The notes: generated by a model from the letters alone, not told the origin. A stretch of 64,000 nucleotides of DNA from Nanobdellota archaeon (GCA_021807085.1 JAKAPM010000003.1:2014-66013), one strand, 5' to 3'. Positions 1 to 64,000 are shown, counted from the stretch's first letter. Made by a program: numbers and translations.

Positions 1-76
1 CGGGTATACTAAGTCATTCCGTGATGAGATACAAATAAATGTAGGCAAAACAGGGTCGATAAGGAAATTGTAGATG

Positions 77-994
77 TTAGAGAGTATACCTGCTCTTATC
101 TACAGTTCTTGCGGTTATAGAGAGCCTGTCGTTGAACTTGTTGGATCTTCCACTAATATCCACTTGGTAGAGCCCGAAAGTAAGATCGTTTAACTTGTCG
201 TCAATCGATTCCTTCGAGGATAGGTCAAGGAGCTTTCTTGCGGCTTTGTCAAAGAACGAAATCCGCACGCTTCCGCTGCCATCGTCCAGCACACCAGTTA
301 TTAGCAGCATTTTCGATAGGGTTTTGTCTCCGTGTATATCGCATCTTTCAGGGACGGTCTTTTTGCATATTTCACATCTTATCAAGTATATCTTATTTGT
401 GAACAATCTTGTTATAAATCCCCTTATCGAATACGTGCGGTCCTCTTTGTCAATCTCATATACCATGCTTCTACTCCCACCCGTTGCTTCTTCAGCAGGT
501 GCAGCCACAGATTTTTCCTGATTTTTCGTGAGAGCTATTGCGCTGCCACTTCCTAAGTGGAGCTCCAGTCCACCAATCCTCCTATTCATCTTTGAGTATG
601 CATTTGCCACAGACAGGGCATCACCCCGTTCCGCCGTCTCTAGGTTCCCTATATGTCTCTCATTCCATACAACAATACCAATTTCGCCACTGTCGTCTTC
701 TAATATTAAGTTCATGACCTTGCCGACTCTACCCTTTATGATTACTGTCCTTGCTTCTTGTTTCCTTTTTATCCAACCACTGACATTTATATGGTTGAGA
801 TTTTCAACTACATCATTTATCTTGTACTTTCTGCGTATCGGCACCATGCCGTTCTCGGTAGCGATCATTCTAAGAGCAGCATCCTCGTTAAGTTCTGGGA
901 ACTCCGCTAATTTCTTGTTAACTAAACTCTGTATTCTTTCACCGTCTAGACCGGTCTTTTCCTTTATCGCACCAACAAGCCATTCTTCCATCAA
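77..994 (-). CDS. rpa: Replication protein A (single-stranded DNA-binding protein, OB-fold plus zinc ribbon)
   Basis: 305 aa. N-terminal RPA-like region, OB-fold body and a C-terminal CxxC...CxxH zinc-ribbon (CEICKK...CDIHGD) typical of archaeal RPA. Overlaps the upstream mutase stop by 4 nt, so operonic. Confidence 0.7.
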   Translation of the reverse strand: MMEEWLVGAIKEKTGLDGERIQSLVNKKLAEFPELNEDAALRMIATENGMVPIRRKYKINDVVENLNHINVSGWIKRKQEARTVIIKGRVGKVMNLILEDDSGEIGIVVWNERHIGNLETAERGDALSVANAYSKMNRRIGGLELHLGSGSAIALTKNQEKSVAAPAEEATGGSRSMVYEIDKEDRTYSIRGFITRLFTNKIYLIRCEICKKTVPERCDIHGDKTLSKMLLITGVLDDGSGSVRISFFDKAARKLLDLSSKESIDDKLNDLTFGLYQVDISGRSNKFNDRLSITARTVDKSRYTL

Positions 995-2277
995 CCAACA
1001 ATCTTTTCGACTGCCCTCTCTATCCTTTTTAGTTCTTTTTTAGTCGTTCCCTCATAATATACCCTTATGAGCGGCTCGGTATTGGATTCCCTAAATAACA
1101 TGAAACCACCACCCATTAATACCTTTACACCATCGAGTCTGTTCACTCTCCCATATTTTGCAGCTTTCTCTCTTATCTCCAACAATTTCTTGTACCTCTC
1201 AGCTTCGGTGGAAAATCTAATTTTTCTGTTTTTGTAGTGGATTGGAGGAAACTCCGCAACTAGCCCGCTCAGACTTTTCCCGTTCTCAGCCATAATTGAT
1301 GTGAGAAGTAATCCGCCGAGCAGACCATCGGAGAACGGGTAATAACCACCGAAATAGAAATGAGAGGAAGTTTCTACACCGAATTTATAATCGCCCCCAA
1401 CTAGTTTTTTTTCTATAAACGGTCTACCTACTTTTACGTATTTAACATCTGCGTATGCCTCCAATCTACGCGAACACGAGACTGTGGCTATTATTCTCTT
1501 ATAACCGAGGTATTTTATCATAATCATCGCAATAGTCATGGGGTCCACAAAGCGCCCCTTCTCATCCACGAAGGCAACCCTATCCCCGTCTGCATCCAGT
1601 TCTATGCCCAAATCCAATCTGCGTCTCTTTACAAGCTTCGATAAATCAACTATATTCTTCTTGGTCGGCTCGGGGACCTTTCCATAAAATGTCCTTGATG
1701 GTTTATCGTATAACATTTCAACACTCGAACCTACCTTATTGAACAGTCTTTTGGCAAGGCTACCTGTGGTGCCGCCCATGCTGTCTACCCCTATCTTTAG
1801 CGGTATTTTTCCAATGTTTCTAGATATATACCTAAGGTAGTCCTCAGAACAATCGCGCTTTATCAATTTTCCTTTTCGTTTACTAGAAAGTATTCTCGGC
1901 TTCATGTCGTCTATAATGTCCGATGGCTTTACCGTCACTCCTTCGTTGTAGGTCAAGATACCAGTGTATTCCGCTGGATTGTGCGACGCAGTAACGCATA
2001 TGCCATAACTCCTTTGCTTATAGGATAAGAACAGAGGGAGCATTATTGGCCCCAACCCCGTTTCTATAACATCCACACCAACCATTCTAAGCCCTTTGAT
2101 GACGCCATCCTTTATTTTGATACTCCCTTCTCTGTTATCATACCCGAGAAAAAGCGCCCTTCTACCAATTTTCCTGCCAATCTTTATCGCTATGTAGTAG
2201 GCTATCTTTTCGTTCAGCTCGACGGGGTACACTCCTCTTACATCGTATTCTTTGAACAAACCCTTTGGAATATCCAT
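991..2277 (-). CDS. alpha-D-phosphohexomutase (phosphoglucosamine mutase/phosphomannomutase family)
   Basis: 428 aa. Active-site phosphoserine motif GICVTASHNPAEYTG (TASHNP) and a DGDGDR Mg-binding loop (LDADGDRVAF). Confidence 0.8.
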   Translation of the reverse strand: MDIPKGLFKEYDVRGVYPVELNEKIAYYIAIKIGRKIGRRALFLGYDNREGSIKIKDGVIKGLRMVGVDVIETGLGPIMLPLFLSYKQRSYGICVTASHNPAEYTGILTYNEGVTVKPSDIIDDMKPRILSSKRKGKLIKRDCSEDYLRYISRNIGKIPLKIGVDSMGGTTGSLAKRLFNKVGSSVEMLYDKPSRTFYGKVPEPTKKNIVDLSKLVKRRRLDLGIELDADGDRVAFVDEKGRFVDPMTIAMIMIKYLGYKRIIATVSCSRRLEAYADVKYVKVGRPFIEKKLVGGDYKFGVETSSHFYFGGYYPFSDGLLGGLLLTSIMAENGKSLSGLVAEFPPIHYKNRKIRFSTEAERYKKLLEIREKAAKYGRVNRLDGVKVLMGGGFMLFRESNTEPLIRVYYEGTTKKELKRIERAVEKIVG

Positions 2278-2278
2278 G

Positions 2279-3319
2279 TCAAGAAATAACCTCTTCTAAT
2301 ACGTTTTTCAAGCCAGCAAACGCTTCACTTCTAGCCATATCAGTTATAGTTTGCCGTGTTTCGGTCTCTAGCGGTAACTTCGCAAGTATCGGCACACCTT
2401 CTATGCCCTCTTTTCCCACGAACGGCACCTCTATCTTGTGTCCACAATTTTTGCATCTTATATAACTCATATTTTCTATTATTCCACTAACAGGAATATT
2501 CAAAGCATTTGCCATAACAATCGTTTTCTTTCCTATCGTCTTAGATAAGGATTGGGGCGTCGTAACCACTATAACCCTGTCTACAGGTATTGATTGAAAG
2601 ACAGTTAGCGGCGCATCACTCGTACCTGGCGGTAAATCTAAAAGTAGTAAGTCTGTTTTTCCCCAGTCTGCATTGTTGTACATCTGTTTTATAGCGCTGG
2701 ATATAAGGGGCCCCCTCCATATTATTGCCTCTGCATCCGTAAGCATGTCTATGGAAACGACCTTTATATCCTCCATCTCGAACGGTTTTATCTTGCCGTC
2801 CTTATCTACTTCAGCTCTGTGAGTTTCTCCGAAAATAGAGAGCACAGACGGTCCGGATATGTCGCAGTCGAGTATCGCCACTTTGTGACCCAAGTTTTTT
2901 GCTATGATAGCCATTAGCGTAACTACTGTACTTTTCCCCACCCCCCCCTTCGCAGAATAAACCGCCACAATATTTCTTATACTTTTTTTATCATATCTTT
3001 CTATACTGTAAGGTATTTGTTTTTGCTCTGTTTGTATTTCTTCCTTTACCTTCTCCAACTCTTTTTTGGTCATGAAGGAAAAAGAGACTTCCGCCTCGTC
3101 GTATCCAGCTGCAGCTAGTGTCTCTTTTATATCCTTCTCTATAGTCGCAGACAACGGGCAGCCAGGGACAGTGAGTTTTATACCGATTTGTAGCCTGCCG
3201 TCTTCCCTGTCCACGGATTCTATCATCCGCAGTTTTTCTATGCTGATACCTATCTCCGGATCCTTTATCGACGCTAGTAACGAGTGTATCCTCTCTATTT
3301 CTGCTCTGTCTATACTCAT
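2279..3319 (-). CDS. Mrp/NBP35-family Fe-S cluster carrier ATPase with N-terminal DUF59/MIP18-like domain
   Basis: 346 aa. Deviant Walker A AVYSAKGGVGKST; conserved CxxC near the C-terminus (CKNC); N-terminal ~90 aa matches the DUF59 fold seen in ApbC/Mrp proteins. Confidence 0.8.
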   Translation of the reverse strand: MSIDRAEIERIHSLLASIKDPEIGISIEKLRMIESVDREDGRLQIGIKLTVPGCPLSATIEKDIKETLAAAGYDEAEVSFSFMTKKELEKVKEEIQTEQKQIPYSIERYDKKSIRNIVAVYSAKGGVGKSTVVTLMAIIAKNLGHKVAILDCDISGPSVLSIFGETHRAEVDKDGKIKPFEMEDIKVVSIDMLTDAEAIIWRGPLISSAIKQMYNNADWGKTDLLLLDLPPGTSDAPLTVFQSIPVDRVIVVTTPQSLSKTIGKKTIVMANALNIPVSGIIENMSYIRCKNCGHKIEVPFVGKEGIEGVPILAKLPLETETRQTITDMARSEAFAGLKNVLEEVIS

Positions 3320-4383
3320 TTTTTCTTCTCTTCTTCCACATCGGCTATTCCTTCCGCCGTTATCTGGAAATTCGCTTCGCCTTCCGGCAGACTCGGAGAA
3401 TCTACGAGTTTAGCCACTCTCGTGCCTTTCTTGCCTTTTCTAAGGTAAATTCTATAAGTGGCTACGTGACCTATTATGTGCCCCCCCACCGCAACTGTAG
3501 GGTCGCCGAACATGACGTCAGGCCTCGCCATCACCTGGTTTGTTATGTAGACAGCTATGTTGAATCTGTCTGCAAGCCTTTGTAGGTTGTGGAGTACCAC
3601 ATTCACTTTCTGTTGCCTGTCTGCAAGCGTTCCTCTCCCCACATATTCTGCCCTGAACAAGGCCATCATACTATCTACCACCACCAGTTTGATTTCTGGG
3701 TCCTTATTTATCAGTTCTGGGATTTTGTCTACCAATAGTATCTGGTGATCGGACGAGTACGCCCTGCCTATTTTTATGTTCTGTAGCGCCTGTTTTGGAT
3801 CCAGACCTTTTGATATCGCAAGCTGTTCTATCCTAGAGGGTCTGAACGTGCCTTCTGTGTCTATCCATATCGCGTGACCGGCAAGGCCTCCATTCTCTTT
3901 TGGTAACTGTACATTCACTGCTAGTTGGAACGCTATCTGGCTCTTTCCAGAGCCGTATTCTCCGTAGCATTCCGTTATTGACTGGGTTTCAACCCCGCCC
4001 CCAAGGAGAATGTCTAGCGCGTTGCTTCCAGTTGATACTCTCTGGACCATTTTCCTTTTATCTTCAAATTCCAAGCCCGAAAGAAAGTTCATTTTCAGCG
4101 CTTCCCTAGCTTCCGCGACTATCTTTCTGGCCGTAGGTTCCCCGACGCCACACGATTCCACTATATCGTTTGGATTGGCCACAGCCAGAGCCATTATATC
4201 TTGGTATCCTGCATTCTTTATTTTCGATGCTATCGCACCCCCGACTCCAGGTAGGTCTTTTATATCTTTGTAATCAAATTCGTCTGGTTCTACTTTTTCG
4301 TCCTCTTTTTCAATTTCCTCTTCTTGCTCATCCCCTTTCTGTTCTTCGTCGACTACGTCGTCTTTGTATCTTTTTTCTGCCAT
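3316..4383 (-). CDS. radA: DNA repair and recombination protein RadA
   Basis: 355 aa. N-terminal HhH domain (DLPGVGGAIASKI), Walker A GEYGSGKSQ, RecA/Rad51 core with a Walker B stretch (KLVVVDS). Confidence 0.9.
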   Translation of the reverse strand: MAEKRYKDDVVDEEQKGDEQEEEIEKEDEKVEPDEFDYKDIKDLPGVGGAIASKIKNAGYQDIMALAVANPNDIVESCGVGEPTARKIVAEAREALKMNFLSGLEFEDKRKMVQRVSTGSNALDILLGGGVETQSITECYGEYGSGKSQIAFQLAVNVQLPKENGGLAGHAIWIDTEGTFRPSRIEQLAISKGLDPKQALQNIKIGRAYSSDHQILLVDKIPELINKDPEIKLVVVDSMMALFRAEYVGRGTLADRQQKVNVVLHNLQRLADRFNIAVYITNQVMARPDVMFGDPTVAVGGHIIGHVATYRIYLRKGKKGTRVAKLVDSPSLPEGEANFQITAEGIADVEEEKKK

Positions 4384-4393
4384 ATCTTACCCC

Positions 4394-4633
4394 CTACTTT
4401 ACTTTGTTCAGTACTATTGTGGTATCTGTCTTGCCCACACCCTTTTCTCTCCTGAGCTCGGATACTACAAAGTTCGACAGCTCGTCCATGTTTTCGTACC
4501 CGAATCTTATCATGAGGTCCCATTGTCCGCTTATGAGAATTACTTCCTCGACACCCTTTATCTCTGCGACTCTTTTGGCTATCTCTATGACCGACTTTCC
4601 TTCTTCTATCTCTGCGAAAATTAGGGCTTCCAT
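4394..4633 (-). CDS. Stand-alone Lrp/AsnC-type RAM (ligand-binding) domain protein
   Basis: 79 aa with a beta-alpha-beta-beta-alpha-beta pattern matching the C-terminal regulatory domain of Lrp/AsnC regulators, with no HTH. Lies immediately upstream of radA on the same strand. Confidence 0.5.
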   Translation of the reverse strand: MEALIFAEIEEGKSVIEIAKRVAEIKGVEEVILISGQWDLMIRFGYENMDELSNFVVSELRREKGVGKTDTTIVLNKVK

Positions 4634-4726
4634 ACTAGATTATACTTTATGATAGTAGTCTGGATATTTAATGTTTTACGCGGTAAATGCTCTTTGTCGT
4701 TTATCCACCACACCACTGCAAAACCA

Positions 4727-5425
4727 CTATTCCTCTTTTGCTATTGCCTGCATGCATTCACTGTAGTATGGGCAGTATTTACATTGCCAGACGGTCTTAT
4801 CGTCGAAATAGTATTCAGCTGGCGGTAATTTCTTGTTTCTTAAGTGGTAATCTAAGTCTTTGAACCTGTTAACTATCTTCTGGTAAACCCCACTGTCGTA
4901 ATCCACTCTGAACTGCCTTATATCAAGATTCTTCTTATCTGCATAGACTAAGATACCATAATCTGCCTTTTGGGCCGCAAGGTAGAGTGTTATCTGCATT
5001 ATGTGCTTAGGATCAGGTTCATTTACTTTGTGGACATCCCCACTAGATTTGGCTTCTATTATTATGGTCTTCCCCCCCTTCGTTACAACAAAATCGTCTA
5101 TCCTTCCATAGACGGCAAATGATGTGTCCTTGTCCGAATATTCTATCCTTATCGGTTTCTCTTCCTCCACAGTTTCTAGTCTCTCAGAGGCTTTCAGTGC
5201 CTTCGTTATAAACTCGTGGACATTGTTGCCCATTGCAAATATCCTCAGTGCTGATGCCTCTGTCGGCTTTGGTATATTATAAGAATAGTAGCTCCTTCTT
5301 ATGCACATCCCTATTTCACTTGGAAAGTATGCTCCCAACTTCTTAGGTCTCATCTCATCTGTAAGGTATTCATCAATTATGTCACCGACATTCAGATCGC
5401 TTTTTTCGTCGTGGTTTTGGATCAT
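4727..5425 (-). CDS. Cas4-like/RecB-family PD-(D/E)xK nuclease with 4-Cys Fe-S cluster motif (not CRISPR-associated here)
   Basis: 232 aa. One N-terminal Cys (GMCIRR) plus a C-terminal CKYCPYYSEC triad, the Cas4/AddB-type 4Fe-4S arrangement. PD-(D/E)xK core GRIDDFVV...IIIEAKSS. No cas genes or repeats nearby. Confidence 0.6.
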   Translation of the reverse strand: MIQNHDEKSDLNVGDIIDEYLTDEMRPKKLGAYFPSEIGMCIRRSYYSYNIPKPTEASALRIFAMGNNVHEFITKALKASERLETVEEEKPIRIEYSDKDTSFAVYGRIDDFVVTKGGKTIIIEAKSSGDVHKVNEPDPKHIMQITLYLAAQKADYGILVYADKKNLDIRQFRVDYDSGVYQKIVNRFKDLDYHLRNKKLPPAEYYFDDKTVWQCKYCPYYSECMQAIAKEE

Positions 5426-5477
5426 ATCTAATTTATAGCACGGAAAGTAATTTAAATGTGAATATTTTCATACTCTG

Positions 5478-6152
5478 ATGAGAGCTCTAGTCCTGTCGCT
5501 AGGGATAGCGTTCGTAGTGATATTCGTGCTACTGTTCCTGCTAGTGAATTATAATACCATCTACAAATGGGATGAATCCGCGTTCCTACTGATTAATTCC
5601 ACGTTCAATGTTTCGTATCTTAACGGCTTTTTTGCTGCCCTGTCTATTTACGGAAGGGAGTACTTTTGGGTGCCCGTAGTGATACTGTTGTGGCTGTTGG
5701 GCAAGGAGAACGGCAAGAAAACTGCACTTATGATGGTGATTGTATTCGTGCTTGTCATAATAATAGGGTTCGCCCTGAAAGATGTCTATTACAGGCCTAG
5801 ACCGTTCCTTTCTATTGTCAACGCGATAGTGCTGGTTCCAAAAGATTTTGATTCGTCCTTTCCTTCCGGCCACGCTCTTGTGGTGGCCGCGGGTGCCACC
5901 GTAGCGTTCCTTATGCTCAAGAAACGCTATTCTATACCTCTGCTGATCGAGGCTGCGCTGGTGATATACTCAAGAGTGTATGTTGGAGTGCACTACCCAA
6001 CAGACGTCGTTGCCGGGCTGTTTCTCGGAGCCGCCATTGCTCTAATAACTTACGCCCTTTTAGTCGATTCAAGGGTATTCAGGACGATTTCAGAGGCTTT
6101 GATTTCTATCTATAGTAAGGTTATCTCCACCGTTAGATTGAAACGTATCTGA
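5478..6152 (+). CDS. PAP2-family membrane phosphatase (phosphatidic acid phosphatase type 2 superfamily)
   Basis: 224 aa polytopic protein with PAP2 motifs KxxxxxxRP (YYRPRPF), PSGH (SFPSGHA) and SRxxxxxHxxxD (SRVYVGVHYPTDV). Confidence 0.75.
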   Translation: MRALVLSLGIAFVVIFVLLFLLVNYNTIYKWDESAFLLINSTFNVSYLNGFFAALSIYGREYFWVPVVILLWLLGKENGKKTALMMVIVFVLVIIIGFALKDVYYRPRPFLSIVNAIVLVPKDFDSSFPSGHALVVAAGATVAFLMLKKRYSIPLLIEAALVIYSRVYVGVHYPTDVVAGLFLGAAIALITYALLVDSRVFRTISEALISIYSKVISTVRLKRI

Positions 6153-6220
6153 CTCTTTAGCGCGTACGTAGTGTTTGAATTCCCGCTTATCTCTCCTTTA
6201 CTGTCCTGTGTCCACTGCAT

Positions 6221-6721
6221 TCACTGTTGTTTGCCTTGGTCCGGTTCGCTCTTCTCCAGCTCGGGAGGCTGGCCGGCCTTCTGCTGGTGGATTATGTCGT
6301 ACTCTTCTGGGCTTTGAGCCACGAGATCTAGATATACTTTTTTTAGCATGAACGGGTCATATACTAGCTCTTTTCTATTATCCGTTGCTACGTTGAATTT
6401 GTGGGTGTGGTGCAGCACTTTTGGAGGGCATATCTCACTGCAAAGCCCGCAGAATATGCATTTGTTGAAATCTATAGCCGGCGCCTCGTCCCTGACGTTG
6501 TGCTTGAAATTCATATCTATCTTCTGCATCCTTATCGCGTCTGATGGACATATCCTGTAGCACAGTTCGCAACCTATACAGTTATCCATGTCGAGGCTTA
6601 GTATCCCCCTGCTCCTCTTCTGCACTGGCAGTGGTTTCTCCGGATATTGGTAGGTGGCCCTCTTTCCGGCGGCCGTTTTCAGACCGTACCCCACTGTTTT
6701 TATCGCGTCCTTTATGCTCAT
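6221..6721 (-). CDS. nuoI: NADH-quinone oxidoreductase subunit I (2x[4Fe-4S] ferredoxin subunit)
   Basis: 166 aa. Two CxxCxxCxxxCP motifs (CIGCELCYRICP, CIFCGLCSEICP). Last gene of the nuoA-I operon. Confidence 0.85.
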   Translation of the reverse strand: MSIKDAIKTVGYGLKTAAGKRATYQYPEKPLPVQKRSRGILSLDMDNCIGCELCYRICPSDAIRMQKIDMNFKHNVRDEAPAIDFNKCIFCGLCSEICPPKVLHHTHKFNVATDNRKELVYDPFMLKKVYLDLVAQSPEEYDIIHQQKAGQPPELEKSEPDQGKQQ

Positions 6722-7716
6722 ATCAGTAGTAAGCCCCCAACCATTACTAGGTTAACAATACTAAGAGGCAAAAGCCAGTTCCACCCGAATTTTATGAACT
6801 GATCTATTCTAGGTCTTGGGAGCGTCCATCTAGGCGCCATTATTATGAGAAGCACTGCCGCAGTTTTTATTATAAACCATACGAAGCCCGGCAGAACGGG
6901 ACCGAGCCACCCCCCCAAGAAAAGATACACCACAAGTATTGAAACAATCATGAGTCTGACATAATCGGCGATTAGAAAAAGTCCATAGCGTATCCCACTG
7001 TATTCTACCTTCCACCCAGCCTGCAATTCCTGGGACGCTTCTGGTATGTCGAATGGCGCCCTTTCTATTATAGCTAGACCAGTGAGAGCGAACACTATCA
7101 ATGTAACCGGTAGATAAGCTCCGTACCAGAGCCCACTCTGTCCGTTTACGATATCAACTATGTTGTAACTGCCGGCTAGGAACGCTACGCTTATCATCGT
7201 CACTATCAAAGCTAGTTCGTAGGTTGCTATTTGTCCGACTCCTCTGAACCCACCGAGCATTGCGTACTTGTTGTTTTCCCCCCAGCCTGCCATTAGTACT
7301 AATAGCGGAGAAACCGCCAGGAAAACGTACAGAAAAAGAAGGGAATAAGGGACACTGATAAATTCAAGGTTTGCGCCACCAAACGGGATTATAAGGACCA
7401 TAGCGAATGATAAAGTAGCCAACACTATCGGGACAAATTCGTACGGGAGTCTGTCTACATTCGTGGAGATTGCCCTCTTACCAATAAGTTTCATTATATC
7501 AGCGAAGTTCTGTAGCAGTCCGAACGGGCCTACATATACAGGACCATACCTGGATTGTATCCTCGCTGAATATTTCCTCTCTACCCAACCCAAGAATATC
7601 GGGACAAGCGCGGTTATGGCGAATACTAGTACGAATGTTATGAGCATAGTCACCACCCATGCAGGTCCAGCCGTTACAAATCTTGCGACTTCACCGTATA
7701 TAACGTTGAATATCAT
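6718..7716 (-). CDS. nuoH: NADH-quinone oxidoreductase subunit H (ND1)
   Basis: 332 aa polytopic membrane protein with ND1/NuoH-like conserved loops (e.g. GWGENNKYAMLGGFRG); position between nuoD and nuoI. Confidence 0.85.
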   Translation of the reverse strand: MIFNVIYGEVARFVTAGPAWVVTMLITFVLVFAITALVPIFLGWVERKYSARIQSRYGPVYVGPFGLLQNFADIMKLIGKRAISTNVDRLPYEFVPIVLATLSFAMVLIIPFGGANLEFISVPYSLLFLYVFLAVSPLLVLMAGWGENNKYAMLGGFRGVGQIATYELALIVTMISVAFLAGSYNIVDIVNGQSGLWYGAYLPVTLIVFALTGLAIIERAPFDIPEASQELQAGWKVEYSGIRYGLFLIADYVRLMIVSILVVYLFLGGWLGPVLPGFVWFIIKTAAVLLIIMAPRWTLPRPRIDQFIKFGWNWLLPLSIVNLVMVGGLLLI

Positions 7717-8813
7717 CTGTCGACCTCCCCCATCACAGGGTCCAGGCTAGCTATAGTCACAACTATGTCCGCAACTTTAACCCCAACGAGTATCTCCTCC
7801 AAAGCGCGCAGTGCGAAGAAAGTCGGACTTCGTATTTTTAGCCTGTACGGTTGGGTGCCGCCGTTTGTTATCATATACATTGCCATCTCGCCGCGTGGCG
7901 TTTCCTGTCTAACAAACGTACGTTTGTCCGGTATCTTCATTAGCCAAGGAGTCTTGGTCACGTACGGGCCTTCAGGGAGGTCCCTGAGGCATTGACGTAC
8001 TATCCTTATCGACTGCAGAATCTCTCCGACCCTTACCATAAATCTTGAATTTGCGTCCCCATCTTCTCCCGTGACAACGTCAAAATCAACTTTGTCGTAT
8101 GCTAGGTAAGGCTCGCTTTTTCTCAAATCTCTGTCTATACCGGCCGCCCTCATGTTCGGTCCTGTAATCCCATACTTTTTTACCATATATCTATCCAATA
8201 CTCCTACTCCTTTAGTTCTCATGAGGAATAACTGGTTTTTAGTAAACATAGAATTGTAGTCTTTGTTTATTTTCGTTTCCACTCTTACCAGTGCCTTCTC
8301 AGCCTTCTCATCGAAATGTTGCGGCAGGTCATAAAAGGATCCGCCAGTTGTCATGTACATCGGTGCCAGTCTCCCTCCACTAACCTCCTCGACAAGGTCC
8401 ATAAGTAGTTCCCTCTCTCTCAAGGCCCAGAACATGCCGGTTATATTCCCCAAATCCTCACCGATGCTTCCTATATACACTAAATGGCTCATTATTCTCT
8501 GTATTTCCGCCATTATCGTGCGTATGTACACTGCTCTGGGCGGTATTTCTATACCAGCAGCCTTCTCGACGAGGCTGGCATACAGCACTTCCATATTGAT
8601 AGCCGACACATAATCTAGCTTGTCGACTATAGGGTAATAGTTGGAAAAGTAGCGTACTTCTGCCATCTTTTCTTTCCCCCTGTGCAGGAAACCCATCTCG
8701 ACCTGTGCTTTGTTTACGGTGTCGCCTTCTATATCCACTACGACCTTTAGCACTCCGTGGGTCGCAGGGTGAACCGGCCCTACGTTCAGTCTTATGCCTT
8801 TCAGAGTTTCCAT
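7713..8813 (-). CDS. nuoD: NADH-quinone oxidoreductase subunit D (49 kDa subunit)
   Basis: 366 aa. NiFe-hydrogenase-large-subunit-like fold typical of NuoD (GPVHPATHGVL N-terminal motif, C-terminal PYRLKIRSP...DPVMGEVDR). Confidence 0.9.
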   Translation of the reverse strand: METLKGIRLNVGPVHPATHGVLKVVVDIEGDTVNKAQVEMGFLHRGKEKMAEVRYFSNYYPIVDKLDYVSAINMEVLYASLVEKAAGIEIPPRAVYIRTIMAEIQRIMSHLVYIGSIGEDLGNITGMFWALRERELLMDLVEEVSGGRLAPMYMTTGGSFYDLPQHFDEKAEKALVRVETKINKDYNSMFTKNQLFLMRTKGVGVLDRYMVKKYGITGPNMRAAGIDRDLRKSEPYLAYDKVDFDVVTGEDGDANSRFMVRVGEILQSIRIVRQCLRDLPEGPYVTKTPWLMKIPDKRTFVRQETPRGEMAMYMITNGGTQPYRLKIRSPTFFALRALEEILVGVKVADIVVTIASLDPVMGEVDR

Positions 8814-8814
8814 G

Positions 8815-9282
8815 TCAGAATTTAAGGTCTAATCCCGTCCAGTTCCTAACCTCGTCAGTTACCACGAAATCCTTTCTCAACGGGTGCCCTGGCCAATCTT
8901 CTGGCAGGAGTATCCTTCTCAGGTCAGGATGCTTGTTGAATTTTATGCCGAATAAGTCATACGCTTCCCTCTCTTCCCAGTTGGCGGAATCGAACACTTC
9001 AGTTAAGGTGTCTATGGAATAGTCCCTGTCTGTTATGTACGTCCTAATCACTATGGTGTCTGGTTTATCATATGACGAGAATACGTAGTTCAGTTCGAAT
9101 TTAGGTTTATAATCAGCAACCGCCAACATGAAAAGAACGTCAAAGTCCTGCCGGATTATCTCCGCCGCCGTTTTGAGTAGTTTTTTGTCCACCAACAGAA
9201 CGGAATATTCTGTGCCGTCAACCCCAAAGTCCTTTACTTTGTTTCCCAACACTCCCTTTAGTTTTTCAAAGTATTCTTTCAT
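8815..9282 (-). CDS. nuoC: NADH-quinone oxidoreductase subunit C (30 kDa subunit)
   Basis: 155 aa. NuoC signature region ([34 protein letters not shown]). Confidence 0.8.
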
Positions 9283-9805
9283 GATCCATCTGCGCCTTGC
9301 TCCTGTTCTCCTTTATTAGCTTCTGCAGCACCCTAACAGCGTCCATAAATTCCTCAGGCCTAGGCGGGCAGCCAGGGATAAAAACATCTACAGGCATTAT
9401 CTTGTCTATACCATGGATGGTGTTGTAACTATCGTGGTATAACCCACCACTTACATTGCACGCCCCAACGGCGATTACATACTTAGGGTCGGGCATCTGC
9501 TCGTATACATTGAGAAGTCTTCTAGCCATCTTTTTGGTTATGGTGCCACTTACTAGTATCATATCGGCCTGTCTAGGAGAATCCCCTATGAAAAGCACGC
9601 CCATCCTGTCTGAATCGACTTTGGTCGTTCCGAACGGCATCATCTCTATAGCACAGCAGGACGTGCCAAAGGTCAACGGCCACAAAGAGTTTCTCCTTCC
9701 CCAATTGAGTACATTTTCTATAAATTTTTCTGTTTTCATGAATATAATCTCCCCCATACCAGGATAGGAAAACTCATCTTTCTTCATTTCTTCGTCATTT
9801 TCCAT
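9266..9805 (-). CDS. nuoB: NADH-quinone oxidoreductase subunit B (20 kDa, N2 cluster subunit)
   Basis: 179 aa. Cys ligands of the NuoB/PSST family ([27 protein letters not shown]). Confidence 0.9.
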
Positions 9806-9813
9806 ATAGACGT

Positions 9814-10173
9814 TCAGTCCTTGCTGTAATCTCTTCTAGAGGCCGTCAGGTACCTGATAAGCAAAACAGCGAACACAAGACCTATCGAAACTCCGATAAA
9901 CGGCTGTAAGCCAAGAATTCTAGCGTTCTCGCCCCAAAGAAACAACAGGACAAAGAGCGCTTCTATAACGACAAAGATTATAGCGTATTGATAATACTGG
10001 AAACCAACGATTCTAGACGCAGTTAGTGACCTCTCAGCGCTCTCTATCGGTGCTCTGCCCATTCCTGCTGCCTTGGTTCTGGGGGATATGATGTGTTCGA
10101 TAGTTATCAGCAATATCCACGCGATAACGCTGCCTATTATCAGCAGCCCTGCGGCAACAAAATCACTCGCCAT
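9814..10173 (-). CDS. nuoA: NADH-quinone oxidoreductase subunit A
   Basis: 119 aa, three TM helices; first gene of the nuo operon, immediately upstream of nuoB. Confidence 0.7.
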   Translation of the reverse strand: MASDFVAAGLLIIGSVIAWILLITIEHIISPRTKAAGMGRAPIESAERSLTASRIVGFQYYQYAIIFVVIEALFVLLFLWGENARILGLQPFIGVSIGLVFAVLLIRYLTASRRDYSKD

Positions 10174-10294
10174 TTAATGATATCATAACCGTCAAATAAA
10201 TGTCTTTTTTCCAAGGTGCCGATAAAAGCGCCAATGCCGAGACGCTGGACGTTCTCCGCTCTTATTTAAATGTTGTAGCATCATAGTAATTATC

Positions 10295-11368
10295 ATGAAA
10301 AGTGCGCACTTGTTTTTGATCGCGCTGGCGGTCGCCGCACTGCTGGTTAGCGGTGTTAGCGAGGCTAACGCGTCTTCAGTATCCGCCTCTTTTTCTGTGC
10401 TGAATACTACAGTAGGGATAAACGGCAACGTTTTCTTCAATGTATCAGCAACTTTCCCAAACCAGACTAACTATTCTATTTATCTGAACAGCACCAAAAT
10501 CTACTCTAGTTCGTTTCAGGCTGGATATAACGGTTACAAAATTGTGGCGTACAACGTATCCAACAGATATTACGGTCTCTACCAACCTTCCGTAAGATTC
10601 AGCATCATGAACGCACCTTTGGATTCAAACACTTCACTTTATGTAAAGCCGACTTCTGGGTTCGGTTTTGTCGACTATACCAACATCACGGAAGAGGTAA
10701 ACAATACCGCGTCCATAATGATAAAAATACTGAATTCCGGCAATACACCGCTGAATTTCAGCTGGTTTCTACCTGTTATAAAAGGCATATCAATCAGCCT
10801 GAACTTTAACCAGAGCTTCAGACTGTTTCCAGGGGGAATATACTCCATCCCGATACATTTCGGCCTCTCGAACAGTTACCAGAGCAACATAAGTTTCCAG
10901 TTCAGCGCAAAGTTCATGGACGTGATGATGACGAAAAATTACACAACCTCCATAATCAAGCCGGTGGTGAATTTCACACTAGAGTCTCTCAAGACCGCTA
11001 AACTGAACAGCACGACACAGCTGTGGTACGCAAACATCTTAAATTTCAACAATGTGCCAATAAACGCGACACTAGAATTCTTGCTCAGTTACAACAACAG
11101 CAGGTTTTATTATAATAAGTCCTATCTTATAACCCCCTCTACCAAGAACATCTCAGTTTTGCTGCCGGAGAGCAAAATCTTGTCTGTAACCTTGTTTTAT
11201 CCTTCATCATCTCTCGCAACGGAGAGCCAGGAGCTATTTTCCGCACCTCAACCAACTGCGAGTATACTGAGTGGACTGTCCGGCGGCCTGGGCTACATAG
11301 TGCTTACAGTCTTGATAATAGTAGTATTTGTGGTCATACACTTAAGGGTGAACAGGAGGAAGAGATAG
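10295..11368 (+). CDS. Secreted/surface glycoprotein (signal peptide, numerous N-x-S/T sequons, C-terminal TM anchor)
   Basis: 357 aa. N-terminal hydrophobic signal (LFLIALAVAALLVSG), more than 25 NxS/T sequons, C-terminal TM (YIVLTVLIIVVFVVI) followed by a basic tail. No recognised catalytic motif. Confidence 0.5.
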   Translation: MKSAHLFLIALAVAALLVSGVSEANASSVSASFSVLNTTVGINGNVFFNVSATFPNQTNYSIYLNSTKIYSSSFQAGYNGYKIVAYNVSNRYYGLYQPSVRFSIMNAPLDSNTSLYVKPTSGFGFVDYTNITEEVNNTASIMIKILNSGNTPLNFSWFLPVIKGISISLNFNQSFRLFPGGIYSIPIHFGLSNSYQSNISFQFSAKFMDVMMTKNYTTSIIKPVVNFTLESLKTAKLNSTTQLWYANILNFNNVPINATLEFLLSYNNSRFYYNKSYLITPSTKNISVLLPESKILSVTLFYPSSSLATESQELFSAPQPTASILSGLSGGLGYIVLTVLIIVVFVVIHLRVNRRKR

Positions 11369-11369
11369 C

Positions 11370-12056
11370 ATGAAACTACCACTGCAGCAGTTGAAAAGCG
11401 GACGCTGGATATTCGAGATATACGTGGTCGCGGCGACAATTATGCTGTTTCTGTTCGCGTTTTTGTACTTAGGGCTGCCCGTAACGGTAGTAGATGTGCT
11501 CGCCTTCGCTGCGGTCGGATTTGCATTTATATTTTTCAAAAAACTAGTGGCACTTCTATTCAATGTGCATGTAAGCGGAAATATATGGATAGCCGGCATA
11601 ATCTTTTCCGTTGTGGCGACGCTGATAGCGTCTAGTTTCGGCATGCCGATAATAATACCTTTGTTCAACTTCAACAAGTACAGCAGAAGGAAAACACTCA
11701 CAGGGCTTAAAAGGGGGGAGATAAACGCACACGAAAAATGGAAGGTAGCTGTGTTCTCCACGCTGGCGCTTTCATTCATCGCCATGCTTACTCTACTTGC
11801 ATGGGGAAGGTACGGTGGAATCACCTTTTTCGCAGCCGGAATCGCCATTGCGATGTTCGTTTTGGTGGATTTTCTTCCCTTCGAAAAATTCGACGGTACT
11901 ACGCTGATTTACCACAACAATTTGGTTTATTATATTACATTTATGCTGTTAATCCTGTTCACAGCCACCGGTTTGATATCATACAGTTGGGTACTTCCGG
12001 TTTTCATAGCTCTCCTGGTTTTCAACATCGCTACGTATATAATGAACCTCTGGTAG
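11370..12056 (+). CDS. Polytopic integral membrane protein, function unknown
   Basis: 228 aa, about 6 predicted TM helices; start 2 nt after the glycoprotein stop, so probably co-transcribed. Confidence 0.4.
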   Translation: MKLPLQQLKSGRWIFEIYVVAATIMLFLFAFLYLGLPVTVVDVLAFAAVGFAFIFFKKLVALLFNVHVSGNIWIAGIIFSVVATLIASSFGMPIIIPLFNFNKYSRRKTLTGLKRGEINAHEKWKVAVFSTLALSFIAMLTLLAWGRYGGITFFAAGIAIAMFVLVDFLPFEKFDGTTLIYHNNLVYYITFMLLILFTATGLISYSWVLPVFIALLVFNIATYIMNLW

Positions 12057-12108
12057 CAGCAAAGCCCCAAAAAAAGCTTTTTATAGTGGACCATTTCATA
12101 GGAACCAT

Positions 12109-13467
12109 ATGAATGAGTCTGCGATATTTAGAGCCTACGACATAAGAGGGGTTTACGGCCAGGAACTGGATGAGGAGGCAGCACTTCTAGTTGGAAAGGC
12201 GGTTGGCACGTACGCAGGTGACGGTAAGTATGTCGCCGTCGGGAGGGATGTGCGCCTCAGCAGTGATTCCCTGCACGAAAAAGTGGTTGAAGGTATAATC
12301 TCTACTGGCTGCAATGTGGTAGATTTTGGCATAATACCCACCCCTCTTCTCTATTTCGGGGTGAACCATGAGAATCTATCTGGTGGTATAATGATAACTG
12401 CTTCGCACCTACCACCAGAATGGAACGGCTTTAAGATAGTCAAGGAAAAGGGCTTCATACTGTCCGATGGCACAGGATTGGAGAATATACACAACATATT
12501 CACAAAAAGGGCCTTCGCGACAGCCACCACCTCCGGCAAGGTCGCCGACATGTCAATATTGGACAAATACAAAAGATTTTGCGTGGAAAATATACCTCCC
12601 GGCAAGAGGCTGAGCGTTGTGCTCGACTATGCCAACAGCGTAACTTCCCTCGTGGCTGGGGACATAATAAGGAAACTCGGATTCGATGTTCACGAGATAA
12701 ACAAGGAACTGGATGGAACATTCCCCAACAGAGCATCCGAACCGAGCGAAGAGTCACTCCAGGGCCTAAAAAAAGAGGTTTTGGAGAGGAAGGCCGATAT
12801 AGGGATAGGCTATGATGGCGACGGTGATAGAGTGGCTTTCGTGGACGAAAGAGGGAGGATATTTGCTTCAGGCGATGTAACGATACCAATTCTTACCAAA
12901 CATTTGATGGGCAGAAAGGGGCCGGGAAAGGTCGTGCTTGATGTCACGTGCTCTCTGGCCATGGCTGACTACTTAAAAAATCTAGGGGCGGAACCGATAG
13001 TCGTCAGGACGGGGCACGGGTACTGCGTCCAGGCCGTGCTGGAGAACAATGCCCTGATAGGGGGGCAGTTCAGCGGGCATATAGCCCTGCCGGATGCCAA
13101 CTGCGCGGATGATGCCATATACGCCAGCCTCATCCTGCTGGATGCGCTAGTATCGAGTAGTGCGAAACTGTCCGAGCTAGTGGATTCTGTACCAAGCTAT
13201 AGCACTACTAAAATGGAACTGGTCGAGTGTCCAGATTCAGAGAAATTTGGAGTAATGGAGAAAGTGAGGGGTCTGGCCCGAAAATTGGATTATGATAAAC
13301 TAGAAATAGATGGAGTGAAGCTCATCGGCGATGATGGGGGGGTCCTGATAAGGGCTTCCAATACATCTCCTTTTATCCGCATAAGCGCAGAAGGCAAAAC
13401 AAAAGAAAAAGCAGAGGAATTTCACAGAACTGGGAAGACTCTGCTCGTAGAGGCGATGGGCGCATGA
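12109..13467 (+). CDS. Phosphomannomutase/phosphoglucomutase-family phosphohexomutase (candidate phospho-sugar or phospho-acetylglucosamine mutase)
   Basis: 452 aa. Active-site TASHLPPEWNG (phosphoserine loop) and GYDGDGDRVAF metal loop. Divergent in sequence from the second mutase at 991..2277. Confidence 0.8.
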   Translation: MNESAIFRAYDIRGVYGQELDEEAALLVGKAVGTYAGDGKYVAVGRDVRLSSDSLHEKVVEGIISTGCNVVDFGIIPTPLLYFGVNHENLSGGIMITASHLPPEWNGFKIVKEKGFILSDGTGLENIHNIFTKRAFATATTSGKVADMSILDKYKRFCVENIPPGKRLSVVLDYANSVTSLVAGDIIRKLGFDVHEINKELDGTFPNRASEPSEESLQGLKKEVLERKADIGIGYDGDGDRVAFVDERGRIFASGDVTIPILTKHLMGRKGPGKVVLDVTCSLAMADYLKNLGAEPIVVRTGHGYCVQAVLENNALIGGQFSGHIALPDANCADDAIYASLILLDALVSSSAKLSELVDSVPSYSTTKMELVECPDSEKFGVMEKVRGLARKLDYDKLEIDGVKLIGDDGGVLIRASNTSPFIRISAEGKTKEKAEEFHRTGKTLLVEAMGA

Positions 13468-14624
13468 TAAAACAGGCAGTTATACTGGCTGCGGGAAGGG
13501 GTAACAGGATGAAAAAAGGCTCTATCGACCCCACTATCCTCAACACCCCCAAGCCGCTGCTGAGGGTCAACGGAACGCCGATGATAGAAACCATAGCCGA
13601 CAAGCTGGTTTCGCACGGGATGGAAGTCATCGTGGTGGTCCACCCTGAGGATAAGAAGAAGTTCGAAGATGCCCTTTCCAAATATGTTGGGAATATAACC
13701 TATTGCCTCCAGGAAGACAGACTCGGCACCGCTTCGGCGCTGTACGCTGCGAAGGATGCAGTAAAGGACGATCTTTTCCTGGTTTTCATGGGCGACGACA
13801 TCACCAAATATGACATAGATAATATAAGAAAGACCACTCGTCCGTCTGTATTCGGCTATAGAGTCGATGACGTTAGCGGCTACGGGGCTCTCTTGTTAGA
13901 CGGAGACGAGGTTCTTGACATACTCGAGAAGAAACTCAACGGGCCAGGAGTAGCCAACACTGGCGTGTACGTCATGCCCCACGCTTTTTTTGACATCTAC
14001 AGCAGTATACCTAAAGATGAGAGGAGCGGGGAATATTTCCTGACGCATGCTGTAAGGCTGCTGAGAGACGCAAACACGAAATTTTATCTGAGAAACATAG
14101 ACTTCTGGTTTGGTGTAAACACACCAGAACAGCTGGCGGCTGCAAATGCAACATTCAACTTGGCTTCTAGGAATGGGCTGTCGGACAACGAGCAGCTGAG
14201 GCTTATAACAAGGGATGACCTAAAGGAGGTCCTTAATGTTTTGTACCAGCTCAGTCCGCCAGGTGGAAAAGACGACGCTATGTCACCAGAAATTCTGTCT
14301 TCCGTGCTTGGCGAGATAATCGCAGATAAAAACCACCATATGGCTGTTTATGAGGATAACAGTAGAGTAGTCGGCACTGCCACTCTTCTTGTGCAGAGAA
14401 ATCTATCGCATGGGGGAAAGCCTTACGGGCACATAGAGAATGTTGTGGTGGACAATAGTTACAGGGGTAAAGGAGTCGGTTTGAAGCTTCTCAAATACCT
14501 CATAAACATTGCAAGGGAAGAGGGCTGCTACAAGCTCGTGCTGAACTGCAACGACAGCAACATTCCTTTCTACGAGAAGATAGGTTTCAGGGTGCACGAA
14601 AGAGAGATGCGTCTCGATTTGTAA
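13464..14624 (+). CDS. Bifunctional fusion: N-terminal GlmU/RmlA-like sugar-1-phosphate nucleotidyltransferase plus C-terminal GNA1-type (glucosamine-6-phosphate N-acetyltransferase-like) GNAT domain
   Basis: 386 aa. N-terminus AVILAAGRGNRM matches the nucleotidyltransferase G-x-G-x-R loop of GlmU/RmlA. C-terminal ~160 aa aligns collinearly with eukaryotic GNA1 as I recall it: ...LITRDDLKEVLNVLYQLS...SPE...VVGTATLLVQ...HIENVVVDNSYRGKGVGLKLL...CYKLVLNC...FYEKIGFRV. Overlaps the upstream mutase by 4 nt. Confidence 0.75.
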   Translation: MIKQAVILAAGRGNRMKKGSIDPTILNTPKPLLRVNGTPMIETIADKLVSHGMEVIVVVHPEDKKKFEDALSKYVGNITYCLQEDRLGTASALYAAKDAVKDDLFLVFMGDDITKYDIDNIRKTTRPSVFGYRVDDVSGYGALLLDGDEVLDILEKKLNGPGVANTGVYVMPHAFFDIYSSIPKDERSGEYFLTHAVRLLRDANTKFYLRNIDFWFGVNTPEQLAAANATFNLASRNGLSDNEQLRLITRDDLKEVLNVLYQLSPPGGKDDAMSPEILSSVLGEIIADKNHHMAVYEDNSRVVGTATLLVQRNLSHGGKPYGHIENVVVDNSYRGKGVGLKLLKYLINIAREEGCYKLVLNCNDSNIPFYEKIGFRVHEREMRLDL

Positions 14625-14707
14625 GTTTCCGTAAATATTTTCGCTTACAGGCTTCCTGTGATAACAGTGTTATAATATATTTAAATGATCGCATATAACT
14701 AATATTC

Positions 14708-15064
14708 ATGTCTGAACTGTTTTGTGCGAAGGTTATAACCGAATTGATGCCATCGGTAAGATCGTTTGTTTCCAACAAGCTAATCCAAAGCGGTCTGAGC
14801 CAAGAAAAGACCTCTTCGCTACTAGGCGTGACTCAACCAGCCATCTCACAATACAAGAAAAAAGTGAGGGGTGCGCTATACAAACAGATGGAGGCTAACG
14901 ACAAATTCTCTAGCTACCTCTGCAAGATATCAGACGACATTCTTTCCCACAACACCGATATCAACGCAAAGACATGCGAGATATGCAGAAAGGCCAAAGC
15001 GTCCGGCCTGTTTGAAAACGGAAAATCATCGAACTATCTGTGTCTGTCGGAAATAGGTAGTTGA
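14708..15064 (+). CDS. Small HTH transcriptional regulator with C-terminal Cys cluster (candidate Fe-S/metal-sensing regulator of suf)
   Basis: 118 aa. HTH GLSQEKTSSLLGVTQPAISQY. C-terminal cysteines in YLCKIS, KTCEICRK and YLCLSE (4 Cys). Ends 12 nt before sufC on the same strand. Confidence 0.5.
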   Translation: MSELFCAKVITELMPSVRSFVSNKLIQSGLSQEKTSSLLGVTQPAISQYKKKVRGALYKQMEANDKFSSYLCKISDDILSHNTDINAKTCEICRKAKASGLFENGKSSNYLCLSEIGS

Positions 15065-15076
15065 AGTCCATTCGAT

Positions 15077-15814
15077 ATGGCAGAGTTAAAAATCTTGGAT
15101 TTAGACGTCAATATATCGGACACAAAGAAGATAATAAAGGGGTTGAACCTGTCCGTAAAAGGGGGAGAACTACACGTTCTGATGGGCCCAAATGGTAGTG
15201 GAAAGAGCACGCTGGCGAACGCAATATTCGGTAATCCAAAATACATCGTGAAAGCTGGCAAGATAGAGCTGGACGGTGAGAATCTTCTGTCATTGAAGGT
15301 GGATGAGAGGGCCAGAAAGGGGCTGTTTCTGGCGTTTCAGGAGCCCGTAGAGGTACCGGGCGTCAATGTAATGAACTTTTTGAGGATAGCTTTCGGGCAG
15401 CTCAAACCTGGCGACCCGCAGATAACTGACTTTAGGCAGACTGTCGTCGCCTACTTGAAAAGATTTGGTCTAGCAGAACATTTTCTAAAAAGAGCCCTCA
15501 ACGAAGGTTTTTCTGGCGGGGAAAAGAAGCGCTTTGAGCTTCTACAGGCTATCCTCTTCTCCCCCAAGATAGCAGTGCTTGATGAATTGGATTCTGGGCT
15601 GGACATGGACAGTGTAAAAACTATGGCGGAAGCTGTTAGAGAGCAACTCGCCAAAGGCACTGGAATACTCATGATAACTCACAGCGAGAAAATGTTCGAA
15701 TACCTGAAACCAGATTTCATACATATTATGGTTGACGGAAAGATAGTCAGAAGCGGCGGCTCAGAAATAGCCAGTGAGCTGCACAGCAAGGGGTACGCTG
15801 GCCTGGGTGGATGA
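15077..15814 (+). CDS. sufC: Fe-S cluster assembly ATPase SufC
   Basis: 245 aa ABC ATPase. Walker A GPNGSGKST, ABC signature FSGGEKKR, Walker B IAVLDELDSGLD, H-loop ITH. Confidence 0.9.
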   Translation: MAELKILDLDVNISDTKKIIKGLNLSVKGGELHVLMGPNGSGKSTLANAIFGNPKYIVKAGKIELDGENLLSLKVDERARKGLFLAFQEPVEVPGVNVMNFLRIAFGQLKPGDPQITDFRQTVVAYLKRFGLAEHFLKRALNEGFSGGEKKRFELLQAILFSPKIAVLDELDSGLDMDSVKTMAEAVREQLAKGTGILMITHSEKMFEYLKPDFIHIMVDGKIVRSGGSEIASELHSKGYAGLGG

Positions 15815-17208
15815 TTATGGAAAAGCTAGCTTTCGACTACAGTGGATATAATTTCCGCAACGGCACCGACTACGAGCTGAAATTTCCGAAAGGGCTGACT
15901 AAGGAAGTGGTGGAGAGGATTTCGAAGCTCAAGAACGAGCCGGATTGGATGCTAGAGTTCAGGCTGAACGCTTATAAATTCTTCCTCAACAGACCGATCC
16001 CTACATGGGGCGGAGACTTGAGTGAGATAGATTTTGATAGTATACATTATTTCATGAGGGCGACCAAGAGTATGGCTACAAAGTGGGATGAGCTTCCAGC
16101 CGACATAAGAGCCACTTACGACAAACTCGGCATACCGGAAGCGGAGAAAAAGGCGCTTTCAGGCGTTGAAGTAATGTATGAGAGTGAGAGCATATACAGC
16201 AGCATAAAAAAGGAGCTGGAGAACATCGGCGTCATATTTTGTGACACCGACACCGCCGTTAGGAAATATCCCGAACTCGTGAAGAAATACATAGGGCATG
16301 TAGTATCGTCGAACGATAACAAGTTCGCCGCGCTGAACTCCGCGGTGTGGAGTGGTGGCAGCTTCATATACGTGCCTAAGGGAGTAAGAGTGCCGATGCC
16401 ACTGCAGGCATACTTTAGGATAAACGCAGAGAGTATGGGCCAGTTCGAGAGAACTTTGATAATAGTGGATGAGGGTGCGGATGTGACGTACATAGAAGGG
16501 TGCAGTGCGCCGGTTTACTCGAATAATTCCCTCCACGCTGCCGTCGTTGAGATAATAGCCCATAGGAATTCTCATGTCAAATATATAACTATACAGAACT
16601 GGTCAGATAACATCTATAATCTTGTTACCAAAAGAGCATTCGCGCACGAGAATGCATTTGTAGAATGGGTGGACGCAAATATAGGTTCACGGCTGACTGA
16701 AAAATACCCGTCGGTCTACATGCTGGAGGAGGGCGCCAAAGCGAACATCATCTCGATAGCCTTCGCGAACAAGGGCCAGCATCAGGACGCCGGCGCGAAA
16801 GCTGTGCATCTGGCGTCCAATACCAGCTCCACCATACGTTCAAAGTCGATATGTGTCAATGGAGGCAGGACAAGCTATCGTGGACTGGTGAAAGTTATTA
16901 GGGGCGCGGAAGACGTAAAATCTAGCACAAGATGTGACGCCCTGATACTCGATGAAATTTCGAGAAGCGACACTTATCCATATATGGAGGTAGATGAACC
17001 TTCCGCCACCATAACGCATGAAGCGACAGTCGGCAAAATAGGGGACGAACAGCTCTTCTATATGCAGTCCAGGGGGCTCTCAGAACAGGATGCTGTAAAC
17101 ACAATAGTGCTAGGTTTCATGGCCGACTTCATAAACGAGTTGCCGTTGGAATTTGCCATAGAATTTAATCGTTTGATAAAAATAAGTATGGAAGGGGCGG
17201 TGGGATAG
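15811..17208 (+). CDS. sufB: Fe-S cluster assembly scaffold SufB
   Basis: 465 aa. SufB/SufD beta-helix core with a conserved Cys (EGCSAP) and a C-terminal motif; overlaps sufC by 4 nt. Confidence 0.9.
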   Translation: MIMEKLAFDYSGYNFRNGTDYELKFPKGLTKEVVERISKLKNEPDWMLEFRLNAYKFFLNRPIPTWGGDLSEIDFDSIHYFMRATKSMATKWDELPADIRATYDKLGIPEAEKKALSGVEVMYESESIYSSIKKELENIGVIFCDTDTAVRKYPELVKKYIGHVVSSNDNKFAALNSAVWSGGSFIYVPKGVRVPMPLQAYFRINAESMGQFERTLIIVDEGADVTYIEGCSAPVYSNNSLHAAVVEIIAHRNSHVKYITIQNWSDNIYNLVTKRAFAHENAFVEWVDANIGSRLTEKYPSVYMLEEGAKANIISIAFANKGQHQDAGAKAVHLASNTSSTIRSKSICVNGGRTSYRGLVKVIRGAEDVKSSTRCDALILDEISRSDTYPYMEVDEPSATITHEATVGKIGDEQLFYMQSRGLSEQDAVNTIVLGFMADFINELPLEFAIEFNRLIKISMEGAVG

Positions 17209-18399
17209 ATGTCCCGCGACGATTTTCTTGTAAAATTTTCAAAGGACAAAGGGGAGCCCGATTGGCTGCTTAATTACCGAAAGAAAGCGCTTTCTGAATC
17301 ATCTCGGCTAGCGTTCGAACCAGATTCTAAATTTTCAAAATACAACGACAGGGAGAGATACTTGACGTTATCTGAAAGTGAACTGGAGATAGCGTACACC
17401 AAGCCTGAAGAGAATAGAACATCGTCGATTCACAGCAACGCCTCTGGGATTCTTGTGGAAGAAATCAGTTCTGCGCTAAAGAATGACAAGCGGCTTCGCG
17501 ATGCCGTCGAACACGAAGTAAATTATGACTCTGTGGGGGCGGCTATAAACTCTTCGTTTAGCTCTGGACTCTTCATACGCGTGCCGGATTCGTATTCCGC
17601 TCAGGTTCCGCTGCAGATATCAACCTCTGTTTTCATGGGACTCAACATAAACAAGAGTGCAATTATAGTGGGTAAAAACAGTCACGTCAAAATCGTGTGC
17701 GAACTTGTATCTGCGGACGCGTCGCCTTCCAAGTTTATGCAGAACCTTTCCGTGCGCATCGGTCAAGACTCGTCGTTGCAGCTCTACTCTATACAAGCTA
17801 CAAACCCTTACACTATAGTTTCTGTCTGGCGTGATGTATATTCGGAGGGCAAGTTTGGCTTCGTATCGTTGGATTCGGGGGGGAATAGCATAAGGTCCAG
17901 GCTGAAATTAGACCTGGAGCACGGTGGGGCAGAAGGCGACGTTTACGAGGCGTTTGTAGGGAGGAGTGATATGTACTTTGACGTGTTCAACAAGATTGAC
18001 CACACAAAGGGAAACACAATCAGTAGAACAAATTCCAGGGCGATACTGGACGACAGTTCGAAAGCAGTTTTCAAAGGTTCCGTACACCAGGAGAAAGAAG
18101 CAATAGCATCTCATACAACCCTATCTGAACACTCCCTCCTTCTGAGCAGTGGCGCAAGGAGCGTATCCATACCGGGTCTGGAAATAGAGACGAATGAGGT
18201 CAGCGCATCGCATTCTGCGTCTTCCCATACCATAAGTAAAGAAGATAAGTTCTACTTGATGTCCAGGGGAATAGAGGAAAAGGGCGCAGCCAACATGATA
18301 GCAGTAGGTTTCCTGGATCCAGTTCTGTCGAAGTTTTACAGCGGCCTGTCTGACTATTACGGTAACATCGAAGAAAGATTGAAAAATATAGTAATTTAA
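17209..18399 (+). CDS. sufD: Fe-S cluster assembly protein SufD
   Basis: 396 aa SufB/D-family paralog directly after sufB (start 1 nt after the sufB stop). Confidence 0.8.
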   Translation: MSRDDFLVKFSKDKGEPDWLLNYRKKALSESSRLAFEPDSKFSKYNDRERYLTLSESELEIAYTKPEENRTSSIHSNASGILVEEISSALKNDKRLRDAVEHEVNYDSVGAAINSSFSSGLFIRVPDSYSAQVPLQISTSVFMGLNINKSAIIVGKNSHVKIVCELVSADASPSKFMQNLSVRIGQDSSLQLYSIQATNPYTIVSVWRDVYSEGKFGFVSLDSGGNSIRSRLKLDLEHGGAEGDVYEAFVGRSDMYFDVFNKIDHTKGNTISRTNSRAILDDSSKAVFKGSVHQEKEAIASHTTLSEHSLLLSSGARSVSIPGLEIETNEVSASHSASSHTISKEDKFYLMSRGIEEKGAANMIAVGFLDPVLSKFYSGLSDYYGNIEERLKNIVI

Positions 18400-18422
18400 G
18401 TCGGCAGCGCAGAGATTTAAGG

Positions 18423-19082
18423 ATGGGCATAATATTCGATTTAGATGGCACACTTATCAACAGTCTGGGAGTCCACCGAGACTCGGTCAAGAGAGGGTTT
18501 GATACTGTATTAGGGAAGAACAGGGTGACAGCCAGTTTTGTCGCAGAAAATATAAGATACCCCTTCTCGATGCTTATCAAGAACTTGAGGAGAAATGGTA
18601 TCGAAATAACCGATAAAGATGCAATGTTGGTATTGTCGACTGCGGACAGATACATGACGCTGAAGAAGATATCGGAAGGCGTGAAGTTTTTCCGCGGAGC
18701 TAAGGAAGTTATATCGTTGATACGGTCGACGGGAATAAACTACTGTATAGCGACCTCAATGGATGACGCCGAGGTCAAAAATACAATCCGCGCACTCAGC
18801 CTGTCTTCTCTTGGAACCATGATAATAAATTCCAAGAATAGGAGGAGAGAAAAACCAGACCCTTACCTTCTGAACATAGCCATAAGGGAGACGGGTATGA
18901 ATAGGGCGCACACATGTTACATTGGTGACAGCAAATTCGATTTTTTGGCTGCAAGAAGAGCCAAGATAGGTTTTCTTGGTGTATTCAATAGGAGAGAACT
19001 GTCTGGTAAGGGACAGTTCTTCGGCAATCTCACCACCCTCAGAAAATATATAGAAAAGAACGCCGGCCTATTTTTTGACTGA
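18423..19082 (+). CDS. HAD-superfamily hydrolase (phosphatase, subfamily IA)
   Basis: 219 aa. Motif I IIFDLDGTL, motif II S/T (IATS), motif IV GDSKFD. Confidence 0.75.
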   Translation: MGIIFDLDGTLINSLGVHRDSVKRGFDTVLGKNRVTASFVAENIRYPFSMLIKNLRRNGIEITDKDAMLVLSTADRYMTLKKISEGVKFFRGAKEVISLIRSTGINYCIATSMDDAEVKNTIRALSLSSLGTMIINSKNRRREKPDPYLLNIAIRETGMNRAHTCYIGDSKFDFLAARRAKIGFLGVFNRRELSGKGQFFGNLTTLRKYIEKNAGLFFD

Positions 19083-20351
19083 ACTTCTGTCTCTGCTCTT
19101 CTTGCCGCCAGCTAGCCGTATATAATAGGACAGGGGGTTCTTTATCAATTTACAAGTCTCATTCGGAAAGCAGACATTGAAATATTTGTAATATCCTTGG
19201 GAATCGCAATTGGGCGGAGGAAAGGACTTGTTTGAGAAAGCGTAATCGATTTGTGACTTAATCAATCCTTCCTTCAAAGGTGGTTTGTTGAGGCTGTTCC
19301 AGTCCAACAGTATCTTCTCCACTTCCTGCCTGTTCTTTCCTATATTCCTTAGAAAGTTCACCATTATGAAGGTGCTTCTCTTCCTACCGTCGCTGAGGCC
19401 GCCCATTATCGTTTTTATGCACGGCGGAAGATACTTGGTGTCCAAAGGAAGATTTACTTTTTCAAATTCCTTCACTTCCTTTCTTACTTCCTGCTCCGGT
19501 TCGAACGAATCATATGCTCTGACAAAGAGGCTCGTAGCCTCTTCCTCTTTTGCATGCACATCGAAGAAATCAAGTCTGGTGTCGACGTTATCCGGCATTG
19601 CAGTTTCTGGGTCAAAATCTCCTACTTTATCTTTTTCTACGGGTATTGACACCAACCACTTTTTTTCGTTCAGCGAATACTGCATCCTGAACATATGTCT
19701 CTCTGATATTAGTACGGTATCTATATCTATCACACTGTAGGGGTTGAAAACACCCTTTTTGTAGAGGTCGTGTTCCGGTACTCGGACCTGTGAAAGTACT
19801 TTTTCGATGCCGTAATCTCTCTTTATGAAGTTTCTTATATTCTCCTCCAGTTCTTTTTTTAAGAATATGGAAACTATCATCGGTGCGCTGGGGAAAAGTT
19901 TATTTGTGTCTATACCATTGATTTTCTTGGGGAATGTCTCGTACGGTACCAGCACATGGAAGCCAGATCCACCACTGAATTTTACGGAGACGGTTCTTAT
20001 GCCCTCGTCTCCAAGCTTTTTTACAATCATTTCGGTGAACCGTTTTGATATGTCCAGTACCTTGCAGTCTACATCTATAAGTAGGTCCCAACCCTTTCTC
20101 AAGTCGTCCAACTCCTCTTTTTTCATGTCTTTGTTTATCAGAAGGGGGTTGTGCCACCGCTCCTCACTGACATGGAAGCTGGTGGCGCCGTTCCTGACAA
20201 GCGACTCCACGTCGCTCTTGTACTGAAAATACATTGGCCTTTTGCCGAAGTTTTCTCCGTATCTGGCGGCGCATTCCCTGTCTTTGACATTGACGAGCTT
20301 GGTAATTACTTCATCTTTCAGGTAGTATCTTAGGATATCGGAAGGTTTCAT
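19068..20351 (-). CDS. priS: DNA primase catalytic subunit PriS fused to a PriL-C-terminal-like 4Fe-4S domain
   Basis: 427 aa. PriS motifs DLLIDVD (catalytic DxD), SGGSGFHVLV and RHMFRMQYSLNEK within the first ~270 aa. C-terminal ~150 aa contains LPPCIKTIMGGL plus three more Cys (NCDSQ, NVCF, ETC), resembling the PriL-CTD Fe-S domain. Confidence 0.7.
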   Translation of the reverse strand: MKPSDILRYYLKDEVITKLVNVKDRECAARYGENFGKRPMYFQYKSDVESLVRNGATSFHVSEERWHNPLLINKDMKKEELDDLRKGWDLLIDVDCKVLDISKRFTEMIVKKLGDEGIRTVSVKFSGGSGFHVLVPYETFPKKINGIDTNKLFPSAPMIVSIFLKKELEENIRNFIKRDYGIEKVLSQVRVPEHDLYKKGVFNPYSVIDIDTVLISERHMFRMQYSLNEKKWLVSIPVEKDKVGDFDPETAMPDNVDTRLDFFDVHAKEEEATSLFVRAYDSFEPEQEVRKEVKEFEKVNLPLDTKYLPPCIKTIMGGLSDGRKRSTFIMVNFLRNIGKNRQEVEKILLDWNSLNKPPLKEGLIKSQIDYAFSNKSFPPPNCDSQGYYKYFNVCFPNETCKLIKNPLSYYIRLAGGKKSRDRSSVKK

Positions 20352-20407
20352 TTAATTGATAGTTGCCGCCGAGATATTAACTTTTTCTGATAGCTCCTGT
20401 AAAAAGC

Positions 20408-20415
20408 TTTAAAAA
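20408..20415 (+). promoter_or_regulatory. Candidate TATA box (tttaaaaa) ~26-33 nt upstream of the L1 ATG, implying a leaderless or near-leaderless transcript
   Basis: AT-rich octamer at the spacing expected for an archaeal TATA box relative to the start codon at 20441; purine-rich BRE-like stretch just upstream. Confidence 0.3.
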
Positions 20416-20440
20416 CAGATATGTTCTTTATATTTCAATT

Positions 20441-21085
20441 ATGGAGCAGGCACAGATAGAGGCCGCTCTCTCCACAGTAAAGGGAGAGATAGCCGAGAAA
20501 GCGAGAAAATTCACACAGGCGATAGACTTGATAATAGTGACCAAACCGCCGAGAGCAAAAACAGACGTAAAGATAGATACAGTGACCAATCTGCCGAGGG
20601 CTACTAGCGTTATCAAAACGTGTGCCTTTATAGACAAAGATATGTCTACACAGGCAGGTGGCGTTTTTGATAAGACCATACTCAAAGACGAGTTCGGTAA
20701 GTACGACAAGAAGGCGATTAAAAAACTGATAAAAACATACAATTTCTTCTTTTCCGAAGCGTCTGTAATGGCTCCCGCCGCTGCAAAGTTCGGAAAACAG
20801 CTAACGGCCGCCAACAAGATGCCAAACCCGAAAACAAACACAATAATAAGCCCAGCTTCCGACCTAAAAGGAATTGTAGCGAAGGTCAGGTCGCTTGTAA
20901 AGCTCAGTACAAAAAAGAACAATGCGGTTTGCGTGAAGGTCGGGGACCAGAACTGGAACAATCAAGATATCTCTAAAAACATACTGTTCGTCTATTCAGC
21001 TGTTAAATCTGCGCTACCCAACGGAGATTCGTCCATAAAGCACGTATATATCAAACCTACGATGGGGAAGAAGGTCGCTTTATGA
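20441..21085 (+). CDS. rpl1: 50S ribosomal protein L1 (uL1)
   Basis: 214 aa. L1 family; first gene of the conserved L1-L10(P0)-L12(P1) cluster. Confidence 0.9.
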   Translation: MEQAQIEAALSTVKGEIAEKARKFTQAIDLIIVTKPPRAKTDVKIDTVTNLPRATSVIKTCAFIDKDMSTQAGGVFDKTILKDEFGKYDKKAIKKLIKTYNFFFSEASVMAPAAAKFGKQLTAANKMPNPKTNTIISPASDLKGIVAKVRSLVKLSTKKNNAVCVKVGDQNWNNQDISKNILFVYSAVKSALPNGDSSIKHVYIKPTMGKKVAL

Positions 21086-21927
21086 GCAAATCGAAAGGGT
21101 CTTCTGCAAAGGCAAAGTTAGCGGCGGAACTCAATGAGAAGATAAAAAAATACAAGAGCATTCTGCTTGTCGATATAAACGGGTTTCCCTCCCCGAATTT
21201 CGAAAAAATAAGGAGAATCCTCAGGGGTAGAGCTGATTTCGTGTATACTAATAAAGTGGTGATATACAACGCTCTCAAAGGAATAAACAACGACCTCGCC
21301 GAAAAGGCGGAAACACTACGCATGCCGGTTCTTTTGTTATCCAACGAAGACCCATTCGGGCTGGCGCACGTGGCTGTAGAGAATAAATCTTTCGCGAAGA
21401 TAAAGGAAGGAGAAGAATCCCCCGAAGATATAACATTACCAAGTGGGCCCACTCCTTTCCCACCAGGACCGATGCTCTCACAATTCTCTTCTATAGGCGT
21501 TAAGACGAAGAATGAAGCAGGCAAAATATCTATAGTCTCTGATACAACTATCCTGAAAAAAGGGGAGACTGCGAGTGCCAAGATAGCGAATATACTCTCC
21601 AGCATGGACATAAGACCCAAACCAGTGGTACTGTCCATCGCGTACGCTTTTAGCGAAGGGTTAGTTGTGGCCGGCGCGCTACTGTACAAGAGCGTAGCAG
21701 ACTACATAGATGAGGTAAAAACTGCATTCACAAGAACACTGTCGCTGTCTGTGGGCCGTGGCATTCTGAATAGATATTCGGTAAAGAGCATAATCAAAAA
21801 GGTTTATATAGGAGTAAGATTTTTATCTGTAAATAGAAATATAGTCACGGATGAGACTATAGGTGATATATTGGCAAAAGCCACAGCTCAAGCCAATGCA
21901 CTGAAAAACACAGGAGGAATGCACTAA
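21082..21927 (+). CDS. rpl10: 50S ribosomal protein L10/P0 (uL10) stalk protein
   Basis: 281 aa; sits between L1 and P1; overlaps rpl1 by 4 nt. Confidence 0.85.
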
Positions 21928-21929
21928 AT

Positions 21930-22232
21930 ATGGAGTACGTATACGCTGCGATGCTTTTACACGCTTTGGGCAAGGAGATAAATGAGACTAACATAAAGAA
22001 TATAATCGCCGCTGCCGGCGCACAGCCAGACGACGCCCAGATAAAATCTGTTGTTACGGCATTAAAGGATGTTGATATAGACAAAGTCATAAGCGAGGCA
22101 CAGGTGGCTCAGGCACCGGCAGCTATGGCTGCACAAGTGGCACCCGCTGCAGAGACCAAGAAAGAAGAACACAAGGACGAGGCGAAAAGCGCCGAGGAAG
22201 CCGCCGCTGGTCTCAGCAGTCTGTTCGGTTAG
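21930..22232 (+). CDS. rpl12: 50S ribosomal stalk protein L12/P1 (aP1)
   Basis: 100 aa. N-terminal [17 protein letters not shown] dimerisation helix, Ala/Glu/Lys-rich linker, conserved C-terminal [12 protein letters not shown]. Confidence 0.85.
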
Positions 22233-22298
22233 AAACGATTGTTCCGGCAGTACCGCTGAAATGCAGCCAACTTTAATATCCTAGCAGTGCGCTAATAC

Positions 22299-23081
22299 TT
22301 GTATATGGTCGTGCTGGTAACCAACGATGACGGGTACAAGGCCGCCGGGCTCAGGGAGTTGTATAGAGCCGCCAGGCTAGTTTTCGGAAAGAATGTAGTG
22401 GCAGTGGTACCGGACACTCCGCAGAGCTCCAGCGGAATGAGTTTCACGTTCCACAAACCTCTGCGTGTGGTTAAAACTTCTTACGAAGGAATGCAGTGTT
22501 TCACCGTGTCTGGTACGCCAGCCGACTGCGTATTCATAGCAAACTACCATATGTTTAAAGGAGGCGTAGACTTGGTTCTGTCGGGTATAAACGAGGGCAT
22601 GAACGCGGGTCTCGAGACTATGTATTCTTCGGGGACCATATCCGCCGCGATGTTCGCGGCTATCTCAGAGATACCAAGCGTGGCCTTATCCAAGAACATC
22701 CCAAAGAACGCAAAAGGGGAGTACATAAAAAAGAGCATGAAAGCCTCGTTCAATAGGCTCGTCTTCATACTCAACCGTATCAAAAAATTCGGGCTTCCCG
22801 AAGGCTCCGATATCCTCAACATCAACTTTCCAATCTACATGCGCAGGAATACTCCTATAAAAATTGTTAAGACAGACAGTATGGTGTTCGAAGACAAAGT
22901 TATAAAGAAAATGGACCCGCTTGGCCGACACTACTACTGGCTTTACGGGACACTCAAGAAAAATCTTGACAAGGAAGCCGATCTGTACTCTCTTTTCAGA
23001 GGGAACATAACGATAACGCCTATACGCTTGTCAGAATCCGAATACACGGCTCTGGAAAAGGCAAGGAAGGTCTTTTCTTAG
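22299..23081 (+). CDS. surE: 5'/3'-nucleotidase SurE
   Basis: 260 aa. N-terminal signature VLVTNDDGYKAAG (SurE DDG metal site) and GTPADC motif. Confidence 0.85.
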   Translation: MYMVVLVTNDDGYKAAGLRELYRAARLVFGKNVVAVVPDTPQSSSGMSFTFHKPLRVVKTSYEGMQCFTVSGTPADCVFIANYHMFKGGVDLVLSGINEGMNAGLETMYSSGTISAAMFAAISEIPSVALSKNIPKNAKGEYIKKSMKASFNRLVFILNRIKKFGLPEGSDILNINFPIYMRRNTPIKIVKTDSMVFEDKVIKKMDPLGRHYYWLYGTLKKNLDKEADLYSLFRGNITITPIRLSESEYTALEKARKVFS

Positions 23082-23082
23082 T

Positions 23083-24216
23083 ATGAAGTTCGTGCACAGG
23101 CTGGCTGTCTCCGTTGCGGTGATAGTGGTCGTAGCGGTTGCACTGGTAATGTATACTGGCGGGAAGGGTCACAGCAGTGGCTATGAGTACACTTCCATCC
23201 TTGTGCCGGGATGTTCGGCGTGTACAGACATATCCTCGTTCTATACTCTGCTTTCCACGTACAATTTCTCACTATCGAAAGCCTACAGCTTAGGTAGTAA
23301 GTACGGCAACTCGCTGATAGAGAACTATTCCGTCGCGAACCTTCCGTCCGTTGTGATGAGTGCGACTAACGCCTCTGCCAACATATTTTACGGACTAATA
23401 TACCTGAATGTTTTCAACTTGGTGGGAAACTCACTTATTCTGAACACACCTTTCACGGCAGGTCTTTACCGTAACGTTACCTTCTATGACATAATCCAGA
23501 ACAAGACCATCGAGAGCCTAGATATATACAACCAGTCTGATGTCTACAACATCTCATCTAAACCATCATACGAGACCTATATAAACCCTTCCCAGTTCCT
23601 GCTTTTATCGAACTCTTCTCCCATATCTTCAGGGAACAAGACCGTTATAGACTTCATTTACGGCGATTCTCCCTTTTCAGCACTACAGACGATTGTTCTA
23701 TTCACTGCTCTGTCTTCCTTCGGTAATTTCTCCGATTATTCCACTATGAGATCTACATCCGTCGCCTTCTCTCAAGGAGAGGTCATAGGCCCTGTATACT
23801 CCTACAACCTAACCGCTGCATACTACTCGAGCAATTACTTCTCCCTCCGCATATACAACGTAAGCTCGCCGGCAACAGTCGCAGACACATCAGTCCAACG
23901 CGAACTATTTGAATTCGACCAGAACGCGCTCTCCCCCGCCTTCGGGAATGTCGGTAACTTTCTGCCTTTTCTTAACATAGGAGGCAGATATATCTCCGTA
24001 TCATCGATGCTGAACCCATTCTATTTCTCCAACATGCAACTGTCGAAGTTTTACAGCGAAATGCGGACCAACTCCACTCTTGGTAGTATGTTCAATGATA
24101 GTGTTGCCTTTGCGCAGGCCGTGCTGTGTTCTGACATAGCTAACTCCGCTAGTATCTGTTCGACTCCACTGGTAGAATACGAGACCAATGCCATCTATAA
24201 GGACCTATTGACTTGA
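23083..24216 (+). CDS. Membrane-anchored extracellular glycoprotein with CxxC motif (function unknown)
   Basis: 377 aa. N-terminal signal-anchor (LAVSVAVIVVVAVALV), VPGCSAC motif shortly after the anchor, about 20 NxS/T sequons. Starts 2 nt after the surE stop. Confidence 0.4.
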   Translation: MKFVHRLAVSVAVIVVVAVALVMYTGGKGHSSGYEYTSILVPGCSACTDISSFYTLLSTYNFSLSKAYSLGSKYGNSLIENYSVANLPSVVMSATNASANIFYGLIYLNVFNLVGNSLILNTPFTAGLYRNVTFYDIIQNKTIESLDIYNQSDVYNISSKPSYETYINPSQFLLLSNSSPISSGNKTVIDFIYGDSPFSALQTIVLFTALSSFGNFSDYSTMRSTSVAFSQGEVIGPVYSYNLTAAYYSSNYFSLRIYNVSSPATVADTSVQRELFEFDQNALSPAFGNVGNFLPFLNIGGRYISVSSMLNPFYFSNMQLSKFYSEMRTNSTLGSMFNDSVAFAQAVLCSDIANSASICSTPLVEYETNAIYKDLLT

Positions 24217-24323
24217 CTTTAGCCAGTCCGCTGGCCCCTTAACGGTTCTTTGAAGGATTTTGTCACAGGTCTGACTGGCAGATACAACGGCAATGTGATT
24301 ATAACGAGCAACTACCAGGTATC

Positions 24324-25010
24324 TCAGAGGTTTAGCGCTTCTGCGAGTTCTGATATTACTTCTTTCGTGTCTTCTGCCTTCATCACGCCGGAGGCTACGA
24401 GTATGCCTTCACTGCCGAGTTCAACGCTTTTTTTCACATCCTCAGAGGTTTTTATGCCAGCGCCTATCAATGGTAAGGATTTTGAACCATTTTTTACAAT
24501 GTCGCAGAATTCCTTGACTATCTCTGGCTTTGCGCTGGACACGGAAATGTCTCCACCTATTAGCTCAGGCGGTTCATATGCTATAGCTGTAGGCTCGAAT
24601 TTCGCAATTTCCCTCGCCTCGTCTGTGCTCTGCACGCACACATAGGTTTTCAGACCATTCTGTTTGCACAGGTCTATCGCCTTCTTCAGTTCTGGGTATG
24701 CTATGGCCCCCCCCTTTGAATATGAATATCTTTCTTCTGAGTGGTTCAGCAGCGTTCCGACAGCGCCGCTACTCTTTACTTCATACCATGTTATGTGCGC
24801 AGTGAATGCACCAGGCTCAACTTCGTCTATGCCTTGAGCTATCGTTTTAGCTATCTTTGACGTCTCCCTAAGTTCTGTGAACGGCGGAGAAACTATTATG
24901 TCAACCCCTTTCTTCTTGGATATTTCTGCGGAGGCCCTGGCTATTTCTATTTCTTTTGTGAAAGCTTCCTCGTACGCCTTGTAATTAATTATAAACGTCT
25001 TCATACTCAT
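24324..25010 (-). CDS. tpiA: Triosephosphate isomerase (short archaeal type)
   Basis: 228 aa. Archaeal-type TIM (~225 aa) with conserved NYKAY N-terminus, LLNHSEERY active-site region, GAGIKT and VASGVMKA phosphate-binding segments. Confidence 0.85.
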   Translation of the reverse strand: MSMKTFIINYKAYEEAFTKEIEIARASAEISKKKGVDIIVSPPFTELRETSKIAKTIAQGIDEVEPGAFTAHITWYEVKSSGAVGTLLNHSEERYSYSKGGAIAYPELKKAIDLCKQNGLKTYVCVQSTDEAREIAKFEPTAIAYEPPELIGGDISVSSAKPEIVKEFCDIVKNGSKSLPLIGAGIKTSEDVKKSVELGSEGILVASGVMKAEDTKEVISELAEALNL

Positions 25011-25818
25011 CTAGGAAATAACATCCCTTTACTACATAGAATTTTCCCTTGTCTATGTTTATACGTATCTTCTTTCTTATTCCCTTCTTCAACATCTTTG
25101 TGGTCTCACTTTTCATGAATTTCCATGAATTGATGAAACTTCCGCCGATTATTATTACGTTCGGATCCAATATATACGACATTGAGAGTAGGTAATACCC
25201 GAACTTCCTACCTATTTCCTCAAATATTTTTATCGCTCTCCTGTCCCCCCTCTCTGCCAGCCTGTGCATGTCGTAGCCGCTGATGCCGTATATCCTCTCT
25301 ATGCTCCTACCACCTATCTCGCTCTCTACATCCCTACCAGTTTTGAAATCAGAGACATGGTGCCCTATCTCAGAGGCGAAACCTCCTCCCCTGTATATTT
25401 TATTCTTGTAGACTATTGCACCACCGAGTCCAGTTCCCCAAACAACTACAAGTCCATTCTGGTACCACTTGAATTCATCATTGTGTATCCGGCTTATCGT
25501 GAAGCAGTTTGCGTCGTTGTCTATAAGTACCCTATTGGAGAATTTTCTGAAAAAATCGCGAAGGTTTACACCCTTTATGGGAAGATTCGGAGCGAACACT
25601 ACTCTACCATTTCCGTCGATTCTCCCAGCTATGGATACATTGATTCTTTCCTCTTCATTCTCCAGGAATTTTGGTATTGTTTCCTTGAAAATCTTCAGAA
25701 ATTCACTTCTCGTCTGAGGCGTGTCTATCCTAGTACTCTTTAGTATGCTGTTCGGGTGGTTCAGTGTGGCGAATATAGTTTTAGTGCCGCCTATATCTAT
25801 GCAGAGCTTATTTGCCAT
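24985..25818 (-). CDS. ROK-family sugar kinase (glucokinase-like)
   Basis: 277 aa. N-terminal ATPase motif CIDIGGTKT; ROK-family Gly-rich loop VWGTGLGGAIV. Confidence 0.75.
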   Translation of the reverse strand: MANKLCIDIGGTKTIFATLNHPNSILKSTRIDTPQTRSEFLKIFKETIPKFLENEEERINVSIAGRIDGNGRVVFAPNLPIKGVNLRDFFRKFSNRVLIDNDANCFTISRIHNDEFKWYQNGLVVVWGTGLGGAIVYKNKIYRGGGFASEIGHHVSDFKTGRDVESEIGGRSIERIYGISGYDMHRLAERGDRRAIKIFEEIGRKFGYYLLSMSYILDPNVIIIGGSFINSWKFMKSETTKMLKKGIRKKIRINIDKGKFYVVKGCYFLDEYEDVYN

Positions 25819-26566
25819 TGATTATCTCCTTTAGAGATTTCAATCTTTTTACAGGATCGTCGCTCTGCCAGATATTTCTTCCGACAGCTACACCACTGAA
25901 GCCAGCTTCCACAGCTTTTTTTACGTGTCCTTCTATATTCTCATCGTCGAGTTTCTTCCCTCCTGCTAAGAAGACCTTCGTTTTGTCTGCCGCTTTAACT
26001 ATCCAGTTGAGTTTGGATTCATCGTTTGGGTACTTCAGCTTCACTATGTCAGCGCCGAGCTCGAAAGCCGCCCTGGCGGCATAAGCCACAATATCTGGAG
26101 CTTCATCGTCCTTTACTGCTTCCCCTCGTGGATACGACCACATTATAACTGGGAGTCCGACAGCATGCGCCTCCTCTTCTATCTTCCCAAATTCTCGTAT
26201 CATGAATTTTTCGTATCTGCTCCCGAAGTAAATGGTGTAACCGACGGCGGAAGCTCCATATTTAACAGCTTCGCTTACAGACGTATTCTGGGTGGAGAAA
26301 GGCTCCCCTTTATAGAGTTCAGTCTTGCCGTTCAGTTTTATTACAAGAGGTATCTTGGATTTTTTGTTGTAGTATCTGCGCGCGGCGCCTTTTAAAAGTA
26401 TCAAAGCGTCTACACCAGCCTTCTCCGCTACGTCAAATATGTATTCTGGTGATACATTCCTATCGTTGAAGTCCGTAGGACCGTGTTCCAGTCCGTGGTC
26501 ATATGCTAAGAAAATACCTTTCGTTCTGAAATTTACCATTTGCCCCACCTCTTCAATAAAAACCAT
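25808..26566 (-). CDS. Class I fructose-bisphosphate aldolase (archaeal DhnA/FbaB type)
   Basis: 252 aa TIM-barrel enzyme with a Schiff-base Lys region (VKLKYP) and DhnA-like N-terminal DHGLEHGP motif. Confidence 0.7.
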   Translation of the reverse strand: MVFIEEVGQMVNFRTKGIFLAYDHGLEHGPTDFNDRNVSPEYIFDVAEKAGVDALILLKGAARRYYNKKSKIPLVIKLNGKTELYKGEPFSTQNTSVSEAVKYGASAVGYTIYFGSRYEKFMIREFGKIEEEAHAVGLPVIMWSYPRGEAVKDDEAPDIVAYAARAAFELGADIVKLKYPNDESKLNWIVKAADKTKVFLAGGKKLDDENIEGHVKKAVEAGFSGVAVGRNIWQSDDPVKRLKSLKEIINGK

Positions 26567-26590
26567 TCGAAATTTATATAGGTGTTTGTT

Positions 26591-27556
26591 TCACCCGTTA
26601 CCTGGAACGGATGTTACTTTTATCGGCAGGGCATTCTTGGGATAGTGGTCCACTATCCCGTCTTTCGCTCCATACCTTTTTACGACACTGGCAGCGTTGT
26701 AGCTGCCAAGGTTGATCGCCTCCTCTACAGTTTTGTCGTCGATTATCGCGTTCGTGAATCCCGACAGGAAGGCGTCTCCTGCGCCTATGTAATTTATCTG
26801 TTTTGTCCTGAACGCTCCTGCCGAATATACTTTATCTTTTGTTGCTACCATAGAGCCGAGGCTTCCTTTTGTTATTATCGCTGCATCCTTAACTTCTTTG
26901 GCTAACTTGATTATGTTGTTGACGTCATTGCCATACCCTATGAATGTTCTTGCTTCTTCATCATTCATGCTCACAATATTGAGTCTGTTAAGAATAGGTT
27001 CCATCTTTTTTATCTTCAGCGACAGTTCCGTAGAGCCCGGGTTCATGACTGTCTTTATCCCCCTTTCCTCACAGTAATCCAGAATTTTCGGTAGCATCTT
27101 GTAGCCCTCACCCGGCATAGGTCCTATATATAACCACTTACTGGAGAAATCCAGCCTAAGTTCCTCCTCTTTCCACCCCCTCTCTATACCTCTGTAAACA
27201 AGTACCACCATTTCTCCGTTGCTGGCGACGAGGATGTTGCTGAAAGGAGTCTGTCCTGCGGTTCTGATAAGGTATTCTTGGTCTATTCTTCTAGACTTCA
27301 TGTCATTCGAGATGAACTCAGCGGCGCCGTCGTCCCCCACTAGCGCCATTACCGCCGTCTTTTTTTCAAAGCTAGCGAACGTGGCAGCCGCGTTAGTGGC
27401 GCTGCCACCAGTGAATTCTATTTTCTCCTTTATGTCTATTTTTTTATCTATTGGTATGTCCAGAAAATGTTTTTTTACCCCCGGTTTCAGATTAGATTTA
27501 TCTAGGAACAGAAATACGTCCTTTGTCGCGGACCCCAGCGTAATCACATCATACAT
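26591..27556 (-). CDS. PfkB/ribokinase-family carbohydrate kinase
   Basis: 321 aa. N-terminal GG dipeptide motif (TGGSATN) and C-terminal DTTGAGD-type motif (IGAGDAFLSGF). Confidence 0.75.
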   Translation of the reverse strand: MYDVITLGSATKDVFLFLDKSNLKPGVKKHFLDIPIDKKIDIKEKIEFTGGSATNAAATFASFEKKTAVMALVGDDGAAEFISNDMKSRRIDQEYLIRTAGQTPFSNILVASNGEMVVLVYRGIERGWKEEELRLDFSSKWLYIGPMPGEGYKMLPKILDYCEERGIKTVMNPGSTELSLKIKKMEPILNRLNIVSMNDEEARTFIGYGNDVNNIIKLAKEVKDAAIITKGSLGSMVATKDKVYSAGAFRTKQINYIGAGDAFLSGFTNAIIDDKTVEEAINLGSYNAASVVKRYGAKDGIVDHYPKNALPIKVTSVPGNG

Positions 27557-27579
27557 ATTGTTTTAACCAGTTGTGGGTA

Positions 27580-27882
27580 TTAATTTTTTTCCAACTGTTT
27601 CTGGAAGTCCTGTACTTGTTTTGTTAGGTCCTCGACCGATTTGTTTATAGATTTCATCCTGTACTCCAGTATCTCGCTCTTTTCCGAGAGCTCTTTTTTG
27701 AGCGTTTCTTTGTCCTTCTTTATCAGTATCTGTCCGGACAATTCGAACAGTTCATCTGAACCAGCTTTTTCTATTTCTTCGATAGTTCTCTTTATATCGT
27801 TGTATTGTAGTTGTGCGGCCTGTTTCTGGCTAGTTTCTATCTGCAGCCTCTGTCTTAGCTCATCATATTCGTTTTCATTCAT
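27580..27882 (-). CDS. pfdB: Prefoldin beta subunit
   Basis: 100 aa coiled-coil protein with a central beta-hairpin region (LSGQILIKKDKETL); conserved archaeal neighbourhood with pcc1, rpoP and rpl37ae. Confidence 0.75.
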   Translation of the reverse strand: MNENEYDELRQRLQIETSQKQAAQLQYNDIKRTIEEIEKAGSDELFELSGQILIKKDKETLKKELSEKSEILEYRMKSINKSVEDLTKQVQDFQKQLEKN

Positions 27883-28121
27883 AGTTTCCTTATGTCATCT
27901 AGCATTTTAATAGATTGCAAGATGGTGTTGGCAGTAGACACTAACATATTTGTGTCGGCAGCCTCTATAGTTACGATTGTGGCTTCCTTCTTCTCGTTTA
28001 CTGAAAGTCGGAATCTTGTATTCTCAGATTCGTGAATAGACAGCGCCCTATAGAATTTTCTATGTTCCTTGTCGGTCAGGCTGAGTACTAGTTTGAATTG
28101 GAACCTAGCGCGCCTTGACAT
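27879..28121 (-). CDS. pcc1: KEOPS complex subunit Pcc1
   Basis: 80 aa. Pcc1-like pattern (IEAADTNMLVSTANTILQSIKML); conserved position between rpoP and pfdB. Confidence 0.6.
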   Translation of the reverse strand: MSRRARFQFKLVLSLTDKEHRKFYRALSIHESENTRFRLSVNEKKEATIVTIEAADTNMLVSTANTILQSIKMLDDIRKL

Positions 28122-28245
28122 GGTGGCCGCCCTCCGGACGCTTCTTCACAAGGATCCTACCACCACAGTACGGGCATCTGACTATGTCCCCGACTTCACT
28201 CGAGTCGACAGTCGCACCACACGAAAAACATTTGTATTTTGCCAT
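28105..28245 (-). CDS. rpoP: DNA-directed RNA polymerase subunit P (RpoP/Rpb12), zinc ribbon
   Basis: 46 aa ORF, absent from the six-frame track because it is under 60 aa. Reverse-complement translation: MAKYKCFSCGATVDSSEVGDIVRCPYCGGRILVKKRPEGGHHVKAR. Contains CxxC...CxxC; overlaps the pcc1 start by 17 nt. Confidence 0.75.
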   Translation of the reverse strand: MAKYKCFSCGATVDSSEVGDIVRCPYCGGRILVKKRPEGGHHVKAR

Positions 28246-28250
28246 ACTAC

Positions 28251-28448
28251 TCAATTAATCGATTTCACTGTGAGGTTATAAGCGTTGTCGGCTATCTCAA
28301 GTTCACACCTTTTGCACTTCCATATGCCGCTTGCTACCCTCTTCATCGCGGTTTTTTTGCATCTAGGGCATTTGTACTTTCCCGCGCGCAGCTTTGTTAT
28401 GGCGTCGACACCTTTCCTTACGCTTACACCATACTTAGTTGTTCTCAT
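28251..28448 (-). CDS. rpl37ae: 50S ribosomal protein L37ae (eL43)
   Basis: 65 aa. C4 zinc ribbon CPRCKK...CKRC and an N-terminal basic region typical of L37ae. Confidence 0.9.
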   Translation of the reverse strand: MRTTKYGVSVRKGVDAITKLRAGKYKCPRCKKTAMKRVASGIWKCKRCELEIADNAYNLTVKSIN

Positions 28449-28623
28449 AGCAATAATAGATGTACTGTAGAGTATTTGAAAGTTTAGGTTTCTAGGCTAT
28501 TTATACCTTCCACCTTCTGTCATTCTGGGAAAAAAGTGGTGAATATGTGAAATAAGTGTTAGTTATTGCACAACGCTGCCTTCTGTCAAACTACAATACC
28601 GTGCGTCTTGCACTGGTGTTAAT

Positions 28624-28631
28624 TTTATAAG
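28624..28631 (+). promoter_or_regulatory. Candidate TATA box (ttttataa) 23-30 nt upstream of the ATG at 28654
   Basis: AT-rich octamer at canonical archaeal spacing for a leaderless mRNA, inside the 205-nt divergent intergenic region between rpl37ae and the wHTH membrane protein. Confidence 0.3.
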
Positions 28632-28653
28632 AGAGCGAAGCATTCGTAATGTT

Positions 28654-29640
28654 ATGCGTAAATCAGTTTTAGTAGCCGCACCCATTCTAGCTGCGGTTTT
28701 GCTGCTGTCGGCTGGTACTGTTAACGCTCTTGTATATTCAAACGTTCAGATATCGGCAAACGTGACGCAGGTTTACACCCAACTGTCTTTGTCATCGGTA
28801 AGGTACGTCACAACATTCTACAACCTTCCAGATTCTTCTTTCAATGTAAGTTTCCCCCGTGGCGTGCAAAATCTGAAATTGCTGAGCGGGGCCTCAAACA
28901 TGACTATCCTGCCGGTGGCTTACTGCCATTCCGACCCGCCGACCCAGCCATGTATGCTGGTTAGAGTCTATGGAATTAGTGATGGCGTGCCGATAGTTTT
29001 CACGTACGACTTTAACGAGACATACACAGGAGGATCTGACTTATTTAATACTAGCCTGAATTTCCTACCATCGACATTCACTCAGGTGCTCAACATAACC
29101 ATGCTTCTCCCGTCAACAGCATATCTGCCGTCAAATCCCTACTATTCCCTCAACCCATCATCCTTTACCTCCTCTAGCGGCAGGTTTTCCGTAACTTGGC
29201 TATTTGCAAACCAGACGGCGCCTTTTCTTCTCAATAATCAACTCACTTATATTGATCTCCCGTTTACTATAGAGTATGCCGGTTCCTTTCGTCCGCAGCC
29301 CGGCAGCGCCCCTCTTTCCTATACCGAAATAATCACTGCGGTTGCTGTAGTGACCGTATTGGTAGGTTTATGGCTGTGGCTGATGTTTAGGCGACGAATA
29401 GTTCCAAAGAAAGTCAGTAGACGCAAGAAGAACAACAGTCTTTTCTCTAGGCTGCTGACCGAGAATGAAAAAAAGGTGCTGAGCGCCATCAGCAGGAATG
29501 GCTTTACCCAACAGTCAGAGGTGATTAGCAGCACTGGTTTCTCCAAGGTAAAAGTAAGTAAGATAGTCTCAAAACTTTACAAATACCGACTTATCAAGAT
29601 AAAATCAAACGGCAGGCAGAACATGTTGAAACGTTCATAA
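28654..29640 (+). CDS. Single-pass membrane protein: extracellular N-glycosylated domain, TM helix, cytoplasmic winged-HTH (MarR/TrmB-like) domain
   Basis: 328 aa. Signal peptide VLVAAPILAAVLLLSAGTVNA; about 15 NxS/T sequons; TM IITAVAVVTVLVGLWLWLMF; basic stop-transfer RRRIVPKKVSRRKK; C-terminal LTENEKKVLSAISRNGFTQQSEVISSTGFSKVKVSKIVSKLYKYRLIKIKSNGRQNML, a wHTH-like pattern. Confidence 0.5.
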   Translation: MRKSVLVAAPILAAVLLLSAGTVNALVYSNVQISANVTQVYTQLSLSSVRYVTTFYNLPDSSFNVSFPRGVQNLKLLSGASNMTILPVAYCHSDPPTQPCMLVRVYGISDGVPIVFTYDFNETYTGGSDLFNTSLNFLPSTFTQVLNITMLLPSTAYLPSNPYYSLNPSSFTSSSGRFSVTWLFANQTAPFLLNNQLTYIDLPFTIEYAGSFRPQPGSAPLSYTEIITAVAVVTVLVGLWLWLMFRRRIVPKKVSRRKKNNSLFSRLLTENEKKVLSAISRNGFTQQSEVISSTGFSKVKVSKIVSKLYKYRLIKIKSNGRQNMLKRS

Positions 29641-29643
29641 CCC

Positions 29644-29979
29644 ATGTACAACAAAATGAAAGGTTACAGAGTAGAGAGAAAAGTAAAACTGATGTTCGTA
29701 GCGGATGGTTGGAAAGTCGTGCGCGCTGGAGGAAGCCTGGGAGAGTACGACTTGATAGCGTTCAAGAACGGGGAATGTGTATTTCTTCAGATAAAATCCA
29801 CTAAAAAGGATAAATTCTACTACTACGGCTACATGGAAGATAAGTACGAAGGCTTCCCTTTCAGGCTGGTCGTGGATTTTGGCAGGGGCAACGTTAGGAT
29901 AACCAAGCCGGGCAAGATGCTAACCGCTTCAGAAGGGGAGGGTTTGGAGGATTTTCTGCACGGAAACAGTTTCCATTAG
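29644..29979 (+). CDS. hjc: Holliday junction resolvase Hjc (catalytic motif variant E->Q)
   Basis: 111 aa. Collinear with my recollection of Pyrococcus Hjc: KGYRVERKVKLMFVADGWKVVRAGGSLGEYDLIAFKNGECVFLQIKSTKKD against ERELIKLL..VVRSAGSKKVDLVAG..IEVKVTKKD. The third catalytic position reads Q-I-K, not E-V-K. Starts 3 nt after the upstream gene. Confidence 0.75.
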   Translation: MYNKMKGYRVERKVKLMFVADGWKVVRAGGSLGEYDLIAFKNGECVFLQIKSTKKDKFYYYGYMEDKYEGFPFRLVVDFGRGNVRITKPGKMLTASEGEGLEDFLHGNSFH

Positions 29980-30027
29980 TTTCTAACAAATATTTTAATA
30001 TCATAAGTTTTTCCTATAATTATTAAA

Positions 30028-30075
30028 AATTAAAGGCGGTCCTCGCTTACTCGGACTCGGGTACCGCCTTTAATT
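30028..30075. terminator. Perfect 13-bp inverted repeat hairpin between convergent genes (candidate bidirectional terminator)
   Basis: AATTAAAGGCGGT (30028-30040), a 22-nt loop, then ACCGCCTTTAATT (30063-30075), flanked by A/T-rich sequence. Lies in the 129-nt gap between hjc (+) and sec61-beta (-). Confidence 0.35.
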
Positions 30076-30108
30076 ATTATTTCTATCAAATCCTAGAACA
30101 CAAAACGT

Positions 30109-30291
30109 TCAGCCAAAAACCGCTCTAAGACCGATTACTATTATTACCAGAACTACTCCAAGAATTATGACCGTCCTAGGTTTTATCGTTATTTTGCTCT
30201 TGTAATCCGCGTAGTACTGCACCAACCCGCCGAACGACGACGGCATTCTTGTCTGTCCCCTGTTGTTAAACATATCGTTATTTATCCTCAC
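30109..30291 (-). CDS. Preprotein translocase Sec61-beta (SecG-like) subunit
   Basis: 60 aa. Cytoplasmic N-terminus with GLVQYY motif and a single C-terminal TM (ILGVVLVIIVIGL), the typical archaeal Sec61-beta layout. Confidence 0.55.
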   Translation of the reverse strand: MRINNDMFNNRGQTRMPSSFGGLVQYYADYKSKITIKPRTVIILGVVLVIIVIGLRAVFG

Positions 30292-30827
30292 GCCTTGTTA
30301 TTAAAACTTTCTACGTGCGTTATATCCTTTAGGTTCGGAGTGGCGTCCTTAGGCTTTGACACCGAATCCACGCTTGGGTAACCCACAGGGATAACCCCTC
30401 TAACAATGTAATTCTGGGGTATGTCAAGAAGCTTTCGTATGCCATCCTGCTGGACAGTCGCTATCCATGCGCTTCCAATGCCCAGACTGGCAGCGTACAA
30501 CAGAATATTTTCTATGGCCAGTGCGGCGTTCTCTACGCAGAAGACGTCAGAATCTCCTTTGTCGAAGACTCTTGTCAGCTTGTCCTGATTGCACACAACT
30601 AATATTATGAAAGGGGCGGTCTCTATGTTAGGGGTGAGGCATATCCTTCCCAATTCTAGTTTCTTCGGCTTTTCCGTCACGACTATAAATTCGTACTCGT
30701 GGATGCCACCAGCTGCCGGCGCGGCTTTAGCGGCTTCCAATATATCTATGATTATCTCATCCTTAACCGGTTTGTCCAGGAACGAAAATACCGTCTTTCT
30801 GGTGTCTATGGCCTGTCGGACATCCAT
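30288..30827 (-). CDS. Nitroreductase-family flavoprotein
   Basis: 179 aa. N-terminal motif AIDTRKTVFSF and a Gly-rich FMN-binding region typical of the NfnB/NfsA nitroreductase fold. Confidence 0.7.
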   Translation of the reverse strand: MDVRQAIDTRKTVFSFLDKPVKDEIIIDILEAAKAAPAAGGIHEYEFIVVTEKPKKLELGRICLTPNIETAPFIILVVCNQDKLTRVFDKGDSDVFCVENAALAIENILLYAASLGIGSAWIATVQQDGIRKLLDIPQNYIVRGVIPVGYPSVDSVSKPKDATPNLKDITHVESFNNKA

Positions 30828-30851
30828 TACTATTTATGAAAGCAGCCCAAT

Positions 30852-31043
30852 TTAAGAATATCTCTCGACTATTTCAGCTTTTATGTCCGCATTTCCGCCT
30901 TTTGATTCTGCCAGCGTCTCCTCACACACCAGGCACTTGACCTCTGTCGCCGCATTCGCAAATATTACCTGTTCATTCTTGCATTTTTGACATCTTACCT
31001 TGACGAATTTGCTCTCCGCTGGCTTGAATACTATCTCGTCCAT
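30852..31043 (-). CDS. rps27e: 30S ribosomal protein S27e (eS27)
   Basis: 63 aa. C4 zinc finger VRCQKCKNEQVIF...VKCLVCEETL. Confidence 0.85.
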   Translation of the reverse strand: MDEIVFKPAESKFVKVRCQKCKNEQVIFANAATEVKCLVCEETLAESKGGNADIKAEIVERYS

Positions 31044-31044
31044 A

Positions 31045-31338
31045 TTATTTTATCTCCACCTTCCTTGCCTTATTCCCCCTTTTCTGGGTCGTCATTTTAC
31101 CGCACTTCGTGCATTTATATCTTATATCATATCTTTTTGACTGCTTGACACCTAGCCTTTTCGCGTGCTCAAACATTGGATAAGGAGTGGAACCGTATCC
31201 ATGCTCTATGTTGTAGAGCTTCCTCCGGCTGCCTGCTGTAAGCGTCCCTCTCTGGCCTCCTTTTACTTGAATGACCTTCTGCAAGGTATGCTCTTTGCAA
31301 AATTTACAATATCGTTTTACTTGTGACGGCAACTTCAT
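31045..31338 (-). CDS. rpl44e: 50S ribosomal protein L44e (eL42)
   Basis: 97 aa. CKFCKEH...CTKCGK zinc ribbon and a basic tail; conserved pairing with rps27e. Confidence 0.85.
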   Translation of the reverse strand: MKLPSQVKRYCKFCKEHTLQKVIQVKGGQRGTLTAGSRRKLYNIEHGYGSTPYPMFEHAKRLGVKQSKRYDIRYKCTKCGKMTTQKRGNKARKVEIK

Positions 31339-31457
31339 TTAGTTTGATAAAAATGTATACTATTTAACTCTTTCTGTAGCTTCCAGTGTTGTATCCCGCC
31401 TGTGTAGAAAATCTAACTATTTGGCACAGATTTAAATTCCAGAAGCATCTAAACAGT

Positions 31458-33875
31458 ATGAAATCGCCCATCATCATACTTGTAGTTCTGCTGCTAGTTA
31501 GTGTGGGTACCGTCCACGCGTCTATAACTCTCAACATGAATGAAATCCCGCTGCAGGGACAGGCGTGCACCTTCCTGTCGCCCCAGCAACTGCAGACAGC
31601 CTACGGTTTCGGCCAACTCTATAGTTCCGGCATAAACGGTAACGGCCAGAGTGTAGCTATAATAGTGGCGTATGGAGACTCCAACCTCCAGGCCGACGTA
31701 AATGCGTTCGACTCGCAATACAGTTTGCCGTCGCTGTCCGTTGGATCAAACCTTATGGTGGTAACTCCGTTCGGAAAACCGCAAAGCAGTTTCACGAACT
31801 GGACGGCTGAGACTGCCCTAGACGTTGAGACTGTGCATTCGCTTGCGCCCGGAGCCAGGATATATGTAGTGGAAGCCCCAAACGAAAACTCTCTTTTCTC
31901 CGCGATAAACTATACTGTTAATAACCTGCCCGTAACTGTAATCTCCGTGAGCTGGGGAAGTTCTGAATCCAGCTACACCAGCAGCGACATAAGTTATCTC
32001 AACAGCGTATTATACAACGCGGAGCAGAAAGGAGTGAATATCTTCGTTGCTTCCGGTGATACAGGCGCTTATAACTCCCAAAGCTTCCCAAACGTCAATT
32101 TTCCCGCTTCCAGTCCGTACGTAGTGTCTGTGGGCGGCAGCACCCTCTCGGTGAGTTCTTCAGGCTCCTATCAGGGCGAAACCGCTTGGAACGGCAGCGG
32201 GGGCGGTAACAGCGAGTACTTCTACAGACCCCCTTTTCAGCCCGATCTCAACAGCTATAGGATGGTGCCTGACGTGGCTTTTAACGCTGGTACGCCTGTT
32301 TGCATAGAGTCCAACCTATCCATCAGGGGATATTACGGCACTAGTCTATCCGCCCCATCCTGGGCGGCAATAGACTCGCTGATAAACCAGAAGGTAAAGG
32401 GGGACAAAGCATTCCTGCTGCAGGAGCTCTACAAGACGTATTCCGACTACGGTTCGCTGGCATTCAACAGCATAACCAGCGGATGCAACGGCCTGTACTG
32501 CGCATCAAACAGTTATAACGAGGTCACAGGACTCGGATCGCCGAAGGTATACCAGCTTGTTCAAATAATATCCAAGGCCCAGTACAAGATAACGTTCGAT
32601 CCGTCAACGACCGATTCGGTTTTCAGCGTGAACGGCATCAATTACTCCTCAACTGTATCGCTAAACTTTACGTATGGACAGAAGGTGAGCATAATAGCGT
32701 ATTCTGGAAAAGTACCGGATGTAGGGGTGGTAAATTTCAGCTCGTTCTCCGGTATTGTTAACGCCGCTGACTCCGCAGTTGTGTTTTTCGTAAACACCTC
32801 CGGCATACTCAGCATCCATTTCAACGAGTATTTCATAGTATCCCTCAATGGTGTTATGGGTAATTCTACTTCGGCTTCGTTAATGAAGAACGGCAGTTCT
32901 CTCGACCTTACCTCTCCTTTGTACGTCAACTACAGCGGCGTGCAGTACACTTTAGTAGGTTTCACTATGAACGGCGGACCTGTGGTGTATTCCGGCGCTT
33001 ACAGTATAGATGTGTACGCACCGATGAATGTCAGTTTCGTTTGGCATAAGATTGCGAAGACGCCAATAGCTACCGAACCGATACCATCGCTGTTGGTTAC
33101 AGTTTCGTTCTATTCTTTTGCGCCTCTTTCAAACAAAATTACACATGAGTTGGCCACTCTATCTGGATCTTCCGGTGTGTTTGCTGTGAATGGAACAGAG
33201 ATAAGTGTTTACAGCAAACCGCAAGTAGTCTCGGGTTACAGGTACGAATTGGCGAATTTCACCACAGCCTCCGGGCAGCAAATAATAGTAAACTTCACGA
33301 AAGAAAAGTCTATAAACGTCAGTTTCTACTCCGAACAGGATGTGAGCATAGTTCCCAGCTCCCTACAGGTAGGTTTTGACGGGGTGAACGAAACTTACAT
33401 AAACAGCACCACCATATGGGGTCCGCTGTCTGGCGGTGTAACTATCGAGAGCGTCCTGTACAAAGGAGTAGAGATGCTGGATCAGCCAGTCCGCCTGTAC
33501 TCCAATTCCAGCGGGGCTAACCTTACGCTTCCTATAAGTGATGTTACAGTCCGGCTAGTAACATATTTCGGCATACCTGTGGTAGGGGCAGGAATCTACC
33601 TATCATTCGATAACATATCAATATATAACTCCACAAGTATTTCCGGCAGCACCACATTCTACAACATCCCCCAAAAACCATATAGCCTCAGAATAAACGC
33701 ATACGGTACAAAATATACGTTTAGTAATCTAGACACAGCATCGCTGGACTTGACTGTGTCCCCTATACTGTACCAGCTGTACATAATACTGGGACTCGTT
33801 CTGGTTGTGCTGTTGTCGCTGTTCCTGTTCGAGAGGCTGAAGCACCGCTCCAACAAGAGTCACAGTATTAAATAG
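31458..33875 (+). CDS. Sedolisin-like (peptidase S53) secreted serine-carboxyl protease with large glycosylated C-terminal region and C-terminal TM anchor
   Basis: About 805 aa from the MKSPIIILVVLLLVSVGTVHA signal peptide. The ORF extends upstream to 31386, but the signal peptide fixes the start at 31458. S53-type motifs: TAETALDVE (catalytic Glu/Asp), ASGDTGAY (oxyanion Asp), GTSLSAPSWAA (catalytic Ser). More than 30 NxS/T sequons and a C-terminal TM ILGLVLVVLLSLFLF. Confidence 0.75.
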   Translation: MKSPIIILVVLLLVSVGTVHASITLNMNEIPLQGQACTFLSPQQLQTAYGFGQLYSSGINGNGQSVAIIVAYGDSNLQADVNAFDSQYSLPSLSVGSNLMVVTPFGKPQSSFTNWTAETALDVETVHSLAPGARIYVVEAPNENSLFSAINYTVNNLPVTVISVSWGSSESSYTSSDISYLNSVLYNAEQKGVNIFVASGDTGAYNSQSFPNVNFPASSPYVVSVGGSTLSVSSSGSYQGETAWNGSGGGNSEYFYRPPFQPDLNSYRMVPDVAFNAGTPVCIESNLSIRGYYGTSLSAPSWAAIDSLINQKVKGDKAFLLQELYKTYSDYGSLAFNSITSGCNGLYCASNSYNEVTGLGSPKVYQLVQIISKAQYKITFDPSTTDSVFSVNGINYSSTVSLNFTYGQKVSIIAYSGKVPDVGVVNFSSFSGIVNAADSAVVFFVNTSGILSIHFNEYFIVSLNGVMGNSTSASLMKNGSSLDLTSPLYVNYSGVQYTLVGFTMNGGPVVYSGAYSIDVYAPMNVSFVWHKIAKTPIATEPIPSLLVTVSFYSFAPLSNKITHELATLSGSSGVFAVNGTEISVYSKPQVVSGYRYELANFTTASGQQIIVNFTKEKSINVSFYSEQDVSIVPSSLQVGFDGVNETYINSTTIWGPLSGGVTIESVLYKGVEMLDQPVRLYSNSSGANLTLPISDVTVRLVTYFGIPVVGAGIYLSFDNISIYNSTSISGSTTFYNIPQKPYSLRINAYGTKYTFSNLDTASLDLTVSPILYQLYIILGLVLVVLLSLFLFERLKHRSNKSHSIK

Positions 33876-33903
33876 AAAACTGCTAGATAATAATTATTGA
33901 ACT

Positions 33904-36144
33904 ATGGAGAACAGGGCTAAAGACTATACCTTGTCTAGGGAAGAAGGGGAAATAGTCCTTACATACAAAGTGGATTTGAACATCCTCTACCCAAATCCCG
34001 AAGACAACGAGGCCATTTTCGAGAAGATAGTTGACGCGATACTCGAATCTGGAAACATAACATCCCTGATAATAGCAAGCGACAGGAACTATATCTACAC
34101 CAAAAACGAGGTGGAGCTCTTCAACAATCTCGCCGACGTATACAGGCAAATATTGGAATCCGACTTGGTTGTACAGTTCGGAGTGGATGCCCAGAGAGAA
34201 TTTCCAGGCGCCATATCCTCCTTCAACTACGTGGTGTTCAACAGGCTGAAGAGGGACCCGATAGGCGCGTATGTTTTCGCCGTCAGGGCCGAGAGGGAGA
34301 TAAGGGTGATGGCGGAGGGCAATAAATCAGAGGAACTCGGTTCTATAGTGCAGCGCTTTTCCAAGCTGCTCGAAGCGCTCTCGTCCGCAGAAATAATAAA
34401 GAGGAGCGCCAGTTACCTCCTCGGCTACAAGATAGGCGACAGAACGCCGTACAGGTCTTTGCTGAAGCCTTTGATACGCCCTAATTTCACGTACACTCGC
34501 ATAATGTCCGAGCCCCCTATGTCGGCAGTAGAGGTGGATACATACAAAATAGCCGACGCAGACCAGACAGAAGTCACAATATACAAGATTCCAGGAATAT
34601 CGCAATATCTGTACCACTTGTCACCACCAGAACTGCTTCTCAACGTGGACGAATACAACGTTCTGGACCAAGTTAGGACAAATTTGATAAACTACAGGCC
34701 CCAAGAGGAGGAATTTACCGATCCTGTCAGGATGAGGGACGTGTTTTTCAACCTCGCGAAGGACATGATAATAGACATAAGTGGCAAAAACAAGTACAAC
34801 ATAGGCTTCAAAGACGTGGAAAAACTTGCCAGGATACTGGTTAGGCTGACTGTAGGTTTTGGGATAACCGAAGTCATACTGTCGGATTCAAAAGTTGAAG
34901 ATGTTTATCTGAATTCCCCCATAAGCCACTCACCACTGTTCGTGAAGCACGGAACCTACGGCGAGTGCGCGTCCAACATAATTCCGAATGCCAAGGAAGT
35001 GGATGCATGGGCATCGCGCTTCAGATTGATGTCTGGCAGGGCGCTCGATGAGGGACACCCCGTCCTGGATACGGAGCTTATAACCGGGCTGTTGAGGGCC
35101 AGAGTGGCAATTTCTCAGAAGCCTCTTTCTCCGTTCGGCCTGAGTGTAGCGTTCAGGCGCCATAGGGATAATCCTTGGACTATTCCACTTTTCATAAACA
35201 ACGGTATGGTGTCCCCGTTCGCTGCCGGTTTGCTCTGGTTCTGCGTAGAAGGCGCCAGGACACTTCTGATAAGCGGCACCAGGGGCGCTGGAAAAACATC
35301 GTTCTTGACTGCCCTGATGCTTCTCCTCATGAAGAGATACAGGATAATAACAGTGGAGGACACGCTGGAGATACCTACCGACGCGTTCACCAATCTCGGC
35401 TACGATATCTTGTCGCTGAAAGTCCAGAGCGCTATAACCGGCGAAAAATCTGAAATGACGGCGGAAGAGGGCATACGAACTACCCTTAGGCTGGGAGATA
35501 GCTCTCTAGTCGTAGGGGAGGTCAGGAGTACTGAGGCTAAGGCGCTGTATGAGGCTATGCGCGTGGGGGCGCTTTCTAACGTCGTTCTCGGTACAATACA
35601 CGGCGAGAACGCGTACGGTGTGTTCGATAGAATAGTCAACGACCTAGGCGTGCCGAGGACAAGTTTCAAGGCAACTGATCTTATCATATCCATCAACAAG
35701 ATAAAGACAGAAGATAGACTAATCGAGAGGAGACGGGTGCTAAATATAACAGAAGTCAGGAAGGACTGGACAGACGATCCGCTATACGAGAATGGGTTCG
35801 TGGACCTTGTCAAATACGACATAAGGAAAGACATACTATTGCCGTCAGACGACCTCTTGGAAGGAAACAGCGCGGTAGTTAAACAGATTGCCTCAAACGT
35901 CAAGGACTGGGCCGGAAACTGGGACGCGGTTCTGGACAACATAAACGCCAGGGCAGACATATTTAAAATGATCGTGGAACATTCCAAGAGGAAGGGGGAC
36001 AACTCGTTCCTCGAGGCAGAATTTTCGGTCTCAGCGATAGACCAATATTATGATATAGTTAACAAGCTCAAGGAGGAGTACGGTTCGGCCGAAAGGTCCG
36101 GAATAATCAAGGCGTTTGACTTATGGCTAAGAGAACAAAAATAG
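33904..36144 (+). CDS. Type IV pilus/archaellum-type secretion ATPase (FlaI/TadA/GspE family) with long N-terminal extension
   Basis: 746 aa. Walker A GTRGAGKTS; Asp-box/Walker B region LVVGEVRSTEA; His-box GTIHGEN. About 420 aa precede the Walker A, longer than in typical FlaI. Confidence 0.8.
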   Translation: MENRAKDYTLSREEGEIVLTYKVDLNILYPNPEDNEAIFEKIVDAILESGNITSLIIASDRNYIYTKNEVELFNNLADVYRQILESDLVVQFGVDAQREFPGAISSFNYVVFNRLKRDPIGAYVFAVRAEREIRVMAEGNKSEELGSIVQRFSKLLEALSSAEIIKRSASYLLGYKIGDRTPYRSLLKPLIRPNFTYTRIMSEPPMSAVEVDTYKIADADQTEVTIYKIPGISQYLYHLSPPELLLNVDEYNVLDQVRTNLINYRPQEEEFTDPVRMRDVFFNLAKDMIIDISGKNKYNIGFKDVEKLARILVRLTVGFGITEVILSDSKVEDVYLNSPISHSPLFVKHGTYGECASNIIPNAKEVDAWASRFRLMSGRALDEGHPVLDTELITGLLRARVAISQKPLSPFGLSVAFRRHRDNPWTIPLFINNGMVSPFAAGLLWFCVEGARTLLISGTRGAGKTSFLTALMLLLMKRYRIITVEDTLEIPTDAFTNLGYDILSLKVQSAITGEKSEMTAEEGIRTTLRLGDSSLVVGEVRSTEAKALYEAMRVGALSNVVLGTIHGENAYGVFDRIVNDLGVPRTSFKATDLIISINKIKTEDRLIERRRVLNITEVRKDWTDDPLYENGFVDLVKYDIRKDILLPSDDLLEGNSAVVKQIASNVKDWAGNWDAVLDNINARADIFKMIVEHSKRKGDNSFLEAEFSVSAIDQYYDIVNKLKEEYGSAERSGIIKAFDLWLREQK

Positions 36145-38252
36145 AGAAAGTTCCGGAGCAGGACAACTCCCGGAAAGACAACATAGATTTCGCCTACAAC
36201 TACTATGAACCTGGGGATATAGTGTCACAGGATATGTACACGAAAGATCAGAAGGTAAGGGAAGACCTGAAATCTTTGGAGTACAAAATATTCAAGGAGA
36301 AGAACCAGACCTTTCTGTCCAAAATCGTAGTTTTCGGCGCTGGCACGATAGGTAAGGCGATAAAGTTTAACATAAACAAAGACGAGGAGCGCAAATTAAA
36401 CACAATACTCTACTTACTCGGGTATAATTTTGACGCCAAGCAGCTGTATGGCTTCTCCATCTTCACGTTAGTACTAGGTTTTCTCCTAGGCCTTCTACTG
36501 ATACTCATAAGACAGTTCATGTTCGGCATAATCGCCATATTCTTGGGGATAATCGCACTTTTCGGCGTGCAGTATTTTCCGAAGCAACAGATGGCAGTCA
36601 GGATGAGCAAGGCTTCTGGAGACCTGGTCACTACTATACTGTATATAGTGATATTCATGAGGCAGACGCCGAACCTTGAAGGAGCCGTGCAGTTCGCATC
36701 CGACAACCTGAACAGCTATATCGCCTTCGATTTGAAGAAACTCATATGGGACACTGCCGCCAGAAAATACGCCAACATAAAGGAAGCTCTCGACGACTAT
36801 TCAAAGAAGTGGATGAAGACTAGCCCGGCTTTCACCGACGCAATATTCCTTATAGAGAGCTCAGTCTCGCAGGAGGAAGAGTCGAGGAGGTTGGAACTTC
36901 TTGATGAGGCATCAGATAGGATACTGTCGGGCACATACAATTCTATGACGAAGTACGCCTCGTCTCTAAAAGAGCCGCTGAATACGATATACATGCTGGG
37001 TATGGTGCTGCCTGTTCTGGGCCTGGTGCTGGCGCCAATGCTGATGGCTTTCGTGGCCATACCAGATTTCGGCGTCCTACTCGCACTAATGTACGATATA
37101 GCGCTACCGCTGCTGGTTTATTTTCTGATTAGGACTAAACTTCTGACAAGACCGAGCGGTTTCGGCGCTCCGGACCTCAGCAATATACCTAACCTTCCAA
37201 AACTCGGGACGTTTAACATAAAGCTTGGCTCTAGGAAGGTACCTATAAACGCACTCATACCCGCTGCAGCGGTCTTCGCGCTATTTATGGTACCCGTCTA
37301 TTTCCTGTCCCCGTATCTCTCGGTGTTCGGGCCCAATCAGATATACATATCTATGTTTATAACCGCCGGGATAGGCTTTTCCCTTTTTGTCTACTTCAAA
37401 CTTTCTGTAGTGCAGCTGAGAGAGAGCGAGGAGGAACTTGTCAATATAGAATCCTCGTTCGGCGTAGCTCTCTCCCAGATGGGCTCTTTCTTGGCGCAGG
37501 GTTACCCTGCGGAGACCACTATAATAAAGGTTAGCGACAACATGAAGAATACGCCAGTGGCCTCCTTTTTCCAAATAACAGTCAACAATATGCGGAAGCT
37601 AGGCATGTCCCTGCGCGACGCGTTTTTCAACAAAATAAACGGCTCGGTTAGGTTCTTCCCTTCGCCGATGATAATCTCGGCGACTCGGATATTCATAGGC
37701 TCCGCTGAGAAGAGCGTCGGAAACGCCGCATCCGCCGCCATGTACGTGTCAAAGCATCTTTCCAATCTGAAGAAGATAGAGGAACAGGTGCGTTCCCTCT
37801 TGGAAGAGGTTACTTCTGGTATGAGGGTTGAGGTCGGTCTGCTGAGTCCTGCGATGGCCGGCATTGTGGTGGGACTTACCACCCTTATAGGAACCGTGCT
37901 TAGGTCACTCTCTGGCAGTATAAGCGCCATACAGACGGGTGTATCGAGTACATCGGCTCCTGGAGGTATCTCCTCTGTCGTGCCCTTTGCTTTCGGTCTT
38001 TTTAACCTTAGTGGCGGTGCCATCCCGCTATACACTTTCCAGATAATAATAGGGATTTACCTGGTCTCGCTGGCTTCAATAATAGGCTACGCGATATCTA
38101 CTATATCGCAGCCAGGCGATAGAATACTAATGAGGGAGACCATCGCCTCTATGCTGCTGATGTCAATGATATTGTACGTGCTGATAACCTTTATAGTCAC
38201 CCTAGTTTTCTCATCAGTCGGTGGACTAGTGATAAGCGCCACTCATATCTAG
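36123..38252 (+). CDS. Type IV pilus assembly polytopic membrane platform protein (FlaJ/TadC/T2SS-F-like)
   Basis: 709 aa. Two blocks of TM helices separated by cytoplasmic helical regions, as in the duplicated T2SS-F architecture. Overlaps the ATPase gene by 22 nt; the call rests mainly on topology and context. Confidence 0.5.
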   Translation: MAKRTKIEKVPEQDNSRKDNIDFAYNYYEPGDIVSQDMYTKDQKVREDLKSLEYKIFKEKNQTFLSKIVVFGAGTIGKAIKFNINKDEERKLNTILYLLGYNFDAKQLYGFSIFTLVLGFLLGLLLILIRQFMFGIIAIFLGIIALFGVQYFPKQQMAVRMSKASGDLVTTILYIVIFMRQTPNLEGAVQFASDNLNSYIAFDLKKLIWDTAARKYANIKEALDDYSKKWMKTSPAFTDAIFLIESSVSQEEESRRLELLDEASDRILSGTYNSMTKYASSLKEPLNTIYMLGMVLPVLGLVLAPMLMAFVAIPDFGVLLALMYDIALPLLVYFLIRTKLLTRPSGFGAPDLSNIPNLPKLGTFNIKLGSRKVPINALIPAAAVFALFMVPVYFLSPYLSVFGPNQIYISMFITAGIGFSLFVYFKLSVVQLRESEEELVNIESSFGVALSQMGSFLAQGYPAETTIIKVSDNMKNTPVASFFQITVNNMRKLGMSLRDAFFNKINGSVRFFPSPMIISATRIFIGSAEKSVGNAASAAMYVSKHLSNLKKIEEQVRSLLEEVTSGMRVEVGLLSPAMAGIVVGLTTLIGTVLRSLSGSISAIQTGVSSTSAPGGISSVVPFAFGLFNLSGGAIPLYTFQIIIGIYLVSLASIIGYAISTISQPGDRILMRETIASMLLMSMILYVLITFIVTLVFSSVGGLVISATHI

Positions 38253-38737
38253 GGATTTGGATTATATTTTATCTTCCCGGTTACGGGGTTTGTGAGTATG
38301 CTTCCGATTGATACGTCCCTCTCATTGAACGCTCCGTTGTAGTATGTGTACACTATACTAACTGAATTGCTGTTTCCATTGAATGAGCCCGGTACGCTGC
38401 ATGGCGTCTGCTGGCCTGTATACAGTGTGTAATTGAGGCACGAGAAACTAGTCAGGTTTGCTCCATTAGATGCGACGTATATGGAAATTATATTTATTTT
38501 CTCCGCTAGAGAGTCGGACACTGTGAACTCCAGAGTCGTCGAGTTGGCCACCGCTTCCTTGACAATAGCACCACTGAACCCATTTATTACCGTGTTGGGC
38601 AGGGAGCTTCTAGAATTGAATATACCGTAAGCTAGTACTATAGCCACACCGACCACTATTACAGCTATAGCCCACGCGTACGTGGTTAGAAATTCCAAGG
38701 CAGCCTGGGATCTCTGCATATGAGAATAAAGATGCAC
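38249..38737 (-). CDS. Type IV pilin-like protein with class III (prepilin) signal peptide
   Basis: 162 aa. Probable start at Met7 (38719): MQRSQAALEFLTTYAWAIAVIVVGVAIVLA, a short polar leader followed by a Q/A-x-A-L-E-hydrophobic helix with Glu at +5. NxS/T sequons in the globular part. Confidence 0.6.
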   Translation of the reverse strand: MHLYSHMQRSQAALEFLTTYAWAIAVIVVGVAIVLAYGIFNSRSSLPNTVINGFSGAIVKEAVANSTTLEFTVSDSLAEKINIISIYVASNGANLTSFSCLNYTLYTGQQTPCSVPGSFNGNSNSVSIVYTYYNGAFNERDVSIGSILTNPVTGKIKYNPNP

Positions 38738-38749
38738 TAACTTAAAAAC

Positions 38750-39874
38750 TTAAGGCGCCACCCAACTCACGTTCGTAGCGACTCCGTTGTTGCCGTTTCC
38801 GCTGTAGTCGTTGGCGTTGCCGTCCAGCGGCCACCACCCAACCAAATTAGAATTAGAAACCGGACCGCCACCAAGTCCCTCGTTGTAAAGTGCAGTTATT
38901 TGCGACCCCGACAAAACACTATTGTAAACTTGAAAATCGCTCAATTTTCCAGTAAAGTACGAAGAAATGCTACTCCACGTCCAGCCGCCCAACTCGACCC
39001 AGCCAGTAGCAGGGCTCTGTGGTGTATAATCCCCATATCCTAGATCATAATTGGAATTAATGTAATAATTTACTCCACTTGTTGAATTTATTATCATAGC
39101 TACAAAGTACCAGCCTGTTGACCCAAATTGAGCGGTTCCTAACCAGTGTACGCATTCATATAAACCAATAAGATTATTTCCATCGTGACCGCTACTGAAC
39201 TGATTATTCACACCAACACCAAGAGCGTAACCTCCGTTTGAACCACAGATGCCATTTGTAACCCCGATTGTTATGAAAGCGCCGGCTTCTGATGTTGAGG
39301 GGAGGTATACCCAGCCAGTAATTGTAACGGAAGAGATTGCGGTGGTAGGTACTGTACTTGTATTGATTATGCTATTTACACCGTTAAAATTGCCAACAAC
39401 ATTAGGTTTTGTACTAATCGCAATGCCTGTAGCCTTACCCTCAGAGAAGTAAGGTCCTGGGAATACCTGTCCCGGCTCAGTATAAGTTATGGTTACTTGG
39501 TTTGAGTAAGAAACACCAGTGGTTGTTGTGCAAGCATCTGGTACGAATGCCAGTTGTGTTTGTCCGGTAGTAATAATCAACGCCGTCGGTATAGAGACGG
39601 CTTGCCCATCTGAACCAGTACTATTAATTCGCGTTATATTTATTGTATAGCCTTGGCCATTTAATATTTGCAATACCAACGCACCCCCTTGGATACAAGC
39701 AACTTGTATACTGAATCCTCCAAAGCCAGTTACTGTGTTAGAAGTAGAACTGGACGGCGAAAAAACACCGAATGAATAGAGAACCGCGGCAACTATCACT
39801 ATTATGAGGATGGCCCATCCATAGGTCATCATGTATTCCAGTGCGGATTGCCCTTCACTCATATTTCTTTTCAT
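38750..39874 (-). CDS. Large type IV pilin-like protein with class III signal peptide and C-terminal LamG/concanavalin-A-like lectin domain (candidate adhesin pilin)
   Basis: 374 aa. MKRNMSEGQSALEYMMTYGWAILIIVIVAAVLY prepilin-like N-terminus. C-terminal ~180 aa shows a LamG-like jelly-roll pattern (GWVYLPS...AFITIG...LSDFQVYNSVLSGSQITALYNEG...LVGWWPLDGNANDYSGNGNNG). Confidence 0.6.
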   Translation of the reverse strand: MKRNMSEGQSALEYMMTYGWAILIIVIVAAVLYSFGVFSPSSSTSNTVTGFGGFSIQVACIQGGALVLQILNGQGYTINITRINSTGSDGQAVSIPTALIITTGQTQLAFVPDACTTTTGVSYSNQVTITYTEPGQVFPGPYFSEGKATGIAISTKPNVVGNFNGVNSIINTSTVPTTAISSVTITGWVYLPSTSEAGAFITIGVTNGICGSNGGYALGVGVNNQFSSGHDGNNLIGLYECVHWLGTAQFGSTGWYFVAMIINSTSGVNYYINSNYDLGYGDYTPQSPATGWVELGGWTWSSISSYFTGKLSDFQVYNSVLSGSQITALYNEGLGGGPVSNSNLVGWWPLDGNANDYSGNGNNGVATNVSWVAP

Positions 39875-40709
39875 TCAGTGATATCACATCAGTTATTATC
39901 TTAGCCGCCAGTACTTCCGTCGCCTTATTGTCAGGTTCCGGTTTTACTTCCGTGACATCCATACCTACTATCTCTGAGTTCTTTATTATAATGAACATGT
40001 ATTCTATCATGTCGGTGTACAGTAAACCATTCGGCTGCGGAGTACCAACTCCCGGTGCTATCGACGGGTCAAACACATCCATATCTACGCTTATGTAGAC
40101 TTTTCTGCCGGAGATTTTTCTTGCAAGGCTATCTTTACTCTCCTGTTTTCTAATCTGGTCCATATACAGTATAGCGAGCCCCCTCGACTCGATCTCTTTT
40201 TTCTCCTCTAGGCTCAGGCTCCTTACGCCGACCAAGACCACACCGTTTCTGCCGTTTACCAGCCTGGAATCGCTAGCGTGATTCAACGGTACGCCGTAGA
40301 CTGCGTCTTTGAAATCTGCGTGTGCGTCGAATATGACGAACAAAACGTCCTGATCGAACGCCCCAGACGCCCCGTAAGTAAGGAGGTGTTCCCCACCTAT
40401 CAGGATTGGAAATTTTCCGCTTGCCAGCACGTCGGACACGGTGGTTTTTATAGTTTCTAAGGCTTTTTCTGTGTCTGGAGGAATCTCTATCTCGTTTGTT
40501 GTGAATACTTTGCCTCTTATCTCGTAATCTAATTCCTGGTTGTAATTCTCCAGCGACCTCGATGCATCTATTATTGATTTTGGCGCGAATCTCGTGCCCT
40601 TCAGATATGACGTGGTAATCTCCATAGGTATCGGCAGTACCACATATTTGGCGCTGTCAAAGTCCACCACTTCCTCCAAAAATGAATTGCTGCCTTCGTG
40701 AAACAACAT
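39855..40709 (-). CDS. Agmatinase/arginase-family ureohydrolase
   Basis: About 284 aa from the MLFHEG start; the longer ORF to 40898 would overlap the ligase gene. Mn-binding motifs FDAHADF, DMDVFDP and SGGEH-like GGEHLL. Confidence 0.8.
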   Translation of the reverse strand: MLFHEGSNSFLEEVVDFDSAKYVVLPIPMEITTSYLKGTRFAPKSIIDASRSLENYNQELDYEIRGKVFTTNEIEIPPDTEKALETIKTTVSDVLASGKFPILIGGEHLLTYGASGAFDQDVLFVIFDAHADFKDAVYGVPLNHASDSRLVNGRNGVVLVGVRSLSLEEKKEIESRGLAILYMDQIRKQESKDSLARKISGRKVYISVDMDVFDPSIAPGVGTPQPNGLLYTDMIEYMFIIIKNSEIVGMDVTEVKPEPDNKATEVLAAKIITDVISLNEKKYE

Positions 40710-40747
40710 ACTAATCCTACACTCTTTCGACTTAAATCCGTTCCCCG

Positions 40748-42478
40748 TCAGGCCTTTAGTTTTACGTTTTTCTGTCCTTTGAACATCTCGATTATTTCGT
40801 GAGTGGTATTGACATCCCCCGCGTCCTTGTCGCTTCTTAAAAATGATACTGCCCTCGGGAACCTGAGTGCGTAACCCACTCCGTTCTCCTGTCCGCATGT
40901 GTGTATCGGACTCCTAGTTATCTCGTCAGCTTTTACAGTTATGACATACCTCGGCATAACCCAAACGTCCGGTTCCATTATCGAATTGACGCGAGCCGGT
41001 TTTTTCTCGGTGCTGATTTCATCCAGCATTTTTCTCAACTCCCTGAACTGTTCTTCTGAGAAGCCCGAACCTACCTTTGTAAGAGTCTCAAATTCGTCCC
41101 TGTTTTTGTTGTATACCCCCCCGAGCACAGCACCTATCCCGAAATTTGCTCTCATTCCACGGCCCTTAAAGTAGCCGAGTATTACTATATCTACAGTGTC
41201 GGATAGCTGTGACTTATACGATCTCTTCATCTTTATCCAGTCGAAATTCCTTGCCCCTGCGGAGTAGGGAGAATCGAGCTTCTTGGCCACAACCCCTTCT
41301 AATCCTGCGCCGACAGTCTCTTCGAAGAATTTTGTGAACTCCTTGACGCTGTCGGTAACTATCTCCTTGTTCTTGCATATCGTGGAATCTTCCGCAAATG
41401 TCTCGTCCACCATCTCCCTCCTTTTTACGTACGGTTCGTTCATAAGGTCGAGGTCATCCAGTAGCATCATGTCAAAAACGAACAGTCTCAGCGGAAAGTT
41501 TTCTGAAACTTCTTCTATATTGTGCTTGCGCTTCCTCTGTATGGTTATCTGGAACGGATAGAGGGTGTTTGTATCTTCATCGTATGTTAGGGCCTCTCCG
41601 TCGAATATCATCCTCCTGTGTTTGAGTTTCTTTACGGCGGCTACAATCTCTGGCATGAAGTGCGTTATATCCTCAAGGTTCCTTGAAAAGATCTTCACTT
41701 TCTCACCGTCCTTGTGTACCTGCGCCCTGAAACCGTCCAGTTTTTGGTCCACCGCGCACCTACCTAGCTTTTTGATTATATCTTCCGCGCTTGGCAAGCG
41801 CTCCGCCAGTGCCGGCCTTATCGGCCTCATTACTCTTACTTCGAATTTTCTTATCCCTTCTTCCCCTTTGTCGTAGAACACTTCCGCTACATAACCTAGG
41901 TCAGAACAGAGGTTGTATGCTCTTTCTAGCGAGGCCTTAAACTCTCTTTTGCCGGTCTTTGCTTTCGACAGCGCTTCCATTATCGTTGCCTCGCCGACGC
42001 CCAATCTGAGTTTTCCCATCACGAACCTTATTATATACCTAGAGCTCAGAGGCGACACTTCCTTCAGAAGTTTTGCCAGCGAAGTGATCTTGCCCTCTAC
42101 GCTGCCACTTCCCGATATCTTCGATAGCTCGAATATCCTATCGTACACTTCCGACACCGACAGTTCCGATTTTTCCTTTCTATGGTCATATTTCTCCGCG
42201 GCCTCTCCCAGGTCGCCAACCTTTTTGCTGTAGGCTTTTACAGTCTCCAGATCCACATTGTGGGCGTCGGATATAGCTTTCTCCACCATTCTATCCGCCA
42301 TACCAAGCTGTATATCGAAGAAGGGCGGCAGTAGTTCCTCCTGCATGAGGTAAACAGTCTTTGCTATGTCCCTTCTGTCCGCTCTTGAGAATACCTCAGA
42401 CAGTATGTCAAACATCTCGAGGCGTTTCGTGGTAGCTTCGAGTTTCTGGAAATACTCGCTGAGTTCCTCGAACTTCAT
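40748..42478 (-). CDS. lig: ATP-dependent DNA ligase
   Basis: 576 aa. Adenylation motif I DQKLDGFRAQ (KxDG), DNA-binding N-terminal domain, OB-fold C-terminal domain with conserved motifs (EGVVAK, DTVDIVILG). Confidence 0.9.
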   Translation of the reverse strand: MKFEELSEYFQKLEATTKRLEMFDILSEVFSRADRRDIAKTVYLMQEELLPPFFDIQLGMADRMVEKAISDAHNVDLETVKAYSKKVGDLGEAAEKYDHRKEKSELSVSEVYDRIFELSKISGSGSVEGKITSLAKLLKEVSPLSSRYIIRFVMGKLRLGVGEATIMEALSKAKTGKREFKASLERAYNLCSDLGYVAEVFYDKGEEGIRKFEVRVMRPIRPALAERLPSAEDIIKKLGRCAVDQKLDGFRAQVHKDGEKVKIFSRNLEDITHFMPEIVAAVKKLKHRRMIFDGEALTYDEDTNTLYPFQITIQRKRKHNIEEVSENFPLRLFVFDMMLLDDLDLMNEPYVKRREMVDETFAEDSTICKNKEIVTDSVKEFTKFFEETVGAGLEGVVAKKLDSPYSAGARNFDWIKMKRSYKSQLSDTVDIVILGYFKGRGMRANFGIGAVLGGVYNKNRDEFETLTKVGSGFSEEQFRELRKMLDEISTEKKPARVNSIMEPDVWVMPRYVITVKADEITRSPIHTCGQENGVGYALRFPRAVSFLRSDKDAGDVNTTHEIIEMFKGQKNVKLKA

Positions 42479-42655
42479 ACTAGTTTAAGCATGCCGGTAT
42501 TAATATGCTAGAAGTCATGTCAGGGCGTTTTTCCAATGCTATTTTTCTTCTCGAGTCTTGAGTTTATTTGTGTATCACATAAGCATGCGTTTTGTCGCCA
42601 TGGTCTCCCTAATTTAGATTTATGTCTTGTTACCCAGCTATCATTAACTCCTGCG

Positions 42656-42820
42656 TCAGAGTGTCGAGAGAGTTAACAGCGCAAATCCTATGATACCTAC
42701 CGCCTCAGTGACTTGTAGAGGCGGCCTCACCATCTTGTATGTCAAGGCGGTTAATGATAGGAGCATTATACTGACGAAAAAAAGAGGGTATCTGTATCTC
42801 GATGGAATTATTTTTTTCAT
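42656..42820 (-). CDS. Small two-TM membrane protein (candidate second SDH membrane anchor, SdhD-like)
   Basis: 54 aa from MKKIIPSRYRYPLFFVSIML...; the ORF track extends it to 42958, overlapping sdhC. 4-nt overlap with the sdhC-like stop and same strand. Assignment is by context only. Confidence 0.3.
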   Translation of the reverse strand: MKKIIPSRYRYPLFFVSIMLLSLTALTYKMVRPPLQVTEAVGIIGFALLTLSTL

Positions 42821-43530
42821 ACTATCCTCAGTATTGTCGCGTCTATGGGCATACCCGCCGCCAGCCCTCTTAGATATAGGTCTACGGCTACTATCAATAT
42901 CAGCCCAGCCCACGCAAGCAGCTCGTGATGTCTGTTTAGGTAGGACTGTCCCCTCCATACCGCGTTTTTCTTGTTACCCGCGAATTCGCAGCCGTAGCAG
43001 TCCGTTCTGCCACCAACCAGGTGCCTTATAGAGTGGCAGGACGCCAGCCAGAGGGTAAGCGCCACCACTTCTGCCGCCATCAACACACTTCCAAGTCTCA
43101 GAGTTAAACCACCTGCGTATGTTATGGAACCTACCATATCGTAGTAGAAGAAAGGAAGTATCGCTATGCCCGCGTACACAAAATACCTGTGTGCGTTCTC
43201 CAATCTGAAGAATTTCGTTTCGCCAGAGTAACTTCTGGTCTCAGAATCCCCCCTTGCAGAGGTGGTACAGTCCAAAGGGTGTTTGAAAAGATGCCTGTGG
43301 TAGTTCTTCCTGAATGCGTAACAGGTAAGCCTCAGCAAGCCCGCGACAGGCACTAACAGCACAGTTGGCGAATAGAAAGGATCTACATAACCGTCGAAAC
43401 TCTTGACTGGGAGCACTATAAGTGCGGACATGCTGGCTACTATAAGGATGACGAACGACCACAGCCTCCAGTTCGGCTCCAGTAGCTCCGAAGGTATAAT
43501 AGACCGTAGCAGGCTTTTATTCTCTTCCAT
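42817..43530 (-). CDS. Succinate dehydrogenase membrane anchor subunit (SdhC-like, His/Cys-rich)
   Basis: 237 aa, about 5 TM helices, several His and a DCYGCEF motif. Immediately downstream of sdhB with a 14-nt overlap. Confidence 0.45.
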   Translation of the reverse strand: MEENKSLLRSIIPSELLEPNWRLWSFVILIVASMSALIVLPVKSFDGYVDPFYSPTVLLVPVAGLLRLTCYAFRKNYHRHLFKHPLDCTTSARGDSETRSYSGETKFFRLENAHRYFVYAGIAILPFFYYDMVGSITYAGGLTLRLGSVLMAAEVVALTLWLASCHSIRHLVGGRTDCYGCEFAGNKKNAVWRGQSYLNRHHELLAWAGLILIVAVDLYLRGLAAGMPIDATILRIV

Positions 43531-44278
43531 CCCTTCCCATAATCTTCTTTATCTTCTTAACTGCCAGGAACAATGGGTCGTATCTACCGTCCACAACCCT
43601 CTCCTTCTCGGGTATTATCGCATTGTCGGTTATCCTTATACCTTCAGGGCATGTCTCCTGGCAGCACTTGGTTATGTTGCAATAGCCGAGTCCCATGTTC
43701 TTGTTGAGGGCGTACGACCTGTCTAATGCGTCGAGAGGGTGCATGTCTAGCGACGCCGCTTTTACTATAAACCATGGACCTACATAATCGGTGTCGTGCT
43801 CTCTTATCACATGGCATACATCCAGGCACAGGAAACATTCTATGCAGTTCCTGAACTCTCTTGAGCGAAGCACATCCATCTCTTCTATCCTCCAGGGTTC
43901 CTTGACGTTCTCTCTCGGTGTGAATGGCGGTATCTTTCTCGCGGTCACCCAGTTCGCGGATACGTCAGTCACCAGGTCTTTGACCAGTGGAAAGGCCCGC
44001 ATGGGAGCGACGTGTATCTTGTTGTCTTTTAGTGAATCCACCCGCGTCTTGCACATCAAGGACGGTTTACCATCTATTTCCGCGGCGCACGAGCCACATC
44101 TCGCAGCCTTGCAGTTCCATCTGACCGCCAGTGTCGGATCAAGGTTGTTCTCTATATAATGTACAGCGTCAAGGACTACCATCCCTTCCTTCACAGGTAC
44201 CTCGAAATCCTGGAATTTTCCCTCTTTATCTTTTGAAGGATCCTGCCTGTATACGCTTAGAATGACACTGTCAGTCAT
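43517..44278 (-). CDS. sdhB: Succinate dehydrogenase/fumarate reductase iron-sulfur subunit
   Basis: 253 aa. 2Fe-2S motif CKAARCGSCA; 4Fe-4S/3Fe-4S motifs CIECFLCLDVC and CCQETCP. Confidence 0.85.
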   Translation of the reverse strand: MTDSVILSVYRQDPSKDKEGKFQDFEVPVKEGMVVLDAVHYIENNLDPTLAVRWNCKAARCGSCAAEIDGKPSLMCKTRVDSLKDNKIHVAPMRAFPLVKDLVTDVSANWVTARKIPPFTPRENVKEPWRIEEMDVLRSREFRNCIECFLCLDVCHVIREHDTDYVGPWFIVKAASLDMHPLDALDRSYALNKNMGLGYCNITKCCQETCPEGIRITDNAIIPEKERVVDGRYDPLFLAVKKIKKIMGRDGRE

Positions 44279-45989
44279 ATCTTTCCTCCGGTAATGTCTC
44301 TAGTAAATACGATGGGATTTCCGGCGGTTGTGAAGTATACGATTCCAGTTTTTCACCGCTTTTCCTGAAAACAATGTTCTTCTTCCATTCCCTGCTCTTC
44401 TTTGGATAATCCAGTCTGAAATGAGCACCCCTACTCTCCTTTCTGAGCAAGGCACCCTTGACAATCAATTCTGCTATCGTCAGCATATTGTGCAATTCAA
44501 AGCACTGGAGGAGTCCTGGGTTGAAGTTCAATCCTCCTCCAACACCTACGTTTTTGTATTCCTTCTTTATCTCTTCTATCGTCGATAGGGCCTTCATCAA
44601 GCCTTTCTCTTCTCTTTCTATCCCAACATTCTCAGACATTGTTTTCCTGAGCTTTTCTGTTAAAGTATATGGGTTAGTTCCGTCTTTCTTGAGAAATGAT
44701 TTTATTCTGTCCGCTTCCCTTTCCACAGTTTCTTTCTGTATCTCCTGCAACTCGCTCTTTTTTGCGTATTCAGACACCCCTATACCTGCGTATTTGCCGA
44801 AAACTAAAAGATCGGCGAGAGAGTTGCCGCCTAGCCTGTTTGCTCCATGCACACCGGATGCGGCTTCTCCGACAGCGAACAGGCCGCCGACGCTAGATGA
44901 CGTAGTATCAGGATCTACCTTTATCCCTCCCATGAAATAGTGGGTTGTAGGAGCCACTTCCATTTTCTCCTTTGATATATCTATGCCGGCAAACTCTTTG
45001 AACTGCATGTACATACCAGGTAGTTTTTTCATTATGAAATCTTTTCCTTTGTATGAAATGTCGAGGTATACACCGCCGTGCCCGGTGCCTCTCCCTTCCT
45101 TTATTTCGTTGAATATCGCCCTTGCAACCACGTCCCTTGCGTCTAGTTCCTTTTTCTGCGGTGAATACCTCAGCATGAATCTCTCTCCCTTTGAATTGTA
45201 GAGGAAGCCTCCGTCCCCCCTAATGCTCTCAGTAACCAGCAGCCCCCTCACCCCAGGAGGCCATACCATACCAGTTGGATGGAACTGCATCATTTCCATA
45301 TCCATCATGTCAGCGCCCCCTTCGAATGCCAATGCCAATCCATCGCCGGTGCTCTCCCACGAATTTGAAGTAACTTCAAATATCCTTCCGCACCCTCCAG
45401 ATGCAATTAGCACGGCTTTGGATTCAAAAATCATTAGCTTACCAGTTCTCATGCTGAGCCCTATCGCACCAGTCACTTTCCCCCTGTTTTTCACCAGCTT
45501 AGTTATAAACACCTCGTCGTATACGTGCACGTTTTCGTTGTGCAGTATCTGGTCTTCAAGTGTTCTGAGTAATTCTAGTCCCGTTTTATCCCCCACATGG
45601 CACAGCCGTCTGTAAGTGTGCGCTCCGAAGGCGCGCTGCATTATTTTTTTCTCCGGAGTCCTGTCAAACAGTGCACCCATCCTCTCCAGTTCATACACTC
45701 TATCCGGTGCCTCCTTTGCTAATTTCTCCGCGAATCTCCAGTCTGATATGTACACCCCCTCAACCATCGTGTCTTTAAAGTGTATTTTCCAGTTGTCTTC
45801 TGGATCTACATCACCGAGTGCGGCTGCTATACCCCCTTCAGCCATCACGGTATGGGCTTTTCCGAGAAGCGACTTTGAGACTATAGTTACGCTGGCGTCG
45901 TGCCTTATAGCTTCGAGCGCGGCCCTCATACCAGAACCCCCCGCTCCCACTATCAATATATCAGTTTTTACAGTTTCCGTAGTGGTCAT
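44271..45989 (-). CDS. sdhA: Succinate dehydrogenase flavoprotein subunit
   Basis: 572 aa. FAD-binding DILIVGAGGSGMRAALEA, RSHTVMAEGG (FAD-His linkage), and the catalytic HPTG and RGDGG-like regions. Confidence 0.9.
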   Translation of the reverse strand: MTTTETVKTDILIVGAGGSGMRAALEAIRHDASVTIVSKSLLGKAHTVMAEGGIAAALGDVDPEDNWKIHFKDTMVEGVYISDWRFAEKLAKEAPDRVYELERMGALFDRTPEKKIMQRAFGAHTYRRLCHVGDKTGLELLRTLEDQILHNENVHVYDEVFITKLVKNRGKVTGAIGLSMRTGKLMIFESKAVLIASGGCGRIFEVTSNSWESTGDGLALAFEGGADMMDMEMMQFHPTGMVWPPGVRGLLVTESIRGDGGFLYNSKGERFMLRYSPQKKELDARDVVARAIFNEIKEGRGTGHGGVYLDISYKGKDFIMKKLPGMYMQFKEFAGIDISKEKMEVAPTTHYFMGGIKVDPDTTSSSVGGLFAVGEAASGVHGANRLGGNSLADLLVFGKYAGIGVSEYAKKSELQEIQKETVEREADRIKSFLKKDGTNPYTLTEKLRKTMSENVGIEREEKGLMKALSTIEEIKKEYKNVGVGGGLNFNPGLLQCFELHNMLTIAELIVKGALLRKESRGAHFRLDYPKKSREWKKNIVFRKSGEKLESYTSQPPEIPSYLLETLPEERYD

Positions 45990-45990
45990 G

Positions 45991-47139
45991 TCAGCGCCTC
46001 TGCTCGATTGGGATATACTCCAGGTCAGTCTTGCCTGTGTACTCTTCCAAGGGTCTGAACAGTTTATTATCCTTCCAGTATTCTATGACATGTGCGCACC
46101 ACCCAACGGTTCTGCTCGAGCTGAAAACTGTGTCGAACATCTCCGGCTTTATCCCCATGTGCATATACAGAGGGCCAGCAAAAAAATCGACGTTCGGCCA
46201 TATGCCGTGGCTTTTTCCCAACCGCTCTATCATTATCTTCTCCGCCGTCAGTGCTATCCTGACAAGCTTGTTTATGTCTTCTTCATCGTTACCGTCTATC
46301 TCGTCTAGGTATCTCTTGAGTATCTTCGCCCGTGGATCGTAAGCTTTGTATACCCTGTGTCCGAATCCCATTATCTTCTTTTTGCCTGCGAGTGCCTCGT
46401 CTATGTATTTCTCCGTGTTTGCAGGGTCGCCTATGCTCTCCATCATTCTGACAGCAGCTTCGTCTGCTCCTCCATGCAGTGGCCCCTTGAGAGTGGCTTC
46501 TCCAGCTACGACAGCGGAATATATATCTGCTAGCGTCGAACACGCCACTAGTGCGCCGAAAGTCGACGCGTTAGAGCTGTGTTCTGCGTGGAGTATAAAC
46601 ATAACATCAATCAGCTTTGTCTTTTCTCTATCCGGCTTGTTCCCAGTCAGCATATACAGGAAGTTTTCGGAATGGTCCAACGAGTTGTCTGGCTGTATAA
46701 TCTCTTTTCCTTTCTTTGTTCTGCCTATTGCGGCCGAAATCGTTGCGGTCTTTGCTATTATCCTTATTGCCTTCTCTATGTTGACACTTTCGTCTGCGCT
46801 GTATGGCTCCGGATCGTCGGCGGATATCGCCGACATGGCAGTTCTAAGAGTGTCCAGGACGTGGGCTTTAGCCGCCATATTTTTTATTATCTCCAGCACT
46901 TCTTTAGAGAGAGTACGCTCTCTTTTCAGTTTTTCCGAAAATTCTTCCAGCTCTTTTTTTTTCGGTAACTTGTTGTACAGTATCAAGTAACAAACTTCTT
47001 CGTACGTGGACTTTTCGGCCAGATCCTCTATGCAGTATCCCCTGTAGTAGAGCTTACCTTTCTCTCCATCAACCTTGCATATAGAGGATTTCTCTATGTA
47101 CACCCCTTCTAATCCAGAGTGTATCATGTTCCCACTCAT
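45991..47139 (-). CDS. gltA: Citrate synthase
   Basis: 382 aa. Signature GFGHRVYK and catalytic His/Asp regions (LHGGADE). Confidence 0.9.
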   Translation of the reverse strand: MSGNMIHSGLEGVYIEKSSICKVDGEKGKLYYRGYCIEDLAEKSTYEEVCYLILYNKLPKKKELEEFSEKLKRERTLSKEVLEIIKNMAAKAHVLDTLRTAMSAISADDPEPYSADESVNIEKAIRIIAKTATISAAIGRTKKGKEIIQPDNSLDHSENFLYMLTGNKPDREKTKLIDVMFILHAEHSSNASTFGALVACSTLADIYSAVVAGEATLKGPLHGGADEAAVRMMESIGDPANTEKYIDEALAGKKKIMGFGHRVYKAYDPRAKILKRYLDEIDGNDEEDINKLVRIALTAEKIMIERLGKSHGIWPNVDFFAGPLYMHMGIKPEMFDTVFSSSRTVGWCAHVIEYWKDNKLFRPLEEYTGKTDLEYIPIEQRR

Positions 47140-47143
47140 TTAC

Positions 47144-49198
47144 TTACACCTCTAACGATTTCAACAAAAGTTCTATGTCTGTAGTGGACTTACCTTCTTT
47201 GTCAGAAATGTTGAGAGTGAGGGGTGGTTTTATGCCTCTGGCGGAGAGCCGGCTCTCGAAAACATCAGGATCTTCGCATTGGTAGAAGATCCCTGTATGC
47301 ATATTATCCGGATTCTCGCTGAGCAACATCTTAAGCGCTCCTAGCTTCTTATCGTCTACCTCATTCTTATCCGATGGGTTCTTAACCATACCATCATATT
47401 CCTGCGGCAGCGGTTTGAGGTGCTGGTTGAACCACGCGGCGGACGTGAATTCCGGGTTATAAGTAGGACATCCCTGCATTATGTCGACCAGAGCAAGGCC
47501 TTTGTGCTTTATCGCCGCTATCATAACATCTGACATCTCTTTCACCTTGAAGCTCTGCGTCCTCGCAACGAAAGTGTAACCCGCCATTATCGCTAGCGAC
47601 AGGGGATTAAGTGCACCATTTATGTTCGGAGCGGGGAGGGATTTGGTTTTTCTCCCTTCTGGTAGCGTTGGACTTGCCTGGCCTTTCGTGAGCGAGTAAA
47701 CGCCGTTATCGTGCACGAACAATTTTATGTCAACGTTCCTTCTGCCAGCGCTTATGAAATGCCCGACACCTATACCATACGTGTCACCGTCACCACTGTC
47801 TATGAGCACATTTAGATCTGGATTTGCGAGTTTTATCCCCTCTGCAAACGGTATAGCTCTTCCGTGGAGAGTGTGCACGCCGTTGACATTAACAAGATGA
47901 GGCAGCTTGGAGGAACATCCTATCCCGGAAACTATTACTGTCTTGTTGGGATCCAGTCCGGCTTCCACTATCGCGGTCTTAACACCGAGGACTATCCCCG
48001 AGTCACCGCAGTTATGCAGCGTCGCTGAATTGCTTACATAAGAATTTACATCCTCAACTTCGAAGTTGTAAACCGGACCGTTGTAATAGAAACTGTCCAA
48101 GCTTCTTATCCTGAGGTACAAATAACTATCATCTCGGAATGACATAAAGTGCGCTGCATCGGAAATTTTTGCTTCTTCCGATTTTATCCCAAATAATTTT
48201 ATAAGTCCATTGTAGTGGCTGTTTTTTACTTCGATAGAATAAGACTCTTTGTGGATCCCATAAGATTTATTTTTGTATACATACGGAACTATGGACTGCC
48301 TTAGTAAGAGCATCTTTATCTGCTCTTTTAGAACAGGTGAAATTGTCTTGTATCCCGTCCTCAATTTTTGAGTATTGATGAATCCATCACCTCTCCACAA
48401 TCCTACTAGTAGGTGTATCTGCTTTTTCGGGGGCAGCAGCACAAGATTGTGCGGAATTCTTTTCTCCGCAGCGCAGTCACCGAACCATTCCAAAAATATC
48501 TCTGATAGATATGATGAACTTACATGCACTTCTATAGAGCCTTTTTTTGCCGATCTGTCCTTTATAGTAGCAGCCAATCCGAATACTTTGGAGAAAAGTT
48601 TCTTCGCATCTTCAGCGAGTTCTTGTTCAGTTTTTCCAAACGTTAGTACTATCTCTCTTTCATGTACATTTCCTTCTGCTATGTAATAGCCTGCCAGTTT
48701 AAGAAAATCGCTGTCAACCTTTATTTCTGCGGGCAGCGATTTGCTTCGTGTATCCTTCTTTTTCTTTTTGTATGCTATCGAAAGTGTATCGATGTCTATT
48801 TCGGCCTTCATCACAGGGTAAGCGACATAGTCCCCAACGTTTAACTTCTCGGCTTCGACCCATTCTGTTTTGATAGAGCCTCTAGCAACGTTCTCTTTTC
48901 TTACAATCAGCGCTGGGTGTTCATTCGTTAGAGTAGTCTCACCGAAGTAGGCAGTATTAAGTCGGTATATCCTTCCTTTGTGTATATGAGTCATGACTTC
49001 GTCTATTCTGTGAAAGTACCCATCGCTTCCAAGAACTTTATCTCCTACTTTAAACGCCTGTATCGCTTTTGCCGAAGGATTTCCTATTATTATATTGTCG
49101 GGGAGCAGGCAGCCAGGACACCAGTCGTTGAATTCGTTCGATGTGAGACTGGACACTGTCGTCTGTTTTTTCAACCGGTCATCGCTTTCAGTAGGCAT
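47144..49198 (-). CDS. korB: 2-oxoacid:ferredoxin oxidoreductase beta subunit (KorB/OorB, TPP-binding) interrupted by an in-frame intein
   Basis: 684 aa precursor. Exteins (29 + 288 aa) rejoin to WCPG/CGDSGIVLG..., the canonical KorB N-terminal CPGCG motif. Also GDGDTYGIG (TPP-binding GDG) and GCPTYNPE. The intein occupies residues 30-396. Confidence 0.85.
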   Translation of the reverse strand: MPTESDDRLKKQTTVSSLTSNEFNDWCPGCLLPDNIIIGNPSAKAIQAFKVGDKVLGSDGYFHRIDEVMTHIHKGRIYRLNTAYFGETTLTNEHPALIVRKENVARGSIKTEWVEAEKLNVGDYVAYPVMKAEIDIDTLSIAYKKKKKDTRSKSLPAEIKVDSDFLKLAGYYIAEGNVHEREIVLTFGKTEQELAEDAKKLFSKVFGLAATIKDRSAKKGSIEVHVSSSYLSEIFLEWFGDCAAEKRIPHNLVLLPPKKQIHLLVGLWRGDGFINTQKLRTGYKTISPVLKEQIKMLLLRQSIVPYVYKNKSYGIHKESYSIEVKNSHYNGLIKLFGIKSEEAKISDAAHFMSFRDDSYLYLRIRSLDSFYYNGPVYNFEVEDVNSYVSNSATLHNCGDSGIVLGVKTAIVEAGLDPNKTVIVSGIGCSSKLPHLVNVNGVHTLHGRAIPFAEGIKLANPDLNVLIDSGDGDTYGIGVGHFISAGRRNVDIKLFVHDNGVYSLTKGQASPTLPEGRKTKSLPAPNINGALNPLSLAIMAGYTFVARTQSFKVKEMSDVMIAAIKHKGLALVDIMQGCPTYNPEFTSAAWFNQHLKPLPQEYDGMVKNPSDKNEVDDKKLGALKMLLSENPDNMHTGIFYQCEDPDVFESRLSARGIKPPLTLNISDKEGKSTTDIELLLKSLEV
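48011..49111 (-). mobile_element. Full-length intein with LAGLIDADG homing-endonuclease domain inside korB
   Basis: 367 aa. Block A CLLPDNIIIG (Cys1); block B LTNEHPAL (TxxH); LAGLIDADG motifs LKLAGYYIAEGNV and LLVGLWRGDGFI; block F/G VYNFEVEDVNSYVSNSATLHN, then the +1 Cys of the extein CGDSG. Codon boundaries were checked by reverse complement: residues 396/397 = N/C at 48013-48008. Confidence 0.85.
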
Positions 49199-51041
49199 TT
49201 AGTATCACCTTATGTTCTCCCTTCTTTATCTTGTCTATAGCGTCGGATACCTCGTCGTATCTTATCAATCTTCCGTTGTACTTTAGTATCTCGTTGGGTA
49301 TCACGAATCCGCTCTCTGATGCGATGTGTTGTTTTAGCTGTGCAGATATGTTCTCTTCTAGGATGACCGTGTTTTTTGCTTTTCTCAAGATATCCGGAAC
49401 TTCTTTCGGCAGCGGATGTATCAGTTTTATCTGGAGTATCGCAACGTTATCTTTGCCATTAATGGCGTCTATAGCCGCGGCGGAAGGGCTACCCCACGTG
49501 ACAAGTAGCAAATCAGCTCCGTCCGTATCGCCGATGATTCTGAATTTTTCTTCTGGTTTTAGTTCGCTGAGTATCTTGTCGTATTTCCCGTTTCTTTTCT
49601 GCATCATCTTTATTCTGTTGTTGGGCTCTTCAGATACATGTCCCCACTCGTCGTGTTCGTCTCCGGTCATCCAGAAAATTGCGTCTGGGTTGCCTGGAAT
49701 TATCCTTGGGGATATATTATCATCTGTAAATTCGAACCTCTTGTAAGAACCGTCCGTTTTGTATATGAGTTTTCCCCTATCGACTCTGTATCTATCCTTT
49801 ATGTCGAGTATTGTCTTCTTGTCCATATTCATGGAGCCTTGCGATATCGCTTTCTCGCCAAGCACAATTACTGGCAACTGATACTTCTCCGCGTAGTTGA
49901 ACGCATTTGCAGTCATCTCTATCGATTCTTCGACGTCTCCAGGCGCTATTATCATCCTACCGAAGTCGCCGTGTCCTTGGTGTACAGCAAACATCAGATC
50001 GCTCTGTTCCGTTCTGGTCGGCTGCCCTGTAGCCGGTGCACCTCTCTGGTGGTCGACAAGCACCACGGGCACCTCGTTCATTCCCGCCCACGTGACTGTT
50101 TCTGCCATCAACGACATGCCTGGTCCCGACGTTGAGCTGGACGCCCTGACTCCAGCTATGCTTGCACCAACCGTCATTGCGAAGACCGCTAGTTCACTCT
50201 CCGGCTGTATCACCCTTATCCCTAGCTCCGGATGCGATTCTATGAATACACTCTCGTCACTGGCCGGTGTTATCGGATAGTATATTTGCATTTTGCACCC
50301 AGCTATGGCCTTCCCTATGGCTGTAGACGTGAAACCCTCCATGTATATCTGTGATTCTTTGCCGGACTTCTCAAGATTCAGGGCCGGCTGCAGACCCCTC
50401 GACTTTATGTGGTTTATCGTCTCGTTCACAACAGCTTCGTTCCTGCCCTTTAAGTAGTCGATGGTGCCCTCTGAAACCGATATGTCCAAATCTATTACGC
50501 TCTTCGGTTTTTTCGCGAACTCGCTTATTATTGCGTCGGCTATCGTGCTTTCATCAAATCCCAAAAGATACGCAGAGGCGGATACGCAGACTATATTCTT
50601 GGCTATCATCACCTCGCTTGTAGGTTTGTCGAATTTCTTCGCGACTTTGCTTATTATAGAATCGAAATCTATGTCCAGGATGGTTATGTCCTTTCTGTCT
50701 ATCCTGCTCTTGTCTACCTTGCTGTCGATTATCAATACGCCCCCCTCCTTTACGTCCCTGACATGGCCTTCATGGACTGTATCGCCTCTTTCGTTCTTCT
50801 CCCCCAGCACCGATTCGCTGTCGGAAAATATTGCCATGTCCACTCTGCTTGGTATGGAAGCTATCTTATTTTCTGAGACTCTGACGGTAAAGAAACTGTG
50901 CATACCCTTTATGTTGGAGAAATATTCCCTGTAGCCGTATATGTTGTAGCCGAACTTCATCATCACTCTTGAGAAAAGGCCGAGAGCTGCGTCGATGCCG
51001 CTACCTTGTTTTCCCCCCGTCATCCAAGTGAGCTCTACCAT
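49188..51041 (-). CDS. korA: 2-oxoacid:ferredoxin oxidoreductase alpha subunit (fused gamma-alpha type)
   Basis: 617 aa, the size and domain order of the Sulfolobus/Thermoplasma-type two-subunit 2-oxoacid:ferredoxin oxidoreductase alpha. Overlaps korB by 11 nt. Confidence 0.8.
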   Translation of the reverse strand: MVELTWMTGGKQGSGIDAALGLFSRVMMKFGYNIYGYREYFSNIKGMHSFFTVRVSENKIASIPSRVDMAIFSDSESVLGEKNERGDTVHEGHVRDVKEGGVLIIDSKVDKSRIDRKDITILDIDFDSIISKVAKKFDKPTSEVMIAKNIVCVSASAYLLGFDESTIADAIISEFAKKPKSVIDLDISVSEGTIDYLKGRNEAVVNETINHIKSRGLQPALNLEKSGKESQIYMEGFTSTAIGKAIAGCKMQIYYPITPASDESVFIESHPELGIRVIQPESELAVFAMTVGASIAGVRASSSTSGPGMSLMAETVTWAGMNEVPVVLVDHQRGAPATGQPTRTEQSDLMFAVHQGHGDFGRMIIAPGDVEESIEMTANAFNYAEKYQLPVIVLGEKAISQGSMNMDKKTILDIKDRYRVDRGKLIYKTDGSYKRFEFTDDNISPRIIPGNPDAIFWMTGDEHDEWGHVSEEPNNRIKMMQKRNGKYDKILSELKPEEKFRIIGDTDGADLLLVTWGSPSAAAIDAINGKDNVAILQIKLIHPLPKEVPDILRKAKNTVILEENISAQLKQHIASESGFVIPNEILKYNGRLIRYDEVSDAIDKIKKGEHKVILNAY

Positions 51042-51060
51042 TATCGTTACGTGACACCGA

Positions 51061-51420
51061 TTATAGATTGTCGTTTATCCATTTCTGCAGCGGCTCTTTC
51101 TGCATAGCGCCGACAATGCTGGATTTTACCTTGCCGCTCTTCATGAGAAGGGTGGTAGGTATCGCTTCCACACCATATTTAGCGGCTATCTCCTGATTTT
51201 CATCTACGTTTATCTTTACTAGCTTTATCTTGTCTTTCATCCCTTCCGACACTTCCTCTATTATCGGCGAGTACCATCGGCAAGGCATGCACCAGGGCGC
51301 CCACAGGTCCACCAGGACGGGAACTTTTGATTCCAGAACTTCGCTCTTGAATTTGTCTTCACCACTGACGTCTACGCTCATATTATTTTTACCCCCGATG
51401 AAAATATGTGAGATCATCAC
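51061..51420 (-). CDS. trx: Thioredoxin
   Basis: 119 aa. Active site WAPWCMPCR (CxxC) and a cis-Pro region (AIPT). An alternative start at Met14 would give ~106 aa. Confidence 0.8.
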   Translation of the reverse strand: MMISHIFIGGKNNMSVDVSGEDKFKSEVLESKVPVLVDLWAPWCMPCRWYSPIIEEVSEGMKDKIKLVKINVDENQEIAAKYGVEAIPTTLLMKSGKVKSSIVGAMQKEPLQKWINDNL

Positions 51421-51585
51421 AATATTCTATGTTTTATATGAACTGATATCTTTTCAGCTATTTAAAATTTCCAGATTTGCTTCGTTTTTAAATCCAGCGT
51501 CCGCTGCGCAAAATTTGCTAGCGAAAAATCGTCTACATAACATAGTTATAAAAGATTTAAATATAACGATCTCATAATCTATACG

Positions 51586-52152
51586 ATGGCGTTCGTAGAT
51601 TCGCTAACAGTGATGCTTCTTCTTACAGGATTCAGTGCCCTCACGCTAGCCTTGTACGTGTTTCTTGCGGCAAGGGGCAAAAAGGATTTCAACGTCCTCA
51701 TCGCACCGGCGTTTATATTCGGTATCTTCGACGCGGTCAGCGGATTCGTAATGTCGTTTACCTGGCCTCTGCCGGGAGCTTACAACATGCTTTTCGGAGA
51801 CCCGTTGCTGGCTCTGGGATTGCTGATGATAGCAGGTGCTTATATGCTCTACAAGAGGATGGACGTCAGGATTCTCTCTATATTCGCCGTTTTCTTGGGC
51901 GTATACATAGCAATAGGGGCGGCTTCAATGTCGACTTTCAACCTGGAGAGCGGATCACATTTCTTGTCCTCGTTCGGATTTTACGTCGTATCGGCTTCGG
52001 CTGCACTGTTTTCGCCTCTCGTATACGCTAATGTTAAGAGGAAGGGAAAATACGCGTACTATTTCCTGTTTGCGCTTCTGATACTGTCGGCTTTCGCAGC
52101 TTTCTTCATAGGGTACACTGGTCTGTACTCGCACCTGCAATCGCCCCCCTAG
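51586..52152 (+). CDS. Polytopic membrane protein, function unknown
   Basis: 188 aa, about 6 TM helices, no catalytic motif recognised. Confidence 0.4.
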   Translation: MAFVDSLTVMLLLTGFSALTLALYVFLAARGKKDFNVLIAPAFIFGIFDAVSGFVMSFTWPLPGAYNMLFGDPLLALGLLMIAGAYMLYKRMDVRILSIFAVFLGVYIAIGAASMSTFNLESGSHFLSSFGFYVVSASAALFSPLVYANVKRKGKYAYYFLFALLILSAFAAFFIGYTGLYSHLQSPP

Positions 52153-52170
52153 AGATTCAATGAATCGTCT

Positions 52171-52878
52171 TCAGCGTCGGTTTGTCCCTTTCTTCTGTGT
52201 AAGTTTGTAAGTGTAGTACATCCATCCGTGCGATTTCACTCTAATCATCTCCCTATGTATAATCTTGGACTCAAACCCGTTTCGGCCTATAAGCAACTCC
52301 AGGTACTTTATATCCCCCTCGCTGCCGTAAAACAGCATGACTCTACCGTTCTTTTCTAGGTGCTTGCCGACGTTCCTGAAGAAAGCGCTTAACGTCCTGA
52401 ACCCTTCATCTGTAACGCTTCTTTCCCGTATATCCCTGGGCTTGTACCAAGCGAATGGGGGGTTGAATATCACGAGGTCGAACTTACCACCCACGTCGCG
52501 GAACAGGTTGCTCTTCACAACTTTAACCCGGTCCGACACGCCGTTTCGCGCGGCATTCTCCCTCGCACACTTTACGGCGAATGGGTTTATGTCCACTGCG
52601 AGTACGCGCCTGGATTTCAAAGCGGCCACAATCGCGTTTATGCCGCTTCCAGTCCCCATGTCGAGTACTTTGTCGTCCGTCTCGGTCTCCTTCAGGATTG
52701 ATTTGCTGAAGCGTTCTGTTATTGCATCTGGAACGAAGACTTCTTTTGGTACTATGAGTTTCCTACCGAGAAAAGTTAGAGATGCTTCCTTTCTGTTCGA
52801 TACTGGAACGTACCATTCGTTCCACAGTGCAAGTCTTCTGCTAGCTTCATCCCTTGACATCATAGGCTTGTAGGTCAT
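52171..52878 (-). CDS. HemK/PrmC-family SAM-dependent methyltransferase (Mtq2-like N5-glutamine methyltransferase candidate)
   Basis: 235 aa. HemK-like substrate-clamp LIVPKEVFVPDAITE, SAM motif I VLDMGTGSGINAI, motif IV VIFNPPF (an NPPY variant). Confidence 0.6.
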   Translation of the reverse strand: MTYKPMMSRDEASRRLALWNEWYVPVSNRKEASLTFLGRKLIVPKEVFVPDAITERFSKSILKETETDDKVLDMGTGSGINAIVAALKSRRVLAVDINPFAVKCARENAARNGVSDRVKVVKSNLFRDVGGKFDLVIFNPPFAWYKPRDIRERSVTDEGFRTLSAFFRNVGKHLEKNGRVMLFYGSEGDIKYLELLIGRNGFESKIIHREMIRVKSHGWMYYTYKLTQKKGTNRR

Positions 52879-52893
52879 GTAATCACATGTAGG

Positions 52894-53829
52894 TTAGGTG
52901 TTAAAATCTGTCTGTGCAACCCGAGGCAGTTTATCTTTCAATGCTTTTGGTATTTCTTCTATACTTTCAGCTACGCAGACTCCCGCCCTCTCGAACGAAC
53001 GTATCTTGCTCTCTGCGGTACCTTCGTTGCCGGTTATTATCGCTCCCGCGTGCCCCATCCTTTTCCCCGGCGGCGCATGCACGCCGGCTATGAAAGCAAC
53101 AGCCGGTTTTGAAAATTCTTTTTCTATCAGTTCAGCCGCTTCCTCCTCCGCAGTACCGCCTATCTCCCCGACCAGCACAACCGCATCAGTGTACTCGTCC
53201 TTTTCGAAAAGTCTAAGAACATCGCTGAATGTCATGCCTGGTATCTTATCTCCTCCCATCCCGACGACAGTACTCTCTCCGAGTCCAGACTTGCTTATCG
53301 CATCGACTACTTCGTAAGTTAGGGTTCCGCTCCTGGATATGACACCTATCCTGCCTTTCTTTAGCACTGTGTTCGGGATAATTCCTATCTTACCCACTCC
53401 CGGGCTGGCTATCCCGGGACAGTTCGGTCCCACAAGTGTTGCACCATTCATCCTCGCGTAGAAGAGCACGTCTAACATGTCATGTGACGGTATATGTTCG
53501 GTTATTATCACTATAAGCCGTATGCCCCCGTCTATTGCCTCTATCACCGCGTCCTTTGCGAACTGTGCAGGAACAAAAACCACAGAGGCATCCGCCCCCG
53601 TTTCATTTACTGCGTTTCTGACGCTGTCATATACCTTAATGCCGTCTATTTCCTCTCCGCCCTTGCCTGGTGTGACCCCCGCGACTATCTTAGTACCCGC
53701 CTCCAGCATCGCTTTCGTGTGGAACAGGCCTTGGTGACCTGTTATGCCCTGTACCAGAACCTTTGTGTCTTTGTCCATTAGTATCCCCATATCACCGCTT
53801 CGACGCTTGGACGGCAGTCCTGATTGCAT
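52894..53829 (-). CDS. sucD: Succinyl-CoA synthetase alpha subunit
   Basis: 311 aa. CoA-binding Rossmann region (VQGITGHQG), phosphohistidine loop SRSGTLTYE, and the GHAGAI catalytic His region. Confidence 0.9.
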
Positions 53830-54892
53830 CGCTCATGTTGTCAAATGCTTCTATTCCGCGCGTAGCCAGGATTTTTTTACCTTTATCCGTGTTGAATCCG
53901 CTCAGCCTGACTATTATTTCGAATTTGGGTTTTATCCTGTCCACGGCGTCCACTATGCCCTGCGAAACCGTATCTGCCTTTGTGACGCCAGCGAAAATGT
54001 TTATCAAAAGCACCTTTGGCTTCGAGTCTGAAACCAGCTCCATCGCCTTTGCCACCTTAGAAGGCTCGTCGGTTCCTCCGAGATCCAGGAAATCCCCCGC
54101 TTTTCCCCCCAGTTTTGCTATCATGTCTATCGTTGCCATCGTAAGGCCCGCTCCGTTGGCTACAAGTCCTATATCGCCAGACAGCCTGACGAAAGATATC
54201 CCTTCTCCCGCAGCTTTCTGCTCCAGACGGTTGCTCTTTTTTGCAGGGCTTATGTCCGCGTGCCTGAACAAAGCATCATCGTCTATCGTCACCTTGGAAT
54301 CCAGCGCTATCAGTCCTTTCTTTGACACTCCCAAAGGATTTATCTCCACAAGTTCTGCGTCCTCTTTCGTGTAAAGGCGCCACAGGCTCTCGAGCAGCTC
54401 ATCCAACCGTCCGCGGTTTTTTCCTCCGATGCTTAGAACGGAGGCGATTTCCCGTTTCACGTATTCTGGCACGCCTACGAACGGGTTTAAGGTGTAGGTG
54501 TGGATGTATTCCCTTCCAACTTTTTCTATGCCAGTGCCGCCTTTCTCTGAGACTATTAGCACCGGGGCTCTAGTACTTCTGTCGGTTGACAGGCTCAAGT
54601 AAACTTGTTTATCAGTTTTCTCCGGTTTCTCCAGAATGAATTCAGATGGCTTGAAACCGTTGAAGCTTATCTTTTTCATCGATGTTATCCCTTCCGTCAG
54701 CTCCTTCTTGCTCTTCGCTATGATTACGCCCCCGAGTTCCTTCCTGTGACCCGCGGGCACTTGGGCTTTTAGGAATGCGGGGAAGAACAGGCCCCTCCCC
54801 TTTCCGTTCGCGTCCACGAGTACGCTCTCTGGTACCGGTATGCCGTATTTTCTGAACAGGTTTTTCCCGCAGTACTCTAGAAGATCAACCAT
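53792..54892 (-). CDS. sucC: Succinyl-CoA synthetase beta subunit
   Basis: 366 aa. ATP-grasp N-terminal domain and C-terminal CoA-ligase domain with the [10 protein letters not shown]-type motif ([12 protein letters not shown]). Confidence 0.9.
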
Positions 54893-54913
54893 GATATCTT
54901 TTGTATATATTTA

Positions 54914-55413
54914 CTAATAAACCCTTAGAGTGGACAGAAAAGCAGCCACGTGCAGCGAGCTGTCTATCTTTTTGTCGTCTATCAGCCGTAACACCTCCCG
55001 CACAGGAAAAACCTTCACTTTTATGTTCTCCATGGGTTCGAGCTCCTGTCTGCCCCTCTCAAGACCATTTGCAGCGAATACATAAGCGACTTCATCCGTG
55101 AATCCGGGCGAGGAGTAGAGTTTTGTAACCTTCTTCAGGCTGTGGGCTCTGTAACCAGCCTCTTCCTCGAGTTCTCTTCCGGCGCAGCCCACTGGGTTTT
55201 CCCCCCCTCTACCAAGCCGGCCGGAAACTCCAGCAACCATCTTCCCACCACTGGGCGATACTGTTTTAGCATTATGACCGTCTCTTTATCCAGAAAAGGC
55301 ACGGTTACGGCTACCGGGAGCGAATGCGCCATCTCGACGTTCGCAGTGTGCCCGTTTGGTAGCACCATCTTCCTTTTCTCCACCGCGAATCTTCTCCCTG
55401 AGAATATTTTCAT
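54914..55413 (-). pseudogene. NUDIX hydrolase (ADP-ribose pyrophosphatase-like) disrupted by a -1 frameshift in a G7 homopolymer; possible sequencing error
   Basis: Two overlapping ORFs (55135..55413 and 54914..55240). The Nudix box is split: WLLEFPAGLVEGG in frame A, ENPVGCAGRELEEEAGY in frame B. Adding one G to the run (C7 on the + strand at 55191-55197) restores ...GLVEGGENPVGCAGRELEEEAGY... Confidence 0.6.
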
Positions 55414-55414
55414 G

Positions 55415-56731
55415 TCAAGCTCTGCCGGATATCTTCACGTTTTCTATCAGCAACGACGGGCTCGTTATCCCGTACATGCTGCGCTTGTCGCTTCCTATGT
55501 CCGTCACATTCCTCATCATGTCCAGCACGTTCGCGCCTATCATGGTCTCCTTCACTGGGTATAGTATCTTTCCGTTCTCCACATAATACCCCACACTGAC
55601 CATCGCCGAAAGATCGCCAGTGGCTTCGTTGGGCTCGTCTCCAGTCTCTATCATATAGATTCCTCTTTTGATTTTTGCAAGCATGTCGCCGAACCTGTAT
55701 CTGCCGGGCCTGAGCGCAAGGTTCACGGTAGAGATGCCACCTCTCGTGAGCGAGAAATCGTTTCCGGTCGGACGGCTGCGCATTTTCTCCGCGCTGTACA
55801 TGCTGTGGAGGAATCCTTTTAGCACGCCGTATCTTACGATGTCTTTGGATGTGGTTGGCACAAACTCGTCGTCGAAGCTTCTGTTGTACAGACTGCCGGC
55901 AACCTCCGCCTTTTCGCTCAAGCATACACCTTTCGCTGCAACACCCTTGTTTTTCATGTTCCCTAGGAAGCTTTTCTTCTTGTATACATCCTCGCCGTCA
56001 AGAGCTGAGACGAACGAACCCAGGAACGATATGGCTGCACGCGAGTCTAGCAAAAGCTGCCCGTTGCATGTAGGAGCTGCTTTGGCTCCGAGCATAGATT
56101 TTGCTATCCCGAACGCGCTACTCAAGTTATCAGATACATCTATATCATCGAGATTACGCGACTCAGAATATTCCGAACCCGTACCTTGGTTCGAACCGTC
56201 TTTGGATATTACCTCGGTCGCTAGCATAGATATCTCCGCCTTCATATCCCCGCCGATGCCGAAACTGTTCGCTCCAGACATCACAACGCTTACCTTTGAA
56301 GCCACGCTATTCAGCGAATAGAGCGTCTTGCTGTTTTTTACTCTATTAACCCCCCCTATCAGTCTTTCAACGAAATCTGTGCTTTTTCCACCCCCGATTC
56401 TCGTTCTGGTAGCGGCTGCAGGTCTCCCCCCATAGAACCGGCGTTGAAAATCGTCCGACCCGGTGTTTTTGGCGAGCTTGTACGCGTAATTTATCAGGCC
56501 GTCTATATCGGATTCCCTGTCCACGTTCCCGCTGACTATGGAGCCCCTGCCCTTGTATATGCACCTTACTATTGCGCCTTCCGACTCATCCAGTTCCGAG
56601 CCCCTGAACCTCTTGTTCTCGATTTTGAAATTCTCCGTACTGTTCTTGAGCACGGCCACTTCTATCTGTGCATCCAGGTCGAGTCTCGCTATCCTCCCCC
56701 CTATCGAATCACTGTCCACCAACAACCACAC
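55415..56731 (-). CDS. pmbA: PmbA/TldE-family metalloprotease component
   Basis: 438 aa TldD/PmbA-fold paralog without the HExxxH motif, directly downstream of tldD with a 23-nt overlap. Confidence 0.8.
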   Translation of the reverse strand: MWLLVDSDSIGGRIARLDLDAQIEVAVLKNSTENFKIENKRFRGSELDESEGAIVRCIYKGRGSIVSGNVDRESDIDGLINYAYKLAKNTGSDDFQRRFYGGRPAAATRTRIGGGKSTDFVERLIGGVNRVKNSKTLYSLNSVASKVSVVMSGANSFGIGGDMKAEISMLATEVISKDGSNQGTGSEYSESRNLDDIDVSDNLSSAFGIAKSMLGAKAAPTCNGQLLLDSRAAISFLGSFVSALDGEDVYKKKSFLGNMKNKGVAAKGVCLSEKAEVAGSLYNRSFDDEFVPTTSKDIVRYGVLKGFLHSMYSAEKMRSRPTGNDFSLTRGGISTVNLALRPGRYRFGDMLAKIKRGIYMIETGDEPNEATGDLSAMVSVGYYVENGKILYPVKETMIGANVLDMMRNVTDIGSDKRSMYGITSPSLLIENVKISGRA

Positions 56732-58076
56732 CTCTAATTCTTATCTCCGGTCCGCCGCTGGTCACGGGAACCCACTGGCCTAGTTTCCCGCACATTCCGT
56801 CATCGAATTCCACCCTCCTACCTATCGCGTCTATTTTGTTGAGCACGTCAAGCGTGCTGCCAGCAAGTGCCGCGTCCCTTACGTACTCTCCGAGCTTCCC
56901 GTTTTTTATCATCCTGCCATACTGTGATTTGAACATGAATTTTCCGCTCCCGGGGTCAGTATATCCGTATTGGAAGCCGTAGAACGCCACTCCTTTTTTT
57001 ATGCCTTCAAATATATCGTCTGAAAATTCCCCGGCGGATATGAAAGTGTTCGACATCCTCGGTATCGGATTCGATGAATGGTTCATCGCTCTAGCAGCTC
57101 CGTTCGGCTTCGAGCCCATTACACCTGCGGTCTCGTTGGAGTGGAGGTAGCTCTTAAGGACGCCCCTATCTACCAGCACCCTCCTAGCAGCCTTCGTACC
57201 CTCTTGGTCGAAAAGGTATGAACCCCTCGCATTTTTTATGGTAGGGTCGTCCACTATCGACACTATCTCCGGCCCGACTCTTTTTTCAAGCCTATTCTCC
57301 AGTATCGACGACCTGTTCATGACGGCATCCGCTTCGGTAGCGTGACCGAACGCCTCATGTGTGTATACACCCGTCATGGAATGGTCGAGTACGGTATCGT
57401 ATCTGCCGCCAATCACCGGCTTCGCGCCACGCAATTTCAGGGCTGTACCCGCCGTTTCCCCCGCCATCTTAAGCAGCTCGTTGCGGTCCATAAGCTCGAA
57501 GCCGCCGTTTCCCCCTCTAGATTTGGTGACATTCTGCATCGAATTTCCGTCCTTTACGAAGACAGACACAATCAGGCGCGGATACGAATTGTAGAAAGAC
57601 AGTCTGCCGCCGTAACTGTTGCTTATTATCCATCGATCGGTCTGGTCCCCGTATGCGACGGAGACCAGCTCCACTCCTTTAAGCCTGGCCGCTTCCTCTG
57701 TGTCCTTTGCCAGTTCCATTTTCTCCGATGGTTCGATGTACCGCGCGTCTTTTTTCCATATAGGGCTGATTTCCGCGTCCTTTACGCGTTGGACGGGCTT
57801 AACGGCACCCTTCCCCTTGGTTTTTATGGAGCCGTACGCCCTCTCTACAGCCTTTTTGACAGCCTTCTTGGATAGTATTGTGTCTGAAGCGAGCGCCGAG
57901 AGACCGTTGTGGTATACCCTTATCCCGAACCCGTGGGAGTCGGTCTCGGTTATGTACCTATTCTTCCCTTTTTCCCTCAGAATCGAAGTAGATTCCCTTT
58001 CGAGCAGTTTTATCTCCCCGAAATCTCCCTTCTTTATCAGCTTGTTGAAATCTTCGATGATTGTTTCGTCGAGCAT
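56709..58076 (-). CDS. tldD: TldD-family zinc metalloprotease
   Basis: 455 aa. HEAFGHATEAD (HExxxH zinc site) and a GxC motif (DGMCGK) typical of TldD. Confidence 0.85.
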   Translation of the reverse strand: MLDETIIEDFNKLIKKGDFGEIKLLERESTSILREKGKNRYITETDSHGFGIRVYHNGLSALASDTILSKKAVKKAVERAYGSIKTKGKGAVKPVQRVKDAEISPIWKKDARYIEPSEKMELAKDTEEAARLKGVELVSVAYGDQTDRWIISNSYGGRLSFYNSYPRLIVSVFVKDGNSMQNVTKSRGGNGGFELMDRNELLKMAGETAGTALKLRGAKPVIGGRYDTVLDHSMTGVYTHEAFGHATEADAVMNRSSILENRLEKRVGPEIVSIVDDPTIKNARGSYLFDQEGTKAARRVLVDRGVLKSYLHSNETAGVMGSKPNGAARAMNHSSNPIPRMSNTFISAGEFSDDIFEGIKKGVAFYGFQYGYTDPGSGKFMFKSQYGRMIKNGKLGEYVRDAALAGSTLDVLNKIDAIGRRVEFDDGMCGKLGQWVPVTSGGPEIRIRGVVVGGQ

Positions 58077-58203
58077 TTTATTATAACTATCTTTAGATTT
58101 TTATAGTGTGCGCAGACTAGTTACCTTTCAAAGGTAAATAAACACTTCATCGCGTTCTAGCCGGCTTTCATAAATATTTAAAAAGGCATAGATTAACTCT
58201 ACT

Positions 58204-59424
58204 ATGTTCGATGCTACGACACTGGAATTGCTGATGATGGGCATAGCCGGTGTGCTGATAATAGGTTTTTTGGGCAGAGCTCTGGCCAGAAAGACATCCG
58301 TCTCGCATATAATATGGCTGATGGCGTTCGGCATTCTTATGGGTCCGATACTCGGGCTGGTCGACCGCTCTCTTTTGTCCAACTACCTGCAGCTCGTCAT
58401 TGAATTCGTCATACTAATCGTCCTTTTCAACGCTGGTTTGAACATAAGGCTGCGGAAGCTGGTCCGCAACGCATCGAGGGGGTTGTTGCTGTCGCTTGTT
58501 ACGTTCACGCTTACATTTCTCGCGGTATCCATGACAATGTACTTCCTGTTCTACCAGATAATCCCTTCAGTACTTATGGGTCTGATAGTCGGCGGCATAA
58601 GCCTGTCTTCGGTAAAGAAGAAGGGGCTCGTAATAGACAAAGTCAGCCCTATACTAGAGCAAGAGTCCACTATAGAAGAACCCATGACAATAATACTGGT
58701 GCTTATACTGATAAGCGCAGTATTGATAAGCGGTCCGTCGCTCACGCTGGAATACGTGTCCGGCCAGATAATCTCCGAATTTTCTATAGGTATAGTCCTG
58801 GGCGCCGCAGTCGGCATGGCTTGGGTTCCTATAATGAGCCACTTGCAGAGAAAGAAGTACGAATACTCTTACGTAGCGTCTCTCGCGATAGTCTTCCTGC
58901 TCTACATAATAGTCCAAGTGCTTAGTGGCAGCGGACCCGTATCTTCACTAGTCTTCGGTATAGTCATAGCGAACGGCGAGGCAATATTCCGCTCGCTCAA
59001 ATACAAGCACAGCACTTCCTTCACTTTCACCAAAGAGTCGAAGAACTTCAACGATCTTGTAACCTTCCTGACAACTTCGTTCTTTTTCGTATATTTCGGC
59101 GGCCTGGTAGACATAAAGAACTATACCGCTTTCGTGATAGGCATAGTCATAGCCCTGGTGATACTCCTCGCTAGGCAGGCTGGCGTAAGAGCCGCGCTCG
59201 TAAAATCCGACTACCAGCCGAAGGACAAGGCCGTTGTAGCCTCCATGATGTCCAGGGGCATAGGCGCGGCGGTCGTAGCCGCGCTGCCGATAAGCTACGC
59301 AATAAACGGTACCTCTTATTTCATAGACGTGGTGGTCTCCGTGATATTCTTTACGATAGCGTTCAACAGTGTGCTTCTCCACATCTCACTGCGTGACAAG
59401 GGGGAGACAAAAAATGGCAGTTGA
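58204..59424 (+). CDS. Na+/H+ (cation:proton) antiporter, CPA1/NhaP-type
   Basis: 406 aa, about 12 TM helices. Conserved LFNAGLNIRLRKL (the FxxGL...R segment of CPA1) and an N-terminal GPxxGL motif (ILMGPILGLV). Confidence 0.7.
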   Translation: MFDATTLELLMMGIAGVLIIGFLGRALARKTSVSHIIWLMAFGILMGPILGLVDRSLLSNYLQLVIEFVILIVLFNAGLNIRLRKLVRNASRGLLLSLVTFTLTFLAVSMTMYFLFYQIIPSVLMGLIVGGISLSSVKKKGLVIDKVSPILEQESTIEEPMTIILVLILISAVLISGPSLTLEYVSGQIISEFSIGIVLGAAVGMAWVPIMSHLQRKKYEYSYVASLAIVFLLYIIVQVLSGSGPVSSLVFGIVIANGEAIFRSLKYKHSTSFTFTKESKNFNDLVTFLTTSFFFVYFGGLVDIKNYTAFVIGIVIALVILLARQAGVRAALVKSDYQPKDKAVVASMMSRGIGAAVVAALPISYAINGTSYFIDVVVSVIFFTIAFNSVLLHISLRDKGETKNGS

Positions 59425-60703
59425 TCCCACTTCCTTTGTGCTTGTTATAGCGGCTCTGATAATACTCTTAGGGTTCATAGGGGAAGAGATATTCAAAAAG
59501 GCCCACGTCCCTTCCTTTCTTTTCCTTGTTCTGGCGGGGTTTCTTATGGGCCCGGTATTCGGGCTCATAAACGAGAGCCTGCTTATGCCCGTGCTGGGCA
59601 TATTCGCGGAACTTACTCTTATAATGGTCCTTTTCCACGGTGGGATAGACCTCAAATTGAACCTAGTTCTAAAGGAAGGGTGGAGAGTTTTCCTCCAGGT
59701 GTTTCTCTATATACTGATAAGCGTACTATTCATAGTCCTATTCTCGACCTTTGTCCTGCACATGCCGATAGTGCTGTCGCTTATACTCGGTTCTATAATC
59801 GGCGGTGAGACCACTGCAGTGGTCATCATACCGCTCTCGAGGGAGCTGAGATTGAAGGAGAGTAGTGTAACCTTCCTGACGCTGGAGTCTGCACTCAATT
59901 CAATAATCCTCGTTATACTATTCCTTTCGTTCGTGGGCCTGTACCAGGGGGGAGGTACAGTAATCTCTGCAGCCGGGCACGGTATACACATAACCGAGCT
60001 TTACTCTACTGCCACATCGTTGACGTCTTCCTTCTCCATAGGTGCGGTTGTAGGGCTCGTTTTATCCGTGCTCTGGCTGTACCTATTGGATTACCTCAAA
60101 AAACAGAGTTATACCTATGTCCTTACGCTGGGTCTGCTTTTCCTCACCTTTTCGCTGACTAATTACGCGGGCGGAAGCGGTTTCCTGGCTGTTATAATCT
60201 TCGGTATAATACTCGGTAATCACACATTTATAAGCAGTATCCTCAGGAGAAGAGTCAGGATAGCAAACTTGGAGAAGCAACTCTTCCATTTACAGGGAGA
60301 GATAACCTTCCTACTGAAAACCTTTTTCTTCGTCTTTTTGGGGCTTGTGCTCAGCCTGTCTCTCTCAACTCTGATATACGGCCTGGTTGTTGGCGGATCG
60401 TTCCTTCTGATACTTATGGTGTCAAGGTACCTCGCCTTATCTGTGTCGACGTTTAAATCAGAGATGAGGAAGGACATAGTTGCAATATTCATATCATTGG
60501 CGCAGGGAGTGACGCCCGCGACTCTTGCGATACTCGCCGTCAGCTACAACATAATGGACGCGAATACCTTCTTGACAATAACAGCTTATGTAATAATACT
60601 TACAAACATTGTTACGACAATAGGTACGTTTGCCATACTAAGAAAAAATAAGGGCGGGCCCAGCGTTCCATCGGCTGCCGGTAAAGCTGTAAAAAGCGCG
60701 TAA
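59414..60703 (+). CDS. Na+/H+ antiporter, CPA1/NhaP-type (tandem paralog)
   Basis: About 429 aa from MAVDPTSF. The ORF track start at 59369 is likely an in-frame extension. GGGGAG Shine-Dalgarno-like sequence 8 nt upstream of the ATG at 59414. Paralogous N-terminus FLMGPVFGLI and LFHGGIDLKL. Confidence 0.7.
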   Translation: MAVDPTSFVLVIAALIILLGFIGEEIFKKAHVPSFLFLVLAGFLMGPVFGLINESLLMPVLGIFAELTLIMVLFHGGIDLKLNLVLKEGWRVFLQVFLYILISVLFIVLFSTFVLHMPIVLSLILGSIIGGETTAVVIIPLSRELRLKESSVTFLTLESALNSIILVILFLSFVGLYQGGGTVISAAGHGIHITELYSTATSLTSSFSIGAVVGLVLSVLWLYLLDYLKKQSYTYVLTLGLLFLTFSLTNYAGGSGFLAVIIFGIILGNHTFISSILRRRVRIANLEKQLFHLQGEITFLLKTFFFVFLGLVLSLSLSTLIYGLVVGGSFLLILMVSRYLALSVSTFKSEMRKDIVAIFISLAQGVTPATLAILAVSYNIMDANTFLTITAYVIILTNIVTTIGTFAILRKNKGGPSVPSAAGKAVKSA

Positions 60704-60799
60704 GGCGCTTCCTCGAGACAAAATTTTACCGGCCTTGTTTTATGGCTCTTCGAGTCGTAGAGTAGAACACTTTAATAAAGCGGTTGTTTTCAGTAAACT

Positions 60800-62212
60800 A
60801 TGGAGTGCCGTACAGAGCACGATTACCTTGGCGCTGTTAAGGTCCCGAAAAATGCTTACTGGGGCGCGCAGACGCAGAGGGCGTACGATAATTTTCCGAT
60901 TTCCAGGATACGACCAATCCAGGAGTACACCAACGCGATAGTGCTGATAAAGAAGGCCGCAGCCGAAGCGAATTCCAAAATAGGGCTTTTGGACAAGAAA
61001 ATAGCGGGTGCAATCATAAAGGCTTCCGACGAAATCCTAGCGGGAAAGCTATCGAATCAGTTCATAGTCGACATATACCAGGCCGGCGAGGGTACTTCAA
61101 ACAACATGAACGTGAACGAAGTCATCGCAAACAGGGCGATAGAGCTGCTCGGCGGCAAGAAGGGAGATTACTCCATCGTGCACCCCAACGACCACGTTAA
61201 CATGGGGCAGTCGTCAAACGATGTTATTCCTAGCGCGATAAAGATAGCGGCTCTGATGATGGCTCCGAAGCTTCTAAAATCCCTGTCGTTACTGTCGAAG
61301 GAACTCTCCAGCAAGGCCAAGAAGTACGATTCTGTTATAAAGAGCGGACGCACTCACATGATGGACGCGGCTCCAATACGCCTTGGCCAGGAGTTTGGGG
61401 CGTGGGCCGATCTTGTTAGCGAGTCGATGGGCAGGATAAAATCCGCTGCTAACGGACTACTAGAACTGAATCTGGGCGCAACGGCCGTCGGCACCGGTGT
61501 AAATGCCGATCCGCGTTATGTTGTTGAGTCCGTGTCGGCACTCAGGAGCTACACAGGGCTCAGACTGAGAAGAGCGAAGGACCTACCAGAGGTGACAGAG
61601 TCCCCGTCCGACCTGATGGCGCTCTCCAGCGCACTCAGAATATTCGCCGCCGACATGACTAAAATATCGAACGACGTGCGTCTGATGAATTCCGGCCCCA
61701 TCACAGGGCTGGCGGAAATAATCCTGCCAGCCGTGCAGCCTGGGTCGTCTATAATGCCCGGCAAGGTCAACCCTAGCGTCGCGGAAATGATGAACATGGT
61801 CTGCTTCAGGGTGATAGGGGACGACGAGACAATAACTCTGGCAACGCAGGCGGGGCAGTTCGAGTTGAATGTCATGGAACCGCTTATAGCCTACTGTCTT
61901 CTGCACGACATCGAGATACTCACCAACGCCGTGGATGTTTTCACAAGAGCAGCGGTGAAAGGGATGAAAGTGAACAGTAGCAGGATAGAGGATTTGGCAA
62001 TGAAGAGCCCAGGTATGGCCCTGCTTCTGAATCCGTACATAGGTTATGAGAAAGCAGCGATGCTGGAGGAGAAGGCTGTGGCGGAGAAAAGGACCATCAA
62101 AGACGTGGCTGGAGAGAGCGGTCTCCTGGATAAAAAGACTCTATCGAAAATTTTCAATCCTTACAGCCTCACAACTCCAAAAAAGCTTGGAAAAAGAAAG
62201 AAAAGGGCGTAA
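60800..62212 (+). CDS. fumC: Class II fumarate hydratase/aspartase-family lyase (FumC-like)
   Basis: 470 aa. Fumarate-lyase signature GSSIMPGKVNPSVAEM and an N-terminal EGTSNNMNVNEVIANRA region. Fumarase versus aspartase cannot be settled by eye; the surrounding TCA genes favour fumarase. Confidence 0.75.
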   Translation: MECRTEHDYLGAVKVPKNAYWGAQTQRAYDNFPISRIRPIQEYTNAIVLIKKAAAEANSKIGLLDKKIAGAIIKASDEILAGKLSNQFIVDIYQAGEGTSNNMNVNEVIANRAIELLGGKKGDYSIVHPNDHVNMGQSSNDVIPSAIKIAALMMAPKLLKSLSLLSKELSSKAKKYDSVIKSGRTHMMDAAPIRLGQEFGAWADLVSESMGRIKSAANGLLELNLGATAVGTGVNADPRYVVESVSALRSYTGLRLRRAKDLPEVTESPSDLMALSSALRIFAADMTKISNDVRLMNSGPITGLAEIILPAVQPGSSIMPGKVNPSVAEMMNMVCFRVIGDDETITLATQAGQFELNVMEPLIAYCLLHDIEILTNAVDVFTRAAVKGMKVNSSRIEDLAMKSPGMALLLNPYIGYEKAAMLEEKAVAEKRTIKDVAGESGLLDKKTLSKIFNPYSLTTPKKLGKRKKRA

Positions 62213-62290
62213 ATCCGTTTTTCCGGATAAGGCGGCTGTACAGAATCCCCACGAAGTAAGGCTTAAATTTTATAACATAGTTATAGGCAC

Positions 62291-64000
62291 ATGGACGCCG
62301 AATTCTCCCCCGCAATAACCACATCCTTTGACTTGAACGGGAAAACGATAAAATATTTCTCCATTCCCGAACTCGGCAAGCGCCTTGGCAAGGACCTGTC
62401 AGTATTGCCTTTTTCTATAAGGGTCGTGCTCGAGTCGCTGCTCAGGAACCTGGACGGGAGGGAGATTACGGAGGAGGACGTCGCGTCACTTGCAGGTTGG
62501 AATGCCAGAAACCCGGTAGACAGAGACATTCCTTTCAAAGTCGCCAGGATACTAATGCAAGATTTTACCGGAGTGCCAGCGGTAGTAGACCTAGCCGCGA
62601 TGAGAGATATTATTGTGAAGGCGGGAAAATCACCCGAACTTATACAGCCGATAATACCAACCGACCTAATAATCGACCATTCGGTGCAGGTGGATTTCTT
62701 CGACGTTCCAGACGCACTGGCTAAAAACCAAGAGATAGAGATAAAAAGAAACAGCGAAAGATACAAGTTGCTAAAATGGGCAGCCGGCGCTTTCAACGGT
62801 TTCAGAGTTTTCCCCCCCTCCGCAGGCATATGTCACCAAGTCAACCTAGAGTATCTTGCGACCTGCGTTGCGTCCAAAAAGCAGGGCGACAGCATCGTGG
62901 CGTTCCCAGACACGCTGGTCGGTACGGATTCCCATACAACCATGGTGGATTCCCTCGGCGTAGTCGGGTTCGGCGTCGGGGGCATAGAGGCCGAAGCGGC
63001 TCTGCTCAACCAACCAGTCTCCTTCGCAACGCCAAAGGTGCTAGGCGTGCACCTAACCGGCAGGCTCAGGGAAGGGGCAACGGCAACTGATTTTGCGCTG
63101 ACTCTCACCAGACTGCTGAGGGAGAAAGGCGTGGTAGGGATGTTCGTCGAGTTTTACGGCGAAGGACTGGGGGGGCTCTCGCTACCGGACCGTGCTACGC
63201 TGTCCAACATGTGCCCAGAGTACGGCGCCACGATAGCTATATTTCCCCCCGATGAGGAAACCCTCCGTTACCTTAAGATGACGGGGAGAAGTCACGAGCA
63301 GATAGAACTGATAAGGAAATACTACAACGCACAGGAAATGTTCGGTATAGACCACGGCAAAGTCATATACAGCGACGTGCTCGATGTCGACTTATCATCG
63401 ATAGGCCCTAGTGTGTCCGGACCGAGCCAGCCCAAGCAGCAAGTACCTCTGGAGAAGATAAGCGATAATTTCAAAAGCGCTTTCCTTGTTGCAAAGATAA
63501 CGGATGGCGGCCACAAGATAAACTCCAAGGATTACACCAGGTGGGCTGGCGAGAGCATGACGCCCGAGAACGGCGGTATAAAGGAGGCGCCCACCCACAG
63601 TGGCGTGAAAACCGTGAAAATAACCTATCCAGACGGTTATGTGACAACCCTATCCGACGGAGACGTCGTCATATCATCTATAACAAGCTGCACCAATACC
63701 AGCAACCCTTCTGTGATGGTGGCTGCAGGGTTGCTTGCGAAGAAAGCTGTAGAGAAAGGCCTAAAAGTTGACACCAGAAGAGTCAAGACCAGTTTCGGGC
63801 CCGGTTCTAGGGTCGTGATGCGCTATCTGGAGAAAGGCGGACTGGTGGAGCCCCTCGCCAAACTCGGATATTCTCTGGTGGCGTTCGGATGCATAACGTG
63901 CATAGGCAACTCTGGCCCGTTAATAGAGCCGCAGAGCCGGACTATCAACGAAAACAACCTTGCGGTAGCGAGTGTACTCTCTGGAAACAGAAACTACGAA
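62291..64000 (+). CDS. acnA: Aconitate hydratase (aconitase A family), 5' part; continues beyond the window
   Basis: Open frame from the ATG at 62291 to the window end, about 570 aa so far. Aconitase family motifs (QDFTGVPAVVDLAAMRD, GTDSHTTM, SCTNTSNPS, GCITCIGNSGP). Absent from the ORF track because no stop lies within the window. Confidence 0.85.
   Translation, partial: MDAEFSPAITTSFDLNGKTIKYFSIPELGKRLGKDLSVLPFSIRVVLESLLRNLDGREITEEDVASLAGWNARNPVDRDIPFKVARILMQDFTGVPAVVDLAAMRDIIVKAGKSPELIQPIIPTDLIIDHSVQVDFFDVPDALAKNQEIEIKRNSERYKLLKWAAGAFNGFRVFPPSAGICHQVNLEYLATCVASKKQGDSIVAFPDTLVGTDSHTTMVDSLGVVGFGVGGIEAEAALLNQPVSFATPKVLGVHLTGRLREGATATDFALTLTRLLREKGVVGMFVEFYGEGLGGLSLPDRATLSNMCPEYGATIAIFPPDEETLRYLKMTGRSHEQIELIRKYYNAQEMFGIDHGKVIYSDVLDVDLSSIGPSVSGPSQPKQQVPLEKISDNFKSAFLVAKITDGGHKINSKDYTRWAGESMTPENGGIKEAPTHSGVKTVKITYPDGYVTTLSDGDVVISSITSCTNTSNPSVMVAAGLLAKKAVEKGLKVDTRRVKTSFGPGSRVVMRYLEKGGLVEPLAKLGYSLVAFGCITCIGNSGPLIEPQSRTINENNLAVASVLSGNRNYE

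What the first reader, a model, noticed from the sequence alone, without database searches (positions are those of the whole stretch)
47144..49198. Full-size LAGLIDADG intein inserted in the conserved WCPG/CG motif of 2-oxoacid:ferredoxin oxidoreductase beta subunit (korB)
The 684-aa korB ORF is roughly twice the normal ~300-320 aa. Residues 30-396 carry the intein splicing blocks A, B, F and G (listed in the intein feature) plus both LAGLIDADG motifs, and are followed by the +1 Cys. Removing them rejoins WCPG to CGDSGIVLG, restoring the KorB N-terminal Cys motif. I do not recall an intein in this metabolic enzyme among the classical catalogues, so it may be a new insertion site. The insertion point is a highly conserved site of a central TCA/ferredoxin enzyme, as is typical for inteins.
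Basis: seen in the sequence. Interest (0 to 1): 0.8.

Follow-up and report, generated by a model that had tools for sequence, protein, structure and literature searches.

The report
Intein splitting an iron-sulfur enzyme motif
The beta subunit gene of a 2-oxoacid:ferredoxin oxidoreductase is interrupted by a real, intact self-splicing intein with a homing endonuclease, placed inside the Cys-x-Gly-Cys motif that holds the enzyme's iron-sulfur cluster; the same intein is common in public genomes, but I found no paper that describes it.

Summary
ORF 47144..49198(-) encodes 684 aa. Residues 30-396 (window 48011..49111) are a 367-aa class-1 intein: Cys1, TxxH, two LAGLIDADG motifs with their acidic residues, and His-Asn followed by Cys+1.

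- **Extein:** removing the intein gives a 317-aa protein that aligns without a gap across the junction with the crystallised Sulfolobus tokodaii OFOR beta subunit (NDWCPG|CG).
- **Fold:** an AlphaFold model (pLDDT 93) best matches endonuclease-bearing VMA inteins.
- **Empty alleles:** intein-free alleles (82% identical extein, same gene order) exist in the closest relatives, which carry Parvarchaeota (ARMAN-type) labels.
- **Not unique:** more than 100 protein clusters carry a homologous intein at exactly this site. They come from Parvarchaeota (ARMAN-4/5, deposited 2010), Nitrososphaerota, Aenigmatarchaeota, Micrarchaeota, Chloroflexota, Bipolaricaulota and CPR bacteria.
- **Mobility:** one copy is 68% identical as intein but only 44% as extein, which indicates horizontal transfer.
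- **Literature:** none of the papers I could search describes an intein in this enzyme.

The +1 Cys is a [4Fe-4S] ligand. The precursor junction reads Cys-Pro-Gly-Cys1, the motif engineered elsewhere as an intein "redox trap"; whether it gates splicing here is untested.

Verdict: a new member of a known kind, of moderate interest.

The parts
47144..49198 (-). Precursor gene for the 2-oxoacid:ferredoxin oxidoreductase beta subunit (684 aa including the intein). Its start overlaps the end of the alpha-subunit gene by 11 nt.
   Evidence: ORF. Pfam TPP_enzyme_C and PFO_beta_C, NCBIfam TIGR02177 at 308 bits against a cut-off of 262. Coordinates checked.
49112..49198 (-). N-extein, aa 1-29, ending NDWCPG. 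Cys27 is the first Cys of the CxGC cluster-ligating motif and sits at position -3 relative to the intein.
   Evidence: Translation. Alignment to 5b48_B, where Cys12b-Cys15b form the CXGC motif.
48011..49111 (-). Intein, aa 30-396 (367 aa): the N-terminal and C-terminal halves of the Hint splicing domain flank a double-motif LAGLIDADG endonuclease domain.
   Evidence: AlphaFold model with pLDDT 93.2. Foldseek top hits are the TliVMA, PI-SceI, PI-PkoII and PI-PfuI inteins. GC is 40.2% against 49.0% for the extein, the lowest-GC 1.1 kb of the window.
49109..49120 (-). N-terminal splice junction, reading Cys27-Pro-Gly | Cys30 (intein Cys1). This is a CPGC motif that spans the junction.
   Evidence: The engineered intein 'redox trap' uses the same CPGC motif (PMC10772547; PMC3922620).
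48917..48928 (-). Intein block B, TNEH (Thr91 and His94; intein T62 and H65).
   Evidence: Both residues are invariant in the alignment of 16 OFOR-beta inteins.
48143..48727 (-). Homing endonuclease domain (approximately intein residues 129-323).
   Evidence: Secondary structure of the model. Foldseek matches to I-DmoI and I-Tsp061I over this part. Pfam LAGLIDADG_3.
48671..48697 (-). LAGLIDADG motif 1, LAGYYIAEG. The acidic residue Glu175 is present.
   Evidence: Some homologues have Lys at this position (IAKG), which probably marks an inactivated endonuclease.
48383..48409 (-). LAGLIDADG motif 2, LVGLWRGDG. The acidic residue Asp271 is present.
   Evidence: G-D-G is invariant in the alignment. 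Coordinates checked.
48008..48016 (-). C-terminal splice junction: His395-Asn396 | Cys397. Cys397 is the +1 nucleophile and corresponds to cluster ligand Cys15b.
   Evidence: TIGR01443 intein_Cterm covers aa 375-397 and passes its cut-off. Asn and Cys+1 are invariant. Searches give the ligand role.
47144..48010 (-). C-extein, aa 397-684 plus the stop codon. It holds the TPP-binding domain and the two other cysteines that are conserved with the S. tokodaii enzyme (GIGCS, CPTYN) and that I infer to be cluster ligands.
   Evidence: NCBIfam NF041171 matches aa 396-681. Alignment to 5b48_B, E=1.4e-93.
49188..51041 (-). Partner alpha subunit gene (617 aa, POR and POR_N domains). Together with the thioredoxin gene upstream and the citrate synthase gene downstream it forms the conserved gene order around the beta-subunit gene.
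   Evidence: Pfam. The same gene order occurs at the intein-free locus L083.

Best explanation
This is a genuine, intact class-1 intein that carries a LAGLIDADG homing endonuclease. It is inserted in frame between Gly29 and the second cysteine of the Cys-Pro-Gly-Cys motif of an (alpha-beta)-type 2-oxoacid:ferredoxin oxidoreductase beta subunit.

How it most likely works. This mechanism is inferred from established intein chemistry and was not assayed here:
1. The 684-aa precursor is translated.
2. Cys30 (intein Cys1) performs the N-S acyl shift.
3. Cys397 (+1) attacks the thioester by trans-thioesterification.
4. Asn396 cyclises and releases the 367-aa intein.
5. An S-N shift joins ...NDWCPG to CGDSG..., giving a 317-aa beta subunit.

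Only this spliced protein has the contiguous CxGC loop that ligates the single [4Fe-4S] cluster and lines the ferredoxin docking site. Splicing is therefore required for enzyme activity.

At the DNA level the element is, or recently was, mobile. Its endonuclease is expected to cut intein-free alleles at the TGG TGY CCN GGN | TGY GGN GAY site, and repair then copies the intein in. This accounts for the patchy presence within Parvarchaeota and for the spread of the element across archaeal and bacterial phyla.
For: Anatomy:
- All splicing residues are present, and Cys1, T62, H65, N367 and Cys+1 are invariant across 16 diverse homologues.
- Domain matches: LAGLIDADG_3 8.6e-14, Intein_splicing 3.6e-8, TIGR01443 above its cut-off.
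- Sequence matches to the solved inteins PI-PkoII and TliVMA.

Fold:
- AlphaFold model with pLDDT 93.2 and pTM 0.91.
- Foldseek against the PDB: TliVMA intein 7qsu, E=2e-22, TM 0.77; then PI-SceI, PI-PkoII and PI-PfuI. The endonuclease part matches I-DmoI.

Host:
- The spliced extein aligns without a gap through the junction to S. tokodaii OFOR2 beta, 5b48_B, E=1.4e-93.
- Cys12b-Cys15b of that enzyme are the CXGC motif that ligates the cluster (PMC5020499).

Empty alleles:
- P0190 to P0198 and others are 307-319 aa, 71-82% identical to the spliced extein, and read NEFNDWCPGCGDSGIV.
- P0190 lies in the same thioredoxin / alpha subunit / beta subunit / citrate synthase gene order.
- Its junction DNA is 45/60 identical to the window's spliced junction.

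Same site elsewhere:
- Of the 120 best hits, all but four carry an intein at this exact position; those four did not match my junction pattern, and one of them (P0009) starts inside the intein.
- 49 of the 80 loci kept from species-representative genomes also do, spanning at least 10 phylum labels.

Mobility:
- L005 is 68% identical as intein but only 44% as extein, whereas Parvarchaeota orthologues are 62-74% as intein and 78-82% as extein.
- Endonuclease-inactivated variants (IAKG, GGG) and a 158-aa mini-intein occur in close relatives, the pattern expected from a homing cycle.
- The intein is the lowest-GC 1.1 kb of the window: 40.2% against a mean of 46.6%, and only 0.2% of windows are as low.

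Not an assembly artefact: the identical protein occurs on 5 contigs from independent sources.
Against: - No experiment shows splicing or DNA cleavage. Both are inferred.
- The Pfam Intein_splicing score of 33.8 bits is just below the gathering cut-off of 35.8.
- The block F position that is often Asp is Asn here (VYNFEV). I recall that this Asp is not universal in class-1 inteins, but I did not check.
- The organism labels of the metagenome-assembled genomes, including the 'Thermoplasmata' label on L005, were not verified. The transfer argument rests on the intein/extein identity discordance alone.
- Intein identity across phyla (40-52%) is about equal to extein identity (37-50%). Long vertical inheritance with strong constraint could explain part of that, rather than repeated transfer.
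Confidence: 0.9

Rival explanations
1. The intein gates splicing by redox state. The precursor junction Cys27(-3)-Pro-Gly-Cys30(Cys1) forms a disulfide under oxidising conditions and blocks the first splicing step. The oxygen-sensitive Fe-S/TPP enzyme is then completed only in a reducing cytoplasm, and the intein is retained because it acts as a post-translational switch. This is an addition to the best explanation, not an alternative identity.
For: - The junction reads exactly CPGC.
- The engineered intein redox trap was made by placing CPG before the catalytic Cys to create CPGC (PMC10772547).
- A native Cys-3/Cys1 disulfide controls the Pyrococcus abyssi MoaA intein (PMC3922620).
- Cys-3 is present in every OFOR-beta intein precursor examined.
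- A related intein sits in the CAT|C motif of thioredoxin-reductase-like proteins, with the same -3 geometry.
- A thioredoxin gene lies directly upstream of the alpha-subunit gene.
Against: - Cys-3 is conserved because it is an Fe-S ligand of the host enzyme, so its presence says nothing about selection for a trap.
- The thioredoxin neighbour is also present at the intein-free locus L083.
- Intein-free alleles are common in close relatives, so the intein is dispensable.
- There are no redox data.
Confidence: 0.18
2. The intein is a fixed, vertically inherited passenger. It still splices, but its endonuclease no longer homes; the wide distribution reflects an ancient insertion followed by many losses.
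For: - Intein and extein identities between phyla are similar.
- Several homologues have lost endonuclease catalytic residues or the whole domain.
Against: - In the window copy both catalytic acidic residues, Glu175 and Asp271, are intact, and the endonuclease domain is strongly conserved, with G-D-G, K217, P220 and R271 invariant.
- L005 shows 68% intein identity on a 44% extein background.
- The GC content of the intein departs from that of its host gene.
- Empty and occupied alleles are interleaved among the closest relatives.
Confidence: 0.3
3. The intein is a splicing-dead remnant, so the gene is effectively a pseudogene or encodes an inactive beta subunit.
For: - Pfam Intein_splicing is just under its threshold.
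- There is no experimental evidence of splicing.
Against: - The 684-codon frame is uninterrupted, and every nucleophile and assisting residue is conserved.
- The extein is 78-82% identical to orthologues and keeps the Cys ligands and the TPP motif.
- The gene is translationally coupled to an intact alpha-subunit gene within a cluster of TCA-cycle genes.
Confidence: 0.04
4. Residues 30-396 are not an intein but an ordinary lineage-specific insertion domain, or the product of an assembly chimera.
For: None beyond the unusual length of the protein.
Against: - Orthologues 82% identical lack the insert exactly at the codon boundary.
- The model has a Hint plus LAGLIDADG fold.
- The identical precursor occurs in independent assemblies, and there are hundreds of homologues.
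Confidence: 0.01

Closest known systems
Archaeal endonuclease-bearing class-1 inteins with solved structures: Thermococcus litoralis and Pyrococcus horikoshii VMA inteins (7qss, 7qsu, 7qst), PI-PkoII (2cw7), PI-PfuI (1dq3), PI-SceI (1vde)
   Same: - Cys1 ... His-Asn | Cys+1 chemistry.
- A Hint domain split by a double-motif LAGLIDADG endonuclease.
- Similar size (about 365 aa).
- Insertion in the most conserved site of an essential enzyme.
- Best fold matches: E=2e-22, TM 0.77 to 7qsu. Weak but significant sequence matches.
   Different: - Only 14-19% sequence identity.
- The host is a TPP/[4Fe-4S] central-metabolism enzyme rather than an ATPase, polymerase or other replication or nucleotide-metabolism protein. 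Those classes dominate published intein surveys: COG categories L and F cover roughly 75-83% of intein-containing proteins (PMC4760082).
The same intein allele in other genomes, for example Ca. Parvarchaeum ARMAN-5 EFD92679.1, ARMAN-4 EEZ92817.1 and Ca. Nitrosotenuis uzonensis CDI05254.1
   Same: - Identical insertion point (WCPG|CGD).
- Homologous intein: 62-74% identity within Parvarchaeota and 40-52% across phyla.
- The same architecture.
   Different: - The window copy is a distinct sequence, at most 76% identical over the precursor.
- Public records name these proteins only 'pyruvate ferredoxin/flavodoxin oxidoreductase beta', 'thiamine pyrophosphate-dependent enzyme' or 'hypothetical protein'. 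None of the names I saw mentions an intein.
Engineered CPGC 'redox trap' inteins (Ssp/Npu DnaE; Callahan et al. 2011 and 2013) and the native Cys-3/Cys1 disulfide of the Pyrococcus abyssi MoaA intein
   Same: A cysteine at extein position -3 followed by Pro-Gly and the catalytic Cys1. The precursor here carries exactly CPGC across the N-terminal junction.
   Different: Here the motif comes ready-made from the host's Fe-S ligand motif. Redox control of splicing has not been tested, so the resemblance is a lead and not a finding.
Mycobacterium tuberculosis SufB intein (an intein in the Fe-S cluster assembly machinery, reported as a sensor of oxidative and nitrosative stress; PMC4547236, cited)
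   Same: An intein that interrupts a protein of iron-sulfur metabolism and uses cysteine nucleophiles sensitive to oxidation.
   Different: A different host protein and site, and no detected homology. Here the intein splits the cluster-binding motif of an Fe-S enzyme itself. The nearest out-of-host relatives of this intein do sit in IscU/NifU-type scaffolds.

Membership tests
Class-1 (canonical) intein | Cys or Ser nucleophile as the first intein residue (block A) | tested here: met
   Cys30 follows NDWCPG. It is invariant in 16 homologues.
Class-1 (canonical) intein | Block B TxxH motif | tested here: met
   T91-N-E-H94. T62 and H65 (intein numbering) are invariant.
Class-1 (canonical) intein | C-terminal His-Asn followed by a Cys, Ser or Thr at +1 (block G) | tested here: met
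   H395-N396 | C397. TIGR01443 scores 18.8 bits against a cut-off of 15.6.
Class-1 (canonical) intein | Hint (horseshoe beta) fold of the splicing domain | tested here: met
   AlphaFold model with pLDDT 93.2. Foldseek top hits are all inteins, with TM 0.77 to 7qsu.
Class-1 (canonical) intein | In-frame insertion whose removal restores a colinear host protein, with intein-free alleles among homologues | tested here: met
   Gap-free alignment to 5b48_B across the junction. Intein-free alleles P0190 to P0198 are up to 82% identical and share the gene order.
Class-1 (canonical) intein | Autocatalytic protein splicing demonstrated | not testable with these tools
   Needs expression of the precursor, or detection of the junction peptide by proteomics.
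Pfam PF14890 Intein_splicing | Score at or above the gathering threshold (35.8 bits) | tested here: not met
   33.8 bits, E=3.6e-8. The match is split by the endonuclease insert. The precomputed domain list for the identical protein in the protein collection, made with PF14890.12, does include the domain.
LAGLIDADG homing endonuclease (single-chain, two-motif) | Two LAGLIDADG motifs, each ending in a catalytic Asp or Glu | tested here: met
   LAGYYIAE175G and LVGLWRGD271G. PF14528 E=8.6e-14.
LAGLIDADG homing endonuclease (single-chain, two-motif) | Fold of a single-chain, two-motif LAGLIDADG endonuclease | tested here: met
   Foldseek matches to I-DmoI and I-Tsp061I, with target TM 0.64-0.70.
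LAGLIDADG homing endonuclease (single-chain, two-motif) | Site-specific cleavage of the intein-free allele, and homing | not testable with these tools
   Indirect evidence only: patchy distribution, the discordance at L005 (68% intein, 44% extein), and the GC departure.
2-oxoacid:ferredoxin oxidoreductase beta subunit (two-subunit, single-cluster type) | TPP-binding domain plus the PFO_beta_C domain; family model above its cut-off | tested here: met
   PF02775 2.3e-26 and PF12367 1.7e-6. TIGR02177 scores 308.3 bits against 261.9. The equivalog NF041171 scores 336 bits against a cut-off of 423 because the N-terminal part is split off by the intein.
2-oxoacid:ferredoxin oxidoreductase beta subunit (two-subunit, single-cluster type) | CxGC motif that ligates the proximal [4Fe-4S] cluster, plus two other conserved cysteines | tested here: met
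   After splicing the protein reads WCPGCG. The GIGCS and CPTYN cysteines are identical in the alignment to 5b48_B. The role of the CXGC motif is from PMC5020499; the ligand role of the other two cysteines is my inference.
2-oxoacid:ferredoxin oxidoreductase beta subunit (two-subunit, single-cluster type) | Adjacent alpha subunit gene | tested here: met
   ORF 49188..51041(-) has POR and POR_N domains and overlaps the beta-subunit start by 11 nt.
KorB in the strict sense (2-oxoglutarate-specific) | Substrate specificity for 2-oxoglutarate | not testable with these tools
   The gene neighbours (citrate synthase, succinate dehydrogenase/fumarate reductase-type flavoprotein and Fe-S subunit genes) suggest a TCA-cycle role. 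The closest solved relative uses both pyruvate and 2-oxoglutarate.

The most novel reading that the evidence does not exclude
The OFOR-beta intein is a natural redox-gated switch. By inserting before the second Cys of the host's Cys-Pro-Gly-Cys cluster motif, it recreates the CPGC motif (Cys-3 ... Cys1) that was engineered in the laboratory as an intein redox trap. Maturation of an oxygen-sensitive, low-potential Fe-S enzyme would then be licensed only under reducing conditions. It would also belong to a wider, unrecognised group of related inteins that target cysteine-motif sites of redox and Fe-S proteins: OFOR-beta CPG|C, IscU GNPV|CGD and thioredoxin-reductase-like CAT|C.
Probability: 0.15. 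Interest if true: 0.75.

Novelty: new member of a known kind. Interest (0 to 1): 0.45.

Why it matters
- **Unusual host class.** Published intein surveys stress a strong bias toward replication, repair and nucleotide-metabolism proteins, mostly ATPases (PMC4760082). This intein family is widespread across both domains and sits in a central carbon-metabolism enzyme. Its nearest relatives are in IscU-type scaffolds, acetyl-CoA-synthetase-like and thioredoxin-reductase-like proteins. All of these lie outside that bias and are apparently missing from the literature and from curated naming models.
- **Annotation.** Pipelines label these proteins 'thiamine pyrophosphate-dependent enzyme' or 'hypothetical protein'. 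An intein-aware model, like the NCBIfam exception model for the intein-containing tetraether lipid synthase Tes, would fix hundreds of records and improve metabolic reconstructions of DPANN archaea, ammonia-oxidising archaea and CPR bacteria.
- **Mechanism.** The +1 nucleophile doubles as an Fe-S ligand and the junction forms a ready-made CPGC motif. This gives a natural, directly testable case for conditional, redox-dependent protein splicing that controls an Fe-S enzyme.
- **Tools.** The family offers a set of new inteins that already accept a Pro-Gly / Cys-Gly-Asp extein context.

Tried and rejected
- **Literature.** Nine full-text searches (intein with ferredoxin oxidoreductase, oxoacid, oxoglutarate plus archaea, Parvarchaeum, Thaumarchaeota plus oxidoreductase, DPANN and Nitroso-, plus one to locate the Novikova survey and one on the CPGC redox trap) found no description of an OFOR/Kor/Por intein. 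The main text of the Novikova et al. 2016 survey has no mention of ferredoxin, oxoacid, pyruvate, COG1013, Thaumarchaeota or Parvarchaeota, and its supplements are not held. The two Callahan redox-trap papers (PMC3087850, PMC3718494) are not held, so I cited secondary sources. Absence applies to this library only.
- **Other inteins in the window.** The other long ORFs (829, 746, 709 and 576 aa) and the neighbours have no Hint or LAGLIDADG match.
- **Homologue search with the spliced extein.** It listed intein-free alleles and the mini-intein protein but not the full-length intein homologues. I therefore did not compute an occupied-to-empty ratio from it.
- **Third homologue search.** I considered using it to verify the Thermoplasmata label of L005. 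I did not, because the transfer argument rests on identity discordance and not on the label.
- **Rejected readings.** An ordinary insertion domain, an assembly chimera, and a bacterial intein-like or Hedgehog-type Hint domain. The last is excluded by the His-Asn|Cys terminus, the precise restoration of the extein and the empty alleles.
Full report
**1. The observation**

The ORF listing returns an ATG-initiated ORF at 47144..49198 on the minus strand, 684 aa. Translation and dissection give:
- an N-extein of 29 residues ending NDWCPG (window 49112..49198);
- a 367-residue insert, CLLPDN...ATLHN (aa 30-396, window 48011..49111);
- a C-extein beginning CGDSGIVLG (aa 397-684).

Joining the flanks gives a 317-aa protein.

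**2. Is it an intein?**

- Pfam finds LAGLIDADG_3 (8.6e-14) and Intein_splicing (3.6e-8). The latter scores 33.8 bits, marginally below its 35.8-bit gathering cut-off. Weak Hint matches also appear. The flanks match TPP_enzyme_C and PFO_beta_C.
- NCBIfam places aa 396-681 in the archaeal 2-oxoacid:ferredoxin oxidoreductase beta equivalog and in TIGR02177 (308 bits against a cut-off of 262).
- The insert matches the intein-bearing parts of several 'intein-containing' NCBIfam models, and TIGR01443 (intein C-terminal splicing region) is above its cut-off.
- Against PDB sequences the insert hits PI-PkoII and a V-ATPase intein.
- An AlphaFold2 model built on an alignment of 16 homologous inserts is confident (mean pLDDT 93.2, pTM 0.91).
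- Foldseek against the PDB returns only endonuclease-bearing inteins at the top: TliVMA 7qsu (E=2e-22, TM 0.77), PI-SceI, PI-PkoII, PI-PfuI and PhoVMA. Free-standing LAGLIDADG enzymes such as I-DmoI follow, matching the central domain.

**3. Is the host restored by excision?**

- The spliced 317-aa sequence aligns to the Sulfolobus tokodaii OFOR2 beta subunit (5b48_B) at E=1.4e-93 with no gap through the junction: query nefNDWCPGCGdsGIv against pqWNDWCPGCGnfGIl.
- The intein therefore sits between the Gly and the second Cys of that motif. Its +1 nucleophile, Cys397, is the equivalent of ligand Cys15b.
- Inference: the unspliced precursor cannot form the native cluster site, so splicing is obligatory for activity.

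**4. Intein-free alleles**

- A search with the spliced extein finds many proteins of 307-319 aa that are 71-82% identical and read ...NEFNDWCPGCGDSGIVLAVKN..., several labelled Parvarchaeota.
- One of them, P0190, lies in the same gene order as in the window: thioredoxin, alpha subunit, beta subunit, citrate synthase.
- Its DNA across the empty site is 45/60 identical to the window's reconstructed junction. The differences are mostly at third codon positions.

**5. It is not unique**

- The full precursor retrieves 633 significant hits. The best 120 are nearly all 650-720-aa OFOR-beta proteins with precomputed intein and LAGLIDADG domains.
- A pattern scan finds the insert at the identical WCPG|C...HN|CGD position in all but four of the 120 best hits. 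Those four did not match the pattern, and one of them (P0009) starts inside the intein.
- Named members include Ca. Parvarchaeum ARMAN-5 (EFD92679.1) and ARMAN-4 (EEZ92817.1), Ca. Nitrosotenuis uzonensis, Nitrosocaldus, Aenigmarchaeota, and Chloroflexota/Limnocylindria.
- A scan of species-representative genomes with the intein alignment kept 80 loci. By their flanks, 49 are OFOR-beta inteins. The records carry labels of Parvarchaeota/Nanoarchaeota, Nitrososphaerota, Aenigmatarchaeota, Micrarchaeota, Bathyarchaeota, Chloroflexota, Bipolaricaulota, Levyibacteriota, Saccharimonadales, Fraserbacteria and Thermotogae.
Its protein is 70-76% identical to the ARMAN-4/5 precursors.
- The identical protein occurs on five contigs from independent sources, so it is not an assembly artefact.

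**6. Evidence of mobility**

- Within Parvarchaeota-type genes the intein diverges faster than the extein (62-74% against 78-82% identity).
- Locus L005, a genome bin labelled Thermoplasmata, has an intein 68% identical to the window's on an extein only 44% identical. That is best explained by recent horizontal transfer of the intein between distant OFOR genes.
- Close relatives also show the other stages expected from a homing cycle: empty alleles, full-length copies with a Lys replacing the catalytic Glu (IAKG) or with GGG replacing GDG, and a 158-aa mini-intein lacking the endonuclease (P0047; 34% and 46% identical to the two Hint halves).
- The window copy keeps both acidic residues, Glu175 and Asp271.
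- Its GC content (40.2%; GC3 40.6%) departs from the extein (49.0%; GC3 54.4%). It is the lowest-GC 1.1-kb stretch of the whole window; only 0.2% of sliding windows are as low.

**7. Mechanism**

- *Shown:* the anatomy, the fold, the host restoration and the population pattern.
- *Inferred from established intein chemistry:* an N-S acyl shift at Gly29-Cys30; trans-thioesterification to Cys397; Asn396 cyclisation; an S-N shift giving NDWCPG-CGDSG; then assembly of the [4Fe-4S] cluster on Cys27, Cys397 and the two other conserved cysteines, which I infer to be the remaining ligands.
- *Inferred:* the endonuclease cleaves empty alleles around TGG TGY CCN GGN | TGY GGN GAY.

**8. A lead worth testing**

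- Because the host motif is Cys-Pro-Gly-Cys, the precursor junction reads Cys27(-3)-Pro-Gly-Cys30(Cys1).
- This is exactly the CPGC motif that was engineered as an intein 'redox trap' (PMC10772547). A native Cys-3/Cys1 disulfide controls the P. abyssi MoaA intein (PMC3922620).
- Redox-conditional maturation of an oxygen-sensitive Fe-S enzyme is therefore plausible.
- Two cautions apply. Cys-3 is conserved for host reasons, and the adjacent thioredoxin gene is also present at the empty locus. I rate this reading at about 15%.

**9. Relatives in other hosts**

- Scoring the intein against 1.84 billion representative proteins gives 5,776 hits at E<=1e-3 and 143 at E<=1e-30.
- Beyond OFOR-beta, the nearest relatives are inteins in NifU_N/IscU scaffolds (site GNPV|CGD, which shares the +1 to +3 residues Cys-Gly-Asp with OFOR), in AMP-binding/acetyl-CoA-synthetase-like enzymes (FW|CTADIGW), in thioredoxin-reductase-like flavoproteins (CAT|C, again inside a CxxC motif) and in a glycosyltransferase.

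**10. Novelty**

- The kind of element is textbook.
- The allele is abundant in databases and has been present since the 2010 ARMAN deposits.
- I found no paper that describes an intein in this enzyme, and no curated intein-aware family model matched. Source names for these proteins do not mention an intein.
- I file it as a new member of a known kind, at an insertion site that is apparently undescribed in the literature. Interest is moderate, and it would be higher if the redox-gating idea holds.

Noticed in passing
L045, L047, L049-L055, L057-L070, L072-L074, L079, L080; proteins P0311, P0314, P0319: The nearest relatives of this intein outside OFOR-beta (about 31-38% identity) are inserted in NifU_N/IscU-type Fe-S scaffold proteins at GNPV|CGDxM. 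This site is also immediately before a conserved cysteine, probably a cluster ligand, and shares the +1 to +3 residues Cys-Gly-Asp with the OFOR site. That hints at an ectopic jump between similar target half-sites.
   Followed up: partly
L076, L077, L078; proteins P0337, P0342, P0345: Further related inteins sit in an acetyl-CoA-synthetase-like AMP-binding enzyme (DVFW|CTADIGW), in thioredoxin-reductase-like flavoproteins inside the redox-active CAT|C motif (Cys at -3 again), and in a group-1 glycosyltransferase. All are metabolic or redox hosts rather than replication proteins.
   Followed up: partly
L005 (JAJZXB010000007.1, labelled Thermoplasmata archaeon TL1-3.bin39) 3001-4101; protein P0009: The intein is 68% identical to the window's, but the surrounding OFOR-beta extein is only 44% identical. 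This is a candidate recent intein transfer between an ARMAN-type and a Thermoplasmata-type gene; a published co-culture pairs an ARMAN-2-related archaeon with Cuniculiplasma, a member of the Thermoplasmatales. The taxonomic label of the bin was not verified.
   Followed up: partly
L018, L028, L030, L033, L035, L038-L044; proteins P0073, P0089, P0100 and others: One clade of OFOR-beta inteins (N-terminus CVTGDTLV or CLLGETLV; labels Nitrososphaerales, Micrarchaeota, Bathyarchaeota, Saccharimonadales) ends in Ser-Gly-Asn or Ser-Ser-Asn instead of His-Asn. It lacks the penultimate His that normally assists Asn cyclisation.
   Followed up: no
L021 and L023 (both Limnocylindria isolate SMAG_U6255); L064 and L069 (both isolate SRP098346_co1_419): A single genome bin carries two separate intein-containing loci of the same kind: two OFOR-beta copies in one bin and two IscU-type copies in the other. 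This suggests paralogues that were each invaded, or mixed strains in the bin.
   Followed up: no
proteins P0086, P0046, P0107, P0095, P0113, P0133 (names listed): Annotation pipelines name intein-containing OFOR-beta proteins 'hypothetical protein' or 'thiamine pyrophosphate-dependent enzyme', while intein-free orthologues get the specific enzyme name. The intein pushes the equivalog model below its cut-off (336 against 423 bits for the window protein).
   Followed up: partly
window 51061..51420 (-): A thioredoxin gene lies directly upstream of the alpha/beta oxidoreductase genes. The arrangement is conserved at the intein-free locus L083.
   Followed up: partly
window about 4551..5651 (ORF 4727..5425, minus strand): This is the only other 1.1-kb stretch of the window with GC as low as the intein. 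It covers a 232-aa ORF ending in a Cys-rich motif (WQCKYCPYYSEC), which resembles a Cas4/RecB-type nuclease from memory, next to an intein-free 355-aa ORF (3316..4383) that looks like a RadA recombinase. Neither identity was tested.
   Followed up: no
window 31386..38252 (+): A cluster of three long ORFs: an S8 subtilase-like protein (829 aa), a T2SSE/secretion ATPase (746 aa) and a 709-aa protein with no Pfam match.
   Followed up: no
proteins P0309 (3308 aa), P0427 (4920 aa), P0327, P0371, P0404: Very long representative proteins match the intein in 3 to 8 separate stretches each. They may be giant proteins with several inteins, or fused gene calls.
   Followed up: no
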